From: Thermodesulfobacteriota bacterium
GTDB lineage: Bacteria > Desulfobacterota > Desulfobacteria > Desulfobacterales > C00003060
NCBI GenBank assembly: GCA_034189385.1
Contig: JAXHVD010000005.1
Span: 129,906 to 193,905, forward strand
Direction of reading: 5' to 3'
Length of the DNA stretch: 64,000 bases
The notes under the pieces were generated by a model. It did not search any database, was not told the DNA's origin, and saw only the letters and a program-made list of their open reading frames with translations. Position numbers and translations under genes: made by a program. Shown here one piece after another: positions 1-64,000 of the stretch; positions within the stretch are counted from its first letter, which is position 1, and each line of letters starts with the position of its first letter.

Positions 1-25
1 AAGTTCATGACCGGGGAGGGAGCCT

Positions 26-508
26 ATGCCTGAATTCACCCATCTCGACGAAGAAGGAAAGGTTCGCATGGTCGATGTGTCAGAAAAGCCGGAAACGGCT
101 CGGGAGGCTGTGGCCCAGGGGGTCGTTACCATGAAGCCTGAGACCTTTGAGCTGATAAGGGACCAGAAGGTGAAAAAGGGAAATGTGCTGGAGGCCGCCC
201 GTATTGCAGGGGTAATGGCTGCAAAAAAGACGGCAGACCTTATTCCCATGTGCCATCCCCTTTCCATTACCTACGTGCAGGTGGACTTTCATCCTGACCC
301 TGAGACCCACAGCATGAGAATAGAATCGGCTGTCCGTGTGCGAGGTCAGACCGGTGTGGAAATGGAGGCCCTTGCGGCAGTCGCTGTAGCGGCCTTGACG
401 ATTTACGATATGTGCAAGTCCTACGACCGGGCCATGACGATTACAGATGTCTGCCTGAAGAAGAAATCAGGGGGCAAGAGCGGGACCTTTGTGAGGGAGT
501 CGTTGTGA
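26..508 (+). CDS. moaC: Cyclic pyranopterin monophosphate synthase MoaC
   Basis: Motifs THLDEEGKVRMVDVSEK, LIPMCHPL, TGVEMEAL, IYDMCKS and KKSGGKSG; GGAGG-type RBS upstream. Confidence 0.96.
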   Translation: MPEFTHLDEEGKVRMVDVSEKPETAREAVAQGVVTMKPETFELIRDQKVKKGNVLEAARIAGVMAAKKTADLIPMCHPLSITYVQVDFHPDPETHSMRIESAVRVRGQTGVEMEALAAVAVAALTIYDMCKSYDRAMTITDVCLKKKSGGKSGTFVRESL

Positions 509-1290
509 AGGAGGCCGTGACCTACCATGTGTCTGAATTTGTAGACGACGGCCTTAAAGAAGCTGAGGTGACGGCCATTCAGGAAGTCCCCTTGACCGTT
601 TTTCTCAACAATCACGAGGTCGTCACGCTCCTTTGCACGGGAAAGCACCCCAAATACCTGGCCTTGGGATTCCTGAAGTCTGACGGGCTGATCACGGACC
701 TAAAACAGGTGCAAGAAGTTCTCGTGGATGAAGAGAAGGAAAGGATCAAGGTGTATGTCAAGACATCTCATGAGTCCTTCGAGCTTCCACGCCTGGGCCG
801 GTCCATTACCTCCGGATGTGGAAAGGGGACCAATTTTGAGCAGAACATGGAGACGATTGCTGCCACCAAGGTTACTTCAAAACTGACCATCTCGCCTCGG
901 CAGATCCTGGCATTGGCATCTGAACTCCAGAAGAGATCCACCCTCTACCAGAGGACCAGGGGGTGCCACAATGCCTCCCTTTGCACAGCGCAAGAAATGC
1001 TCCTCTTTCGTGAAGATATTGGCAGGCACAACGCCATTGACATGATTTGTGGCCAGTGCTTCTTAGATGGGATTTCTACAGATGACAAACTCATCGTGAC
1101 GACCGGGCGGATAGCCTCAGAGATCCTGTTAAAGACCTTGCGACTCGGGGTCCCTATCCTTGTGTCTGGTTCGGCTGCCACACGGCTCTCCATCGATCTG
1201 GCGAGAAAGACCAACATCACCCTTGTGGGGTTGGTGTGCATGGGACGGATGATTATCTACAACAGCGGCGGCAGAGTAAGAGGACTATGA
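505..1290 (+). CDS. fdhD: Formate dehydrogenase accessory sulfurtransferase FdhD
   Basis: QEVPLTVFLN, LALGFLKSDG, TSGCG, TRGCHNA, REDIGRHNAIDM and TTGRIASE; GTG start overlaps the moaC stop (GTGA). Confidence 0.9.
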   Translation: MKEAVTYHVSEFVDDGLKEAEVTAIQEVPLTVFLNNHEVVTLLCTGKHPKYLALGFLKSDGLITDLKQVQEVLVDEEKERIKVYVKTSHESFELPRLGRSITSGCGKGTNFEQNMETIAATKVTSKLTISPRQILALASELQKRSTLYQRTRGCHNASLCTAQEMLLFREDIGRHNAIDMICGQCFLDGISTDDKLIVTTGRIASEILLKTLRLGVPILVSGSAATRLSIDLARKTNITLVGLVCMGRMIIYNSGGRVRGL

Positions 1291-2525
1291 CGGGAAAGGA
1301 GTTTTTCAAGGTCGCCTCCCTTGATGCAGTACTGGAACGGATACGTACATTTCCGGCTGTTGACGAAGAGCTGCTGCCTCTGGACCAGTCTGTGGGCCGG
1401 ATTTTGGCCCAGGATCTGTTCTCCAGCATTGATCTCCCCGAATTTAAGCGTGCCACGATGGACGGCTACGCCATCCAGGCGAAATCCACCTTTGGTGCGT
1501 CAGAGAGTATGCCCGCCCTCTTTACCATCATAGGCTCTGTTGGTATGGGAGAAGTGCCCACGGTTTCTGTAGACCCCGGGCAGGCCGTGCACATTGCCAC
1601 AGGGGGCATGCTCCCTCGTGGGGCAGACAGTGTGGTGATGGTAGAACATACCCAACGCCTAGATGAGCAGACCCTTGAAGTTTTTAAAAGCACGGCCCCC
1701 CTGCAGCACGTCATGGAGGTAGGCGAAGACCTCACAAAGGGAGAAAGGATTCTTTCAAAGGGGATTGTCATCCGTCCCCAAGAAATGGGGGTCTTGGCAG
1801 CCCTTGGCCAGTCCCAGGTGCCGGTGTACCGGAAGCCTGTTGTGGCCATCGTCTCTTCTGGCGATGAAATTGTGCCCATAGAGCAAGCTCCCGGTTTGTC
1901 TCAGTTGCGTGATGTTAATGCCTATACTCTTTCCGGCCTTGTTCGCACCTCAGGGGGGATTCCCTTTTATGTGGGAATTGCCAAGGACCACTTTGCTGAA
2001 CTGGATCACCTCTGCCGTAAGGCCCTGTCCCGGGCCGATATGGTCCTAATCTCAGGTGGCAGCTCGGTGGGGACCCGTGATTTCACCTTGGAAGTACTTC
2101 AGGGGCTTCCAGACGCAGAGATCCTGGTGCACGGCGTCTCCGTGAGCCCCGGAAAACCGACCATCTTGGCTCGAAGCCAAGATAAGCCGGTATGGGGCCT
2201 CCCAGGGCAGGTGACCTCTGCCATGATCGTCTTTCACGTCATGGTGCGAGCGGCCCTTGAGAAGATAGGCGGACGCAAGGAAGACGAGCTGGGAAAGCGG
2301 CAAGAGGTGCCGGCCATGGTGAGTCGTAATATCGCTTCGGTACAGGGCAGGGAAGACTATGTGCGCGTGAGGCTTGTCCGTGAGGGAGAAAACCTGATTG
2401 CTGAACCTATCCTTGGAAAATCCGGGCTCCTTCATACCATGGTCAAGGCCGACGGACTCATCAGGATAGAGAGGGACTCAGAAGGGTTGGACAAGGGAAG
2501 CCCGGTAGACGTGATACTCCTCTAG
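1287..2525 (+). CDS. moeA: Molybdopterin molybdotransferase MoeA (gephyrin-like)
   Basis: ATMDGYAI, IATGGMLPRGADSVVMVE, SSGDEI, SGGSSVG, PGKPT and GLPGQ; ATGA overlap with fdhD. Confidence 0.94.
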   Translation: MTGKEFFKVASLDAVLERIRTFPAVDEELLPLDQSVGRILAQDLFSSIDLPEFKRATMDGYAIQAKSTFGASESMPALFTIIGSVGMGEVPTVSVDPGQAVHIATGGMLPRGADSVVMVEHTQRLDEQTLEVFKSTAPLQHVMEVGEDLTKGERILSKGIVIRPQEMGVLAALGQSQVPVYRKPVVAIVSSGDEIVPIEQAPGLSQLRDVNAYTLSGLVRTSGGIPFYVGIAKDHFAELDHLCRKALSRADMVLISGGSSVGTRDFTLEVLQGLPDAEILVHGVSVSPGKPTILARSQDKPVWGLPGQVTSAMIVFHVMVRAALEKIGGRKEDELGKRQEVPAMVSRNIASVQGREDYVRVRLVREGENLIAEPILGKSGLLHTMVKADGLIRIERDSEGLDKGSPVDVILL

Positions 2526-2619
2526 GAGATTCTTCCCCGGTCAACACACTTGACCCCTCGACTGCTTGACTCCCTGAACCCTTGTGATCACAACGATAAG
2601 ATCACACCATCCAAAGTAA

Positions 2620-5600
2620 CTATTCTTGTTCTTGTTTAGCCTCCTTGCCCCGTTTTTCCAGACGAAGCTTTAGCCCCATGAGTAAATCCCATTCAATGGG
2701 GACGATAAAAAGCGTCAGAAAGGTGGCTGTGCAAAGGCCAGTGACAAAGGTGGATGCCATGGCGCCAAAGACAAGGGAATAGCTGGGGATGCCAAGGGCC
2801 ATGGGTAAGAGACCGAGGGTGGTCGTCAGGGTCGTTAGGAGAATGGGCCGGAGTCGAATGCGGATTCCCTCACGGATGGCCTCACGCCGTGACATGCCGC
2901 TTGCGTAACGTTTGTTGATGAAGTCGATAAGGACAAGGGAATCGTTCACTACCACACCGGTGACACCCACCATGGCGATAAAGCTGTTCACCGTGAAGAG
3001 TCCCTGGGTGACGAATTTGCCCAAGACTACGCCTACAAGGGAAAAAACCACGGCAGACAAGATAATAAGGGGCTGTAGATAGGAACGGAACTGCGTGGCG
3101 AGGATCAGATACATCACGAGCAGGGCCACGAAGAAGGCATAGGTCAATGAGATGTACGATCGCCGAGTGTCTTCGAATTCCCCGGAGAAGTCAATCTCCG
3201 CACCTGGATAATCCCCTTTGATTTTTCCATAGTACGTGCCGATGGCATTGACTACTGCCGGTGTGGATGTGGGTGCCCCCGGGTCGACGTTGGCTGTGAG
3301 TGTGATGGCGCGGTTATTTTGGAACCGATCCAGCCTGTTGGACTCCATGTAGGATTCATTTCTGGTCAGGTCGCCCAGACGAAGGGGGCCCGATGGGTGT
3401 TGCACAAGAGGCACCAAAAGGGCTGATTCGGCCGAACCCAGATAGCTTTTGTCTATTTTGAGTTTAAGATCCACGTCTTCGTCAAAGGCACGGAACTCAC
3501 CTACAAAACGTCCGTCTAGGACGGAGCCGGCAAGCTGGGCCACAGCAAGGGGTGTGAGGCCGTATTCGGCGGCCCGCTCCTCATCTACATCAAAGCGGTA
3601 CACCCGATTCGGGCGCCCTTTGTTGTCGTTCAAATCTTCAAGAAAGGGAGAAATCGTCTCATCGTCCCGTAAGAAGGCATAGATGTCTTGTGCAAGGGCC
3701 TGGACAGCATCCGGGTTTGGCCCGACTATCCGGACGTTGATATCCTTGCCGGTAGGGGGGCCCCCTTTCTCTGCCCTCACGCGGAGAGTCCACCCGTCTG
3801 TCTCGAAAGGGGCCAGTTGTTTGCGCACATACTCTAGATGAAGAACAGGATCGTTTTTATGGTTTTCCGGAAAATCCTGTTCTTCCTTTGAGGGCATTTC
3901 CACGATGATGTTGCCATTGTTGCTTCCAAAGACTGGCTGGTAGTCTTCGTTGACGAAAAACCCTGCCATGGCTGTGGCGGATTTGAGCTGGCCTGGTCTG
4001 CCCGGCAGAATAAATTCGGTGATCTCCTTGAGTTTTTGGTTTGTGGCTTCGATAGGAGTGGCCACAGGACCTTCTACCTCTATGTAGTAATAGGTATACT
4101 CGTCGGGGAAGAACTTTATCTTGATCAAGGGGAGTTTTCCAGACACAGAGACAAGGAGGATGGCCGCAGAAAGGATAAAGGCCAGCAGAACAAGGCCAAG
4201 GCTGGTAAACCGGTAGCGGAGGGTGAACTGGACTATCCTGTTGGTTCCTTTGAGCAGCAGGTTCATGAATTGTCCTTGCTTGCCGGTGCCATGGTTGTCC
4301 TTGGCTCGCCTTTCCGCAGACTTGGCACCCGGCCAATCTGCGAAGTGGGATGGGAGAATGATGAGACATTCAAAGAGGGATGCTGCAATAGCTGCCGAGA
4401 TGGCAATGGGGATTTGGGCGAAGAACTCCCCTGTGGAGCCGGACATGATCAGCATGGGGAGAAAGGCTGCCACCGTGGTGGACGTGGCCGCAATCACGGG
4501 GCCGGCCACCTCAGACGCGCCGTTCACCACGGCCTCCTTGAGGGGGCTCCCCTCCTGGACGTGGCGATAGATGTTTTCTATGACCACGATGGCGTCGTCC
4601 ACGATGATACCCGTTACCAGGACAAAGGAGAAAAGCGTGATCTCGTTCAGGGAGTTCTTGGTAAACCACATGAAGATCATGGTCACCAGGAAGGAAAAGG
4701 GGATGCCGACTACAGTGAGAACAGCATTGCGCAGACCCATAAAGAAGAAGATAAGGACACTGACAAGGCAGATACCCACGAGCAGGTTTGTCCCAAGGGT
4801 TGATATGGAATCGTTTACATTTATGCGCTGGTCCTGGGTGAGCACCACTTCCACCTGTTCCTTGGCGAGAACCGGCTTGAACGCTTCTACCACCTTTTCC
4901 ACGGCTGGCAGGATGTCCAGAACATTTCCATCCCGAGTTTTGATAACCTTCAGGGTGACGCAGTCCTTGCCGTTTACGGAGGTGATGACATAGGGGTCGC
5001 GGTAGGACATGTGGGCGTCATGCATGACTTGGCCGACCTTGACAAAGGAGCCGTCACTGTCCCGACGGATGATGGTGTCGGCCACCTGCTGGCGGGAGCG
5101 GTACCGCTCGTCCACCACAATGACGAACTCGCCCGTTCCATTGGTATAGTCACCGGCTGGCACAGAGATGTTGGACTCCAAGAGGGCCGCGGCCACCTCG
5201 TCAAAGGTCACCCCGTATTTGTCAAGAAGACGGGGATTCAGATTCACATGGTACTCGCGGGCATATTCTCCATTGAGTTCCACTTCCTTTACACCGGGGA
5301 TCTGACGGAGGTGGAGTTTCATCTCCTCAGCCATGAGCACGAGGGGTCGGTTCGATCTGTCGCCCACCAAGTTAACGGCCACTGCAGGAAGCCATTGGTC
5401 CACGTTGATCTCAGTAAAGGCCGGTGGGTCCACCTCTTTTGGTAGCTCCTTCATGATGCTCAGGACCTTAAGACGCAATTCATCGAAGAGCGTGTCGTAG
5501 TCCGTGTCGTCGATAAACTTGACGGTGATGGACGAGCGTTCCCGGTAGGAGGTGGATTGGATGAATTCCACGGACTCAAGGTCGTCCAGGGCCTCTTCGA

Positions 5601-5802
5601 TTTCGTGGGTGACCAGAGCTTCTACTTCTTCGGGCGAGGCACTGGGAAAGATGGTGGTGATTTCCACCTTTCCCATGTGGACGTTGGGATAACGCTCTAC
5701 TGGAAGGTCAAAGAGAGAAAACAATCCTACTGCCATGGAAAGGAGAAAGAGGAGATTGACCAAGACGCTCTGTTTGAGGACATAACGAAAAAACGGTTTC
5801 AT
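2620..5802 (-). CDS. RND efflux transporter permease (AcrB/AcrD/AcrF family)
   Basis: 1060 aa; LPVERYP, GIIVDDAIVVIENI, GVVVNDSLVLIDF and RLRPILLTTLTT; two transmembrane bundles. Confidence 0.95.
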   Translation of the reverse strand: MKPFFRYVLKQSVLVNLLFLLSMAVGLFSLFDLPVERYPNVHMGKVEITTIFPSASPEEVEALVTHEIEEALDDLESVEFIQSTSYRERSSITVKFIDDTDYDTLFDELRLKVLSIMKELPKEVDPPAFTEINVDQWLPAVAVNLVGDRSNRPLVLMAEEMKLHLRQIPGVKEVELNGEYAREYHVNLNPRLLDKYGVTFDEVAAALLESNISVPAGDYTNGTGEFVIVVDERYRSRQQVADTIIRRDSDGSFVKVGQVMHDAHMSYRDPYVITSVNGKDCVTLKVIKTRDGNVLDILPAVEKVVEAFKPVLAKEQVEVVLTQDQRINVNDSISTLGTNLLVGICLVSVLIFFFMGLRNAVLTVVGIPFSFLVTMIFMWFTKNSLNEITLFSFVLVTGIIVDDAIVVIENIYRHVQEGSPLKEAVVNGASEVAGPVIAATSTTVAAFLPMLIMSGSTGEFFAQIPIAISAAIAASLFECLIILPSHFADWPGAKSAERRAKDNHGTGKQGQFMNLLLKGTNRIVQFTLRYRFTSLGLVLLAFILSAAILLVSVSGKLPLIKIKFFPDEYTYYYIEVEGPVATPIEATNQKLKEITEFILPGRPGQLKSATAMAGFFVNEDYQPVFGSNNGNIIVEMPSKEEQDFPENHKNDPVLHLEYVRKQLAPFETDGWTLRVRAEKGGPPTGKDINVRIVGPNPDAVQALAQDIYAFLRDDETISPFLEDLNDNKGRPNRVYRFDVDEERAAEYGLTPLAVAQLAGSVLDGRFVGEFRAFDEDVDLKLKIDKSYLGSAESALLVPLVQHPSGPLRLGDLTRNESYMESNRLDRFQNNRAITLTANVDPGAPTSTPAVVNAIGTYYGKIKGDYPGAEIDFSGEFEDTRRSYISLTYAFFVALLVMYLILATQFRSYLQPLIILSAVVFSLVGVVLGKFVTQGLFTVNSFIAMVGVTGVVVNDSLVLIDFINKRYASGMSRREAIREGIRIRLRPILLTTLTTTLGLLPMALGIPSYSLVFGAMASTFVTGLCTATFLTLFIVPIEWDLLMGLKLRLEKRGKEAKQEQE

Positions 5803-5805
5803 GGC

Positions 5806-6849
5806 TTAGGGCTCCGGCCGGACTTTGAATCTCTCACCCGGTTTGACCTCTGCCGATCGGACCCGGGAGGTGTTCTGTGGCCCATGGTCAAGGAGCACCA
5901 CGCGGACTTGCTCGCCATCTTCCCGTGTAAGCCACAATGCCTCATAGCGCTCTGATAGGGCTGAAGTGGGCACCAGGACCGTGCCCGAGCCGTCTGGAAC
6001 CTCCAGGACAAGGACGGCCCGCAAGCCCCCCCGCATATGCGAGAGCCCCTCTTGAACGGAAAGATCCACGCTTATCTTTCGGGTCTCGGGATCAAAGGCC
6101 GGGGAGATCCGTTCAAGTTCGGCCTCAAGAAGGGTTCCTTCCTGACCCTCGTCCGGAAAGCGGAGTTTGGCAGGTCCACGCAACCTTCTCACCGCATTGT
6201 ATTCCTCCGGTGAAAGGGAAAAGGGGACAAGGAGCTTGCGAAAGTCCCCGGCCTTGCCAAGAAGGGCGCCAGCCTGCACCCATTGGCCTGGCTCCACCGT
6301 GCGCTCTGTAATGGTCCAGCCCGTGGGGACGCGGATGATATGACGCTCCCTCCGTTCCTTGAGATGGGCTTCTTCTGTCTTGAGGGTTTCTAGCTCAAAT
6401 CTGGACTGATCCACCCTGTTCTGGAGTTCGTCCAGTTTGGATTGGGCAGCGCTCTCGCGGCCCACGAGCTCCTCAAATCGACGGACCTCCTTGATCTCAT
6501 AAGTGATCCTGTTTTCCACCCGCTCTTGATCCACCCGATTTTTCTCAATGGAAAGATCCATGAAGGTAGTGTCCAGGACACAGAAGATGCCGCCTTCGCC
6601 AATGGTGTCGCCCACATCGGCCGCCACCTTCACACATCGGTCAGATTCCTCGCTCACAATATCCATGACGTGCCTGGCCCGGGTGTAACCGATAAGGGTG
6701 ACCTGGCGCGCGGCAGGCCTGGCCGCAAAGATACCGCCTTCCACCCAGGACTTTTCCGCTTCGTCGCTTGCCCAAAAGGGCACAGGGACGAGCACGGGAG
6801 TCAAAAGGGAGATAAGGCCAATGAGCGTTCCCTTCATAACACCATTCAT
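5806..6849 (-). CDS. RND periplasmic adaptor (membrane fusion protein)
   Basis: N-terminal hydrophobic anchor, lipoyl halves (ADVGD, VEPGQWV), coiled-coil hairpin and ISPAFDPETRK; adjacent to the RND permease. Confidence 0.88.
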   Translation of the reverse strand: MNGVMKGTLIGLISLLTPVLVPVPFWASDEAEKSWVEGGIFAARPAARQVTLIGYTRARHVMDIVSEESDRCVKVAADVGDTIGEGGIFCVLDTTFMDLSIEKNRVDQERVENRITYEIKEVRRFEELVGRESAAQSKLDELQNRVDQSRFELETLKTEEAHLKERRERHIIRVPTGWTITERTVEPGQWVQAGALLGKAGDFRKLLVPFSLSPEEYNAVRRLRGPAKLRFPDEGQEGTLLEAELERISPAFDPETRKISVDLSVQEGLSHMRGGLRAVLVLEVPDGSGTVLVPTSALSERYEALWLTREDGEQVRVVLLDHGPQNTSRVRSAEVKPGERFKVRPEP

Positions 6850-7460
6850 AACAGATCCTTTCCGCCTCCCCGAAGGGTGAAGGCAAGGGCCTTTTCAACC
6901 ACCTGGTCCACCCTCTCTTCAGGGAGAAATCGAAACTGCTCTTTGATGAGAAGCAATGAGAGGCCGTGGAGGGAGGCCCACAGGGCAATGGCCAGGGTCT
7001 GGGCATCGCTTCCCGAAAAATAGCCTGCATCCAGGCACTGCTGGACGTGTGCCACAAATTTTCCCAGAGACTTCAGGGCCACCGATTCTTCAGCGCCCTC
7101 GGGCTGCTTGATGATCTCCTTGGTCCCGAACATGAGTTCATAGAGTTCCGGATTTGCCACTGCAAAGGCCACGTAAAGGCGGCTCCCTCTCTTCACCCGC
7201 TCTATCGGGTCCGGGATCTCTTCCAACTCCATTTGCATGGCAAGAAGCCGTTCAAAGCCCTGAAAGCAGAGCTGGAGCATGATATCTTCCTTGTTCTCGA
7301 AATACCGGTAGATCGTTCCCGCGCTGTATTCTATCTGACGGGCTATGCGGCGCATGGAGACGGCTTGGTAGCCCCCTTTTGCGAACATGCCCATGGCCGC
7401 CTCGAGTATCCGCTGCCGCATCTTCTGCACGTCCCGCTCTTTCCGTTCCTTAATACCCAT
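6846..7460 (-). CDS. TetR/AcrR family transcriptional regulator
   Basis: RQRILEAAMGMFAKGGYQAVSMRRIARQIEYSAGTIYRYFENKE HTH; WASLHG C-terminal motif. Confidence 0.95.
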   Translation of the reverse strand: MGIKERKERDVQKMRQRILEAAMGMFAKGGYQAVSMRRIARQIEYSAGTIYRYFENKEDIMLQLCFQGFERLLAMQMELEEIPDPIERVKRGSRLYVAFAVANPELYELMFGTKEIIKQPEGAEESVALKSLGKFVAHVQQCLDAGYFSGSDAQTLAIALWASLHGLSLLLIKEQFRFLPEERVDQVVEKALAFTLRGGGKDLL

Positions 7461-7468
7461 GACAGGTT

Positions 7469-7506
7469 ATCATAATGAACGCTGTTCAGTTTGTCAACAG
7501 CGTTCA
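7469..7506 (-). promoter_or_regulatory. sigma70 promoter with an overlapping palindromic operator for the tetR-MFP-RND operon
   Basis: Minus strand reads TTGACA-N17-TATGAT, 8 nt before the ATG; TGAACGCTGTTCA palindrome and an inverted AACAGCGTTCA overlap it. Confidence 0.75.
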
Positions 7507-7618
7507 GCATGGGGCTTTCCCCTTGACACAGAGCCCTTCATCTCCTATGGTCCAATCCCTCAACTTTTTGCCTTCCCTCAGTAGGAGTACGAGCGCCGCC
7601 TTTTGGGTTGGTGGGTTT

Positions 7619-7645
7619 GTCATTCCGGCGAAAGCCGGAATCCAG
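7619..7645. repeat. REP-like palindrome (left), GTCATTCCGGCGAAAGCCGGAATCCAG
   Basis: Internal hairpin ATTCCGGC-GAAA-GCCGGAAT; 26/27 inverted match to 7949-7975. Confidence 0.9.
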
Positions 7646-7656
7646 GGAGCGCAGTG

Positions 7657-7948
7657 GTGAATAAACAACCAGCTGTCTATATCCTGGCAAGCAAACGAAA
7701 TGGTGACGCTATATGTCGGTGTCACTTCAAATCTCGTGAAGAGAATATGGGAACACAAAAACAATATGGTGGAAGGATTCTCCAAACGATACAATGTTCA
7801 TCGACTAGTCTGGTATGAATTACACGATAGCATGGAATCCGCTATAATCAGGGAGAAGAGGATAAAAGACTGGAAGCGAAAATGGAAATTGGAATTGATT
7901 GAGAGTCGTAATCCTGATTGGCAAGATTTGTATTATGTGATTGCTTGA
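7657..7948 (+). pseudogene. Small GIY-YIG nuclease with a +1 frameshift near 7705
   Basis: VNKQPAVYILASKRNG in one frame continues as TLYVGVTSNLVKRIWEHK...AIIREKRIKDWKRKWKLELIESRNPDWQDL after one extra G. Confidence 0.88.
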
Positions 7949-7975
7949 CTAGATTCCGGCTTTCGCCGGAATGAC
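7949..7975. repeat. REP-like palindrome (right, inverted)
   Basis: CTAGATTCCGGCTTTCGCCGGAATGAC immediately after the GIY-YIG stop codon. Confidence 0.9.
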
Positions 7976-8049
7976 GGTGTTGCTAAGAAGACCTTCTCCC
8001 ACGGCAGGAGGGGAAGGGTGTGGGAACAGAAAGGATTTCAGAGAATATC

Positions 8050-8664
8050 ATGGGCTTGTTGTCTCGCAGTGTCTCCATCACCCGTTATAAGGTTCAGGGA
8101 AAACTCAAAGAACCTGTTCTTGAGACCATGGCGTCTTGCCTTAAGAAGCATGCTATTCGAGAAACAGACGAAGATGTCTCAGACAAGACCGTGGGGTGGA
8201 CCTCATATGACAGGCCTTATGCCCCGGATTTTTCAGGGTCTTCCTTTAATATAGGGACCTATTTTGTCTTTTCCTTAAGGACAGACAAAAGGACCATCCC
8301 TCCGAAAATGCTTAAGAAACACTGCGCCATAGAAATGGCAAAGCGCCTGGCGCGCATTGACCGGCCCTATCTGTCGAGCCACGAAAAGGACATGATAAGG
8401 GACGACGTTACCAGTTTTCTCAGGCGACGCATCCCGGCCACACCCTATGTCTATGACATCCTATGGAGCTATGAAGAAGCTTTCTTGTGGTTCTTCACCA
8501 CGCTTAAGTCCGCCAACGAAGACCTGGAAACCCTCTTTCTAAAGTCCTTTGAAATGCCGTTGATCCGGCTCTTTCCCTACACCACGGCCGATCTTGCCAT
8601 GGGCCTTTCAGCGCGGGACCGAGACGCTCTCCTTACCCTTTCCGCCACCACTTTCACGGGGTGA
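8050..8664 (+). CDS. RdgC-like recombination-associated protein (first gene of a pair)
   Basis: MGLLSRSVSITRY...VGWTS...FSLRTDKRTIPP...LFLKSF pattern recalled from deltaproteobacterial RdgC-like proteins. Confidence 0.7.
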   Translation: MGLLSRSVSITRYKVQGKLKEPVLETMASCLKKHAIRETDEDVSDKTVGWTSYDRPYAPDFSGSSFNIGTYFVFSLRTDKRTIPPKMLKKHCAIEMAKRLARIDRPYLSSHEKDMIRDDVTSFLRRRIPATPYVYDILWSYEEAFLWFFTTLKSANEDLETLFLKSFEMPLIRLFPYTTADLAMGLSARDRDALLTLSATTFTG

Positions 8665-8668
8665 CCCC

Positions 8669-9193
8669 ATGCTTGATGTCTCAATCTCCTATAACCGATA
8701 CAAATTTTTAGGCCACGAGTTCCTTACCTGGCTATGGTTTGTCATGGAAAAGGACCCGCAAAGGATCAAGGGACTGGACCAGGAGCCTCTGGCTCTTCGT
8801 ATTGGAAACCGCATGGTCCTTGAAAACAGAAGAGGAGATGCCCTGGAAAGCATCACCATCAAAGGGGATGACGCTGGTCTTGAAGAGGGCCTTCTGGCGT
8901 TGAGAAAAGGGGCCGTAGTCACAGAGATGAATCTCCTCTATGAGGCAGGAGACAACCAATGGCAGTTTACGATCAAGGGAGAAAGCCTGCACCTGGTAAG
9001 TTTCAGGTGCCCCCAAACAGGTCCTGTGGAGACTGAAGAAGATGTAGAAGGGGCCGTCCTTGAAAAGGCCTATCTCTATGAGAAAGCCATTCAGCTAACC
9101 GATAAACTCTACAAGGAATTCATCACCCTGAGGGTCTCAGACCAGTGGACCAAGAAGGTGGTTCCCCGCATGAAAAAGTGGATCCATTCCTGA
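8669..9193 (+). CDS. Conserved partner of the RdgC-like gene (C-terminal-half-like)
   Basis: FLGHEFLTWLWF and EGLLALRKG motifs; 4 nt after the upstream stop. Confidence 0.65.
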   Translation: MLDVSISYNRYKFLGHEFLTWLWFVMEKDPQRIKGLDQEPLALRIGNRMVLENRRGDALESITIKGDDAGLEEGLLALRKGAVVTEMNLLYEAGDNQWQFTIKGESLHLVSFRCPQTGPVETEEDVEGAVLEKAYLYEKAIQLTDKLYKEFITLRVSDQWTKKVVPRMKKWIHS

Positions 9194-9368
9194 GGGGTTC
9201 AATCTCAGCGCTCTTTGCCTTTCGGCTCCGAGCTCAAGGCCGAGGGGCGTCTTTGCGGTGAGCATATTCCCTTGTCCCCAAAACCGGTCTAACCGTATCA
9301 TTCTCTTACCCTAGATCCTTCCATTTTCCCCAAGCGGCGAAGGTTAACGCACCGAAGACTCCAACACC

Positions 9369-9408
9369 TTGACCTTCTGCACGAAATGTAATACTATTAC
9401 CAGTAATA
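9369..9408 (+). promoter_or_regulatory. sigma70 promoter and palindromic operator of the vapBC module
   Basis: TTGACC-N17-TACTAT; GTAATACTATTAC and TATTACCAGTAATA inverted repeats over the -10 element. Confidence 0.7.
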
Positions 9409-9429
9409 CTCAACACTGGAGGTTTCGTC

Positions 9430-9657
9430 ATGAGAGTAACCACAAAGGGTCAGGTCACGATACCCCAGCAAATCCGCGAAAAATTGGGGATAACCCCGGC
9501 AACAGAAGTTGATTTTGTCGAGGAAGAAGGCCGTGTATTCTTGGTGAAACGAAAAGGGAAAAAAGCTGTCAACCATAGATTCGCAAGGCTGCGTGGCGTT
9601 GCAACTGTCAAGATGACGACAGATGAGATCATGGCCTTAACGAGGTCTGACAGATGA
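9430..9657 (+). CDS. AbrB/MazE/SpoVT-family antitoxin (VapB-like)
   Basis: MRVTTKGQVTIPQQIREKLGI...MTTDEIMALTR. Confidence 0.9.
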   Translation: MRVTTKGQVTIPQQIREKLGITPATEVDFVEEEGRVFLVKRKGKKAVNHRFARLRGVATVKMTTDEIMALTRSDR

Positions 9658-9675
9658 AGTCCCTGAGACGTCGAA

Positions 9676-9842
9676 CCTCTCCTTTTCCCTAACGGCAGGT
9701 GTGTCGAGACTTGCCCCCGGATTCGGCAACAGAGGGATGGTGAAAGGTATTGGAGGCCAAAGAGAAGCGAATTTTCCCATCCCGAGGCTTCCATCGCATA
9801 GAAAAGACACAAACCAGCCCACTGCGGTTTTCTAGAAACCTC
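9676..9842 (+). repeat. Internally deleted, inverted copy of the ~0.4 kb structured element (compare 49004-49389 and 55920-56366)
   Basis: GGCAACAGAGGGATGG is joined almost directly to AGGTATTGGAGGCCAAAGAGAAGCGAATTTTCCCATCCCGAGG; these match the two ends of the reverse complement of the long copies. Confidence 0.8.
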
Positions 9843-9876
9843 TGTTTACTTTTTGTTTTTATTTCGTGCCAGAAAA

Positions 9877-10119
9877 CCTGGTCCTTTGGGCCAGGTCAGG
9901 GTAAACTGGCTTTGCCAAATATCGTTAATAGTGCCTAAAGTTTTAAGTGCACTAAAGTGCGCTAAAGTTAAGGAATTGTGCCAATTATATAAAAGAATGG
10001 AGCGAAGCGACTTCCATCACTTTAGGCACTTTAGCTCACTTCAGGCACTTTGAACTTGTCCAGTATTCAGAAAACAGCCCCTTTCAGGGGCAAATCAACG
10101 CCTGGTCCTTCGGGCCAGG
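9877..10119. repeat. Palindromic MITE-like insertion bounded by direct hairpin repeats CCTGGTCCTTYGGGCCAGG
   Basis: Repeats at 9877-9895 and 10101-10119; internal arms AGTGCCTAAAGT...(9930-9968) and ACTTTAGGCACT...(10019-10049) are inverted tandem repeats. Confidence 0.75.
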
Positions 10120-10158
10120 ATTCTTTACTTCAAATGGTTGTCAGGAAAGGAAAACTTG

Positions 10159-10563
10159 GTGAAAGGTTTTCTCGTTGACTCAAATGTCATTCTAGACATT
10201 TTCCTTGATGATCCCCATTGGGCTGATTGGTCTGAATCGACATTGGCAGACTATGCCGATAAGGGACCGCTCTATATGAACGCCATGGTCTACACCGAAG
10301 TCTCTGTTGGTTTTGAAAAGATAGAGGAACTGGAGGTAGCTCTGCAAAAGGGTGGATTCCAGATGCTGGAAATCCCCAAAGAAGCCCTATTTCTGGCCGG
10401 CAAAGCCTATCTCAAGTATAGAGGGGGCAGTGGGGTAAAGAGATCTCCATTGCCCGATTTCTACATTGGAGCCCAAGCCGCTGTGCTCGATCTGGACCTC
10501 ATCACACGAGATGTGACGAGATATGGGACCTATTTTCCAACAGTTCGACTGATCTGCCCCTAG
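10159..10563 (+). CDS. vapC: PIN-domain VapC toxin
   Basis: FLVDSNVILD, YTEVS, PLPDFYIGAQA, LITRD and YFPTV; own RBS (AGGAAAGG). Confidence 0.9.
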   Translation: MKGFLVDSNVILDIFLDDPHWADWSESTLADYADKGPLYMNAMVYTEVSVGFEKIEELEVALQKGGFQMLEIPKEALFLAGKAYLKYRGGSGVKRSPLPDFYIGAQAAVLDLDLITRDVTRYGTYFPTVRLICP

Positions 10564-10608
10564 GGGCCTGATGGTTTCGTTTTCAAAAACCCTGTTTTGC
10601 CGGAGGTC

Positions 10609-10746
10609 CTATCTCTCACCCCGGTAAGAGTTCCGCCTTACGGGGCAGGCAGAGGCCACGGAGCCTCAGAGTTGTTGACCCGATCTCCTGCGGGAAAACC
10701 GCTCAACCTGCTTGTGCGCGGTCATCCGTCGTCTGTTGTCTGTCAT
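10609..10746 (+). repeat. Dispersed ~110 bp repeat, copy A, carrying a 31 bp hairpin insertion at 10620-10650
   Basis: CTATCTCTCAC...CACGGAGCCTCAGAG...GCGGTCATCCG...GTCTGTCA is shared with 16167-16272. Confidence 0.75.
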
Positions 10747-10847
10747 CTGAGACCGCTGATAGCTCTAGCGACCCTGAGCAGACTCGAAGGGGAGCGGGCG
10801 AGAGAACCTGAGCCCTCAAATGTGAACTTGGCCCAGAAGAAGCCGAG

Positions 10848-12047
10848 ATGAACCAACGCAATTGGCAAAAAGCCATCTTGCATCTGGATATCGATGCCTT
10901 CTATCCCGCTGTGGAGGTGCTGGATCATCCGGATCTGAAGGGCAAGCCCGTCATCGTGGGGGGCACGAGGGAAAGGGGGGTGGTGTCATCGGCCTCCTAT
11001 GAGGCGCGCACCTTTGGGGTCCACTCGGCCCAGCCCATGGCCACGGCCATGACTCTTTGTCCCAAGGGGGTATTCCTGCCGGTGAGGATGGCCAGGTACA
11101 AAGAGGTCTCCAGCCAGGTCTTTGAGATCTTTCATCGCTTCACGCCATTGGTGGAACCCATCTCCATTGATGAGGCCTTTTTGGATGTTACTGGCTCTGC
11201 GCGCCTTTTCGGTCAGCCACAAGAGATTGCCGCAACCATTAAGCGGATGGTCCGCGAGGAAACAGGGTTGACCATTTCAGCTGGCCTTGCGCCGTCAAAA
11301 TTCGTGGCCAAGATCGCCTCAGACCTGGAGAAACCGGACGGTTTGACCATCGTATTGCCAGAGCAAGTACAAGCCTTTCTGGACCCTCTTCCCATCGACA
11401 AGATGTGGGGCGTGGGAAAACAGACCCGGAAAAGACTCCACGGCCTGGGCATTCGGACGATCGGGGATCTGGGCCGCTTTTCGGCCAAAGGTCTGGAAAA
11501 AAAGTTGGGAAAGCACGGGATCAAGATGCATCAGTTGGCCCTGGGGATAGACGAAAGAGACGTTTGCCCCTTCAGTGAGATAAAGTCTATCGGACACGAA
11601 GAGACCTTTTCCCAGGACATCACACAGGAAGAAGCCGCCCGAAAGGAGATCCTTTTCCTTTCCCAAAAGGTGGCCCGCCGGATGCGTCGAAAGGGCGTTT
11701 CAGGCAGAACCATCACCTTGAAGGTCAAATACAGCGATTTTGTGCAGGTGACCCGGTCTGCCACGTTGCCTGCCTTTACCTGTGACGGGCACGCGATATT
11801 TGCTACAGCCTGTAGGCTGATGGCAAAGACCGATGTTGGGAGAAAACCGGTCCGGCTTTTAGGCGTCTCCGTGTCGCAACTGAGTCATGCCTCGGCATCA
11901 ACAGAACAGCTCTCTCTTTTTCAGGAAGATGAGGCGTCATCCAAGAGAAAGAACCTGAACACGGCCCTTGATTCCGTGTCCGAAAAGTTCGGCGAGGACG
12001 CCCTTCGGCCCGCCACCCTTCTCACCGAAGACGGGAGTCGTTCATAG
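10848..12047 (+). CDS. dinB: DNA polymerase IV
   Basis: ILHLDIDAFYPAVE, SASYEARTFGV, SIDEAFLDV, AKIASDLEKPDG and VRLLGVSVS. Confidence 0.96.
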   Translation: MNQRNWQKAILHLDIDAFYPAVEVLDHPDLKGKPVIVGGTRERGVVSSASYEARTFGVHSAQPMATAMTLCPKGVFLPVRMARYKEVSSQVFEIFHRFTPLVEPISIDEAFLDVTGSARLFGQPQEIAATIKRMVREETGLTISAGLAPSKFVAKIASDLEKPDGLTIVLPEQVQAFLDPLPIDKMWGVGKQTRKRLHGLGIRTIGDLGRFSAKGLEKKLGKHGIKMHQLALGIDERDVCPFSEIKSIGHEETFSQDITQEEAARKEILFLSQKVARRMRRKGVSGRTITLKVKYSDFVQVTRSATLPAFTCDGHAIFATACRLMAKTDVGRKPVRLLGVSVSQLSHASASTEQLSLFQEDEASSKRKNLNTALDSVSEKFGEDALRPATLLTEDGSRS

Positions 12048-12124
12048 CCAGGATACCCCGTGGCGCAGGAATAGCAGATGAGTTGTGTAATAGACAAAGA
12101 AACGGTGAAACGGAGAGGCGGTGA

Positions 12125-12370
12125 ATGGGAGAACGAATAAACAGCTACAAGGAACTTCGGGTTTTCCAGAATGCTATGGACGCTGCCATGAAGATCTTCG
12201 AGGTGACGAAAGGCTTCCCTGCCGAGGAAAGATTCTCCATGGTCGATCAAATGCGGCGTTCTTCTCGTTCGGTTTGTGCCAACATCGGAGAAGCCTGGCG
12301 AAAAAGGCGGTATAAGGCTGCGTTCATTGCCAAATTGAGCGACGCGGAAAGCGAGGCCTGTGAGACACAA
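12125..12370 (+). pseudogene. Four-helix-bundle (23S rRNA intervening-sequence-protein family) gene, C-terminally truncated
   Basis: SYKELRVFQ...FPAEERFSMVDQMRRSSRSVCANIGEAWRKRRY...EACETQ, then similarity is lost; preceded by 8-mer tandem repeats GAAACGGT GAAACGGA GAGGCGGT. Confidence 0.8.
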
Positions 12371-12445
12371 GCGTTTCTCCGCTCCCTGATCTTCAGTCCG
12401 CAGGCCTGTGGCAGAAGAAAGGGAGGAGGGAAAGAATCGGAAGGC

Positions 12446-12504
12446 TTGACTGAACCATCTCAATCGTATATAAAAAGTATATGATCGTATATAATAAGTA
12501 CATG
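12446..12504 (+). promoter_or_regulatory. sigma70 promoter with a 21 bp tandem direct repeat operator
   Basis: TTGACT-N17-TATAAA; ATCGTATATAAAAAGTATATG (12463-12483) and ATCGTATATAATAAGTACATG (12484-12504). Confidence 0.7.
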
Positions 12505-12514
12505 GGGGGCTGTT

Positions 12515-13093
12515 TTGGTCAATATTAGAGCGCTCATACCCTCAAAGACCCGCCTTGAGCTGTTAAAGCTTTTGGCGCTGAACCCGGGGAATACTTTTCA
12601 CGTCAACGAACTGAGCAGACGAACAGGGTTTTCTCTAAGGGGGGTGGCAAAGGAGCTGGAGAACCTTCTCTCGGGCGGCATCCTGAGTAGGGAGGTGACA
12701 GGCAATCAACACCGTTACCAGCTTGATCCTGATTGTCCTATTCACAATGAGATCAAGGGGCTTGTTTTAAAGACCGTGGGGCTTTGCGATCTGGTGAAGC
12801 GCGTCTTGGGGCCGGTGGAAAAAGATATTGAGCTGGCTTTGATCTTCGGTTCCTTTGCTTCAGGAGATTATGACAATACCAGTGACGTGGACCTCTTTGT
12901 GGTGAGCGACCTTTCTGGTGTCAAACTCTCTGAGCTACTGGGTCCGGTGCAGAATGAGATCGGCCGGGCCATAAATGTGTCTCAGTTCCGTCGGTCTGAG
13001 TATAGGCGAAGGAAAACACAAAAGGATCATTTCTTAACCCGGGTCCTTGAAGGCCCCACAATCACTGTCTTTGGTCACCTAGATGATGCTTGA
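12515..13093 (+). CDS. HTH + minimal nucleotidyltransferase (MNT) antitoxin
   Basis: N-terminal wHTH (SKTRLELL...HVNELSRRTG); FGSFASG...SDVDLFVV NTase motif. Confidence 0.88.
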   Translation: MVNIRALIPSKTRLELLKLLALNPGNTFHVNELSRRTGFSLRGVAKELENLLSGGILSREVTGNQHRYQLDPDCPIHNEIKGLVLKTVGLCDLVKRVLGPVEKDIELALIFGSFASGDYDNTSDVDLFVVSDLSGVKLSELLGPVQNEIGRAINVSQFRRSEYRRRKTQKDHFLTRVLEGPTITVFGHLDDA

Positions 13094-13535
13094 GCTCTGG
13101 AAACAGAATGGCTGGCTGCGTGAGTATGAAACCAGCCGCGGCGAGGTCGCGAGCATCCTGGGTTTGGTCAGCCGCGATCTCACCGATGCTGTTCAAGGGG
13201 AGATCTAAACAGACTGACGATTTAACATAGCATACAATGCCGGCCTACAGCTTGCTACCCTGGTGCTTTATGCCAGCGGGTATCGGGCCGGCAGAGGGGA
13301 GAGTAAACACTACCGCGTCATTCAGGCACTCCCATTGGTGATGGGAGAACGCTTTTCGTCCATTGCTGCCTATCTGGATAACTGCCGGAGAAAGAGGAAT
13401 GTAAGTGAATATGACGCAGCGGGAACAGTTTCGCAAAAGGAGGTAGAGGATTTACAGCAGACGGCTCAGCACCTCAAGAGGGAAGTGGAGACATGGCTAA
13501 AGGAAAATCATCCCGAGCTCTGCGGACAGGGTTGA
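13083..13535 (+). pseudogene. HEPN-domain toxin partner with two in-frame stops (TAA 13206, TGA 13215)
   Basis: MMLELWKQNGWL...DAVQGEI*TD*RFNIAYNAGLQLATLVLYASGYR...HYRVIQAL...RRKRNVSEYD; frame is continuous through both stops. Confidence 0.8.
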
Positions 13536-13729
13536 CCCGATTCTTCCTTCTCAAGGAATTGGGTCAAGGAAAGAGGCTCTGTGGCAGAAGGGATAGAGGG
13601 AGAGGGCGACAGATTGCCTGATGATTTGATGTTTCGGATTACTTGGGACGAATGGGAGGAGATTCGACGTTTAAGATCGCAAAATGCGACATTATAGGGC
13701 GAACAGCACCAGATGTCATTTTCCGTGAA

Positions 13730-14035
13730 ATCGGCAACCTGTTCATCGTTTCTTTCAACCGGCCTTCCCTTTTGGAGCAGGCTGATGAAGGGGAGGCAGC
13801 TACCCAAGAAACTACCCAAGAAAAAATCATTACCAGCCTGCGTGCTGAACCCATTTTAACGCGGAAGCTTCTTGCACGACGGTTGGGTATATCTGAAGAT
13901 GGAGTCAAATATCACCTGAACAAGCTGAAGGCGGCGGGTAGAATCCGGCACGTTGGGCCCACAAAAGCCGGGCGGTGGGAGGTGATCGAGGACCATCTTG
14001 ATGTATCCGGCGGCGGAGTTGGGGATGATGAATGA
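13730..14035 (+). pseudogene. C-terminal wHTH fragment of a Fic/Schlafen-ATPase-type protein
   Basis: TQETTQE repeat, then LTRKLLARRLGISEDGVKYHLNKLKAAGRIRHVGPTKAGRWEV; no N-terminal domains. Confidence 0.6.
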
Positions 14036-14071
14036 TTGGCGTCGAGGGAAGTAGGGTGGGCTCAGCCCGCC

Positions 14072-14185
14072 AATGGTTTTGTGTTTGAGTTCACCAAGAA
14101 AGAGTTCGAAGACTTGAGATGCCATTTTGGCACCTCAAGTTGGGGAGGCACAAGATATATGCCTCTGGCATTTACAGAAGAGGGG
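14072..14185 (+). pseudogene. ORF6N-domain gene fragment
   Basis: FVFEFTKKEFEDLRCHFGTSSWGGTRYMPLAFTEEG resembles the ORF6N core (FxFQLT..E...LR.Q..TS..GG.R..P..FTE.G). Confidence 0.7.
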
Positions 14186-14190
14186 GGCCC

Positions 14191-14233
14191 CAGGGCTTGG
14201 GCCAAAGTAAATGTGGAAAAGTAAAGGATGTCC
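14191..14233 (+). repeat. Breakpoint-associated motif, copy 1 (…GGCCAAAGTWAATGTGGAAAAGTAAAGGRTGTCC)
   Basis: 40/43 identical to 19450-19492; core also at 27386-27407. Confidence 0.85.
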
Positions 14234-14321
14234 CGCTTCTAGTCCGGGGAGTCGAAAGGACTCTGGTGAAAGGTTGACGGCAAACCTGGGGCTACTGAGA
14301 ATACTGACCGGCTGTCCTGTA

Positions 14322-15548
14322 TCACGACAGAATCAAGCTGATGGGAAGTGCCCACAGCCTTGGGCCGAGATTCACCGCGTCCTCGCCGTTGTGACAGAGA
14401 ATACCCGCTTTGCAGTGGGGCGTTGCTGCCAGAAAGGCCTTCAGGCCCGCAAGGTCTTTTTCCTGCCACCTGGCCGACGATTTGAGTTCCAAGGCGATGC
14501 AGGATCGGCCTACCTCGATCACGAAGTCGACTTCGTGGCGGCCCTGGACAGCCCAAAAATGCAGGACGGCCCTTTGCCAGCTGGCAGCGAGAATGGAGAG
14601 AAGATTCTGGGCCACATAGGTTTCAAACATTGCGCCGTAGAGCGGATCGCTCCGGATTGACGATGACACTTCCAGGCCCGCCAGATAGCCTGCCAGACCG
14701 GCATCGCTAAGATAGAGTTTCGGCGACTTGATGAGACGGCTCGATCTGTTGCCGAGATAAGGCGCCGTTCTGGTGATAAGGAATGACGCCTCAAACAGGG
14801 AGAGATAGCGGGATGTGGTCGCCGCGCTCAGCTTGGCATCACGGCCAAGTTGGCTCGGTGACAGAAGCTGCCCCGAACGCAGTGCGGTGAGGCGAAGCAA
14901 GGTCCGAAGGGCCGTTAGATCCTGTACCCGACTTAGTTCCCGAACATCCCTTTCAAGATAGGTCTGCTCGTAACCCCGAAACCATATGAGCGGATCCTTA
15001 ACCTGCCTGAGGCAGACTGCGGGCATGCTGCCCCTTGCAACATCCTCCGGACGGATGGGATGTTCGGCGTCTCTGGGGCCGATCTCCTGATCCTGAAAGA
15101 ACCTCTTTATGAAAGGCTCCACCGTTGTTTGTCGACGCACTTCACGTCGGTTGAAGGGATGGAGCGCCATGTAGACCGATCTGCCCGCCAAGCTTTCGGT
15201 AATGGCCTTTAAGACTGAAAAGTTGGCGGAACCGGAAAGCAGAAACTGGCCCGGAATCCTCTCTTTATCCACACTGCGCTTGATGGCGCCGAATATCTCC
15301 GGGCACTTGTGGGCTTCGTCTATGGTCAGGGGCAGACCGCGGCGGACAAAGCCGTCGGGGTCCGCTTTCGCTGCTTCAAGCTGGGCGAAATCGTCAAAGC
15401 TGACATAGCTTCGCTGGCCGAGATCGCCTTCGGAACAGAGAAAGGTGGTTTTACCGGTTTGTCGCATCCCGGTGAGAACCACCACAGGCATATTTTCAAG
15501 GCCGACAAGGAGAGCGTCGGTGATATCTCTCGGATGATAGTCTGTCAT
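14322..15548 (-). CDS. AAA+ ATPase with DUF4143 and a C-terminal nuclease-like domain
   Basis: GMRQTGKTT Walker A, IDEAH, LLSGSA, ESLAGR, KSPKLYLSDAG and HEVDFVIE...LELK. Confidence 0.9.
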   Translation of the reverse strand: MTDYHPRDITDALLVGLENMPVVVLTGMRQTGKTTFLCSEGDLGQRSYVSFDDFAQLEAAKADPDGFVRRGLPLTIDEAHKCPEIFGAIKRSVDKERIPGQFLLSGSANFSVLKAITESLAGRSVYMALHPFNRREVRRQTTVEPFIKRFFQDQEIGPRDAEHPIRPEDVARGSMPAVCLRQVKDPLIWFRGYEQTYLERDVRELSRVQDLTALRTLLRLTALRSGQLLSPSQLGRDAKLSAATTSRYLSLFEASFLITRTAPYLGNRSSRLIKSPKLYLSDAGLAGYLAGLEVSSSIRSDPLYGAMFETYVAQNLLSILAASWQRAVLHFWAVQGRHEVDFVIEVGRSCIALELKSSARWQEKDLAGLKAFLAATPHCKAGILCHNGEDAVNLGPRLWALPISLILS

Positions 15549-15556
15549 GATGCGCC

Positions 15557-15585
15557 ATCTTATAGTGTCATAATGCCATTGTCAA
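15557..15585 (-). promoter_or_regulatory. sigma70 promoter of the DUF4143 gene (near-leaderless)
   Basis: Minus strand TTGACA-N17-TAAGAT, 8 nt from the ATG. Confidence 0.65.
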
Positions 15586-15996
15586 ATGAAATATTTTGAC
15601 AGTGCCAGCCGAATGTCTGTGGGGAGGGCGAGGGCGGGTCGGACCAAGACAACTACTTGAAATGTTGAACGAAGGATATGAAAGCTGGTTTGTTCTTGGG
15701 GTGTGAATGCCATTTTTGCCAAGGAAATGATCCTTCCGAGAAAAACTCTGCCACTGAGTTGGTGTGCAGTAAGACCTTACGAGGACATTTTGGTGCATGA
15801 GGATGACGGTCTAATCACTGAAAATGCCCACTTTATATGTTATAAGTTCTTGAATATCAAACGATCAGCTCGGTGCGACCCGGGGCCGATGAGCTTATGT
15901 GCGTCCAGGAGATCTTCCCAAGTCGACGTCGAATGGCTTCTGCTGAATCCAACAATATTTCTTGACATTTCAACCTGATATCGCTATTCTCGCCCA

Positions 15997-16111
15997 GGCT
16001 TGAAGTTCTTATCTATAGGTCCCTTATTGTTGTGGGAGCATTCAGTGCAAATGGGAACACGGCCGGTACTGGTTGGGCTCCATTTCTCTGTAAAGAGAGG
16101 TGGAGCTTTTT
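15997..16111 (+). ncRNA. Candidate small RNA
   Basis: TTGACA-N17-TATTCT at 15962-15990, then ~115 nt with no credible ORF ending in a terminator. Confidence 0.35.
16077..16111 (+). terminator. Rho-independent terminator
   Basis: GCTCCATTTCTC-TGTAAA-GAGAGGTGGAGC followed by TTTTT. Confidence 0.75.
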
Positions 16112-16166
16112 CGTTTCAGGGACCTGTGGGATGTTCGACCCTGGAGAGTTTCGGCAGGGCCAAACA

Positions 16167-16272
16167 CTATCTCTCACAGAGTACACGGAGCCTCAGAGCC
16201 CTTGAGCCGATTTCCCGGGGGAAATCCGCTCGCCTTGCTGTGAGCGGTCATCCGGGATCCATCGTCTGTCAC
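16167..16272 (+). repeat. Dispersed ~110 bp repeat, copy B (no insertion)
   Basis: CTATCTCTCACAGAGTACACGGAGCCTCAGAG..., homologous to 10609-10746. Confidence 0.75.
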
Positions 16273-16318
16273 CGGACATCTGTGAATGTGTTTGCGGCAA
16301 AGGGCTTAGAGGAAGATT

Positions 16319-16580
16319 ATGACCGGGAATCTTTCAGCCACCTTCAACGAGGCGAACTATGTTCAACTGCTAAATCAGGTCAAGTCCCGCATCCGCCAGG
16401 CTCGTGTTCGTGCAGGTTTGGCCGCCAACAAGGAGTTGATTGCTCTTTACTGGGCTGTTGGGAAGTTGATTGTCAAGCGTCAGCGGTCGAAAGGATGGGG
16501 ATCTGCCGTCATTGAGCGGCCTTCCCGGGATATCCGGAAGGAGTTCCCAGACATTCAGGGCTTCTCACCGCGCAACATCT
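16319..16580 (+). pseudogene. DUF1016 (YhcG) N-terminal fragment
   Basis: LLNQVKSRIRQARVRAGLAANKELIALYWAVGKLI...GWGSAVIER.SRDIRKEFPDIQGFSPRN, then similarity stops. Confidence 0.85.
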
Positions 16581-16771
16581 GCCGCAGCCTGCGGCAGATC
16601 TTGATGGTGAATATCTGCCCGAGGGGCACGATACTAATCGTGGCGACAGGTTGCCGCCATGATAGTCTGCGTATGTCGGCGTGCGTCTGTGGCGAAAAAT
16701 AGAGGAAGCAAGAACTCGAAACCCGTGAACCCTTAACTCGAAACCAGTAATCTATCCAACGGAGACCAAGA

Positions 16772-17164
16772 ATGAAGAAGAGAGCGCTCTTAGTCTTTTT
16801 GCTGTTAGCGATGAATGCTGCTGGGGCATGGGGAGAGCAAGACAGCAGACCGCCAAGGGTGGTGAGCACCTTTCCTCAAAATGGAAGTATGGATGTTGAT
16901 CCTTCTTTGCAGGAGATATCCGTCACCTTTAATGAAGAAATGCAAGATGGCAATTGGTCATGGGTTTATGAAGATAAGGATACGTTTCCTCAAATAGTGG
17001 GCCAAGCGTTCTATGCCGAGGATATGAAGACCAATGTGCTTCCGGTAAAGCTGGAGCCCAATAAGGAGTATGTCATTTGGATCAATTCTGAGAAGTTTAC
17101 CAACTTTAAAGACAAGAGCGGCAACTCGGCCTTTCCATTCAAATTCACGTTTAAGACGAAATAG
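16772..17164 (+). CDS. Secreted Ig-like (Big_5/SbsA-type) domain protein
   Basis: Signal peptide; PPRVVSTFPQNGSMDVDP...ISVTFNEEM...LEPNKEY...FKDKSGN...FTFKT. Confidence 0.8.
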   Translation: MKKRALLVFLLLAMNAAGAWGEQDSRPPRVVSTFPQNGSMDVDPSLQEISVTFNEEMQDGNWSWVYEDKDTFPQIVGQAFYAEDMKTNVLPVKLEPNKEYVIWINSEKFTNFKDKSGNSAFPFKFTFKTK

Positions 17165-17346
17165 CATCTGATTATTCGCTGGAGCCAAAAGGGAAAGGGA
17201 ATCCGTCAACTCCTTCAAATCATGGCAGAAAGTAATAAGAGTTAACCGTAGACTCCAAAGGCGATAATATAGTCCGTTTGAACGAAATGCCCATCTAGAA
17301 CTGGACGTCTGACAATCGGCTGAAGGGCCGTTTGGGATACCTAGCC

Positions 17347-18183
17347 ATGAAGCTGGATGAAATCGGGGTTTGGTCTGAAATCAAATTGGACATTATAAGA
17401 GAGTATGCAGATGCTTTCACGAAGATAATGAGAAAGCAGGATTGGTGTAGAGGATATGCCTACGTCGATGGGTTTGCCGGCGCCGGCATCCATATCTCCA
17501 GAAGAACCGGTCAGTTCATTCCTGGGTCTCCCCTGAACGCCCTTGAACTTGAGAATCCTTTCACGGAATATCACTTCATCGATATCGATAAGGTGAAGGC
17601 AGAAGCCCTCGAGATTCTCAGCCGGGAAAAACCGAACATAAAGATTTATCCAGAAGACTGCAACTCTGCATTGTCCAAAGAAATCTTTCCATCTCTCCGG
17701 TATGAAACCAGAAAGAGGGCCTTATGCATCTTGGACCCATATGGTTTACATCTGAATTGGGAAACCATTATGGATGCAGCTAAGCTGCGGACGACGGAGA
17801 TCTTCTTGAACTTTCCCGTTATGGACATGAATCGGAATGTCTTGCACAAGGATTTGCTGTCGGCGGACCCTGACCAAATAGAGCGGATGAACCGGTTCTG
17901 TGGGAGCGAAGAATGGCAGGACATGCTATATGAAGAAGACAAGCAGCTGGGTCTCTTCGGGGATACGTATCGAATCAAGGTTGTTGACAGTAATATTAAG
18001 CTTGGGCTTTGGTTCAGCAGAGAAAGGCTACAGAAGGCAGCAGGATTCAAATTTGTTCCTGAGCCCGTGCTCATGAGAAACAGTAAGGGCGGCCCTCTAT
18101 TCTTCTTGTTCTTTGCCTCACACAACGAAACAGGCAAAAACATCGTGACTGACATCTTTAACAAATACAGGAAATACTTGTGA
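17347..18183 (+). CDS. tcmP: Three-Cys-motif partner protein TcmP (SAM-dependent methyltransferase-like fold)
   Basis: IGVWSEIKLDIIREY, YVDGFAGAG, GSPLNAL, CILDPYG, EIFLNF and FFLFFASHN..G. Confidence 0.85.
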   Translation: MKLDEIGVWSEIKLDIIREYADAFTKIMRKQDWCRGYAYVDGFAGAGIHISRRTGQFIPGSPLNALELENPFTEYHFIDIDKVKAEALEILSREKPNIKIYPEDCNSALSKEIFPSLRYETRKRALCILDPYGLHLNWETIMDAAKLRTTEIFLNFPVMDMNRNVLHKDLLSADPDQIERMNRFCGSEEWQDMLYEEDKQLGLFGDTYRIKVVDSNIKLGLWFSRERLQKAAGFKFVPEPVLMRNSKGGPLFFLFFASHNETGKNIVTDIFNKYRKYL

Positions 18184-19334
18184 TGCCTATTCTAAAGGAG
18201 TATGCCGCTGAAGAGATGGAACTCGCGGATCGAATACAAGAAGAAAGCGTGGCATACGCTCAACAAGACACGAATGAGCCCCTTGTCAGAGAGTTGCGGG
18301 TGAGCCGTGGAACAACGAATGAGGCTCGGGCGAAGAAGATGGCCAAACGTGCCGGATTGCCTTTGATTTGGGTGGACGGAGTCCCAGGGTCCAACGGCGA
18401 AAACGGTATAGAGAAGCTTTCTGCTGAGAGGGGCGTCTTGCTGCTAAGGGACAGAAAGAGTCGCTTCATTGAGCAGTTTCAGCATCCCATTGGCCGATGT
18501 GCCAAGTTCTACAAATTGACAGCCTACAACAACTGCAATTTCTGGTGCGAATATTGTTATCTTTATTTGACCTTCCGCACCCAGCCTGTCTCCACTCATT
18601 TCATAAACTATGAAAAAATGTATGACGAGATCGTGAAATTTGACAAATCTCGCGTACCGAGGGCCTTAAGAGTCCTAAACCTTGGTGAACTCGGTGATCC
18701 TTTAGCCGTAGACTACATTACCGGGTTTGCCAAACAAGTTATTCCCTTCGTGCCTAAACACGCCCCACGGACCAAACTTTTGTTTCTGACCAAAAGTGAC
18801 TGTGTGGATGAGATTTTGGAGCTGAACCATGGGGGGCAATCCATTGTGTCGTTCAGTGTCAATACGGAGAAGGTATTTGAGCAGTTGGAGCACAGAACAG
18901 CCTCTCCTGAATCCCGTTTAGCGGCAGCACAAAAGGTCCAAGAAGCGGGCTACGAGGTTCGTTTGAGGATAGACCCGGTTATTCTCTATTCTACCTGGGA
19001 GAAGGATTACATATCGCTGGTCGATAGGATTTTTGAATTTGTTGAGCCGACCAGGATAACCATAGGTGAGTATAGACCGTCCAATGGGCTCGCCAACCAC
19101 ATCAGCTCCCGTTTTCCAGATTCTCCTCTGCTTCGGGTCAACAAAAGCCTGGTCAAGGAGGGGGCAAAACTGAGGTACCCTAAAACGCAGAGGATAAAGA
19201 TGTTCAGGACCATCATTAAAGCCATAAAAAAATATAAAGCCGACATAGATATTGCCCTGTGCAAGGAGCAGCCACACATATGGAAGGCCGTGGGCCTAGA
19301 TGCGAGGGGTCTGTTCTGTAACTGCGTCGCTTAA
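18183..19334 (+). CDS. Spore photoproduct lyase-like radical SAM protein
   Basis: CNFWCEYCYL (CX3CX2C), LGELGDPLA, LLFLTKS, SFSVN..LEHRTAS.ESRL.AA..VQEAGY.V...IDPVI and ALCKE; TGATG overlap with tcmP. Confidence 0.85.
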   Translation: MPILKEYAAEEMELADRIQEESVAYAQQDTNEPLVRELRVSRGTTNEARAKKMAKRAGLPLIWVDGVPGSNGENGIEKLSAERGVLLLRDRKSRFIEQFQHPIGRCAKFYKLTAYNNCNFWCEYCYLYLTFRTQPVSTHFINYEKMYDEIVKFDKSRVPRALRVLNLGELGDPLAVDYITGFAKQVIPFVPKHAPRTKLLFLTKSDCVDEILELNHGGQSIVSFSVNTEKVFEQLEHRTASPESRLAAAQKVQEAGYEVRLRIDPVILYSTWEKDYISLVDRIFEFVEPTRITIGEYRPSNGLANHISSRFPDSPLLRVNKSLVKEGAKLRYPKTQRIKMFRTIIKAIKKYKADIDIALCKEQPHIWKAVGLDARGLFCNCVA

Positions 19335-19449
19335 ATGGCTGGACAGAATCTGTGGTTTGAAGCCTCTCAGAAGACATATAGGAGTGGTATTAGGGTGAAG
19401 GAAGCGCGTTTCATGGAAAAGAGGCACGAAGAAGAAAGGGTGAGGCCGC

Positions 19450-19492
19450 CAGGGTTTGGGCCAAAGTTAATGTGGAAAAGTAAAGGGTGTCC
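19450..19492 (+). repeat. Breakpoint-associated motif, copy 2
   Basis: CAGGGTTTGGGCCAAAGTTAATGTGGAAAAGTAAAGGGTGTCC, followed by a partial tandem AAGGGCGTCCCGAAAGTC. Confidence 0.85.
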
Positions 19493-19526
19493 TGAAAGTC
19501 TCCCTGTGAAGGGCGTCCCGAAAGTC

Positions 19527-19565
19527 CTCGCTACACTCGGCGGCCCCTGAACTCCAAAGTTCGGG
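19527..19565 (+). repeat. 3' half of a degenerate integron attC-like site
   Basis: CTCGCTACACTCGGCGGCCCCTGAACTCCAAAGTTCGGG ends in a GTT core 10 nt before the next ATG. Confidence 0.5.
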
Positions 19566-19575
19566 ATCAATAGAA

Positions 19576-20439
19576 ATGAATGGATACGACTACATCTTGT
19601 CAAAGCAAACGGCATGGGCGGCCAATTTTGGCCTTACCCTGGTTGGAAGCAAAGGAAGGCGCGGATGCCCTGCTTACACTCGTAAATTGGATCAGAACCT
19701 CTTTCAACCACTTTTGCCGGATGTTCGGAAGTCATTTGCCGCTGGGGATGGTGGCGAACTCGGTTCAACGGGGTTTCCCGGCAAGATGCAGGCTGTCCAT
19801 TCCTCCTCGGCGCTTGGAATCAATGTTTTTCAATACTGGAAATCGATAAACGCAGTCCCGGTAATTGCAGCCCAATGTGGCCTCTGCCGTGTGGGGTCGC
19901 AGGTGCCAAGTGACATACATTTTGAGGAGAAGTATCCTGTCAACGACAAATTTGGTTATCACCCGAACATCGACGTAGTGATCCACAACGCACCATCGGC
20001 AAAAATCAAGAGGTTCGCAATCGAATGCAAGTTTTCTGAAGCATACGGTGCTCACAATCATGGCGGACTCAAGGCAAAGTACCTCAACCTTGATGATATC
20101 TGGGAAGGCATTCCCAATTTGCTGGACTTTGCAAGGCATATATCACCCGATGACCATGAATTTGTTCAGCTGCACCCAGCCCAACTTGTGAAGCATATCC
20201 TTGGTCTAAAGCGGCAGTTCGGAAAGGCTGGCTTCCGTCTGCTGTACCTTTGGTACGATGTCCTCGGCGACCAAGGGAAGCGGCATCGGGATGAGGTTTT
20301 GAAGTTTGCCGAAGTTACTAAAACCGATGGCATCAAATTTCACTCGCTCACCTATCAGGAATTGATTTCTAATTTGGCAAAAAAATTGAGAACGGAACAC
20401 CCAGATTATATACGGTATCTTACCGCGCGATACTTGTAA
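19576..20439 (+). CDS. Putative PD-(D/E)XK restriction-type endonuclease (PGN_0703-like)
   Basis: HSSSALGINVF, FEEK, PNIDVV...AIECKFSE and AQLVKHILG. Confidence 0.7.
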   Translation: MNGYDYILSKQTAWAANFGLTLVGSKGRRGCPAYTRKLDQNLFQPLLPDVRKSFAAGDGGELGSTGFPGKMQAVHSSSALGINVFQYWKSINAVPVIAAQCGLCRVGSQVPSDIHFEEKYPVNDKFGYHPNIDVVIHNAPSAKIKRFAIECKFSEAYGAHNHGGLKAKYLNLDDIWEGIPNLLDFARHISPDDHEFVQLHPAQLVKHILGLKRQFGKAGFRLLYLWYDVLGDQGKRHRDEVLKFAEVTKTDGIKFHSLTYQELISNLAKKLRTEHPDYIRYLTARYL

Positions 20440-20466
20440 GAAGAATGGTTTGTCTTACCTGGGAAT

Positions 20467-20537
20467 TCACAACCACACCTTGTACTTCACGGCTATCCCG
20501 CTGGGGTCCATAGCCGCAAGTGAAGGCCACATTGACT
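20467..20537 (+). repeat. Degenerate integron attC-like site
   Basis: TCACAAC...CCTTGTACTTCACGGCTAT-CCCGCTGGGGTCC-ATAGCCGCAAGTGAAGG..ATTGACT; imperfect palindrome between two co-oriented genes; final GTT core mutated. Confidence 0.6.
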
Positions 20538-20563
20538 CGACACGATAACGAAAGGAGTGTGCT

Positions 20564-22372
20564 GTGTTCCTTACGAAACTTCGAGTCGTGAACTTCCGCT
20601 CGATTCGGGACACCTCGACCTTACCAGTATCACGGCTTCTATCCCTGATCGGAGAGAATAATTCCGGGAAGTCAAACATCATGGCGGCTGTGCAATTGCT
20701 CATGAGTGCCGGCAAAGGCGGCATTGGTAAGGGCGACTTCAATGATCCTGGGGTGCCCATCACTATAACTGGAACCTTCTCCGAGTTGACTAACGGAGAG
20801 AAGCAACGCTGGCAGAAGTACCTCGTTGGCGGTGAACTAATCCTTGAGAAAAGGCTGACAATTGAGACAGATTCGAACACAGGCAAAGAAAAGGTGTCTG
20901 GAGAGTTTCATGGGTACACTGCAGAGCCTAAAGAGTGGTTTCTATCACCTGCGAAGATAGAAGAGAAGGAGGGCGCTCGACCGAAGTGGGTGGACATCGT
21001 GCAAGCCAATGGCTTGCCAGACTACTTCCTGAAAGACGGCAAATGCAACAAGTCACAGTTCATCAGCTCTCTAAAACGATACCTTACAGAGAATTCCGTT
21101 GAATACGAGGAGCCAGATCTCAGCGTGACACAGGCTCTCGGACTGGAGAGTAACGTCATTGCCTCTCTGCCTACGGTGCACTTCCTCCGCGCCATCACGG
21201 ACTACAGCGACGAAATTGATAAGCGATCGTCTACGACTACTTTCCGTCGCCTCATGGGCGATCTCTCGGAGCGGATTCTTAAAAATGATCCGGACTACGG
21301 CAAGATTGAGGAGGCACTTCGGCAGATCCGTTCTCTGCTCAATGCCCCTGGAGACGATGCGGGCTCACCACGGCTCAAGGCGCTTTCGACCATTGAGACT
21401 AAGATAACCGAATTACTCAAAAAACTGATGCCATCCGTAATGTGCATTTCGATGTCAGTAGATGTCGACGATATAAAGGACATGTTCTCTGGAGGGATTT
21501 CTCTCGCGGTCAATGACGGAATTGAGACTGATGTGTTGGCGAAAGGCCACGGTTTGCAGCGATGCATAGTTTTTACGCTTCTCCAGACGCTGATCATGAA
21601 CGAACGCGAGCAGCTTGTTCCTGGTGCTGAACAGCCACCGGATACATCGAGTATCATATTAGCTATCGAAGAGCCAGAGCTATACATCCATCCACAGCTT
21701 GCGAAGCTTTTCTACGATGTCATGAAGGAGTTTTCTGTTTCAGATCAAGTCATCTATGCAACCCATTCGCCTCTTTTTGTTGATGCTTTTGAGCACGACA
21801 GTATTGCCATTGTAACAAAACCTTCGATTGAGACGGGAACTGTTGTCACGACGTGCGATTCTACAGCTTTCGATGGCCTGGATGACCGCAAGGTTTTCAA
21901 GGGCCTCACCAGACTCAATCCAGCAGTCAACGAGATGTTCTTCGCCAAGCGGGTCCTTCTAGTAGAAGGACCAGAGGACCAAATCGCAGTGAGCGCCTAT
22001 CTCCTGAACGAAGGAAGGATCCAGAACCGAATCGAGGAACTGGACTGGTCAATCATTGTGGCAGGGGGCAAGGCTGCGATTCCGTTCTTCCAGCGCGTGC
22101 TTAACGCGTTTGCCATCCCATACGTAGTGCTCCATGATCTGGACATTAATCCTGATATGAATGCTAACGACGTCGGAACGCACAAGAAGACCAACCAAAC
22201 CATTGCCCAGCTTGCCGGCGCAAATCGTGTGGTAACGTTTCCGGTCAAACTTGAGAGATCTCTCGGCATAGAGGGCCATCTGCGGGACCAGTATCGGGCA
22301 CATCAGTTCTTTCAGCCCGCTGAGAATATGACTGAAGAATTCCGCAACGTGGTAGCGTCGGTATTTGAATAA
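20564..22372 (+). CDS. OLD-family ATP-dependent endonuclease (ABC ATPase + TOPRIM)
   Basis: NFRSI, IGENNSGKSNI, KGHGLQR, AIEEPELYIHP, ATHSP, LLVEGPED and VLHDLD. Confidence 0.9.
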   Translation: MFLTKLRVVNFRSIRDTSTLPVSRLLSLIGENNSGKSNIMAAVQLLMSAGKGGIGKGDFNDPGVPITITGTFSELTNGEKQRWQKYLVGGELILEKRLTIETDSNTGKEKVSGEFHGYTAEPKEWFLSPAKIEEKEGARPKWVDIVQANGLPDYFLKDGKCNKSQFISSLKRYLTENSVEYEEPDLSVTQALGLESNVIASLPTVHFLRAITDYSDEIDKRSSTTTFRRLMGDLSERILKNDPDYGKIEEALRQIRSLLNAPGDDAGSPRLKALSTIETKITELLKKLMPSVMCISMSVDVDDIKDMFSGGISLAVNDGIETDVLAKGHGLQRCIVFTLLQTLIMNEREQLVPGAEQPPDTSSIILAIEEPELYIHPQLAKLFYDVMKEFSVSDQVIYATHSPLFVDAFEHDSIAIVTKPSIETGTVVTTCDSTAFDGLDDRKVFKGLTRLNPAVNEMFFAKRVLLVEGPEDQIAVSAYLLNEGRIQNRIEELDWSIIVAGGKAAIPFFQRVLNAFAIPYVVLHDLDINPDMNANDVGTHKKTNQTIAQLAGANRVVTFPVKLERSLGIEGHLRDQYRAHQFFQPAENMTEEFRNVVASVFE

Positions 22373-22377
22373 CAGGA

Positions 22378-22438
22378 GGCCAACAAGCCGGATGCAGGCG
22401 ACGGGAAAAAGCCGCGTCCCTGATTAGAATAGTAGGAC
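22378..22438 (+). repeat. Degenerate integron attC-like site
   Basis: GGCCAACAAGCCGGATGCAGGCGACGG...CCGCGTCCCTGAT...GTAGGAC, 5 nt after the OLD stop codon. Confidence 0.55.
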
Positions 22439-22466
22439 ATCTTTATTTTCAAACGGTGAAGTGACC

Positions 22467-23732
22467 ATGTTCAAATTCATTCACGCAGCCGATGCGCATT
22501 TGGACAGCCCGTTGCGGGGTCTGTCTCGTTATGAATCTGCGCCTGCGGAAGCCATTCGTGATGCGTGCCGCAGGGCTTTCGAGAATCTCGTAGATCTGGC
22601 CATTGAAGAGAAAGTCTCGTTTGTCTTGTTGGCCGGGGATCTTTATGACGGTGACTGGAAGGATTACAGTACCGGCATATTCCTTAGCCGGCAGATGGGC
22701 CGACTGGGCCGGCACGATATTTCGGTTTTTGCTGTTGCTGGAAACCACGATGCCGCCAATCGCATGACTAAAGCCCTTGATAGTCCCGCCAACATGAAGT
22801 TCTTGTCGTCCCGGAAAGTTGAAAAAGTGAGGTTGGATGCGTTGGGCGTAGTGATTCATGGGCGGAGTTTTGGCACACAGCACGTCGAGGAAAACCTCGC
22901 GGCAGGCTTTGGTGCCGGCGACAAAGGCATGTTCAACATTGGTCTGTTGCACACCAGCTTGGATGGCCGAGAAGGCCATGAGGTGTATGCTCCTTGTACG
23001 GAAGATGATCTGCGTTCAAAAGGCTACCAATACTGGGCGTTGGGGCATGTGCACAAGCAGGAATTTGTTTCCGAAGACCCGTGGATCGTGTTCCCCGGCT
23101 GTATTCAGGGCCGTCATATTCGAGAAACCGGTGCCAAAGGGTGTGTACTCGTCACCGTGGAAGACGGTGCTGTGATTGCAGTGGACAGGTGCCCGTTGGA
23201 TGTGTTGCGTTGGGTTGCGTGCAGTGTGGATCTGACAGATGCCAATGACATGCGAGACGTCCTTGAACGCGCTCGGAAATCGATTGAAAACGAAAGGACA
23301 TCAGCTGCCGGACGACCCATAGCCATGCGCATCCGCTTTGAAGGGGCTGCGCCCATATCCGATGATCTGGCAGCGTATCCAGAACGATTTGAGCAACAGA
23401 TCAGGGCGCTTGGCGCGGAAATCGCCGGGGATGATTTGTGGATAGAGAGAGTGGAAAATGCGGCTGTAGGCAAACTCGATTTGGAATCCACGTTGTCCGA
23501 TGACAGCGCATTCGGAAAGCTCCTGAAGAACATACTGGCCACACCGGAAAATCCAGATGAGATAGAAGGCCTTGAAGACGTGATTGGCGATCTCAGGCAG
23601 AAGATGCCGGTAGAGGCCTTTGGGGCGGACTCGGTCCTCAATCTTGATGAACATCAAACTGTCGTGCGTTTGGTTGAAGAGGCCAAGCATATGTTGGTTG
23701 GAAGGTTGTTGCGGGCGGGAGGGGCCAAATGA
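22467..23732 (+). CDS. YhaO/SbcD-Mre11-like metallophosphoesterase DNA exonuclease
   Basis: FIHAADAHLDSP, LAGDLYD, GNHD, IGLLH, YWALGHVH and PGCIQGRHIRETGAKG. Confidence 0.92.
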   Translation: MFKFIHAADAHLDSPLRGLSRYESAPAEAIRDACRRAFENLVDLAIEEKVSFVLLAGDLYDGDWKDYSTGIFLSRQMGRLGRHDISVFAVAGNHDAANRMTKALDSPANMKFLSSRKVEKVRLDALGVVIHGRSFGTQHVEENLAAGFGAGDKGMFNIGLLHTSLDGREGHEVYAPCTEDDLRSKGYQYWALGHVHKQEFVSEDPWIVFPGCIQGRHIRETGAKGCVLVTVEDGAVIAVDRCPLDVLRWVACSVDLTDANDMRDVLERARKSIENERTSAAGRPIAMRIRFEGAAPISDDLAAYPERFEQQIRALGAEIAGDDLWIERVENAAVGKLDLESTLSDDSAFGKLLKNILATPENPDEIEGLEDVIGDLRQKMPVEAFGADSVLNLDEHQTVVRLVEEAKHMLVGRLLRAGGAK

Positions 23733-26700
23733 GAATCGACCGCCTTGATTTGATTGCCTACGGCCCCTTCACAAATAAGTCATTGGATCTATCAGAAGGC
23801 GCTTCAGGACTTCACTTAATATACGGAGACAATGAAGCGGGGAAGAGTACCTCATTGAGGGCTCTCATCGCATGGTTGTTTGGCATTCCAGCCCGTACCA
23901 GCGACAATTTCCTTTTCAAAAATCCGCAACTGCGAATCGGCGGAAAACTCAGGCTTTCAGGCGGCAAAGAAATAGAATTCGTACGCAGGAAGGGAACAAA
24001 AGGCACGTTGTTGGACCCTCGCACCGATGCTGCCCTGGACGATTCGGTCTTGTTGCCGTTCTTACCGGGTGGCATCGATGAAAATCTCTTCAAGACATTG
24101 TATGGCATAGACCATGGCAGATTGGTAGCCGGCGGCCAGGAGCTGTTGAGCCAATCAGGTGATCTTGGTCAGGCACTCTTCAGCGCAGCGGTAGGGACTG
24201 CCGGTCTCCGGGAAATATTGTCCGATTTGCAAAATGGTGCTGAGGAACTTTTCAAGCCCAAGGCTTCTACGAAATTGGTGAACCGGGCCATATCCAGTTT
24301 GAAAGAAGCAAAAAAGCGGATCAAGGATGCGACTCTTCCTGTTGCAGAATGGAAAAGACTGCAAAAAGAACTTGCCGATACCATTTCCGCCATTCAACGC
24401 GTTGAGGAAGAAATCAATGAGAAAGGCAAAGAAAAGAGCCGATTGGACAGACTCAATCGCGTAAAGGGAGCCTTGGCTGAGCGCCGTGCCGTCATGGCTC
24501 GTATTGAACAATTGGGAGACATATTGCTTCTCCCGGAGGACTTTCTCGACAAACGCAAAACCGCCAGTAACACTCTGCAAAGTGCCATGGAAGCCAAGGA
24601 AAGAGCTGAAGCCAAGCTCTCCCGCCTAAAAGAAGAATCACAAAATTTGAATGTCCGCAACGAATTGCTGGAAAACGAAGAGGCCATTCTGGCCCTTTAC
24701 AAAGACCTGGGAGCCGTCGAAAAAGCGACCAAAGATCGGCCACAGCAAGATGGAAAACGGCGCGAGTTGCGCAACGACGCAGAGCGATTGCTGAAAGGGG
24801 TCCGTCCCGATGTCGGTATCGATGATTCCGACCAGCTGCGGCTGCTGATCAACAACAAGAAGTGGATTTCCGGTTTGGCCCAGAAGCACAGCCTCCTTAA
24901 TCAAAAGAAAAAAAAGGCCGAGGCCACACTGCGCGATATCAAAGACGAACGAGCGGCAATCAAGAAGAAACTGGGGGAACAGGCGCAATCGCATCTAGAC
25001 TTGAACGAACTCAAGGCGGCGGTGACAGCCGCCCGCAAGGCCGGGAACCTGGAGCAGCGATTGGCCGAAGCACAAAAACGCGCCCTAGATGAGAATGGGG
25101 CCTATGAGCGTGAGTTTTCCAGGCTTGGAAGATTCTCCGGAACCATGAAAAGGCTTTTGGAAGTTGCCATGCCCGTGTCAGAAACCCTGGACGCATTTGA
25201 GAGGCGGTTTGACAAATTGGCCCAAAAAATCAGGGACTTTGGCCGCAGGCAAAAGGAACTGGAAAAAGAGCAGAAACAGACAGAACAGGACTTAAAAGCG
25301 CTGTTGTTGACAAGTGATGTGCCCAACATTTCAGAGCTTGAAGAATCGCGCTCGGTTCGAAACTCTGGATGGAACCTTATCAAACAAAAGTACATACAGG
25401 AACTGGATGTGGAAGAGGAGATCGAGGCGTTTGTGTCGGATTCCGACCTGCCGACATTATATGAACAAAAAGTCGAGGCTGCAGATCACGTATCGGATCG
25501 ACTTCGGCTTGCCGCAGACCAGGTAGTGAAACGGGCGGATCTGGAGGCAAAGACTTCAAGCCTGAAATCCCGTCACCACGACATGACCGAAGAAGTCAGA
25601 AAAGCGAATGAGGCCAAGGAAGCAAACGAGAAGGGCTGGAGCAGTATTTGGGCGCCATTGGGGATAGACCCCGGAACGCCAAGGGAGATGAAACAATGGC
25701 TTCTCAGAGTGGATAAGCTTCTGGCAAACGTTCAGGCAGCCAATACTGTTTCCGGGGATGCAAAGAAACTGACCGAGGATTGTAAGGACCTGAAGGCATC
25801 TGTTTCCTTGCAGATATCAAAATTCGATGAATCCATAGACCTCCAAGAGATGAGCCTTGAGGCCATGATTAGCCTTTGCGAGCAGCGAATCGAGCTGGAA
25901 GAAGCGGTTCTCGAACGGAAACGCCAATTAGAACATTCGCTGGACAATGCAGAAAAACGTATCCAAAGAGCCCATGAAGAGCTCACCTCCATCGAGAACG
26001 ATCGCGCCAGCTGGGCCGGAGAATGGCGTCAGGCCATCGAGGGCCTGGGGCTGAAACCTGAAGTCCATCCGGAGCAAGCAACCGAGGCATTTGATCAGCT
26101 ATTGGCGTTTTTTGACAAATTCGACAAATCAGAAGAGCTGCGCAGGCGCATTTACGGAATGGACCGGGACGCAAAGGAATTTGAGAAAAAAGTGTTCGCA
26201 TTCGCCGACAGTGTTGGCTTTAAAAGAGACGGCCAGGAGGCGAACACGATTGCAGCTCAATTGAACCGTGACCTCAGTGAATCTCGGGAAGCACGGGCGA
26301 GCCTCAAAAAAATAGAGACCCAGAAAAAAGAGATAAAGGAAGAGATCGAAGAGGCTGACATAACGATTCGAACGGCCCTGGACCAGCTTGCTTCATTGCG
26401 GGACCAGGCTAATGTGGAAACAGACGATGCGCTGGAATCGGCCGGCGAGAATTCTCGAAAAATGCGTGAACTGAAGCAGAAGATCGAAACACTTGAACAA
26501 GAACTTTCACGCAATGGAGATGGTTTGAGTATCCAAGAACTGGAGCAAGAAGCTGGCGAGGCGGATGTGGATGCCATCGAGGGTGAACTGGAAAGGGTTT
26601 CCTCCGAACTCAAAGAAATCCAGGAAAAGCGAGACATCCTTCGGGACCAACGCCAAACGCTTCAAAACGAGATACAGACAAAGGATGGCAGTGCCGCGGC

Positions 26701-27244
26701 CGCTAGCGCATCCGAGGAAGCAGAGCAGCTTCTAGCCACCATGGTTTCCGGCGCAGAGCAGTACCTCCGCCTGAAAATCGCTGCGCTCATCCTTGAACAG
26801 CGAATAGAGGACTATCGGAAGAAAAACCAGGCTCCAGTTCTGGCCAGGGCTGGCGAACTATTTTCCAAACTCACCCTGGAGTCTTATGCGAATCTTCGGG
26901 ATGAATTGGACGACAAAGGGAAACCCGTCCTGCTGGGTGTTCGTCCAAACGATGTCGAAGTGTCCGTTGACGGCATGAGCGATGGAACCCGCGATCAACT
27001 CTACCTGTCGCTTCGCCTTGCGACTCTTGAGCAACACCTGAGTAAGGGAGAGCCCATGCCGTTCGTGGTTGACGATATCCTAATCGGCTTTGACGATAAT
27101 CGTACAAGGGTCTGCCTTGAGGTCCTCACTGAATTGGCGCTCAGTACCCAGGTCTTGCTTTTCACCCACCACAAGAGGGTTGTTGAGCTGGCCGGCAATC
27201 TCGAAGCGAGGGCCGGAATTTATGAGCATGAGTTGACCTTATAG
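23729..27244 (+). CDS. YhaN/AAA_27 SMC-like (Rad50/SbcC-like) ATPase
   Basis: IYGDNEAGKST, long coiled coil, MSDGTRDQLYLSLRLA, PFVVDDILIGFDD and QVLLFTHH. Confidence 0.92.
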   Translation: MRIDRLDLIAYGPFTNKSLDLSEGASGLHLIYGDNEAGKSTSLRALIAWLFGIPARTSDNFLFKNPQLRIGGKLRLSGGKEIEFVRRKGTKGTLLDPRTDAALDDSVLLPFLPGGIDENLFKTLYGIDHGRLVAGGQELLSQSGDLGQALFSAAVGTAGLREILSDLQNGAEELFKPKASTKLVNRAISSLKEAKKRIKDATLPVAEWKRLQKELADTISAIQRVEEEINEKGKEKSRLDRLNRVKGALAERRAVMARIEQLGDILLLPEDFLDKRKTASNTLQSAMEAKERAEAKLSRLKEESQNLNVRNELLENEEAILALYKDLGAVEKATKDRPQQDGKRRELRNDAERLLKGVRPDVGIDDSDQLRLLINNKKWISGLAQKHSLLNQKKKKAEATLRDIKDERAAIKKKLGEQAQSHLDLNELKAAVTAARKAGNLEQRLAEAQKRALDENGAYEREFSRLGRFSGTMKRLLEVAMPVSETLDAFERRFDKLAQKIRDFGRRQKELEKEQKQTEQDLKALLLTSDVPNISELEESRSVRNSGWNLIKQKYIQELDVEEEIEAFVSDSDLPTLYEQKVEAADHVSDRLRLAADQVVKRADLEAKTSSLKSRHHDMTEEVRKANEAKEANEKGWSSIWAPLGIDPGTPREMKQWLLRVDKLLANVQAANTVSGDAKKLTEDCKDLKASVSLQISKFDESIDLQEMSLEAMISLCEQRIELEEAVLERKRQLEHSLDNAEKRIQRAHEELTSIENDRASWAGEWRQAIEGLGLKPEVHPEQATEAFDQLLAFFDKFDKSEELRRRIYGMDRDAKEFEKKVFAFADSVGFKRDGQEANTIAAQLNRDLSESREARASLKKIETQKKEIKEEIEEADITIRTALDQLASLRDQANVETDDALESAGENSRKMRELKQKIETLEQELSRNGDGLSIQELEQEAGEADVDAIEGELERVSSELKEIQEKRDILRDQRQTLQNEIQTKDGSAAAASASEEAEQLLATMVSGAEQYLRLKIAALILEQRIEDYRKKNQAPVLARAGELFSKLTLESYANLRDELDDKGKPVLLGVRPNDVEVSVDGMSDGTRDQLYLSLRLATLEQHLSKGEPMPFVVDDILIGFDDNRTRVCLEVLTELALSTQVLLFTHHKRVVELAGNLEARAGIYEHELTL

Positions 27245-27385
27245 TACTCTTGCGGGGAAAAGTGAGGAAAAGTCCGGAGGCCCTGCGGGACAATGGTGAA
27301 AGGTTGACATGTTGGGCCGGAGAGAAGTAGGGGCCTTCTGACGGCCCCTACGGGGGGATGACGTTCAAGACTAGACAGAAGGGGA

Positions 27386-27407
27386 AATGTGGAAAAGTAA
27401 AGGATGT
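27386..27407 (+). repeat. Breakpoint-associated motif, copy 3 (core)
   Basis: AATGTGGAAAAGTAAAGGATGT, identical to the core of copy 1. Confidence 0.8.
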
Positions 27408-27409
27408 GC

Positions 27410-27773
27410 CCAAAATGATGCCAGGGAAAACGGAAACGCCGCACCGACGTGGATGGAACAAGCCGGGTCGGTATTTGTGACTTTTAAGCCGTCACCACTA
27501 ATTGAGACCCCGGAAGTCGCCCCGGAAGTCACCCCGGAAGTACGGCTATTAAAAGCGCTAACCACTGACATGAGTCGACAGGAGCTTCAGGCGGCTTTGG
27601 GGATGAAAGATAATGAGCACTTCCGCAAGGCCTATCTTTTGCCAATGCTTGAAAGAGGGCTCATCGAGATGACCATCCCGGACAAGCCTAGAAGCAGTAA
27701 ACAGAAATACCGGCTGACGGACGCCGGGCGTAAGGTTCTGGAACCACGAAACACGCGAACCACACGAAAATGA
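27410..27773 (+). pseudogene. C-terminal HTH fragment of a Fic/Schlafen-ATPase-type protein
   Basis: TPEVAPEVTPEV 12-bp repeats; MSRQELQAALGMKDNEHFRKAYL...IEMTIPDKPRSSKQKYRLT. Confidence 0.7.
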
Positions 27774-27838
27774 AAGAGATACTTCACAAGGATAAAGTAT
27801 ATGCCATTAACGGGGCTGGTGGATCCGAAAGCAAGTAA
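27770..27838 (+). pseudogene. N-terminal stub of a GxxExxY-family protein
   Basis: MKEILHKDKVYAINGA followed soon by a stop; preceded by CACGAAACA/CGCGAACCA/CACGAAA 9-mer repeats. Confidence 0.5.
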
Positions 27839-27942
27839 ATAAATCTGGCCAGAGGTGAATGGGTTATTTTCTCAAAGACATCCCTACCAAGGATACATTG
27901 ACTAACTTATATGGCTAGGAACATCCAGAAAGGTCTTGGAAA

Positions 27943-28338
27943 ATGGGTTTGGAATGTAAGGATATCCTCGCTTTCGCGATAGAACGGGCCTCTGCCATCA
28001 ATACTTACTGGAACATATTCATAGCCGTAGCTACCGCTGTGGTTGGCGTCATGGCCTCTGGAAAGGCATTCACGAATAGCCGGACCCTGAAATTCTTTCT
28101 CAGCGGAGCATTCACGGTATTCGCGTACTCGAATCTCAGCGCGATCATTCGACTTGGCACGCTTCGTGAGGCATTGTTGGATATGCTTCCAAATGATTTT
28201 TCGAATCGTGAGGCGATAGTTGGAAGTTTAAGTCCAGCGGAGTGGTGGCAATACACCGGGTTCCATTTGTTGTTGGATGTTGCAGTACTGGCCGCCATTT
28301 GGCTGGTCCCCTGGCCCAAGTCAGACGACTCAACTTAG
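27943..28338 (+). CDS. Small hypothetical membrane protein (about 3 TM segments)
   Basis: Hydrophobic segments; AGAAAGG RBS. Confidence 0.65.
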   Translation: MGLECKDILAFAIERASAINTYWNIFIAVATAVVGVMASGKAFTNSRTLKFFLSGAFTVFAYSNLSAIIRLGTLREALLDMLPNDFSNREAIVGSLSPAEWWQYTGFHLLLDVAVLAAIWLVPWPKSDDST

Positions 28339-28403
28339 AAGTTCCCTTTGGAAGTTTTGGCGCGGGCCATGACCACAACAAGACGGTGAAAGGAGGAGTG
28401 CTT

Positions 28404-29141
28404 ATGAAAGCCTTATTTGGCCTTGCAGTGGTGCTGGTAATGACATCCACTGCCCTTGCTGCTGGCAAATCGGTTTCCTACGAGGTAAAGGGGGAACCTT
28501 TTGAGGGGTATTTTGTCAGCCCTTCGCCCAATGCCCCTTTGGTGCTGCTTGTCCATGACTGGGACGGCCTGACTGATTATGAGGTGAAGCGTGCCGACAT
28601 GCTGGCCCATATGGGCTACGCGGTCTTTGCAGCTGACTTGTTTGGAGCCGGGGTCAGGCCCACGGAGTTAAAGGATAAACGCCAGCACACCGGTGAATTG
28701 TATAAGGACCGTGAAAGGATGCGTACCCTGTTAAAAGGGGCCCTCAATGCAGCCAAGGCCCAAGACGCCAATGTCGACAATGCGGTGGCCGTGGGATACT
28801 GCTTTGGCGGGGCTGCTGTGCTTGAGCTTGCCAGATCGGGGGCGGACCTGAAAGGTTTTGTTACCTTTCATGGGGGATTGGATACGCCACAAGGGCAAGA
28901 CTATTCCGCTGCCAAGGGCACACTCCTTATCCTCCATGGCACAGCAGACACCAGTATCACCATGGATCAGTTTGCCAAGCTTGCCAACGAATTGGAGGGA
29001 AAAGGTATTTCACACGAAATGATCACCTATGGGGGTGCCCCCCATGCCTTCACCGTGTTTGGCTCAGACCGCTATAGAGAAGATGCTGACAAGAAATCAT
29101 GGAAGCGTTTTGCAGCCTTTCTTGCCGAGACGCTTCACTGA
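28404..29141 (+). CDS. Secreted dienelactone hydrolase family protein
   Basis: Signal peptide; VHDWDG, GYCFGG, FHG, LHGTAD and YGGAPHAFT; AAGGAGG RBS. Confidence 0.92.
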   Translation: MKALFGLAVVLVMTSTALAAGKSVSYEVKGEPFEGYFVSPSPNAPLVLLVHDWDGLTDYEVKRADMLAHMGYAVFAADLFGAGVRPTELKDKRQHTGELYKDRERMRTLLKGALNAAKAQDANVDNAVAVGYCFGGAAVLELARSGADLKGFVTFHGGLDTPQGQDYSAAKGTLLILHGTADTSITMDQFAKLANELEGKGISHEMITYGGAPHAFTVFGSDRYREDADKKSWKRFAAFLAETLH

Positions 29142-29574
29142 TGCACCTCTTTCCATGGCATTGTTCCCATGGTGAAGGGTTGACGTATTTGGCCAAGATA
29201 AAAGCAGAAGCGTTGCAGTGTTTGAGGGTTGAAGGAAAGGGAGATGAATCGGGTAAGTTGAGAGCGATGCTGTATGCCCTGGTTGCCCGGATTCCAGTGG
29301 GTTGGAAGCGATATTGATGGAGAAGAGGAAGCGCTCATTACCTTGAAAATTCGGTTGACAGAACCGAGATTTCAAGGTGGCTTTTTGTCCTGATAGGGCC
29401 CACCGCGAAAGCCGCGGGAGAGCTTTGGGTACAATGGTGAAAGGTTGACGTATTTAGCTTGGAGAGAAGTAGGGGGCTCTATCATGATTGCCCCCGCGTG
29501 GGGTGACGTTTGCGGCTGGACAAAGCGACAAGGGCGGCAAATCAGTGACCCGCTCTCAACGGGCAACTCATACT

Positions 29575-31878
29575 ATGGACAGAGATAACATCAGACTGCT
29601 GGCAGACATCGCTGGCATCGTGGGCAGTTCCAGAGGCCCTGATGAAACACTGCAGCGGATTGTGGAGCAGGTGGCGGCCCGATTCGGCATGGAGGTCTGT
29701 TCCGTGTATCTCTTGAATGAGGAAGAAGAGGAACTGGTTCTGGAGGCCACCGTGGGTTTGAACCCCGATGCAGTGCATGCTGTCCATATGAAGCTCCATG
29801 AGGGCCTCACGGGACTGGTGTTGGAGGAGATGGCGCCTGTTTTTGTGGTCGATCCTGCTACCCATGAGAGATACAAGTTTTTTGAAGGGAGTGGTGAGGA
29901 GATCTACAAAACCTTTTTGGGCGTTCCCCTTTTATATCTTCAGCATCCTGTGGGCGTACTGGTTGTGCAGACAGTGAAAGAGAGTGCCGTAACAGAGGCC
30001 GACATCCCGGTTTTTTCGGCCATCGCCGGGCAGATTGCGGCCACGGTCGCCTATACCGGGCTTGCCGAAGACTTAAGGACGGCCCGGGGCAGGCAGAAAC
30101 CGATGGAAAGCGCCCCATCTCAGATTGAAAGAAAAAGAAAGACAAAAAAGGGTTTGCTTAGGGGTATTGCCGTCTCGCCCGGCATCGCCGAGGGCAGGGC
30201 CCACTATCTTGCCGAAAGCATCGGCTTCGACCAGATACGAGACGAAAAACCAAAGGATGTTTCCCAAGAGGTCGAGAGGCTTCACAAAGCTTTCAAGGGC
30301 GCGGAGCAGGAGATTTTGGAACTTACAGGCGGTGCCCGTGAGCTTTCCATGGAGGACCAGGCGATTTTGGAAGCCCACGTCATGTTGCTGCGGGATAAAG
30401 CGTTCCAGAAGAAGATCACAACCCACGTCAAGTCAGGCAGTACTGCCGAGTACGCCTTGAAGCTGGTCGTCCAGGAGTATGTGGAACGTTTCCATGATAT
30501 GGATGATCCCTACTTAAGAGAAAGGGGCGCTGATATTGAAAACATCGGGAGATGGCTGCTTCAGAACCTCTTCGGGATAGGGGGCCAGCAGGCTGGGCAA
30601 TTTGATAGTGACACGATTATCATTGCCTCCGATATCTCACCCGTGGTCCTGGTGGGTCTCAGACAGGACCATCTCACAGGGATCGTGCTGGCAAGAGGGG
30701 GCAAGACCTCTCATTCGGCTATCCTCGCCAAGTCCTTTGAGATCCCCATGGTGGTTGGGGCAAAGGAGATCCTGGAGGTCGTGAAAGAGGATGATTTTCT
30801 GATTGTGGATGGCACCTCGGGCCTCGTCTTTGACAACCCTCCACAGGTTATTATTGATGAGTTCGCGCACCTTAAAGAGGAGAAGGCCAAGCAGTGGCGG
30901 CGGCTGGACCTGTTGCGGAATGCCAAGGCAGTCACAAAGGACGGGCGGGAGATTAAACTGGGGGCCAACATCGGGCTGTTGTCCGACCTGGCGTTGGTCA
31001 AGAAATATGGCGCCGACCATATCGGCCTGTACAGGACGGAGTTTCCATTTCTGGCAAGAAAAGACTTCCCCTCAGAGGACGAGCAATATCTCCTGTATGA
31101 AAAGATCGTTCGAGGGGCGGAGCAAAGATCGGTCACTATCCGGACCCTGGATGTAGGGGGAGACAAGTTCCTATCGTATCTGGACAGTCCCAAAGAGGCG
31201 AATCCCTACCTGGGGTGGCGTTCTATTCGCGTCTCTTTAAGTCTTGAGGATATCTTCAAGACACAGATCCGGGCCATCCTGAGGGCCTCTGCTATTGGGA
31301 AGGTCAGGGTTCTGTTGCCTATGATCACCTCGGTCAGTGAAGTGAGAAAAAGCTTGGACATCGTGGAAAAGGAAAAGGAGTCTCTCTCGGGCCATGGTAT
31401 TCCCTTTGACAGGGACGTTCCCGTGGGAATCATGGTGGAGGTGCCCGCGGCCATTAGGATCCTGGACCGGTTGTTAGGCTATGTGGATTTCGTGAGCGTT
31501 GGAACCAATGACCTTGTCCAATATCTTCTTGCCGTAGACAGAAACAACGAGAGAGTGGCCGACATCTACAATCCTTTGCACCCGGCCGTTGTTGCTGCCA
31601 TGATGGATATCGTCTCAACCTGTAAGCGATACGACAAAAAGGTAAGCATCTGCGGAGAGGCGGCGTCCAATCCACAGTGCGCCTATCTCTTTCTGGCCAT
31701 GGAGGTGGATCGGCTGAGCATGGCACCGGCGTCGATTCCAGTCATCAAAGACTTCGTCAGAAAGGTGACGCTGAAGGAAGCCAAGGAGACCCTGGGGCTG
31801 GCTCTGGGCATGGAAGACACAGAAGAGATTTCGGCGTTCATGGAGCAGACGGTGGGGGGCGTGCCGGGAGGATCGTGA
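29575..31878 (+). CDS. ptsP: PEP-protein phosphotransferase with N-terminal GAF (enzyme I-Ntr)
   Basis: GAF domain, GGKTSHSAILAKS, IGLYRTEF, IRTLDVGGDK, NPYLGWRSIR, SVGTNDL and ICGE. Confidence 0.93.
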   Translation: MDRDNIRLLADIAGIVGSSRGPDETLQRIVEQVAARFGMEVCSVYLLNEEEEELVLEATVGLNPDAVHAVHMKLHEGLTGLVLEEMAPVFVVDPATHERYKFFEGSGEEIYKTFLGVPLLYLQHPVGVLVVQTVKESAVTEADIPVFSAIAGQIAATVAYTGLAEDLRTARGRQKPMESAPSQIERKRKTKKGLLRGIAVSPGIAEGRAHYLAESIGFDQIRDEKPKDVSQEVERLHKAFKGAEQEILELTGGARELSMEDQAILEAHVMLLRDKAFQKKITTHVKSGSTAEYALKLVVQEYVERFHDMDDPYLRERGADIENIGRWLLQNLFGIGGQQAGQFDSDTIIIASDISPVVLVGLRQDHLTGIVLARGGKTSHSAILAKSFEIPMVVGAKEILEVVKEDDFLIVDGTSGLVFDNPPQVIIDEFAHLKEEKAKQWRRLDLLRNAKAVTKDGREIKLGANIGLLSDLALVKKYGADHIGLYRTEFPFLARKDFPSEDEQYLLYEKIVRGAEQRSVTIRTLDVGGDKFLSYLDSPKEANPYLGWRSIRVSLSLEDIFKTQIRAILRASAIGKVRVLLPMITSVSEVRKSLDIVEKEKESLSGHGIPFDRDVPVGIMVEVPAAIRILDRLLGYVDFVSVGTNDLVQYLLAVDRNNERVADIYNPLHPAVVAAMMDIVSTCKRYDKKVSICGEAASNPQCAYLFLAMEVDRLSMAPASIPVIKDFVRKVTLKEAKETLGLALGMEDTEEISAFMEQTVGGVPGGS

Positions 31879-32047
31879 AGGGATGAGAGGCGAAAAGAAT
31901 GACGAAGTGTGACCCTATGGCGGATACCAGGGCGTGTAGAAAAGAGAGGGAAGGAGGGTTGTCCTTGAGAGTGACTCCGAACGAGGTGGAGGTGTCTGTT
32001 CAAAGGATCGGGAGACATGACGGCATTGCGGCATGGGAGGGAGACAG

Positions 32048-32272
32048 ATGGCGAGGAAGGCAAAAAGAGATGTGGAGAAGGATTATCCGGCAAAGCAGTT
32101 TGTGAAGAAGTTGCGAAGGCTCGCGGAGACCATTGAAAAGGGGGAGACCTTCAGGATTCAAATTGCCGGCGAGCGGATTGCTGTTCCAAGGCATGCCGTC
32201 ATCAATATAGAGCACGAAAGAGGAAAGACCTTTGAAGAAATCGAATTCCAGTTGAAGTGGAAGCTGAAATAG
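32048..32272 (+). CDS. amphi-Trp domain protein
   Basis: RDVEKDY...KLRRLAETIE.G..F.IQIAGERI.VP...IEHER....EEIEFQLKW. Confidence 0.8.
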   Translation: MARKAKRDVEKDYPAKQFVKKLRRLAETIEKGETFRIQIAGERIAVPRHAVINIEHERGKTFEEIEFQLKWKLK

Positions 32273-32651
32273 ACGAATGCTGGCATGGCCTTTGTCAGCC
32301 TTAAAGTCGTGTTGTAGGGACTCCAGTTCTAGACGGCTGCGGCCTATCTCATCTTAATCAATACCATGGGCTTAAAGGGCCTTTCGTCCAAGCAACGATA
32401 GAAAGGGTAAGGAAAGACGCAGCAATGGGGTCTGTGATAGAAAGACACACCGTTTGTTAAGGAGGCGACAGGGAGGCCCTTTTCTGCCGACAAAAGGCCT
32501 TTGAGGGGTGTTCTTGGCAGAATGTAGGCATACCCATATGATATTGCTACAAATTATTAGTATAATCCCTTTCAGCTCCTTGGCCTCTTACCTTTTTGCG
32601 GTGAGTATGATATCTATAACTGACATACTAGATTTCTAGGAGGGATGAAGA

Positions 32652-33140
32652 ATGACCAAGCAGCAGTGGAGCAGCCCGCCTGAGATGCAGATCGATCTGG
32701 ATAAGACCTATGAAGTAACCATTGAGAGCCCCAGGGGGCGGATCGAACTGGAACTCTACCCGAAACATGCACCAAAGACGGTGAACAACTTTGTGTTCCT
32801 GGCCCGGGAGGGGTTCTACGATGGCGTGATCTTCCATAGGGTGATCAATGATTTTATGATTCAAGGAGGAGATCCCACGGGCACGGGTCGAGGTGGCCCT
32901 GGGTATACCTTTGAAGATGAGCTGGACGGAAATCCTCTGATACACGAGACCGGGGTCATCTCCATGGCCAATGCCGGCCCTCATACGAATGGGAGTCAGT
33001 TCTTCATCACCCATTCCCCGCAACCGCACTTAAATGGCCACCACACCGTGTTCGGAAAGGTGGTCAAGGGGCAGGACGTGGTAAATGCCATTCAGCAGGG
33101 CGACAACATGGAGCGGGTGGAGGTGAAAGAAACCCCGTAA
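32652..33140 (+). CDS. Cyclophilin-type peptidyl-prolyl cis-trans isomerase
   Basis: [39 protein letters not shown] and HTVFGKV. Confidence 0.96.
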
Positions 33141-33546
33141 GGTCCCTTTCATGCCAGATGCTAAACCTAGAAGCCTTTTGTGGAGGGTGATGTATTGGGC
33201 CGTGGCCTCGTTGCTTGTCATCGGTATTTTTAGGGTCTTTGGGGTCTATGTTGTGGGGAAAAACCTCAATGTAGGAAGGAGGCTAGGCCTTGACCTTGTT
33301 CGGGGGTAGTGCCCATGGAGACAAACCTCAGATGTTGCCTATCCGACTCCTAACAGGACGTTCCTGATCCTGTTGGGGGTCTAAATTTTCATCCGTCAAA
33401 GAATGCCACAGTTCAGAGTGAGACACCCAAAGGGGTGAAAAATAAAGATTTGGAGCGTACCCGTCATCCTGTGGGATGGCATGTGTTCTGCCTTTGTTTC
33501 CGAGACAGAGTCGTTTCCTGATACCAGGCGATAGGTGTTCACTTTT

Positions 33547-36500
33547 ATGAAAGCTCTGAAAACCACTTTGGGACTCTGTGTACTCATCTGGTCTCTCATA
33601 CCATGGGCACCAGCTTATAGCGCTCCGGCTCAGTCCTCTGAAAAGACCCTGCCTTCTTTTCCAGATTCCACGAAACCCTGTGTGTTGGTGCTCCATTCCT
33701 ACCACTACGGCTTTACCTGGTCCGACAGCATTTCTAGGGGAATCCAGTCTGTTTTCGCAGAGCAGGCCGGTAGGGTGGAATTGTGCTTTGAGTTCATGGA
33801 CACAAGACACATTTACACGGAAGAGTACTTTGAAAAATTGAAGACACTCTACAGCCTGAAGTTCGCCGAAAGGCCTGTCGATGTTATCATCGCTTCAGAT
33901 GACCACGCCTTTAGCTTCATGCTCGGCTCGGGACAGGCTGTGTTTCCCAATGTGCCCGTGGTATTCTGCAGCGTCAGCGGGTATGAGCCCTCCATGCGGC
34001 AAGGAAGAGAGATCACCGGGCTGGTTGAATCCATCGACATCAAATCCACCCTCGATATTGCTCTAAGGCTTCATCCCAGGACAAGGCAGGTGACCGTTAT
34101 TACCGACATGACGCGCACCGGGCGAGCACTGAAAGCCAAGGCTGAGAGCATCTTTGAGGGCTACAAGTCCCGCCTTGGATTTCGATATCTTGAAGACCTT
34201 ACGATAGACGACCTAAAACATGCCGTCTCTGGGCTGTCTGACGACACGATTGTCTTCTTGTTCATCTTTTCCCGCGACAAGGCAGGCCGTGTATTCTCCC
34301 ATGAGCACAATCTGAGAATCCTCGTCGAACAGTGTAACGTTCCCATCTACAGCGTTTGGAAGTTCTACCTTGGTCATGGCATTGTGGGCGGCATGCTTGC
34401 CAGCGGTGAGGCCGAGGGAAAAATGGCCGGTGAAATGGCCCTACGCATCCTAGGGGGAGAAAACGCCTCCGATATTCCTCTTGAAAAGAGCCCCACCCAA
34501 TATATGTTCGACGATACTCGGCTTGAGCAATTTGGGGTGAAGGAGTCGCTCCTGCCAACAGACTGCCTCATTGTAAATAAAGCGGTCTCCTTCTATGAGG
34601 GACACAGAGGTATTGTCTGGACTGCGGCCTCGATCATCGTCCTCCTGGGCGTGGCTGTCGCCATTCTCAGTGGTAACATTTTGCTGCGTATGCGGGCTGA
34701 AAAGGAGCTTCGGCAGAGTGAGCAACGGTTCCGTGCAGTCTTTGAAAACGCCGTAGACGGGATTATCATTGCCGACAGGGAGAGGAAGAGATTTCTCGTA
34801 GGCAACGAGAAGATGTGTGAGATGCTGGGCTGTGCGTGGGAGGAGATCCCAGAACGTGGTGTCGCCGACATCTGTCCCCGGCAAGACCTGGCACGAGTCG
34901 TGAATGCTTTTGAAAAACTGGCCAGCGGGGAGATTATTCTGGCAGAAAACATTCCGGTTGAACGCAAGGATGGCTCGGTCTTTTTTGCCGATGTCAGCGG
35001 CGGTCCCGTGACGCTCGGGGATCAGCACTGCATGATCGTGATCTTCCGCGACATCACCGAGCGCAAGCGGTCGGAGGCCTTGGTTCGGGAATCAGAAGAG
35101 AAATATCGTCTCTTAGTCGATAATGCCGATGATGCCATATTCATTGCCCAGGACGGGATGATAAGGTTTCCCAACCCGAAGACTGAGGAGGTGGCAGGCT
35201 ATTCTTCGGAAGAATTGGAAAGCGTGCCTTTTATGAATCTCATTCATCCCGAAGACAGGGACATGGTCCTTGAAAGACACAGGAAGAGACTTGAAGGAGA
35301 GGAGGTTCCAAGTGTCTATTCCTTCAGGATCATCAATAGGAAGGGCCAGGAGCTGTGGGTAGAGATCAATGCCATCTTCATCACTTGGGAAGGAAGACCG
35401 GCTACCTTGAACTTTGTGCGCGACATCACGCCGCAGAAACGACTGGAAGACCAACTCCGTCAGGCCCAGAAAATGGAGGCTATCGGAACCTTGGCCGGAG
35501 GCATTGCCCATGACTTCAACAACGTCCTTGCTGCCATCATCGGTTACACTGAGATGTCCTTGGATGATGCCCCCGAAGGATCGATGTTGCAGGCCAGTTT
35601 GAGGGAGGTCCTTAAGGCAGGAGGCCGAGCCAGAGACTTGGTCCAGCAGATTCTTACCTTCAGCCGCCAGTCCGAGCAAGAGTTGAGGCCTCTTCAGTTG
35701 AGGCCTGTTTTGAAAGAGGCTCTGAAGTTGCTCCGTGCGTCCCTTCCTACAACTATTGAGATACGTCAAGACATCCAAAGCGAATCGGCTGTCATGGGAG
35801 ATCCGACGCAGATGCATCAGGTGTTGATGAACCTTTGCACGAATGCCGGTCATGCCATGCAGAGAGGGGGAGGCGTCCTAACGGTGAGCCTTTCGGACGT
35901 GGAACTCGATGCCAACTTTGCAGCAGAGCATCACGACGTCAGCCCTGGGCCATACCTTCGTCTGTCTGTCAGCGACACAGGTCATGGGATGAACGCTTCA
36001 ACGATGGAACGGATTTTTGAACCCTATTTTACGACAAAGGAGAAAGAGGCGGGGACCGGTCTGGGGCTTGCTGTGGTTCATGGTATCGTGCAGAGTCAAG
36101 GAGGGACGATCACAGTTGAGAGCGAGCCCGGCCAGGGCACAACTTTCCAAGTGTATCTTCCCGTGATTCCGCGGGCGGATGATCAGGGAATAGAGAGCCC
36201 AGCAGACCTGCCCACGGGAAGGGAGCATATCCTTTTTATTGAGGATGAAGAGGCACTGTCAAAACTCGGAAAACAGCTGTTGGAACGCCTCGGCTACAGT
36301 GTCGTTGCCAGCACAAGCGGTTCAGAAGCCCTGGAAGCTTTCAGCGCAGGGCCTGACAGATTCGATCTCGTGATCACGGACATGACCATGCCCGGTATGA
36401 CTGGGGAAAAGCTCGCTTTAGAGATGATGAAGATCCGTCCTGATATTCCTGTGATACTTTGCACGGGATTCAGCCCGGCAATGACGGAAAAGAAAGCCAA

Positions 36501-36585
36501 GGCATTGGGGATCCGGGCGTTTCTCATGAAGCCCTTGCACAAGGAGGACATCGCCAGAACAGTTAGACAGGTACTAGATGAATAG
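33547..36585 (+). CDS. Hybrid sensor histidine kinase (periplasmic substrate-binding domain, 2 PAS, HisKA, HATPase, REC)
   Basis: VLVLHSYH, TM segment, PAS repeats, AGGIAHDFNN, NLCTNA, DTGHGM, GTGLGL and VITDMTMPGMTG. Confidence 0.94.
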   Translation: MKALKTTLGLCVLIWSLIPWAPAYSAPAQSSEKTLPSFPDSTKPCVLVLHSYHYGFTWSDSISRGIQSVFAEQAGRVELCFEFMDTRHIYTEEYFEKLKTLYSLKFAERPVDVIIASDDHAFSFMLGSGQAVFPNVPVVFCSVSGYEPSMRQGREITGLVESIDIKSTLDIALRLHPRTRQVTVITDMTRTGRALKAKAESIFEGYKSRLGFRYLEDLTIDDLKHAVSGLSDDTIVFLFIFSRDKAGRVFSHEHNLRILVEQCNVPIYSVWKFYLGHGIVGGMLASGEAEGKMAGEMALRILGGENASDIPLEKSPTQYMFDDTRLEQFGVKESLLPTDCLIVNKAVSFYEGHRGIVWTAASIIVLLGVAVAILSGNILLRMRAEKELRQSEQRFRAVFENAVDGIIIADRERKRFLVGNEKMCEMLGCAWEEIPERGVADICPRQDLARVVNAFEKLASGEIILAENIPVERKDGSVFFADVSGGPVTLGDQHCMIVIFRDITERKRSEALVRESEEKYRLLVDNADDAIFIAQDGMIRFPNPKTEEVAGYSSEELESVPFMNLIHPEDRDMVLERHRKRLEGEEVPSVYSFRIINRKGQELWVEINAIFITWEGRPATLNFVRDITPQKRLEDQLRQAQKMEAIGTLAGGIAHDFNNVLAAIIGYTEMSLDDAPEGSMLQASLREVLKAGGRARDLVQQILTFSRQSEQELRPLQLRPVLKEALKLLRASLPTTIEIRQDIQSESAVMGDPTQMHQVLMNLCTNAGHAMQRGGGVLTVSLSDVELDANFAAEHHDVSPGPYLRLSVSDTGHGMNASTMERIFEPYFTTKEKEAGTGLGLAVVHGIVQSQGGTITVESEPGQGTTFQVYLPVIPRADDQGIESPADLPTGREHILFIEDEEALSKLGKQLLERLGYSVVASTSGSEALEAFSAGPDRFDLVITDMTMPGMTGEKLALEMMKIRPDIPVILCTGFSPAMTEKKAKALGIRAFLMKPLHKEDIARTVRQVLDE

Positions 36586-36612
36586 GTAGGGGATGCCGTT
36601 GGCATCCCTACC
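36585..36612. terminator. Hairpin after the kinase gene
   Basis: GGTAGGGGATGCC-GTT-GGCATCCCTACC; no clear U-tract. Confidence 0.5.
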
Positions 36613-36694
36613 CTCCAAAGAGTCATTGAATCCCTTATAAGAATCTTCCTTTGAGCCATACCCCCCTATTAACCCGGCAATCAATTACCCTAAT

Positions 36695-36870
36695 GTTGTG
36701 ATTCCGGCCCCGTATCAAGTACGGGGTAAACTCTAGCCGGGCACGTAGTGCCTCTTTTCAAGCGGCCAGGCGTAACCCTAAGCGCTGTCCAGTAATGTGA
36801 AAGAGTTAAAACGCTCCTGGACCCCGGTGCCTGCCCCGGACCCCGATCCGGGGTTCATCGGGCTGACAAC
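36695..36870. repeat. Inverted REP-like doublet with secondary hairpin insertions
   Basis: GTTGTGATTCCGGC..GCCGG..TCCAG and CTGGACCCCGG..CGGGCTGACAAC; inserts CCCCGTATCAAGTACGGGG and GCCTGCCCCGGACCCCGATCCGGGG. Confidence 0.65.
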
Positions 36871-36904
36871 TTTTTACGACTCCATCAATAAATAGAATCA
36901 ATGG

Positions 36905-39900
36905 CTACCGCCGTCTGGGCTCTGGTTCCGGCTCGCCCAGGAGGTAATAGACCGGCGGCATACCGCTTGGAAGCGTCGTAAAGGTTAAGACGTTTCCGTA
37001 AGCCGTGCCTGCATCATTGGTGGCGTAGGCCCTGACAGCATAGTTGGTGTTGGGGTCAAGACCGCTCATGTTGCTCGTAAAGGCAAAAGGAAGTGTCACG
37101 GCCCCCACGGCCCCTTCATCGGTGCTGTTGTCGACCAATGTAGGGTCACTCCCTCCGGCAAGATTCCAGACCACGCCGTGGGCTGTGGGCTTGGGTTCCC
37201 CAAGGTCTGTGATGGTGCCGTTAACCGTAGCTGAATGGCTTGTTTCGCCCTTCACCGACACTGTGGTGACGTCGGGCAAATCGGCGCCTGTGCCCTGAAT
37301 GGCAAAGTCATAGGGGTCCTCATCAGTGTCATCATTGGCAATGCTCACGGTTGCCGTTCGCAGCCCTAGTGCGCTGGGGTCAAACTGGACTATAAAGGTC
37401 GTGGTTCCTCCACCGGCTCCGACAGGCGTTGTGGGAACCGCGGTCACAGTGAAGTCCCGCGAGTTTGCGCCGCCTACCACCACCAAGGGCGCACCGGTGA
37501 GGGCCAGGTCCGCCGCCCCGGTGTTTTCGATGGTAAAGGTGTGGTCAACCGTGCCCGTTGCAGTGTCGGCTGATCCAAAATCCGTATCGTCCGTGTCAGA
37601 AGGCGTGGTATCCCCGTCAGCAATGGAAGTGCCCTTTCCTTGGACGTCCACCTCAGAGACGCCGCCTGTGCCCTGAATGGCAAAGTCATAGGGGTCCTCA
37701 TCAGTGTCATCATTGGCAATGCTAAGGGTTGCCGTTCGCAGGCCCAGTGCGCTGGGGTCAAATTGGACCGTAAAGGTCGTGGTTCCTCCACCGGCCGCAA
37801 CGGGCGTCGTGGGAGCCACGGTCACGGTAAAGTCGCCCGAATTTGTACCCCCCACCGCCACCAAGGGTGTGCCATCCAGAGACAAGGCCGCAGATCCAGA
37901 GTTTTCGATGGTAAAGGTGTGCTCCAACGTGCCACCGTTGATATGGACCGTGCCAAAATCCGTGTCGTCCGTGTCAGAAGGCGTGGTAAGCCCGTCCACA
38001 ATAGAAGTGCCGTTTCCCTGAACATCTATCTCGGAGACGTCGCCTGTACCCTGTATGGTAAAGTCATAGGGGTTTTCGTCAGCGTCATCATTGGCAATGC
38101 TCACCGTGGCCGTGCGGAGCCCCAGTGCACTGGGGTCAAAGGTAATGGTGAAGGTGGTGGTACCTCCTCCAGAGGCCACGGGCGTGGTGGCATCTGTGGT
38201 CAGTGTGAAATCAGCCCCATGGGTGCCGCCTATCGTCACCCGCGGCGAACCTCCCGTGAGGTTTAGATCGACTGTGCCGGAATTTTCGATGGTAAAGGTG
38301 TGCTCCAAGGCGCCGCCGTTCAGATTAACCGTGCCAAAATCCGTCTCGTCGGCCGTAGCAGGCGTTGTATCCCCGTCAGCAATGGAGACGGCCAGACCGG
38401 ATACGTCCATCTCAGGCGCAGTGCCTGTGCCCTGGATCGAGAAGTTGTAGGGATTTTCGTCCCCATCGTCGTTTGCGATGCTGACGGTGGCCGTACGTAG
38501 GCCGGGAGCACTGGGGTCAAAGGTGATGGTGAAGGTGGTGGTGCCTCCTCCGGAGGCTACGGGCGTAGTGGCATCGGTCGTGAGCGTGAAGTCAGCCCCA
38601 TGGGTGCCGCTGATGGTCACCCGCGGGGGCCCTCCCGTGAGATTTAAATCGGCGGTGCCGGAATTGGTGATGGTGAAGGTGTTCTCGTTCGTTCCTGCCG
38701 CTACCAGGACATTTCCGAAGTCCGTATCATCCGTATCAGAAGGCGTGGCATCCCCGTCAACAATGGAGACGCCCAGGCCGGAGACGTCCAAGTCAGGGGC
38801 AGTGCCCGTTCCCTGTATGGAGAAGTTATAGGGATCTTCATCCAAGTCATTATTGTCGATGCTGACGGTAGCCGTACGCAGACCGGGAGCGCTGGGGTCA
38901 AAGGTGATGGTGAAGGTGGTGGTGCCTCCTCCGGAGGCCACGGGCGTAGTGGTATGGGTGGTGAGCTCGAAGTCGGCGGCATGGGTGCCGTTGATGGTCA
39001 CTCGGGGGTCCCCCGTGAGGTTCAAATCGGCGGTGCCGGAATTGGTGATGGTAAAGGTGTTTGGGTTGGTTCCGCTGGCTACCAGGACATTTCCGAAATC
39101 CGTGTCATCCGTGGCAACAGGTGTCGCATCCCCGTCAGCAATAGAGACGCCCAGGCCGGAGACGTCCATCTCAGGGGCAGTGCCCGTTCCCTGTATGGAA
39201 AAATTGTAGGGATCTTCATCGGAATCATTATTGGCGATGCTGACCGTTGCCGCACGCAGGCCTGCGTCGCTGGGGTCGAAGGTGATGGTAAACGTGGTCG
39301 TGTCGCCGCCGGAGGTTACGGGACTTGTGGGGTCAAAGGTTACGGTAAAGTCAGCGGCATGGGTGCCGCTGATGGCCACCAGCGGCGCGCCTGTGAGGTT
39401 CAAATCGGCCGATCCCGGATTCCGGATCGTAAAGGTGTGGGCCACGGTGTCGCCGGCCACGTTGAGACTACCGAAATCGGTACCATCTGTCGTTGAAGGC
39501 GTCCCATCTCCGTCGGCAATGGATTGACCGTTTCCCTGCACATCGATTTCCGGCGCGACAACGCCCGTCCCCTGGATGCTGAAACTAAAAGGGTCCTCGT
39601 CTATGTCGTCATTGTCTATGCTCAGTGATGCACTCCTCAGTCCACTGCCACTGGCGTTAAAGGTGACCTGAAAGGTTGCGCTTCCGCCGGCCGACACAGA
39701 AGAAGACGGTTGCGCCGTTACCGTAAAGTCCGCGGCATGGGTGCCGCTTACCTGGACGATGGGTGTTCCTGTCAAATTCAAGTCAATGGCCCCCAGATTA
39801 TTGATCGTAAAGGTGCGAACAACGGTGCCGCCGGCCACATCCGTGCCCCCGAAGTCGGTGTGATCTGCTGCGGAAGGGGTATCATCATTGTCGGCAATGG

Positions 39901-42381
39901 AGGTACCGTTTCCCTGAACCTCTATCTCCGGGTCCAGGTTGTACGCGAAATCGTCCATGAGGAAGTTTCCGTTTGCGTCACTGATGATTTCAAGTTTTTC
40001 TAAATTATTCATGTCTGTATACGCCTTCTTCTGGTAGCTTGTCGAAATCGAAAACGAATGGGATACCGTTCCTGCACCACTCACATAGCCTGTGAGCGTG
40101 ATGCTGCTCGCTGCGTTCCAGCAATATTGCTTGAATCTGGCCTCGGCAAAGTTGAATGTGCCTGATAGGGGAGTCACCGTGATCGTTGTGGGATCTCCCG
40201 ATGCTATGCGAACTTGATTAGGACTGGAGGCGGCGAACCTATTGCATTCCCAACCACTCATCTGGGCATTGCTGACGACGCCGGCGCCCCCTTCCCACGT
40301 AAATCCTTTATACCCGGGCGAAGAAGCGGGTAGGGCGCCGGGCGTAAAATCATCGAAATCGATGATCGTATTCGGCGTGCCCGTTCCGTTAAGGGTCAGA
40401 TCATAGGGGGTCTCGTCACTATCGTTGTTGGCAATGGCGATGGAGGCAGTCTTGGCCCCTGAGGAGGTGGGTGAGAAGCGGATCGTAAAGGTCGTGCTGC
40501 CTGAAAGGGCCACGGGCGAAGTAGGCTGGGCCTGAACACTGAACTGGCTGGCGTCTGTCCCGACAATGTCAATGATGGGCGTTCCCGACAAAGTGAGGTC
40601 GGCAGTCCCCGGATTCTCGATGGTAAAGATAACGTCAATATCCGTGTTATTGGTCCTTATGCCGAAGTCATAGCTTCCGCCATCAGCGATGTTGGTGGCC
40701 CCCTGCTTCAGGTTGATCTCAGGTACGGGCAGCACGCCGGTCCCGTTGAGGGTCAGATTATAGGGATTCTCATTACCGTCATTGTTGGCCATGGCGATCG
40801 TGGCGGTTTTGGCCCCCACCGAGTCGGGTGAGAAGCGGATGGTAAAGGTTGTGTTTCCCGAAGGGGCCACAGGCGATGTGGGCTGGCCATCAACACTGAA
40901 CTGGTCGGCGTCTGCCCCGCCTATGGTAATGATGGGCGAGCCGGACAGGGTCAGGTCCTCCGTTCCCAAATTTTCAATGGTAAAGACAGCATCGGTGTCG
41001 CTACCCGTGGGCTGACTGCTAAAGTTGTAACTGCCGCCATCAGCGATGTTGGTAGTCCCCTCCTTGAGGTTGATTTCAGGCCCCCACCTGTGCCGTTGAG
41101 GGTCAGGTTATATGGGTTCTCATCGCTGTCATTGTTGGCCATGGCGATCGTGGCGGTTTTGGCCCCCACCGAGTCGGGTGAGAAGCGGATGGTAAAGGTC
41201 GTGTCTCCCGAAGGGGCCACCGGCGATGTGGGCTGGATCTCAACACTGAACTGGTCGGCGTCTGTCCCGGTAATGGTAATAATGGGCGAGCCGGACAAAG
41301 TGAGGTCGGCGGCCCCTGTGTTCTCGATGGTGAAGACAACATCCGTATAGGTGCCAAGGGCATGGCTGCCAAAGTCGTGGCTACCGCCATCAGGGATATT
41401 CGTTGCCCCCTGCTTCAGGTTGATCTCCGCTTCAGCGGTTCCTGTACCCTGTATGGCGAAATCATAGGGATCTTCGTCTGCATCGTTATTGGCAATGCTC
41501 AGTGTGGCACTCCTTAGTCCGGCAGCACTGGGGTCAAAGGTCACCTGGAAGGTTCTGCTTCCGCCAGCCGGGACAGGGGTAGACGGGAAAGCAGTCACGG
41601 TGAAATCCGATGTGTGGCTGCCGCCGACGGCCACCATGGGAGAGCCGGTGAGATTCAGGGCGCTCGTTCCCAGATTCTTGATCGTGAAGGTACGGACGAC
41701 CTGCCCACCTCCTACATCGGCACTTCCGAAATCAGTATGGTCGCCTGTGGAAGGCGTATTGTCACCGTCGGCAATGGTAGAGCCGTTTCCCTCAACGGCT
41801 ATTTCCGGGCCCTCAATCAGAGTGAAATCATCCATGAGCCACGATCCTTTGCCGTTGCCGTCGCCGTTGTCTCCCCTTATCACGATTGACGTCAGGTTTG
41901 TCATGTTGGAGCACACTTTCGTCCCGTAACCGCTCCCCAACGGTATGGTGAATGAGTCCGTAACGGTGCCTCCGCCACTCAAATTTCCGGTAAAGGTGAC
42001 TTTGGTCGCTGTGAACCAACAATATCTGGCAAACTTGGCCCCGCCAAAGTTAAATGTGCCGCCCGAGGCAGGGGTCACCGTGATGGCTTTGGGTTCCTCT
42101 CCTGCTACACGGACCTGATACTCACCGGATGGTGAATTCCTTGAGCAGCTATAAGCCGCGAGCTGCGCATCGCTGATGACCCCTGGGGTGTCAGAGCCAT
42201 ATTCCCATAGGAAACCGCCATACCCAGGGGGCGAATCAGGAAGGGACGCCTGAGAATTGGTCGTATAATCATCAAAATTGATCACGACCTCTTCTCCATA
42301 GGCTGCAACGGCCATGAAAAGGACGAAAATGAGAGCAGAGACTATCCCGGTCAGTTTTCCTTTCACCGATACTTCCAACAT
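36905..42381 (-). pseudogene. Large secreted/surface protein with ~11 choice-of-anchor-D Ig-like repeats; single -1 frameshift at 41081-41085
   Basis: Signal peptide from 42381; repeats PEI.V.G...I.DG..TP...D.TDFG...FTI.N.G...L.L...I.N.D.DE.PY.F.I.GTG; the two track ORFs join if the G5 run were G6; C-terminal FN3-like domain and MPPVYYLL tail. Confidence 0.85.
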
Positions 42382-42796
42382 TCGCTTCTCCCTCCTCATA
42401 TCTCTTCGGATGGGGCAAAGGCCATAGTCGGTATGGTGGCGCCTTGCCCCAATCTTGCTCCTAATTGTATGTGATTCCACCCTTGGACGTGGCCAAAGCA
42501 GACATGAGTCGGCTGAAATGGACGTGGGTGGATGTGTGAGATGCTGCCAAGGGTCGTGCCTTGTCATACGGCACAACGCTTTTGCCTGGAGTCTAAATGG
42601 GTCGCTTCGCCTGGGCAACACATATATATTACAGGAAAAAGGTAAGGATTGCAAGGATGAAGCCGGGGGCCAACGGCATATTCACAAAGACAGGCCAGAA
42701 TGCGCCGACTTCAAGTTGGAGGGGAGGAGATCATTTATGATGCCCCGACCTTTGGTCGGGGCGTTTCACTTCACAAATAGCCCGTCAAGATGCGGC

Positions 42797-43132
42797 TCAA
42801 CGGTCAGTGCCTGCGGTCCGGCTCGTCCAGCAGGTAATAGACCGGGGCATGCTACTTGCGGAAGTCGTGAAAGCCACGACGTTTCCGTAAGCCGTGCCTG
42901 CATCATTTGTGGCATAGGCCCGCACATAGTAGAGGGTATTAGGCTTCAGGCCGGTCATGGAGCCGTCCATGTTTTCGCTGAATTGAACTTGGATGTCGGT
43001 GTTGGCCACCGCGTCCACAGCGTTTTGGCCTGGTGCGTGAGAGATGATAGTGGGCTGTACGAAGGATGGTTCAGAGAGCAGACACAGGGCCGGAAAGAAC
43101 AAAAAAAACGACAGAGATCCGAATTGCTTCAC
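42797..43132 (-). pseudogene. Internally deleted paralog of a surface protein (signal peptide + start of an Ig domain fused to the same C-terminal tail)
   Basis: [25 protein letters not shown] matches the C-terminus of 36905-42381; a -1 shift hides [15 protein letters not shown]. Confidence 0.75.
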
Positions 43133-43386
43133 GGCAGGGTGATTTCATGAGAGTCATGCTCCTTTCATCGCTGAGGCTAACAGCTTGCGCCGTAACACCT
43201 CAGCGTTCGTTGCCGTTAGCCACCTGCTCCTTGACTACTTACGAGACACAAGAACATCTGCTTCTTCTCAACGGATCTTGGCGAATTCCTCTGTATGTCC
43301 CTCACTCCGGCGGACGGGCGTACGCCGGAAGAGGATCAAAAAAACGTGTAGGACAAGACAAACAAGCTTTGGGCAGCAGGAGGACG

Positions 43387-45294
43387 CTATTCCTTTTGCC
43401 CCTTGGCGTAGCCCATGGTTGCCAATGCTTGATCGATCTCTTCCAGGATGGCTGGATCGTCTATGGTGGCTGGCATCTTGTAAGGCTTGTGGTCTGCGAT
43501 CTTCTGCATGGTGCCACGAAGGATCTTGCCGGACCTGGTTTTGGGCAGACGCTTCACCACTGTGGCCATCTTGAATGCAGCCACAGGGCCGATCCTTTCT
43601 CGGACCATCTGAATCACTTCTTTGACAATCTCCTCTTGGTCCCTCTCCACGCCAGCGTTAAGGACCAAAAGACCGATTGGGATCTGTCCTTTTAGCTGGT
43701 CTCCCACGCCAAAGACGGCGCATTCTGCCACATCAGGATGGTCTGCCAGCACCTCCTCCATGGCCCCTGTGGACAGACGGTGGCCGGAAACATTAATAAT
43801 GTCATCGGTCCTGGACATGACATAGACATAGTTTTCATCATCCATGTAGCCTGCGTCCGCCGTCTTATAATAACCGGGAAACTCTTCCAGATAGGCGGAA
43901 AGGAAGCCCTGGTCATTGTTCCAAAGGGTGGGAAGGGTTCCTGGAGGCAGGGGAAGCTTGACCACAAGGGCCCCTGTGTCACCGGCCTTCACAGGATTAG
44001 CGAAGGGATCGACCACCTGAAGATTCCAGCCTGGGGCTGGTTTTGTGGCCGAACCGTGCTTGACAGGAAAGTGGTGGAGGCCCAGGCAGTTGGCACTGAT
44101 GGCCCATCCGGTCTCTGTCTGCCACCAGTGGTCAATGACAGGGACGCCCAGATGGCTCTCGGCCCAGTTCAGGGTGTCGGGGTCGGATCGCTCCCCTGCC
44201 AGAAACAAGGTCTTAAAGGAAGAAAGATCATACTTCTTCATGAGTTCAGCCTTGGGGTCCTCCCTCTTGATGGCGCGAAAGGCCGTGGGGGCCGTGAACA
44301 TGCATTTCACTTTGTGATCAGAGATGACCCGCCAAAAGACCCCGGCATCAGGGGTCTTTACGGGTTTTCCCTCAAAGAGGATAGTGGTGCATCCCTGAAA
44401 GAGCGGCCCATAGACGATGTAGGAATGCCCTACCACCCAACCAACGTCCGATGCCGCCCAGTAGACATCTCCTGGCTCCACATCATAGATGGCCTTCATG
44501 GTCCATTTGAGAGAAACCACGTGGCCGCCGTTGTCCCGAACAACGCCCTTGGGCTGGGCTGTAGTGCCCGAGGTATAAAGGATATAGAGGGGATCTGTGG
44601 CAAGGACGGGGACACAGTCATGGGGTTCTGCCCCTGCCATCACATCATTCCAGTCCAGATCGCGGCCATCTATCATGGCAGCCCTCTCCTGGGGGCGCTG
44701 AAAGATGATGCAGCGCTCTGGTTTGGCCTCTACCATGTCAATGGCCTCATCCAACATGGGTTTGTAGGCAATGACGCGGGAAAACTCGATGCCGCAGGAG
44801 GCAGAGACAATCACCTTAGGTTGCGCGTCTTGTATACGGGTGGCGAGCTCCCTGGGGGCAAATCCGCCGAAGACCAGTGAATGGACCGCACCCAGCCGCG
44901 CTGAGGCCAGCATGGCAATCACGGCCTGAGGTATCATGGGCATATAGATGAGGACCCTGTCTCCCTTTTTCACCCCTTGTGCGGCAAGGGCCCCGGCAAA
45001 GCGAGCCACCTCGTCTCTCAGCTCTTGGTAGGTAAACTTCTGGACCGTATTGGTGACCGGGCTGTCGTAGATGAGGGCGTCTTGTCCCCCCCTTCCAGTG
45101 TCAACATGAACATCCAGGGCGTTGTAACAGGTGTTGATTTCACCCCCTGAGAACCAGCGATAAAAGGGCTTGTTCGAATCATCCAGCACCTTGTCCCATT
45201 TCTTGAACCAATGGCACTGCTCAGCCGCTTCGCCCCAAAATTTTTCTGGATCCTCAATGGATATCTTGTATGCTTCTTCATATCCGTTAGCCAT
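43387..45294 (-). CDS. prpE: Propionyl-CoA synthetase / acetate-CoA ligase family
   Basis: YILYTSGTTAQPKGVVRDNGG, SDVGWVVGHSY, DHWWQTETGW, INVSGHRLS and LPKTRSGKI. Confidence 0.88.
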   Translation of the reverse strand: MANGYEEAYKISIEDPEKFWGEAAEQCHWFKKWDKVLDDSNKPFYRWFSGGEINTCYNALDVHVDTGRGGQDALIYDSPVTNTVQKFTYQELRDEVARFAGALAAQGVKKGDRVLIYMPMIPQAVIAMLASARLGAVHSLVFGGFAPRELATRIQDAQPKVIVSASCGIEFSRVIAYKPMLDEAIDMVEAKPERCIIFQRPQERAAMIDGRDLDWNDVMAGAEPHDCVPVLATDPLYILYTSGTTAQPKGVVRDNGGHVVSLKWTMKAIYDVEPGDVYWAASDVGWVVGHSYIVYGPLFQGCTTILFEGKPVKTPDAGVFWRVISDHKVKCMFTAPTAFRAIKREDPKAELMKKYDLSSFKTLFLAGERSDPDTLNWAESHLGVPVIDHWWQTETGWAISANCLGLHHFPVKHGSATKPAPGWNLQVVDPFANPVKAGDTGALVVKLPLPPGTLPTLWNNDQGFLSAYLEEFPGYYKTADAGYMDDENYVYVMSRTDDIINVSGHRLSTGAMEEVLADHPDVAECAVFGVGDQLKGQIPIGLLVLNAGVERDQEEIVKEVIQMVRERIGPVAAFKMATVVKRLPKTRSGKILRGTMQKIADHKPYKMPATIDDPAILEEIDQALATMGYAKGQKE

Positions 45295-45529
45295 GGTCTT
45301 CCTCCCTTCCTGCGTCCCTGAATCCCGTGCAGGCTTGTTATCTCAGCAAAAAGCAGCCGAAACCGCCCTTCTACTCTAAGTTTAGAGTTTCGTCAAGGGA
45401 AAGCCTGGCTCAGGACAGGGCAGACAGGAGGCCCCATGGTAAGAAATGAATGCCAGAGGCCCAATGGTCCACGGTACATCAATGGGCTGTTGCCCAAACC
45501 GGAATTCCTTTCAGCGGTTCATTGAGACA

Positions 45530-45697
45530 TTTCTACAAAACGGCTTGGGATACCAGGTGAGATTTTACACAAAGACCATGGAGGCATTGGAGGCCTTTCG
45601 GGAAAGTCCTGACAGAGTTGACTTAGTGCTTACTGATGGGACTATGCCACACATGACAGGGGATGCTTTTGGAGGGCAAAGGATGTCATCACAGTGA
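45530..45697 (+). pseudogene. Receiver-domain fragment
   Basis: LGYQV...EALEAFRESPDRVDLVLTDGTMPHMTGD resembles the REC domain of the kinase at 33547. Confidence 0.6.
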
Positions 45698-46303
45698 ACA
45701 GGCGATCCTAAGGAACAGACCCCTCCCGGGCTATCCATGGGGGTTGCCGTCGAGTGATGTACGCCATGTGCGGGAGCAGGCTCAGTACACCCATCGACCG
45801 ATCTCGCGCCAGTGGCCTGCTCCCGCCTTAGGGCATGGCTGCAAACAAAAAGGCAAAAAAGGGCAACTACGATAATGAACAGTGTCGCGGCAAAGTATAC
45901 TCTTTTAGGTATCGTTGTTTGCACTTGAAAGCCCCATGTATGGCGAATCCGGTGAGCCTCGAAGGCCTTTACACCGTAATTTTAGCAAGAAGCATACCAA
46001 GAGGGCCGGCCTCTTTGTTCGCTCCTTGCTTGATCATCATGTCTGCGAGGGCCACATCACCCGGCAGGGTCCTTCTTTTCGTAAGATCCCGGATGGTTGG
46101 TCTCATTGAGCATCACCTGGCAGGCTCCGTTCCGTAAAACGACACCAGCAAGGGGGCAGGAATTCCATCCGGAATCGCCATTGCTGTGAAAATGCCCATG
46201 TGGGCGTGGCATTTCACCACATGACCTACAGCCTCTGCGATCTCGGGGCCATCTGTTTTTCTGTGCAACTTGTGTGGGCCTGGGGAAAAAATGGGGTTTT
46301 TTG

Positions 46304-46330
46304 TGAACAAAATCTCGGTTTCAGACGTCA
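46304..46330 (+). promoter_or_regulatory. Putative ECF-sigma promoter
   Basis: TGAAC-N17-CGTCA upstream of the first gene of an ECF operon. Confidence 0.45.
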
Positions 46331-46362
46331 TAAAGGGTAAAGACTAGAAAGGAGAGACGAAC

Positions 46363-46680
46363 ATGGAGAAGATTGCCGTCATCGTTGCCTTGGGAATAGT
46401 CACGTCATCGTTCCTGTGCCTTCACACAGCCCTGGCAGGGCAGATCACTGACCGACAGATCAACCAACAGAAAAAGATACACCAGGGCGTGGCCAGCGGT
46501 GAGTTGACCCCAGGGGAAGCAGCGGTTCTTGAACGAGAACAACGCCGCATCCGCAGATACAAACAACAGATCTGGAGCGACGGGGAACTCAGCCCTGGTG
46601 AAAAGGCCTGTATGCACTATCAACAGGACAAGGCAAGTGCCCATATTTACAGGAAGAAGCACAATAATATCACCAGGTAA
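46363..46680 (+). CDS. Small secreted helical-repeat protein
   Basis: Signal peptide; RQINQQKKIHQGVASGELTPGEA..L.REQ.RI and DGELSPGE...QDKAS.HIYRKKHN. Confidence 0.8.
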   Translation: MEKIAVIVALGIVTSSFLCLHTALAGQITDRQINQQKKIHQGVASGELTPGEAAVLEREQRRIRRYKQQIWSDGELSPGEKACMHYQQDKASAHIYRKKHNNITR

Positions 46681-46804
46681 ACCCTAACGTAGCAAAGAGT
46701 GGTGCCCGTCTGCGGGAAAAGACTAAGGGATCAGCCAAAAGAGTTGGCGTGATCCTTGAGCCCTTTTTTCCGACTAAACTGGAGAAGAACCAGATTGACG
46801 TACC

Positions 46805-47434
46805 ATGGAGCACTTAGATCAGGCACAATCTCAGCCCCCGTTGGCCGGCAACGGGGTGCAGGTCACATCTCTGGTGAAGCTGGCCAGGGACGGGGATAGG
46901 GCAGCATTTGGACGACTTGTGGAGCTGTTCCAGGAGCCCATCTTCCGCATGGTCTATTACCGAACCCGTTCTCGTATGGATGCCGAGGACCTGACACAGG
47001 ACATTTTTGTCAAAGCCTTTAAGAGCCTGGCCAAATTGAGAGACCTGGAACGGTTCCGCCCCTGGCTTTTCCGCATGGCGGTGAATCGGGTGACGGACTT
47101 TTACCGAAAAAAGCGCCTTTTGGCCATCTTCAAGACAAGGGACCATGACAGTGAGGCAGACCCCAAAGATGTGGAAGCGCAACAGGACCCATCGGCCCTG
47201 GATGATGTCATCAAAGAGGAGTTCTGGAAGCTCGTCACGTCTTTTTCCAACACCCTTTCACGCAGAGAGAAAGAGGTATTTTTTTTGAGGTTCATGGACC
47301 ATCTCAGCATCCGAGAGATCGCCCAGGTTTTGGATAAAAGCGAGAGTGCTGTGAAAACGCATCTCTACAGGGGACTAAAGAAGTTTAAGGAGGACGCATC
47401 GCTGCTTCAATTGCTGGAGGCATCAAGACCATGA
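46805..47434 (+). CDS. ECF RNA polymerase sigma factor
   Basis: GDRAAFGRLV, DAEDLTQDIF, FRPWLFRMAVN and LSIREIAQVL...SAVKTHLYRG. Confidence 0.93.
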   Translation: MEHLDQAQSQPPLAGNGVQVTSLVKLARDGDRAAFGRLVELFQEPIFRMVYYRTRSRMDAEDLTQDIFVKAFKSLAKLRDLERFRPWLFRMAVNRVTDFYRKKRLLAIFKTRDHDSEADPKDVEAQQDPSALDDVIKEEFWKLVTSFSNTLSRREKEVFFLRFMDHLSIREIAQVLDKSESAVKTHLYRGLKKFKEDASLLQLLEASRP

Positions 47435-47982
47435 CAAAAAAGAAAGAGGCCCATCTAAAGGAAGCCGACCTTCTTCAAGCAGTGGTAGATGAGGCAGATC
47501 TGCCGGCTTCTTTGCAGGAACATCTCAAGGCCTGCCGTCTGTGCCGTCATGAAAAGGACCGTTTAGAGCTGGCCCTGGCAGAGCTGGGCGACAGGGCTGA
47601 ACATTTTGCGCCGTCGCCCATGAAAAGGGTGGCATTGCCCGTTCGTGGATCAACGAGAAGGGCTCTGCCGTGGTACTGGAACTGGCGCAGGACCCTTGTG
47701 GCAGGAATGGTCACGGCCGTGGCCGCTGTAATCGTTGTTTACGGTGCCATTTCAGTTAAGAACTTGGAAGAGGCGGAGTTGGCTGCATTGACTCAGGAGA
47801 TGTGGGAAGATGACCTTTTCATGATAGAGGTTAGCGCCCTTTCTGAGAACGCCCTTCCGCTGTTTTGTTCTGATGTCTCCGGAGAATCCTATCCGGATTT
47901 TGACGAAGAGTTTATAGATTTTGTGGTCCCGTCTACAGAGACCGATCTGGTCTCTTGTGGTGGAGGAGGTGTGAAATGTTGA
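47431..47982 (+). CDS. Putative anti-sigma factor (zinc-binding HX3CX2C, one TM)
   Basis: EHLKACRLC motif, TM segment, ATGA overlap with the sigma gene. Confidence 0.75.
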   Translation: MTKKKEAHLKEADLLQAVVDEADLPASLQEHLKACRLCRHEKDRLELALAELGDRAEHFAPSPMKRVALPVRGSTRRALPWYWNWRRTLVAGMVTAVAAVIVVYGAISVKNLEEAELAALTQEMWEDDLFMIEVSALSENALPLFCSDVSGESYPDFDEEFIDFVVPSTETDLVSCGGGGVKC

Positions 47983-48440
47983 AGAAGGTCTTGGTTGGAA
48001 CAGTCATGATCGTGTGGCTCTTTGCGCCCCTGGTTTTATTTGCACAGGAGATTCCTCCAGGCAAATGGTGGCGGCTGCCGCAGGTGGCCGAACACCTTCA
48101 CCTGAACGGTGAAGAGAAGAACCAGTTGGATGGGCTTTTCCTTGAAAGTCGCCGCCGGCTTATTGATCTTAAGAGTGCATTGGAAAAGGAGCGGTTTGAA
48201 CTGGACAATCTTCTCGAACAGGAAACCCTGAATGAGAAGGCGGTCATGGATCGGTTCAGAAAGCTCGAAAAGGCCCGCTCCCATCTTTCCCAGGAGCGAT
48301 TTCGGTCCCTGCTGGAGGCGAGAAAGATACTGGGGTTTGAGCGCTATCAGCAACTCAAGATCCTGTTTAGAGAATTCAAAAAAGGAAAACGGCCTGGCGC
48401 GAGACAGGGACGTGATGAAGGCGGTTCCCCGTGGCGCTGA
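47976..48440 (+). CDS. Periplasmic Spy/CpxP / heavy-metal-sensor-like protein
   Basis: Signal peptide; PPGKWW..PQVAEHLHL..EEK.QL...RKILG.E.YQQL. Confidence 0.75.
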   Translation: MLKKVLVGTVMIVWLFAPLVLFAQEIPPGKWWRLPQVAEHLHLNGEEKNQLDGLFLESRRRLIDLKSALEKERFELDNLLEQETLNEKAVMDRFRKLEKARSHLSQERFRSLLEARKILGFERYQQLKILFREFKKGKRPGARQGRDEGGSPWR

Positions 48441-48568
48441 CACGGAGCGGAGGTAGGTTGGCAATCCCGGTCATTGATCCTGGAACAAGAAAGTGTGTGG
48501 TTTGGGCTTGAAGGGAAAGGCCTGCCACAAAGGCTTAGGTATAGGGCTTACATAAGGAGGGCTGAGAG

Positions 48569-49000
48569 ATGAGAACAAAAGCACTAGGTTTTGTCCTTTT
48601 GACCCTGATGATGGCGGTAGTCTCCTGTGCTGCCCCCAGACACCGCTACAACACCCAAAAAGGCGCAGCCATGGGCGCGGGCCTTGGGGCTGTGGCGGGC
48701 CAGGCCATTGGCAGAAACACGGAAAGTACCTTGTTGGGAGCAGGGATTGGCACGTTGCTAGGTGCCATCATGGGCAATGCCGTGGACCAAAGCCATGAAG
48801 CGGCAAGAGAAGCAGCTATGACCAATAAGAGAGTCGTGTACTACGACAACCAGGGCGGCGCTGTGGAGGCCATTCCAGGGCCAGTGGACCAGCACACTGA
48901 ATGCCGCAAAGTGACAAAGAGGGTCTGGGACAAAGGGACTCTTGTGAGTGAAAAGGTTGAAGAGGTGTGCGAGGGAGAGAAGTATACGAGAAGCTATTAA
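48569..49000 (+). CDS. Glycine-zipper lipoprotein
   Basis: Lipobox VVSC; GAAMGAGLGAVAGQAIG...LLGAGIGTLLGAIMG. Confidence 0.85.
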   Translation: MRTKALGFVLLTLMMAVVSCAAPRHRYNTQKGAAMGAGLGAVAGQAIGRNTESTLLGAGIGTLLGAIMGNAVDQSHEAAREAAMTNKRVVYYDNQGGAVEAIPGPVDQHTECRKVTKRVWDKGTLVSEKVEEVCEGEKYTRSY

Positions 49001-49003
49001 GTT

Positions 49004-49389
49004 GGGATAGCGCAATTCGCTTCTCTAAAGCCTCCAATGCCTCAGTAACGTTTAGAGGTTGTGACAGTCTATTTCTGAATAGACAATTTCCGGATAGGGC
49101 GAATCGCTTCTCTTCGGTATCCAATGCCTTTGAGTAGCCCACATTAGCGGTGTAGATGGAAATGGCTGTATACCTACGTTCAGCGATCCTCCCTATCCTT
49201 TTAACTGCCCGCGAAGAAGGTTTGCCTCAACTTCTGAACGCTACCAATGGCTTTGGTAGCCGTAGGAAGCTGGTAGGAGGCAATGGCTGTAGGCCCCTGT
49301 TCAGAGATGTTCAGCGAATCTCCCCATCCCTCTGTTGCCAAGTCCGGGGGGTATAAGTCTTGACAGACCTACTATTAGTAGAAACGAGG
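49004..49389. repeat. Structured non-coding element, copy 1
   Basis: Near-identical core to 55981-56364; nested stems GGATAGGG/CCCTATCC (49092-49198) inside an outer GGGAT/ATCCC stem. Confidence 0.9.
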
Positions 49390-49419
49390 CTTGTGTAACG
49401 TGAGTTACCAAATGAAGGT

Positions 49420-50259
49420 TCAGAGGATCTTCATGTTCATGTCCAGCCAGGTAGCATGGTGAATGATGGCGCCCGATGAGATGTAATCTACGCCTGTTTG
49501 GGCCACGGCGAGAATATTTTCTGGGGTCATGTTGCCCGAGGCCTCTGTGAGGGCCTTCCCTTTTGCCTGATCCACGGCCTGTCGCAAGGTGGAAAGGTCC
49601 ATGTTGTCAAGGAGGACCAGGTGTGCGCCGGCGTCCAGGGCCTCTTTCAGCTCTCCAAGATCCTTTACCTCCACCTCTATCCGGGCAGTGAAGGGGATCG
49701 CTTTCCTGACGGCTGACACAGCATCTTTAATCGACCCTGCCACCTTGATATGATTGTCCTTGACCATGGCACAATCGTAGAGACCCATTCTATGATTGCA
49801 GGCCCCTCCCATGGTCACGGCATACTTTTCTAGGAGACGCAAGCCCGGTGTGGTCTTTCTGGTGTCTACGAGGCGCGTGCCAGTGGACGCAATGAGATCC
49901 ACCATTTTTCTGGTCGTTGTGGCAATCCCTGAAAGTCTTTGGAGGATATTGAGCGCTGTTCTCTCTGCCCGCAGCAGTGCGAAGGCCGGGCCCGTTACCG
50001 TGGCGAGCTCAGTCCCCTTTGCTATGGCAGCCCCGTCCTGTGCTAGGGGTTCTGTCTTTGCCCTAGGGTCCAAGAGGGAAAATGTCTCTGCTGCCACCGG
50101 CATTCCAGCCAAGACCCCTTCCTCTTTGGCCCTGATGACGGCGGTGGCCGTCTTTTCCCTTCCCGGCACATGGCAGCTCGTAATATCTCCGTGGCCCAGG
50201 TCTTCCAGCAGATAGGCCTTCAGGAGGTCCTTCAGCACAAAAGGGTCGAGTTCTTTCAC
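49420..50259 (-). CDS. nadC: Quinolinate phosphoribosyltransferase
   Basis: EDLGHGDIT, ERTALN..QRLSGIAT, DTRKTTPG, HRMGLYD...KDNH, EVEV, LLDNM and EASG. Confidence 0.96.
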   Translation of the reverse strand: MKELDPFVLKDLLKAYLLEDLGHGDITSCHVPGREKTATAVIRAKEEGVLAGMPVAAETFSLLDPRAKTEPLAQDGAAIAKGTELATVTGPAFALLRAERTALNILQRLSGIATTTRKMVDLIASTGTRLVDTRKTTPGLRLLEKYAVTMGGACNHRMGLYDCAMVKDNHIKVAGSIKDAVSAVRKAIPFTARIEVEVKDLGELKEALDAGAHLVLLDNMDLSTLRQAVDQAKGKALTEASGNMTPENILAVAQTGVDYISSGAIIHHATWLDMNMKIL

Positions 50260-51164
50260 AATTCCAGCATCCTCCTGATTGCCTGTTCCGCCTTGGCCCG
50301 GACGGTTTCTTCCACATCCACCACGTAAATACCTTCTTCAAGCGCCTTGTGGACCCTGTCCAGGGTGATCATCTTCATCTGATCGCAATAGGGGACAGGG
50401 TCTGGAAGGAGGAACTCCTTGTCCGGGGCGGTTTTCTTCATCTGATGCAAGATGCCCTCTTCTGTTCCAACGATAAAAGACATTGCATCGGATTTTTCTA
50501 CAAACCGGAGGAGCTGGGACGTGGAGCCCACGAAGTCCGCCTTTTCCGTCACCTCCGGGGGACACTCTGGGTGCACAATAACCAGGGCATGGGGGTGCTG
50601 TGCCTTCACCCTTTCAATGGATTGCGGCGTAATCCCCTGGTGAATGGGGCAGTACCCATTCCAGAGGGTAACGCCTTTGCCTTTCATCGTCCGGACATGA
50701 AAGGCTCCCAAGTTGCGGTCAGGAAGAAAGATGATCTTCTCGCCTTCCATCTTCTCCATGACCTTTCGGGCATTTGCCGAGGTGCATATAATGTCTGCCA
50801 AGGCCTTTATCTCAGCATAGACGTTGACATAGGCTACCACCTTGGCGTCGGGATTGGCCTTTTTGGCTTCTTCTACCTGCCGGGGGTCTGCCATGTCCGC
50901 CAAAAGACACCCTGCAAGGGGATAGGGGGTCAAGACGGTTTTGTCTGGAGAGAGGATCTTGGCCGTCTCTGCCATGAACCTGACGCCACAAAAGAGAATC
51001 GTCCCTTGGGGGGCCGACGCTGCTGCACGGCTGAGTTCCAAGGAGTCTCCCACAAAGTCGGCAATGTCCTGGATCTCTGGCCGTTGATAGTAATGGGCAA
51101 GGATGACCACATCCTTTTCTTCTTTTTGCCGCCTGATTTCCTCCTGAAGCTCTTGGACTTCCAT
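50256..51164 (-). CDS. nadA: Quinolinate synthase
   Basis: ILAHYYQ, GDSLEL, FCGVRFMAETAKIL, AGCLLAD, CTSAN, PDRNLG, CPIH, HPEC and GST. Confidence 0.96.
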   Translation of the reverse strand: MEVQELQEEIRRQKEEKDVVILAHYYQRPEIQDIADFVGDSLELSRAAASAPQGTILFCGVRFMAETAKILSPDKTVLTPYPLAGCLLADMADPRQVEEAKKANPDAKVVAYVNVYAEIKALADIICTSANARKVMEKMEGEKIIFLPDRNLGAFHVRTMKGKGVTLWNGYCPIHQGITPQSIERVKAQHPHALVIVHPECPPEVTEKADFVGSTSQLLRFVEKSDAMSFIVGTEEGILHQMKKTAPDKEFLLPDPVPYCDQMKMITLDRVHKALEEGIYVVDVEETVRAKAEQAIRRMLEL

Positions 51165-51467
51165 GTCTGTGTTTCCTTGTTGGTTCTTTCCAAAAGATAC
51201 GAAAAGGCCTGAAGCGCTGTGCCATGGTCTCGTCACGTCACCTGCTCTACTCATGGATCTGCGTGGCTTGGCCACACTGAAAAACAATACTTCACAGAGA
51301 AGTGCAATTCAAGAGGCAAGGAGTCTTTTTAGGGAAGTCTAGGCAAGAAAATTGACAATGCCCCTCCATGGGCCTAGCATGACCGAGGCCACTAGGTTTA
51401 GGCTTGGTCCCTTATCTACTGAGGCAGGAGTAGATGCACGTTGCCTGTGGCAACGCCAGGAGGAAAC

Positions 51468-52109
51468 ATGAGAATTACACTGATCTATGACAACGATGTT
51501 TTCAAAGAGGGTCTTGTGGCTGACTGGGGATTTTCCTGTTTGGTAGAAATAGAAAAGGCCCCTAAGATTCTTTTTGATACGGGAGGAGATGGTTCCATAC
51601 TCCTTTCCAACATGGAAAAACTAGACATCGATCCGGCCTCTATCGATGTTGTCATGATTTCTCATCCTCACCACGATCATGTGGGCGGGCTCTGGGCTTT
51701 CTGTCGTGTGAACAGGGATGCCAAAGTCTATGTTCCTCCTTCACTAAGGGGCCTTGACGGTATAGACCAGGTCATCCCTGTAACTGGACCTTCACAGATC
51801 CTTGAGGGGGTCTTTTCCACTGGCGAACTGGCTGGCATCGAACAATCCATGGCCGTAAAGACGGACAAGGGGGTTGTCTTGATTGTGGGATGCTCCCATC
51901 CAGGGATGGCCAGCATTTTGAAGGCAGCTTCTGCCTTTGGAAAGGTCTATGCCGTGGTGGGCGGGCTCCACGGATTCAGGGAGTACTGGTTGTTTGAAGG
52001 CTTAGAGCTCATCTGTCCTACCCATTGTACACAGCACAAAAGCGAGATAAAGGCCCTGTACCCTGAACAATACGTTGATGGGGGTGTGGGGCAGGTGATC
52101 GTGTTGTGA
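51468..52109 (+). CDS. MBL-fold metallo-hydrolase
   Basis: WGFSCL, LFDTG, SHPHHDHVGG, GCSHPG, GGLH and PTHCT. Confidence 0.9.
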   Translation: MRITLIYDNDVFKEGLVADWGFSCLVEIEKAPKILFDTGGDGSILLSNMEKLDIDPASIDVVMISHPHHDHVGGLWAFCRVNRDAKVYVPPSLRGLDGIDQVIPVTGPSQILEGVFSTGELAGIEQSMAVKTDKGVVLIVGCSHPGMASILKAASAFGKVYAVVGGLHGFREYWLFEGLELICPTHCTQHKSEIKALYPEQYVDGGVGQVIVL

Positions 52110-52133
52110 AGAGAAAGGGGAACTGACTGCCTG

Positions 52134-53756
52134 TCAGGGGGTGTAGAGCACCACCACGCAACGGGTCGGTTCGTCAGAGAGACTTCTGAGCTTGTGGGGC
52201 GTCTCGGAATGAAAGTGGATGGACTCGCCCGGCTTGAGGTGGTGGCTCTTGCTGCCCAGGGTAAGTCCAAGATCTCCCTCCATGACGAGGATAAACTCTT
52301 CGCCCTCGTGTTTGTAAGCCACGGGTTTGTGGGCCTGTCTGGACTCGATAGTGATCATGAAGGCCCGGAGGTGCTCGTTTTCAGCCCCAGGGGTGAGGGT
52401 CTGGTAAGAGTAATTCTGGGTCCGTTTGATAAAGGCCTGTGCCCGTTCGTCACGGATCATGGCCTTTTCTTCGTCCCGAAGGAAGGTGCTGGGGTCCACT
52501 TTCAGGGCGCGGGCCAAGGTGAGCAGGAAACTTACTGACGGCGTAAGCTCGTCCTTTTCGATCTGCTCAACAAACTCCGGCGACTGGCCCGTGGCCTTGG
52601 CCAAAGCCTCGCGGGACCAGTTCTGGCCTTCCCGGAGCCTGACCACTTTCGCTCCAAAGCTGGTTCCCCTGTCCGTTGCCTTGTCTTGCGTTAAAAGATC
52701 GGCAAGCCGGCGCATCACCACCTGTTTGACCTTGGCCGTAAGGGCAGGGACAAAGGTCTTTGCGTCCGTTACAACGCCCAGGTCCGCCACCTGAAAGATG
52801 GGTGCCTTTGGGTCCCGGTTGACGGCAACGATGGTCTCTGCCTCCATAATACCTGCTGTGTACTGGACGGCCCCGGAAGTGCCGATGGAAAAGAGCAGTC
52901 TTGGGCTTACGGTTTTTCCGGTCTGTCCGATGAGCCGCTCTTCGTCTATCCAGTGCTGGAGCACAGGGGGCCTGGTGGCGGCCACTTCGCCGCCAAGGGC
53001 GGCAGCCAGTTCCCGCACCAGGGAAAAGCCTTCTGCATTGCCAAGGCCTGCTCCCCCAACCACGACGGTGTGGGCCTCTTCAAGCCGCCGGTGCTCTTCA
53101 GGTTGGGCCGAGGTCGCCAGAAGCTTGAGTCCCGTTCGTTCTCTGGGGGACGCGATTGGGATATGCTCGATAGTACCTGGATCACCTGGGATCTGAACCG
53201 CCTGAAAAGGGTAGGGCTGCACCGTGGCGAACCCGGTACGCTCAGCGTCGGCGAAGCCGATCTCGGCCATGATCTCACCGCCCCAGGAGGGACAGGTGGC
53301 CACCATCTTGTTCTCGTCGATTCGAAGATCCACGCCATCGGCGACCAAGCCTCCATCGCATATTCTCGCGGTCCGGGCGGCGAGTTCCCTGCCGAAATCG
53401 GTCAGGGTAAAGAGGAGATACATGGGGCCGCGGGCTTGAACGGCTTCGGCTAAGACAGGTGCGTAGGTGTCAGCCCTGATGGACGCCAGCCCTGGATCGT
53501 TGAGAAGATAGACCAGGTCCGCGCCGTGGTCGATGCATTTTTTTGCCGCAACGTCTAGAGACACACATGCACGAATGCCGGGGGCACCTTCCGGTCCATC
53601 CTGGGTAGATGAACCCACAAGCACGGCCGCTGCCTTCCCAGAGACCGTGGTGGCCAGGTCACGAGCCTTGCCCAGGACCTTGATGGAGAAATCGTAAAAC
53701 CGCTCGTTCCTTAGGTCCACATATACCCAGATTTCGGTTTCTTTTCTGTCTGCCAT
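52134..53756 (-). CDS. etfA: Electron transfer flavoprotein alpha subunit fused to XRE HTH + cupin
   Basis: GRELAAR, VVVGGAG, IGQTGKTV, GTSGAVQY and VNRDPKAPIF, then in frame FGAKVVRLRE...LAKATG...IEKDELTPS and HEGEEFILV.EG..L...LKPGESIHFHSETPH. Confidence 0.88.
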   Translation of the reverse strand: MADRKETEIWVYVDLRNERFYDFSIKVLGKARDLATTVSGKAAAVLVGSSTQDGPEGAPGIRACVSLDVAAKKCIDHGADLVYLLNDPGLASIRADTYAPVLAEAVQARGPMYLLFTLTDFGRELAARTARICDGGLVADGVDLRIDENKMVATCPSWGGEIMAEIGFADAERTGFATVQPYPFQAVQIPGDPGTIEHIPIASPRERTGLKLLATSAQPEEHRRLEEAHTVVVGGAGLGNAEGFSLVRELAAALGGEVAATRPPVLQHWIDEERLIGQTGKTVSPRLLFSIGTSGAVQYTAGIMEAETIVAVNRDPKAPIFQVADLGVVTDAKTFVPALTAKVKQVVMRRLADLLTQDKATDRGTSFGAKVVRLREGQNWSREALAKATGQSPEFVEQIEKDELTPSVSFLLTLARALKVDPSTFLRDEEKAMIRDERAQAFIKRTQNYSYQTLTPGAENEHLRAFMITIESRQAHKPVAYKHEGEEFILVMEGDLGLTLGSKSHHLKPGESIHFHSETPHKLRSLSDEPTRCVVVLYTP

Positions 53757-53794
53757 ACCTAAAGTCCGAAGAGCCTTTGGTCCTTCTCCCTTCC

Positions 53795-54571
53795 CTATCC
53801 CATGGCCCCTGACGTTGCCAGTCGCTTCACGAGCTCTTCTGCCTGCTCGCCGGCCGTGCCTGTCAGGAATTCGCATTTCCTCTCCCGCATGGCCTTGGCC
53901 CAGGAGACGACCCTGGTTGGTGATCCGGCCCATCCAACCTGGTCAGGGGTGAGGGCCAGGTCTGTAAGGTGCCACTTTTCAATCTTGCCCTCCGAAAAAG
54001 CCTGCTCAATCCCTGCCAGTCCCACATGCCGGGGCTGTACGGAAGCCGGATGGATAGTCAACGCCGCAGGGAAAGAAACCTCGAATGTCTCCAAAAATCC
54101 GTCGGCCCTGCGCTCCACGTAAAGACCGACGTCTCTTTCCTCCATGGAATGGACCCAGGTCACAAGGGGGATATCAAGGGCCACAGCGGTTTGCGGGCCA
54201 ACCTGGCCGGTGTCGCTGTCAGCGGTCCTGGTACCGAAAAGGACCAAGTCATAGGGCGCAAGCTTTTTGATGGCTGCCGCCAATGCCGTGGAAGTGGCCA
54301 GCGTGTCCGACCCTGCCATGGCCGGGTCGGAAATCAAAACCCCCCGGTCAATGCCCATGGCCATGGCCTCGTGAAGAGAAGAGGCGCAGGCGTCAGGCCC
54401 CATGGATAGGGCAGTGACTGTTCCGCCCCGCGCGTCTTTCATCTGTAGCGCCACCTCCAGGGCCGGTCTGTCAAAGGGGTTCAGCTCAAGGGCATCAGGT
54501 GAACGGATGAGCCCCTTTTTCGGGGACTTGAGCATGACCGCTTTGATGCATACGATGATGTGAAACGCCAT
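53795..54571 (-). CDS. etfB: Electron transfer flavoprotein beta subunit
   Basis: IIVCIK, NPFDRPALE, LSMGP, GSDTLAT, DSDTGQVGP and GSPTRV. Confidence 0.93.
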   Translation of the reverse strand: MAFHIIVCIKAVMLKSPKKGLIRSPDALELNPFDRPALEVALQMKDARGGTVTALSMGPDACASSLHEAMAMGIDRGVLISDPAMAGSDTLATSTALAAAIKKLAPYDLVLFGTRTADSDTGQVGPQTAVALDIPLVTWVHSMEERDVGLYVERRADGFLETFEVSFPAALTIHPASVQPRHVGLAGIEQAFSEGKIEKWHLTDLALTPDQVGWAGSPTRVVSWAKAMRERKCEFLTGTAGEQAEELVKRLATSGAMG

Positions 54572-54582
54572 CTCTCCTTCTC

Positions 54583-55722
54583 CTATCCCAATACTCCCCT
54601 GGCAATGACCATACGGTGGATCTCAGAGGTGCCCTCGTAGATCCTTGTTACCCTGGCGTCGCGGTAGTAGCGTTCCACGGGATAGGATTTCGAGTAGCCA
54701 TAACCACCGTGGATCTGCACTGCCATATCGGTGACCTTGCTCGAAGTCTCTGAGGCGTAAAGCTTTGCCATGGCCGCGGCCTGCGAGAAGGGCTTCCCCT
54801 GGTCGCGGAGGACTGCTGCCCGATAGACCAGGAGCCGGGCGGCGTCTACCTGCGTGGCCATGTTTGCAATCATCATCTGAACGGCCTGGTGCTTGGCAAT
54901 GGGCACACCAAACTGGTGTCGCTCTTTCGCGTACCGAACCCCCTCATCAAGGGCAGCCTGAGCAATGCCCACAGCCTGGGCCGCAACTCCTATCCTGCCC
55001 GTATCCAGGGCTGCAAGGCCGATGCGCAGGCCCATGCCTTCCTTGCCCAGGCGATTGGCCACAGGTACCCGGCAGTCATAGAGCCGAATGGAGCTGACGG
55101 GATTGGCCCGCATGCCGCAGAGGTCCTCCAGATCCCCGACTACAAAGCCGGCGGTGCCGCGCTCGGCAATAATGACGCTGATCCCCTTGCGACCGGCATT
55201 GGGGTCAGTTCTGGCGAAGATCAGGCAGACGTCAGCAACGCCACCATTGGTGACCAAGACCTTGTTGGCGTTCACCACATAATCGTCTTTGTCACGAAGG
55301 GCCAGGGCTTGGATGCCGGAGGCGTCAGATCCGGCATTGGGTTCGGTGAGGCAGAAGGCCCCAATCTTCTCCCCTTTGGCAAGAGGGGGAACCAACCTCT
55401 GTTTCTGTTCTTCTGAGCCAAAGGCCATGAGGGGATAGACGGCCACGCTATTATGGACCGTTGCGCAGAGTCCGAGGCTGCCGGACGCCCTTGAGATCTC
55501 CTCGATCACGATGATATAGCTCACCGTGTCCATGCCGGCGCCCCCCAACTCCTTGGGGACCTGGATACCGAAGTAACCCAGACCGGCCATCTTCTCCACT
55601 ACCTCCCAGGGAAAGCGGGCTTCCTGGTCGATCTCTTTGGCGATGGGGAAAAGCTCCCGCTCACAAAAGGTCCGGACCGAGCGCCGCACGGCTCTGTGTT
55701 TTTCCGATAAGAAGGTTTCCAT
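54583..55722 (-). CDS. Short-chain acyl-CoA dehydrogenase
   Basis: [42 protein letters not shown] and [15 protein letters not shown]. Confidence 0.95.
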
Positions 55723-55919
55723 AGAGAGTCTTTACGCTATCAGAAGTGTCTGTGGACCTATCAGAATTTGAAGGGAAAAGCAAAGTGAGATAGCGCGAAG
55801 GTGGCATTCCAGGAGAATGGCATTGTAAACGTGGAGCGTAAGTCGTCCGGTTTGCGCCCAATGAAAGAACAGAGGCCCTCTGCCTTGTCAACTATTTGAA
55901 CTAACGAATAAAAATTCGC

Positions 55920-56366
55920 CGAAGCTTCCAGGAAACGGCAGGGCGCTGGTTTGGGCCTCTTTGATGCAAGGGGAACCTCGGGATGGGGAAATCCGCTTCT
56001 CTTTGGCCTACAATGCCTCAGTAACGTTTAGGAGTTGTGACAGTCTATTTCTGAATAGACAATTTCCGGATAGGGCGAATCGCTTCTCTTCGGTATCCAA
56101 TGCCTTTAAGTAGCCCACATTAGCGGTGTAGATGGAAATGGCTGTATACCTACGTTCAGCGATCCTCCCTATCCTTTTAACTGCCCGCTAAGGAGGTTTG
56201 CCTCAACTTCTGAACGCTACCAATGGCTTTGGTAGCCGTAGGAAGCTGGTAGGAGGCAATGGCCGTAGGCCATTTTAAGAGATCTTCAGCGAATCTCCCC
56301 ATCCATCTGTTGCCAAATTCGGGGGATACAGGTTTTGACACACCCATGATTAGTGGAAACGAGGGG
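55920..56366. repeat. Structured non-coding element, copy 2 (longest)
   Basis: Outer stem GGATGGGGA (55981)/TCCCCATCC (56304); inner unit 56068-56174; left extension shared with 9780-9842. Confidence 0.9.
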
Positions 56367-56437
56367 TGCGCCTCTTTTGAAGCCGCCGGGCGCAAACTTG
56401 AGAGAAGAAGCTTCAGGAAGGGCCACTTTTTGATTTG

Positions 56438-58306
56438 TCAACCTTCCCAGAGGGCGTCACGGAGTCCAGAGGTGCGCTCAATGCGTCGGGAGACGGCCGT
56501 GCGAAAGACAGCCTCCGTGGCCCATATCTCCACGGCCTCTTTGGCGCGGGTAATGCCTGTATAAAGGAGTTCTCGTGTCAGCACTGGGGCGTCCCTGTCC
56601 GGCAAAAGAAGCAGGAGCTTGTCAAATTCCGATCCCTGACTCTTATGAACGGTCATGGCGTATACGGTCTCGTGCTCAGGCAGTCTGATGGGATGGATCT
56701 TTCTTAGAGTGCCACCCGGTGCCGGGAAAAAAACACGCAGGTCATTGTCCGCTACGGGGTCTGGCAGAGCCAGACCCACATCCCCATTAAACAATGAAAG
56801 CGTGTAGTCATTACTCGTAATCAGGACCGGACGACCAGCATACCACTGACCGGCAGGGTCAATGAGTCCTTCGTCTTTGAGGATTCTTTCGGCCAGCACA
56901 TTCAGAGCCACTACGCCATAGGGGCCTTTTCTAAGGGCGCACAGGATTCGGAACCGATCAAAGCGGTGAAAAACCTCTTCCACGTCTTTGGCCTTCAGGT
57001 AATCTCTATATCCGTTTATGACGGCATCCCTGATGGCTGCAGGCAGGACATGGGGCTGGGGAAGGTGCTTCCACCTTACGTCCTGATATTGGCCGGCTAT
57101 GACAGGGTCTGCCGCGAGGTTCCCATCGCCGGCATTGACTGCAGTGCTCACCCCATGGATACCGCTATGGCTGCCAAAACGGAAACTCCTGTGAAGCTGG
57201 ACAATGCAGTCAGAGATACCTGGTTTGTCCTTTTCCGTTCTCTCTGTGCCCATGTCATACCCGGTGACCTCTTTAAGATAGCCTTTAAATGGCGTTGAAA
57301 AGGTGTGGCCGCCACCTGTGTCGCATATGTCGCCAAGAACGGCCCCCGCTTCTACTGAGGCGAGCTGGTCCTTATCTCCCAACAGGACCAGTCGGGCTTG
57401 GGGAGGAAGGGCCTGGACAAGCTTGGACATGAGGGCCAGGTCCACCATGGACGCTTCATCTACCACAACGAGATCAAGGGGCAACAGATTGTCTGCGTGA
57501 TGACGAAAATAGGGGGAGCCTGGAATCGATCCCAGGAGCCGGTGAATGGTGGACGCCTTTTCGGGGATCTGTTCCTTGATCTTGTCGTGACAGTGAAGCT
57601 CCTCTGTGGCACCCACCACTGCTTCCTGTAGTCTGGCAGCAGCCTTTCCCGTAGGAGCCACAAGGGCTATCCGAACCCTTTTTGGGTTGGGTTGTTCCAA
57701 GACCAACGCCAGGATCTTTGCGACGGTGGTCGTTTTCCCTGTTCCAGGGCCGCCGGAGATAACGCTGAACTTGTTGACTAGGGAGGTAAAGGCAGCGATC
57801 TTCTGCCAGTCCATGGGCTGGGTTCGGCCAGGGGGAGAGGAGGTTGAAGCGTTACCAAAGAGCCTTCCCAGACCCTCTTTCAGACGTGCCGTGTCTATGT
57901 CTCCTTCATGTTCACGAACGCGGCCTAAGATCAGGCAGGCAAGTTTTTCTTCATAATCCCAGTAACGGTGAAGGTACAGCCTGGCACTGTCATCGAGGAT
58001 CAGAGGTTTGAATTCTCCAGGGGTGCCCACGACGATTGTCCCTCTCAGTTTCTCTATCCAGTGACGCAGCGTGGGACAGGCGATGGGGTCTTTTCCGTCT
58101 TCTTTTTCCAGCAGTGCATTCCCAGCCAGGCTGGCCAGGTTCAGGCAGATATGCCCCTGCCTGGTGTGGCTGCTTGCCAGGGCCGCTGCCAGGCGGAGCT
58201 CGGGCGCTTGAGTGCCGGCAAGCCTTGCCATAAACCTGGCAAAATGGACGTCAAGCTGAGAGAGTATGCCGCCTTCGCAGAGGCGACTGAGAAGTTTTCC
58301 TTCCAT
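56438..58306 (-). CDS. recD: Exodeoxyribonuclease V alpha subunit (RecD helicase)
   Basis: GHICL, LYLHRYW.YE, DWQKIA, GGPGTGKTTT, APTGKAAARL, VDEASMVD, GDKDQLASVE, TVHKSQGSEF and LYTGITRA. Confidence 0.94.
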   Translation of the reverse strand: MEGKLLSRLCEGGILSQLDVHFARFMARLAGTQAPELRLAAALASSHTRQGHICLNLASLAGNALLEKEDGKDPIACPTLRHWIEKLRGTIVVGTPGEFKPLILDDSARLYLHRYWDYEEKLACLILGRVREHEGDIDTARLKEGLGRLFGNASTSSPPGRTQPMDWQKIAAFTSLVNKFSVISGGPGTGKTTTVAKILALVLEQPNPKRVRIALVAPTGKAAARLQEAVVGATEELHCHDKIKEQIPEKASTIHRLLGSIPGSPYFRHHADNLLPLDLVVVDEASMVDLALMSKLVQALPPQARLVLLGDKDQLASVEAGAVLGDICDTGGGHTFSTPFKGYLKEVTGYDMGTERTEKDKPGISDCIVQLHRSFRFGSHSGIHGVSTAVNAGDGNLAADPVIAGQYQDVRWKHLPQPHVLPAAIRDAVINGYRDYLKAKDVEEVFHRFDRFRILCALRKGPYGVVALNVLAERILKDEGLIDPAGQWYAGRPVLITSNDYTLSLFNGDVGLALPDPVADNDLRVFFPAPGGTLRKIHPIRLPEHETVYAMTVHKSQGSEFDKLLLLLPDRDAPVLTRELLYTGITRAKEAVEIWATEAVFRTAVSRRIERTSGLRDALWEG

Positions 58307-58495
58307 CGGTCTTCGAGCTTATCAAAGTTGCGATCACGGTTGCAAAGGATATTCTATCCGTTTCCTTCTCGAGGGCCAAGGAGGGATGATTTGGGCGATA
58401 GGAAAAAGTGACTTGAAGCCCAATCGCAGTGAGGATGGGAGACGGGTATATGCTAAAGGGGTAGTAAAAGGGCGGTATGACAATGAGACAGTCTC

Positions 58496-58783
58496 TTAAT
58501 AGCACATATGGCCCACCTGTTTTTCAATCTCCATTGCACAGGCCACCTGCTTTTCCTCTGGGACGTCTATGCTGAGGGTGTCTGTGGCCAGGTCTATGTC
58601 AACGGTTCCCCCGTGTCTCTCCACAATGGACTGAATGATCCATAGCGAAAAAGAACGGAGTTTTGCCTCTTCGCTCGTTGACCAGACATAGTCTTCAGGT
58701 CTATAGCCAGCATCGACCGGGTAGCATGCACCTGTTGGGTCCGTGCAGGTTTCGCAGCGTTTTGTTTCTCTTGTTTCTCTCAT
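58496..58783 (-). CDS. Small Cys-containing hypothetical protein
   Basis: GAGGTG RBS; CETC...C near the N-terminus; WIIQSIVERHGGTVDIDLATDTLSIDVP. Confidence 0.6.
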   Translation of the reverse strand: MRETRETKRCETCTDPTGACYPVDAGYRPEDYVWSTSEEAKLRSFSLWIIQSIVERHGGTVDIDLATDTLSIDVPEEKQVACAMEIEKQVGHMCY

Positions 58784-58842
58784 TGGATTCACCTCGTTTC
58801 CTTTTGCTGTGCCTTGTTTGTTTCTCCTTGTTTTGGTTATTC

Positions 58843-58859
58843 TGCACTCTTTGTGCCAA
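58843..58859 (-). promoter_or_regulatory. Putative sigma54 (-24/-12) promoter
   Basis: Minus strand TTGGCACAAAGAGTGCA (GG-N10-GC). Confidence 0.55.
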
Positions 58860-59178
58860 ATTCTAGACAAGCGTGCTCCAGTGCCAATAAGTCTCTATAA
58901 TTCATAGACAATATCACGGCCAGGAACCCCTGTTCCAAAGTTGCAAATCCGCCATTTTTGTATGATTGTTGTTTTCAGGCCAACATTTGAGTAGGGGTGT
59001 TGGTGCTAGGACAAAAGGCTGTTCTGAGGGACGTACGGGGGCTTCTAGGCAGGAGGATGGGTGTGGATAAAGTCTCTGACCTGTTTGCCACAGTGAGTGG
59101 GCAGATACCCCCTCATAAGGCCCTGCACCGTGAGGGGTGAGGTATAGGGCAGATAGCCGTATCTGCTTTTCTGCCCTA

Positions 59179-60036
59179 CTATTTGTCAAATGCACCGGGT
59201 GCACGGGGCTTAGGAGGCGGCCACATGGGAGGACCATCCTTTTCTGGTGGGCCATGCATTCCTGGTGGGCCGTGCATTCCTGGTGGGCCATGCATTCCTG
59301 GTGGGCCATGCATTCCTGGTGGGCCGTGCATTCCTGGTGGGCCGTGCCTCATCGGAGGGCGATGTTGGGCGTTGAATTCGCGGTAAGCGGCCATTTGATC
59401 AGGAGTCAAAATGGTGCTGAGCTGTTCTTCAACCGACTGCTGGTGTGCGTCCACTTCTTCCATGAACGAGTGGAAACTCTGTTGAAGATCCTCACGATGT
59501 TGCTCCAGCATGTTGTGCCGCTCGTCAAAGCTACTCTCTATAATAGGACGAGCCTCTTTTTGCTGCTCTGCCGTCAGATTCAGGCGCCTGCTCATATCCG
59601 AAAAAACCTCTTCACGACGCTCTTTCTTGAACATGCCACGGGGTCCAGGCAGCATTCGCCCGTGGTCTTTGAAGGTTTTATAGAATTCGTCCAACCTCTG
59701 TCTCTGGGTGCTGTCCAGTTCTTCTTTTATCTGGGTGATGGCATTGTCAAGAAGCGTTTCGAACTCAGAATGATGTTCTTGCAAGAATTGCCTAAACCGT
59801 AATTCTGATTGGTTCAGTATGGTTTCAATCTCCTCCCGCTGAGATTCCGAGAGGTCAAGTTCGGGCAGGAAATCTTTCAGGACGATTGTCAACGGCGGTT
59901 TCATTCCTCGCACAAAGCTGGCGATCCTTCCCTCAACATAAAGCCTTGTTGCCAGCGCGCCTGCAAGGGCTCCCAGGGCAAGAAGAATCAGTATGGCCAC
60001 ACCTAATTTTAGTCTATTCATTCCTGTTTTCATCAC
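59179..60036 (-). CDS. Membrane-anchored Spy/CpxP-like (LTXXQ) protein with a His/Pro repeat tail
   Basis: TM anchor; [15 protein letters not shown] and ILTPDQ; (GMHGPP)x5. Confidence 0.75.
59245..59347. repeat. Coding 18 bp tandem repeat TGGTGGGCCRTGCATTCC, 5 full copies plus a partial one
   Basis: Read directly; encodes GMHGPP on the minus strand. Confidence 0.95.
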
Positions 60037-60356
60037 GGTGTAAGGAACGCCAGAAGGCTGAGTCGTGTCGGCTCCTCCATAAACACTCGCGCAATCTCAT
60101 ATTCTGGATTGAATTCTCCTCTGATCGAGGCCGCGGTCAATATAAGTATCAAGAGGCAGGTCGTAAAAGCAAATCGCCACACATATCGCTCAAAGACCTG
60201 AAGAGAGACGCCTTGAGAATGAATGGGACCGAGGCGTCGAATATGACTCATCACGCTCGTCTCCCATTTCGCATCAACCTGGACCTTCTCCTTTTCACGA
60301 TAGGCGGCAACGAGTGCTTCCGTCAATCTTGTGTGGGCGTTCCCGGCCGGTCTCAT
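60033..60356 (-). CDS. Putative small anti-sigma membrane protein
   Basis: Overlaps the sigma stop; one TM segment (WRFAFTTCLLILILTAA). Confidence 0.65.
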   Translation of the reverse strand: MRPAGNAHTRLTEALVAAYREKEKVQVDAKWETSVMSHIRRLGPIHSQGVSLQVFERYVWRFAFTTCLLILILTAASIRGEFNPEYEIARVFMEEPTRLSLLAFLTP

Positions 60357-60958
60357 CTTTCCTCCTGTCCCTTCATAACACTGGCGAGTACCTTCTGAAG
60401 CTTTTTTCGAGCCCGAAATGATCGGATTTTCACATTGGCAACACTCCACCCAAGAAGTTCAGCGGCCTCTCGGCCTGACAGACCTTCCAGGTAGACCAAT
60501 TCCAAAACCATCCTTTCTTCAGGTGACAAGGCATCCAAAGCCCAATCCAGAAACTCCCTGGCCTCTCTTCTGGAGGCATCTTCATAAAAGGACTTGGCTG
60601 ATTCCTCTGCCATGACCTTTTCCAGCCAATCTTCTTGGCGCTCAGAGAGGCCGCCAATGGGCACCTCTCGCGTCTTATAATGTTGTCTCCAATAATCATA
60701 ACAGGTTCTGACCGCTATTTTAGATAACCATTGTACGAAATGACCCTTCCCCTTGAACGTGCCTAATGACTGATATGCCTTTATGAACACGAGATGGGCA
60801 GTCTCTTGCACCTCATGATAAGGCACATGTCTTCCCACCACTTTCAGGACCTGGTCCTTATGCCTTGTCAATAGCAGCTCAAATCTGTCCACACTGCCAT
60901 CAAGAACCTGGCGAACAACTTCAGCATCACTGGGCTTCGGAAAATTGTCATCTTGCAT
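60353..60958 (-). CDS. ECF RNA polymerase sigma factor
   Basis: DAEVVRQVLDG..DRFELL, WLSKIAVRTCYDYWR and LSGREAAELLGWSVANVKIRSFRAR. Confidence 0.92.
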   Translation of the reverse strand: MQDDNFPKPSDAEVVRQVLDGSVDRFELLLTRHKDQVLKVVGRHVPYHEVQETAHLVFIKAYQSLGTFKGKGHFVQWLSKIAVRTCYDYWRQHYKTREVPIGGLSERQEDWLEKVMAEESAKSFYEDASRREAREFLDWALDALSPEERMVLELVYLEGLSGREAAELLGWSVANVKIRSFRARKKLQKVLASVMKGQEER

Positions 60959-61011
60959 GTCTGACGGTCAGCGGCCTGGCCTGCTAGAGGCACCATAACA
61001 CAGTATCCACG

Positions 61012-61040
61012 ATCATAGGAAGTAGCGTCCACTCTGTCAA
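61012..61040 (-). promoter_or_regulatory. sigma70 promoter of the ECF operon
   Basis: Minus strand TTGACA-N17-TATGAT. Confidence 0.65.
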
Positions 61041-61333
61041 ATCTACCCTCGGCAGATCGGGTCGGGCTAGACACGGGGCCTTTGCCTAATCATCATGAAT
61101 CTAGCATTTGTCTGCCTTGGTTGCAGCTCCTTGTCATGTCTTCTCAGCCAGCCCGGACCCTGCATCGCGCGGACCTTCTTCGGAGTTCCAAGTCTGCTCC
61201 GTTTGAATCTCGACATCGTACTCAGGGAACAGTGTAGTGATAAGTCTGGCCAATGGCTCGAACTTTCTAGAATCATTCGTTAGAATTATGATCTTGTCCA
61301 TTGGCCAGGCGTTCCTAAGGCTGTGGATCAGTG

Positions 61334-61864
61334 CTATTCACTGTAACTCTCAAGCCACTCATCTAACCTAGACATCTCGAATTCTGTCCGGTCTTTCATC
61401 TTTTCAATCCTTCCAAGCTCCCGCTTTTCTAAGCGTTCTATCTGTTCAGAAGAGAGCACCTCTGTACGCACTTCGGTCGTGATTTCTGCTCTCAAAAGAG
61501 CCAATTCTCCCCTAATTGAACTCAAGTGTTGAATGGCGTTGAGAAGATTGTCTTCGTTGAATTCCTGGGCAAGGATGGCTGCCGACAGACCCTCATGGGC
61601 CGCTCCAAGACTCTGAAGCGTGCTCATCAAGTTGTCGTAATGTTCCCTCAGGATGGCTGCAATTTGTGTCTTTTGTTCATCCGAAAGATCGAGCCCCATA
61701 ATGGGCCCGAGCAGTGGGACGGGCTCACCATGCGAAGGAGCCCCATTCGGAAAAGGTTCACCGTGATTTGGGCCAAATCCCCGTGCTGTCACCATGGCTG
61801 CACCGCAAAGCACGATTGTGACCACCAGCGCTACACCCAATACCTGATTCCATTTCATCTTCAT
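61334..61864 (-). CDS. Spy/CpxP family periplasmic chaperone
   Basis: Signal peptide; LDLSDEQKTQI...VLSSEQ. Confidence 0.8.
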   Translation of the reverse strand: MKMKWNQVLGVALVVTIVLCGAAMVTARGFGPNHGEPFPNGAPSHGEPVPLLGPIMGLDLSDEQKTQIAAILREHYDNLMSTLQSLGAAHEGLSAAILAQEFNEDNLLNAIQHLSSIRGELALLRAEITTEVRTEVLSSEQIERLEKRELGRIEKMKDRTEFEMSRLDEWLESYSE

Positions 61865-61922
61865 CTTTCTTCCCTCCTTGTTTTTTTGTTACCAATGAGG
61901 TCATTGATATCTGGACATAAAC

Positions 61923-62217
61923 TCACCGCCCGCTTCCCTTCGACATTGCTCAGGGTCGCTCGAGACGCGAAGGGCGCCAAGAAAAACCTTTTTTTGCTTT
62001 TCGCTGAGACGCCGAAAAGGAAAAACTAACTTGCCCTTCGGGCAGCACTAATCAGCATCGGCGCCCTTTCAGTTTAACTATTTTGAAATAACCATAAACC
62101 TCAGTCTTGCTATTCGTTTCTGTTCGCCACCGGCGATAGCTTTTTATGTTTTCCGGCGTCTCAGCGGAAAACATAAAGAAAAAATGGACTCTGCGGTCTT
62201 TGCGGCTTTGCGGTGAA
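61923..62217. repeat. Composite palindromic (MITE/REP-like) element
   Basis: TCACCGC.../...GCGGTGA ends; TTTTCGCTGAGACGCCG vs CGGCGTCTCAGCGGAAAA inverted; CGCCCGCT-CCCTTCGA..GCTCAGGGT-CGCT sub-element also inverted at 10763-10800. Confidence 0.65.
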
Positions 62218-62290
62218 TATCTATTTCTAAAACTGAGATACTATGTCTAAATACTTTTTGCCCCATTAGTATTGTTGTCATCAACGCCAT

Positions 62291-62638
62291 TCACGTCACA
62301 CAGGCGGAGATGGCATCATGCAGCTCTGTGACCGAAAAAGGTTTATGAATCACATGTTCACAATCACAAACGCATAGATCCTGAGGCTCTGATGCCAGAC
62401 CGATAAATGGCGTGGGGGCTCCGACCAAATAACGGATCTTTTCGATAAGGCCGTCGCCGTTTCTTCCATTCATCTTCAGATCCATGATGACCAGATCAAA
62501 GTCGCTGGTGCGGCATTTTTCTATGGCCTCTATGCCGTCTGCCGCGGTTTCAAGGGAGTGTCCACAAATGGTCGTCACAAATATTCGAATAAGTTCTAGT
62601 AATGTTCTGTCTTTTACGATCAGTAGGATTCTCGTCAT
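62291..62638 (-). CDS. Single-domain response regulator
   Basis: TAADGIEAIE, DLVIMDLKM...G and KPFS; first acidic pair degenerate (IVKD). Confidence 0.75.
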   Translation of the reverse strand: MTRILLIVKDRTLLELIRIFVTTICGHSLETAADGIEAIEKCRTSDFDLVIMDLKMNGRNGDGLIEKIRYLVGAPTPFIGLASEPQDLCVCDCEHVIHKPFSVTELHDAISACVT

Positions 62639-63046
62639 GCTTATCTTCCTTCCATTTCAACCTCTCAGAACGTCCGGGTGTGGCACTTAGGTCCCGGAAG
62701 CTCGCCATTCCGCCAACGATCTTGCCGGCTTCGTCTTTGAGGAGACAAATATCCACAGCAATAGAAATACGCTCTCCGTCTCCACGGATGATTGTTGTGG
62801 GCACATTACAGACAGGGCCGCCGCTGATCATGGTGTGAGCCAGCAAGCAAACTGTCCCACAGGTACCCGCCCTCAAGATTTCATCACAGTGGCGCCCGAG
62901 GGCCTCCTGAGGATGTATACCCACGATCGCTGCTGCTCTCTGTTAAAGAATGTGATGCGCCGGTTTGTATCGACAGTGAAAACTCCTGCCGTGGTGTTCT
63001 CCATCATGGCGTCAGGCTCTTTCATGGCTATCAATAGATCCCTCAT
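62550..63046 (-). pseudogene. PAS-domain gene with a +2 (GA) slip near 62938
   Basis: GVFTVDTNRRITFFNR continues as AAAIVGIHPQEALGRHCDEIL...LKDEAGKIVGGMASFRDL in another frame. Confidence 0.75.
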
Positions 63047-63086
63047 TTCTATTCGGCTTGTTCCAGATGTGGCCTCCATCTCTAAC

Positions 63087-63114
63087 GTCGCTGGCCACAA
63101 CCAAAAGGTTACAA
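63087..63114 (-). promoter_or_regulatory. Putative ECF promoter (leftward)
   Basis: Minus strand TTGTAACCTTTT-N12-CGAC. Confidence 0.6.
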
Positions 63115-63181
63115 ATCACAGACAAATCCCGGCCAAATAGGCTCGACAACCAACCACCATGAAGCAGCCCTGTTCTGTTTT

Positions 63182-63209
63182 TTGTAACCTTTTCCCAAAC
63201 CAGTTCGAC
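63182..63209 (+). promoter_or_regulatory. Putative ECF promoter (rightward)
   Basis: TTGTAACCTTTT-N12-CGAC, same spacing as the leftward copy. Confidence 0.6.
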
Positions 63210-63365
63210 TAAGCATTACAGGCAGGAGGACACCAGTTACCCAAAAGGGGGTGAAATCGTTAGGGTGAAAAAGGCAGGACGCAAGCGGAGGCGACAAGCC
63301 ATGAAGCTTGCAGGATTTTGTAGTCATTAACAGAATGTCTAGAAGTTAGAAAAGGAGGAAAAATA

Positions 63366-63902
63366 GTGAAAGCAAAAACAGTTGTCTTATGTGTATTGAT
63401 GACATGTGTGGGCCTTGTCGGCAGTGTGACCACAGCCATTGCTCAGGGAAACCGTCTGGACCAGATGAAATCAACGCTTAACCTGACTCCCAGTCAAGTA
63501 GAACAGCTGGAGCAGCTGGGACCGCCGGATAGGACCGCCGGCCCTGAGGCGATGAAAGCACAGCTCGAATCCATCCTGACTCCAGATCAAATGTCCCAAA
63601 TGGACCAAATGCGGCAGCAGGGGATGGAGAACCACAAGAGAGAGATGCAGTCAGCTCTTAATCTCACTTCCGATCAAATAGCACAGCTCGAACAACTGGG
63701 GCGGCCTGGGCCGAACACGGACCCTGAGCAGTTCAGGGGCCAGCTCGAATCGATCCTCACTCCTGATCAAATGTCCCAAATGGACCAAATGCATCAGCAG
63801 AGGATGGATCAGATGGGTGCGGGTGAGTTCCCCGGTGGTTGTCCAGATGGGGAGTTTCCAGGGGGTCGTCCAGAAGGCCCTCCTCCATGGGCTGCTGAGT
63901 AA
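63366..63902 (+). CDS. Secreted Spy/CpxP-like LTXXQ repeat protein
   Basis: Signal peptide; two ~60-aa repeats (LNLT..Q..QLEQLG.P...QLESILTPDQMSQMDQM); AAGGAGG RBS. Confidence 0.8.
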   Translation: MKAKTVVLCVLMTCVGLVGSVTTAIAQGNRLDQMKSTLNLTPSQVEQLEQLGPPDRTAGPEAMKAQLESILTPDQMSQMDQMRQQGMENHKREMQSALNLTSDQIAQLEQLGRPGPNTDPEQFRGQLESILTPDQMSQMDQMHQQRMDQMGAGEFPGGCPDGEFPGGRPEGPPPWAAE

Positions 63903-64000
63903 ACGGCAACACACGGAGGTCATTGAGAAATAGATCCAGAGGCGGGGGGGGGCCAGGGGGCGGGCCGGACCGGTGTGAGGAAGGGGGGGGGAACTCACCC

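What the first reader, a model, noticed from the sequence alone, without database searches (positions are those of the whole stretch)
55920..56366. Unassigned ~0.4 kb nested structured element, present three times in the window
Seen in sequence: near-identical copies at 49004-49389 and 55920-56366, plus an inverted copy at 9676-9842 that keeps both ends but lacks the ~280 nt interior. The element contains the same bipartite motif twice, one inside the other. The outer unit is GGATGGGGA.ATCCGCTTCTCT..GGCCTACAATGCCT ... AGGCAATGGCCGTAGGCC...TTCAGCGAATCTCCCCATCC. The inner unit (56068-56174) is GGATAGGGCGAATCGCTTCTCT..GGTATCCAATGCCT ... AATGGCTGTATACC...TTCAGCGATCCTCCCTATCC. The stems differ between units but still pair (GGCCTAC/GTAGGCC vs GGTAT/ATACC; GGATGGGG/CCCCATCC vs GGATAGGG/CCCTATCC), while the unpaired segments are kept. 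There are extra hairpins (GTCTATT/AATAGAC, GCTACCAA/TTGGTAGC) and a possible pseudoknot (loop TTAGCGG with CCGCTAA in copy 2). No credible ORF or terminal inverted repeat is visible, and copy 1 lies between convergent genes, so it is not simply a 5' leader. Inference: a large structured ncRNA with two equivalent internal-loop modules, or the RNA/end module of a non-autonomous mobile element. I cannot match it to an RNA family I know.
Basis: partly seen in the sequence, partly recalled or inferred. Interest (0 to 1): 0.85.

Follow-up and report, generated by a model that had tools for sequence, protein, structure and literature searches.

The report
One small transposon nested inside another
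The "nested structured element" is a small non-coding transposon (a MITE) that landed inside the hairpin of a second, related MITE; both belong to abundant repeat families of this sediment bacterium, so it is mobile-DNA debris, not shown to be an RNA gene.

Summary
The inner ~202 nt (56020-56221) is a MITE, "B". It has 17-nt terminal inverted repeats and 8-bp target duplications, and 31 copies with both ends lie in this genome. The outer part is a ~292-nt MITE, "A", with 16-nt inverted ends and 6-7-bp duplications. B inserted at AATGCCTT, at the edge of the apical loop of A's hairpin.

Both families carry a homologous ~105-nt hairpin, about 63 full copies in 4.1 Mb. That is why the motif appears twice. 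Its pairing holds while its sequence changes, but a 7x7 internal loop, a 4-nt bulge and an A.A mismatch stay fixed.

Rfam gives nothing. The copies show no orientation bias, no promoter-like site and no strand-specific wobble signal. The element occurs only in a few Desulfobacterales MAGs and in metagenome contigs. No matching transposase gene was found.

Verdict: new, undescribed MITE families of a known kind. The window copies have lost A's left end, so they are probably immobile. Open points: why the asymmetric hairpin is conserved, why its P2 stem has about three times fewer private mutations, and why the two window copies are mosaic.

The parts
55883..56011 (+). Copy 2, outer MITE 'A': left arm remnant plus the 5' strand of its hairpin (P1 from 55981, loop TCTCTTT, P2a). 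The left TIR is missing; homology starts at A position 15.
   Evidence: blastn of intact A copies against the window; alignment of A copies
56012..56019 (+). Left copy of the 8-bp target-site duplication made by B (AATGCCTC). The A consensus at this place is AATGCCTT.
56020..56221 (+). Copy 2, inner MITE 'B' (202 nt). TIR-L 56021-56037, TIR-R 56204-56220, hairpin core 56068-56174.
   Evidence: own-genome blast, alignment with flanks, TIR scan, core profile, loose contig ends at 56020
56222..56229 (+). Right copy of B's 8-bp target-site duplication (AATGGCTT)
56230..56402 (+). Copy 2, outer MITE 'A', right part: rest of the apical loop, the 3' strand of the hairpin (56255-56304), the right arm, and the right TIR ending CAAACTTGAG at 56402. 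The TIR carries a ~23-nt hairpin insertion also seen in other A copies.
   Evidence: 9 contigs in X1 diverge right after 56402
49004..49043 (+). Copy 1, outer MITE 'A' truncated on the left (starts at A position 113): the 5' strand of the hairpin plus the left duplication (49036-49043)
49044..49245 (+). Copy 1, inner MITE 'B'. TIRs at 49045-49061 and 49228-49244. 97.6% identical to the B of copy 2.
49246..49404 (+). Copy 1: right duplication and the right part of A, with a degenerate right TIR
9698..9865 (-). Copy 3: decayed A-family copy without B. A positions 42-153 are joined to 207-257, so the 3' half of the hairpin is deleted and both TIRs are gone. It lies between a MazE-like gene and a PIN-domain gene.

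Best explanation
The finding is a composite of two miniature inverted-repeat transposable elements (MITEs).

The two elements. A B-type MITE of ~202 nt has ends (G)GTAACGTTCARAAGTTG...CAACTTYTGAACGTTAC(C). It inserted into the 8-mer AATGCCTT, at the edge of the apical loop of the central hairpin of an A-type MITE, and duplicated that 8-mer. The A-type MITE is ~292 nt with ends CTCAAGTTTCGCACCC...GGGTGCGAAACTTGAG.

Why the motif appears twice. Both families carry a homologous ~105-nt imperfect hairpin. This hairpin is the conserved palindromic body of the B-type lineage. In the smallest relatives (~137 nt) the terminal repeats sit directly beside its basal stem, so the whole element is one hairpin. 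A-type elements are probably small two-TIR shells that took up a B-like element.

How it works. Shown: the elements make 8-bp (B) or 6-7-bp (A) target duplications and lie dispersed in either orientation. Inferred: they moved as DNA by cut-and-paste or copy-and-paste, using a DDE-type transposase supplied in trans; that enzyme was not found. Inferred with about 40% confidence: the hairpin body acts in cis in transposition. It would hold subterminal transposase-binding sequences that differ between the two ends, and its palindromy would bring the ends of a very short element together.

State of the window copies. Both composites have lost A's left TIR, so they are probably immobile. They share one insertion event, because both carry the same mutated duplication pair. 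They have since exchanged a 252-nt central tract, probably by gene conversion.
For: Two families.
- The query region matches 50 places in the own genome. Most matches cover only query positions ~101-305, the inner unit.
- The outer halves match another set of places where left and right halves are adjacent.

TIRs and duplications.
- B: 31 elements with both TIRs. Their 8-bp flanks are identical in 14 of 31 and match at 7 or more of 8 in 23 of 31. In a shifted control the best is 5 of 8.
- A: 14 TIR pairs in fetched loci. The 7-bp flanks are identical in 5 of 14 and match at 6 or more of 7 in 8 of 14. Several of the rest fit a 6-bp duplication (own-genome examples).
- The window insertion fits B's AAnnnnTT-like target.

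Copy number and spread.
- A hairpin profile finds 99 hits in the own genome, 63 of them near full length.
- In an order-level search 4 of 151 genomes have it, the own genome included.
- The genome-contig scan gave 21 loci. Nineteen are Desulfobacterales or Deltaproteobacteria MAGs and 2 are weak chance-like hits.
- It is multi-copy in five further genomes, with 17, 29, 2, 26 and 9 matches.
- Of 77 full hairpins in 80 metagenome loci, all but 10 have an A or B TIR beside them. Most of those 10 are diverged A copies or mini-B elements by eye.

Unit borders. Public contigs diverge at 56020 and at 56402.

No sign of an RNA gene.
- Rfam gives 0 hits at gathering score and only one E = 6.1 snoRNA match.
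- There are 0 promoter-like sites.
- Flanking-gene context relative to the element is ++ 18, -- 24, divergent 13, convergent 11.
- Private stem mismatches are G.T 8 against A.C 8.
- The arms between TIR and hairpin are not conserved between species.

A as shell plus B-like relic.
- A 52-bp element made of two A TIRs only, with a flanking duplication, exists in a sister species.
- A's 5' arm aligns to the left end of B at 31 of 39 positions. The score has z 3.9-5.5 in 5 of 32 arm comparisons.
- B-like GTAACG...ACGTTAC ends lie inside the A copies of a third genome, read by eye.

Single origin of the window pair. Both have the identical diverged duplication pair.
Against: - No autonomous element with these TIRs was found. 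None of 7 DDE_Tnp_1 genes in the own genome has them. The IS66 ends in these genomes read GTAAGCGTC.... Solo TIRs in the sister species lie beside housekeeping genes.
- No clean empty site was recovered.
- A pure DNA-end model does not need the basal stem P1 to stay complementary while its sequence changes between lineages, yet it does: 12 of 18 P1 pairs changed on both sides.
- Element-level selection alone predicts neutral decay of each copy. Private mutations are in fact rarer in the hairpin than in the arms and apical loop: A 37 in 82 sites against 141 in 178, B 31 in 79 against 56 in 85. In the P2 stem they are 14 in 60 sites, and the TIRs decay faster than P2.
- The shell-plus-relic origin of A rests on weak similarity. 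The 3' arms show none, with z at most 1.6.
Confidence: 0.75

Rival explanations
1. The hairpin is a functional structured RNA, either a multi-copy small RNA or a protein-binding RNA module. It rides on MITEs, or MITEs arose from it. The conserved 7x7 loop, the CUGU bulge and the A.A mismatch would be a protein- or RNA-recognition surface.
For: - Pairing is kept through changes on both sides in 15 of 31 pairs, while the loop, bulge and mismatch are nearly invariant.
- There are about three times fewer private mutations in P2 than in the arms, and fewer than in the TIRs.
- Both families' fixed stem mismatches are A.C, which would be G.U on the minus strand. Minus-strand folds score somewhat better, with z -4.6, -5.4 and -7.1 against -2.9, -3.1 and -6.7.
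- A tandem array of three hairpin-bearing units exists at C9:31580-32280.
Against: - In the copies examined with flanks, TIRs lie beside the hairpin, and most intact pairs carry duplications.
- There is no orientation bias relative to genes, no promoter-like site and no Rfam match.
- Private and event-level wobble counts are symmetric: 8 against 8, and 25 against 27.
- The host range is narrow.
Confidence: 0.12
2. The hairpin is a single-stranded-DNA or cruciform site for a site-specific recombinase or HUH-type enzyme, in the manner of integron attC sites or REP elements. The apical loop would be the place where DNA is exchanged or inserted.
For: - The architecture is a paired base, an unpaired central part, a stem with extra-helical bases and a variable top.
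- The apical loop holds B in the window copies and a third MITE in 4 other A copies.
- The near-identical tract shared by the two window copies (5 differences in 252 nt) ends inside P2 on both sides.
Against: - The insertions in the loop have their own TIRs, and B's insertion carries its own duplication, so ordinary transposition explains them.
- B also sits in A at another place, in stem P1, in C1 and C17.
- The four loop insertions of the third MITE may descend from one event.
- No integrase or HUH gene lies beside the window copies.
- Tract ends in the most conserved stretch are what ordinary gene conversion would give.
Confidence: 0.06
3. It is the guide or bridge RNA module of an RNA-guided mobile element (IS110/IS1111 bridge RNA, or the IS200/IS605 TnpB or IscB omega RNA) that survives as a non-autonomous remnant.
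For: It is a hairpin with internal loops, non-coding and repeated.
Against: - The elements have TIRs and 6-8-bp duplications. As I recall, those families do not make these.
- The loop sequences are conserved rather than varying with the target.
- The neighbours of the three window copies are nadC, an acyl-CoA dehydrogenase, recD, a glycine-zipper protein, and MazE-like and PIN genes.
- Rfam, which holds IS605-orfB and HEARO RNAs as I recall, gives no hit.
Confidence: 0.02

Closest known systems
Bacterial MITEs in general (recalled examples: Correia elements of Neisseria, ERIC/IRU of enterobacteria, Nezha of cyanobacteria, Chunjie of Geobacter)
   Same: Small (about 137-292 nt), non-coding, with terminal inverted repeats and target-site duplications. 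There are tens of copies per genome, mostly between genes and in either orientation. The whole element or its centre folds as a long hairpin, and elements are found nested in each other.
   Different: No sequence relation to those families was tested, because no reference sequences were at hand. Two families here have unrelated ends and different duplication lengths yet share one homologous hairpin body. The hairpin's asymmetries are conserved across families and species. The parent insertion sequence is unknown.
IS110/IS1111 bridge RNA
   Same: Non-coding, hairpin-rich, with internal loops. When two units are nested they look like two equivalent loops in one fold.
   Different: Each unit is a separate transposon with its own TIRs and duplication. 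The loops are conserved rather than programmable, no recombinase gene is adjacent, and there are dozens of dispersed copies.
Integron attC sites / REP-BIME elements (single-strand-folded DNA sites)
   Same: Imperfect palindromes in which structure is kept more than sequence, with conserved unpaired bases and a variable top. REP elements are also multi-copy and intergenic.
   Different: The copies are dispersed singly with TIRs and duplications rather than in cassette arrays. No integrase or RAYT gene was seen beside the window copies. At ~105 nt, with an 18-bp basal stem, the hairpin is larger than a REP.

Membership tests
MITE (miniature inverted-repeat transposable element) | Short, with no coding capacity | tested here: met
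   B is ~202 nt, A ~292 nt and mini-B ~137 nt. Copies differ by 1-2-nt and longer indels, so no reading frame is kept. The ORFs listed over the element are mechanical; conservation of frames was not tested formally.
MITE (miniature inverted-repeat transposable element) | Terminal inverted repeats | tested here: met
   B has a 17-nt TIR found as pairs in 31 elements. A has a 16-nt TIR, with 16 exact copies in sister genome G050.
MITE (miniature inverted-repeat transposable element) | Target-site duplication of fixed length | tested here: met
   B: 8 bp, 14 of 31 perfect and 23 of 31 at 7 or more of 8, with a control maximum of 5 of 8. A: 7 bp, 5 of 14 perfect and 8 of 14 at 6 or more of 7, and some copies fit 6 bp.
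MITE (miniature inverted-repeat transposable element) | Many dispersed copies in different genomic contexts | tested here: met
   99 profile hits on many contigs, flanks unrelated between copies, contigs diverging at the unit borders.
MITE (miniature inverted-repeat transposable element) | A cognate autonomous insertion sequence with the same ends | tested here: inconclusive
   Not found in the own genome or in G050, G119 and G138, nor beside the hairpins in 80 metagenome loci. The genomes are draft MAGs, where multi-copy insertion sequences often fail to assemble.
Any Rfam RNA family | Match to a covariance model at its gathering score | tested here: not met
   0 matches over the whole window. 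At E up to 10 on 55800-56500 there is only SNORA55, at 13 bits against a cut-off of 45.
IS110/IS1111 bridge RNA | Lies at the end of an element that encodes the DEDD recombinase, and that element has no TIRs or duplications (as I recall) | tested here: not met
   The neighbouring genes are unrelated. TIRs and duplications are present. A genome-wide search for the recombinase family was not run.
IS200/IS605 PATE or TnpB omega-RNA module | Subterminal hairpins, no TIRs, no duplication, insertion next to a fixed short motif (as I recall) | tested here: not met
   TIRs and 6-8-bp duplications are present. No TnpA or TnpB gene lies beside the window copies.
Integron attC site | Sits at cassette boundaries in an array next to an integrase gene, with R''/R' core sites (motif recalled) | tested here: not met
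   The copies are single, dispersed and flanked by TIRs. There is no integrase beside the window copies. The core-site motif was looked for by eye only.

The most novel reading that the evidence does not exclude
The ~105-nt hairpin is more than leftover transposon ends. On this reading it is a functional single-stranded module, RNA or extruded DNA, recognised by a dedicated and still unknown protein. It would be kept in place in individual copies and would be the real unit of selection shared by MITE families with unrelated ends.

This would explain four things:
- Stem P1 stays complementary while its sequence turns over.
- The pseudo-symmetric 7x7 loop, the CTGT bulge and the A.A mismatch are nearly invariant.
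- Stem P2 carries about a third of the private mutations seen in the arms, and fewer than the TIRs.
- The near-identical tract shared by the two window copies ends within P2 on both sides.
Probability: 0.15. Interest if true: 0.65.

Novelty: new member of a known kind. Interest (0 to 1): 0.3.

Why it matters
- It is a warning for RNA discovery. Nested MITEs of related families imitate a large nested RNA with compensatory stem changes, because both halves of a palindromic transposon change together for reasons that need no RNA.
- It annotates roughly a hundred unlabelled loci in this genome, and more in related sediment Desulfobacterales.
- These repeats mark places of genome change. The two window copies sit exactly at the ends of a 6.3-kb block that is syntenic with a sister genome, and one decayed copy separates the two genes of a toxin-antitoxin pair.
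- The conserved asymmetric hairpin, shared by families with different ends, is a small open question about what makes a MITE mobilisable.

Tried and rejected
- Rfam, whole window at gathering score and the element at E up to 10: nothing usable.
- Expression: no RNA holder was listed for window 55500-56700, so nothing can be said about transcripts.
- Empty site. The contigs laid gave only one imprecise joint (55806 to 56446, one contig, letters between not known), which is not a clean excision. The sister genomes share the block 49424-55707, but their flanks differ and hold no element, so no orthologous empty site was found.
- Autonomous partner. Solo TIR hits in the own genome and in G050 lie beside ordinary genes. 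Seven DDE_Tnp_1 genes have other ends. There are only weak IS1 hits in G050. IS66 elements end in GTAAGCGTC..., so my recalled link between a GTAA start with an 8-bp duplication and IS66 is not supported for these copies. No solo TIRs were found away from hairpins in the metagenome loci.
- Other collections: viral contigs 0 hits and plasmids 0 hits.
- Literature. Two full-text searches found nothing on these elements: 'miniature inverted-repeat transposable' with 'Desulfobacterales' gave 0 papers. 'MITE', 'sulfate-reducing', 'inverted repeat' and 'hairpin' gave 2 papers, judged unrelated from the listing only.
- Earlier notes of this scan: nothing for this sequence.
- Strand from wobble pairs. 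The raw cell counts favour A.C (155 against 50), but the excess is inherited or fixed. Independent events are 27 against 25 and private changes 8 against 8, so this was rejected as evidence.
- Conserved words as a genome-wide signal. CCAATGCC occurs 382 times outside the hairpins against a mean of 118 (maximum 284) for permuted words. The other words lie within the range of the controls. Not pursued.
- A peptide in the hairpin. The ATG in A's stem is absent from B, and B has a stop in that frame. Rejected by eye.
- Consensus-to-consensus comparison of the A and B arms was abandoned. The comparison was done on natural copies instead.

Full report
**Observation.** A repeat search of the window finds the two direct copies: 49004-49295 against 55980-56271 at 95%, and 49295-49389 against 56270-56364 at 83%. 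It also finds the partial inverted copy, with arms 9745-9865 against 55898-56018 at 75% and 9714-9743 against 49321-49350 at 90%. Rfam gives no match at gathering score over the whole window. Over 55800-56500, at E up to 10, it gives only a 13-bit SNORA55 match at E = 6.1.

**Two families, not one element.**
- Searching the window's own genome (4.13 Mb, 64 contigs, 90% complete) with 55920-56366 gives 50 matches. Most cover only query positions ~101-305, the interior.
- Local BLAST with the interior and with the two outer parts shows two separate repeat families.
- Family B is the inner unit. Twenty-six full-length copies aligned with their flanks show sharp borders, ends (G)GTAACGTTCARAAGTTG...CAACTTYTGAACGTTAC(C), and unrelated flanks.
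- Family A is the outer unit. Its length is about 292 nt.

**Target-site duplications.**
- B: 31 elements in the own genome have both TIRs. The 8 bp outside them are identical in 14 of 31 and match at 7 or more of 8 in 23 of 31. With the right flank taken 20 nt further out, the best match is 5 of 8.
- The duplicated 8-mers tend to read AAnnnnTT.
- A: among 14 TIR pairs in loci from sister genomes and metagenomes, the 7-bp flanks are identical in 5 and match at 6 or more of 7 in 8. Several others fit a 6-bp duplication shifted by one base. Own-genome examples are TTACTGA, TTACGGA and ATTCTGA.
- Both families are therefore MITEs in the ordinary sense.

**Anatomy of the window copies.**
- In copy 2, B occupies 56020-56221 and is flanked by AATGCCTC (56012-56019) and AATGGCTT (56222-56229).
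- Intact A copies read AATGCCTT at this place, where stem P2b meets the apical loop.
- A's right end is at 56402. Its left TIR is missing, with homology starting at A position 15, window 55883.
- Copy 1 has the same insertion with the same two diverged duplication copies, so the two share one insertion event. Its A part starts only at A position 113 (49004), and its right TIR is degenerate.
- Copy 3, on the minus strand, is an A copy without B. A positions 42-153 are joined to 207-257.
- Contigs of four public metagenome runs pile up on the repeat: summed depth reaches 8930 against 36-120 in the flanks in X1. They diverge at 56020 (8 contigs in X1) and after 56402 (9, 5, 3 and 7 contigs in X1-X4). 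These are the borders of the units.

**The shared hairpin.**
- A and B carry a homologous core of about 105 nt. A profile built from both families finds 99 places in the own genome at E up to 1e-3, 63 of them near full length.
- On 34 sequences from A, B, a tandem variant and seven other genomes, I tested the structure below.
  - P1: 18 pairs.
  - A 7x7 internal loop: TCTCTTC against TTCGTTC or TACGTTC.
  - P2a: 5 pairs.
  - A CTGT bulge.
  - P2b: 8 pairs, with an invariant A.A.
  - A variable apical loop.
- 85.5% of cells are paired, against 33-49% for slid partners. Fifteen of 31 pairs changed on both sides, 12 of them in P1.
- Both strands fold into this hairpin as RNA, with z from -2.9 to -7.1.
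- The arms between TIR and hairpin are not conserved in structure. The proposed pseudoknot is perfectly complementary in 1 of 26 copies (by eye).

**Distribution.**
- An exact-pattern scan of one genome per species gave 21 loci. Nineteen score well against the profile, and all 19 are Desulfobacterales or 'Deltaproteobacteria' MAGs, one of them a complete 2.38-Mb chromosome. Two weak hits, an Armatimonas and a Clostridia MAG, look like chance.
- A covariance model found the hairpin in 4 of 151 genomes sampled from the order: the own genome, both other members of the genus, and one other family.
- In five further genomes reached through loci it is also multi-copy, with 17, 29, 2, 26 and 9 matches.
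In the 80 loci fetched there were 77 full hairpins, and 67 of them have an A or B TIR within 200 nt.
- Of the other 10, most are A copies with diverged ends. L111, L156 and L179 are 'mini-B' elements. In L111, GTAACCGTTCATG and its inverted partner lie directly beside P1, and a 7-nt near-duplication flanks the ~137-nt unit. The whole unit folds as one hairpin with z about -7.
- Viral contigs and plasmids gave nothing.

**Relation of A to B.**
- In a sister species (G050) the A TIRs are exact in 16 places. The hairpin inside has a different P1, GGTGCGGGAAGGAA paired with TTCCTTCCCGCACC, and a changed P2b. The loops are similar, and the arms are unrelated to those of this genome.
- The same species holds a 52-bp element made only of the two A TIRs with a flanking duplication.
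- In this genome A's 5' arm aligns to the left end of B2 at 31 of 39 positions. The score has z 3.9-5.5 in 5 of 32 arm comparisons. The 3' arms show nothing, with z at most 1.6.
- In the complete chromosome (G151) the A copies hold GTAACGCAAAAAAGTG near the left and ACGTTAC near the right of their interior, read by eye.
- I read A as a small two-TIR shell that took up a B-like element, perhaps more than once. This is suggestive, not shown.

**Other nestings.**
- A third MITE without the hairpin (ends ~TCGCAAAAAGTC, 190-230 nt) lies in the apical loop of four A copies.
- B2 lies in stem P1 of A in two further copies that share a diverged duplication.
- An A variant has its interior triplicated in tandem, with a 225-nt period.

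**Is there an RNA?**
- No RNA run holds the region, so expression is unknown.
- Indirect tests do not point to an RNA gene. There are 0 promoter-like sites in 55700-56600.
- With crude gene calls, 66 hairpins lie in contexts ++ 18, -- 24, divergent 13 and convergent 11 relative to their own strand. Fifteen overlap a called ORF by more than 60 nt.
- Stem mismatches that would be wobble pairs on one strand only are balanced once inheritance is removed: 27 against 25 events, and 8 against 8 private changes. The two fixed mismatches are both A.C.

**What the simple model does not explain.**
- Private (single-copy) substitutions are rarer in the hairpin than in the arms and apical loop: A 37 in 82 sites against 141 in 178, and B 31 in 79 against 56 in 85.
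- They are rarest in P2, at 14 in 60 sites over both families. The TIRs carry 0.41-0.94 per site. Misalignment around indels may inflate the counts in the arms.
- The two window composites are mosaic. There are 5 differences in the 252 nt from 56011 to 56262, which holds P2b, B and A's apical loop. To the left there are 8 in 31, and to the right 43 in 140, a 23-nt indel included.
- I take this as gene conversion between two neighbouring, already diverged A copies, with ends in the best-conserved stretch. A site-specific exchange at P2 is not excluded.

**Context.**
- The genes between the two copies are nadC, nadA, a metallo-beta-lactamase-fold protein, etfA-like and etfB-like genes, and an acyl-CoA dehydrogenase. 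recD lies to the right, and a glycine-zipper protein to the left.
- Window 49424-55707 is collinear with one contig of sister genome G119. The homology ends at both composites, and G119 has no hairpin there.
- No transposase with matching ends was found.

**Verdict.**
- The element is a nested MITE composite from two new, undescribed families of a known kind. Two literature searches found nothing on them.
- It is not a single large RNA, and it is not a bridge-RNA or omega-RNA module.
- The conserved asymmetric hairpin is the one feature worth a further look.

Noticed in passing
window 49424-55707 (and G119:C4:2426-7736): The two composite copies sit exactly at the two ends of a 6.3-kb block (nadC to acyl-CoA dehydrogenase) that is collinear with one contig of a sister genome. 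Beyond both ends the sister genome has different DNA and no hairpin. The repeats mark synteny breakpoints.
   Followed up: partly
window 9430-10563: The decayed A copy (9698-9865) lies in a 480-nt gap between a MazE/AbrB-like antitoxin gene (9430-9657) and a PIN-domain gene (10138-10563). The two look like one toxin-antitoxin pair split by the insertion.
   Followed up: partly
window 56011-56262 versus 49035-49286: Mosaic identity between the two composites: 2% difference in the central 252 nt against about 15-30% in the flanking A parts, with tract ends inside stem P2. The C1/C17 composite pair shows a similar but weaker pattern.
   Followed up: partly
own genome C12:190940-191440, C19:12880-13400, C5:74790-75290, C23:23730-24250: A third MITE family (ends ~TCGCAAAAAGTC, 190-230 nt, no hairpin core) is inserted in the apical loop of four A copies. 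Its right end also lies beside B copies in the sister genome (flanks of L042 and L045).
   Followed up: partly
own genome C9:31580-32280 and C9:38400-38960: Tandem arrays (three and two units, 225-nt and ~214-nt periods) of the interior of an A variant, each unit with a full hairpin.
   Followed up: no
window 7619-7645 and 7949-7975: A 27-nt inverted repeat, 96% complementary (GTCATTCCGGCGAAAGCCGGAATCCAG), flanks 303 nt. Similar words occur beside MITE copies elsewhere (flank of C31:15232, flank of L128). It is probably another repeat family.
   Followed up: no
window 37281-41808: Long tandem repeats with periods of 378-381 nt and 350-357 nt (60-85% identity), likely a gene for a protein with many repeated domains.
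   Followed up: no
window 59210-59364: An 18-nt tandem repeat (GGTGGGCCATGCATTCCT-like, at least 6 units), partly overlapping an ORF at 58914-59309 on the minus strand.
   Followed up: no
window 14185-14278, 19444-19492, 27271-27409, 29169-29472: Short repeated blocks (AATGTGGAAAAGTAAAGGATGTCC and ATGGTGAAAGGTTGAC) recur 3 times each in the window. They may be a shared regulatory or repeat element.
   Followed up: no
L106 216-267 (G050:C2:93215-93266): A 52-bp element consisting only of the two 16-nt A TIRs and 20 nt between them, flanked by AACTGA on both sides. It is either a minimal shell or an internal-deletion derivative.
   Followed up: partly
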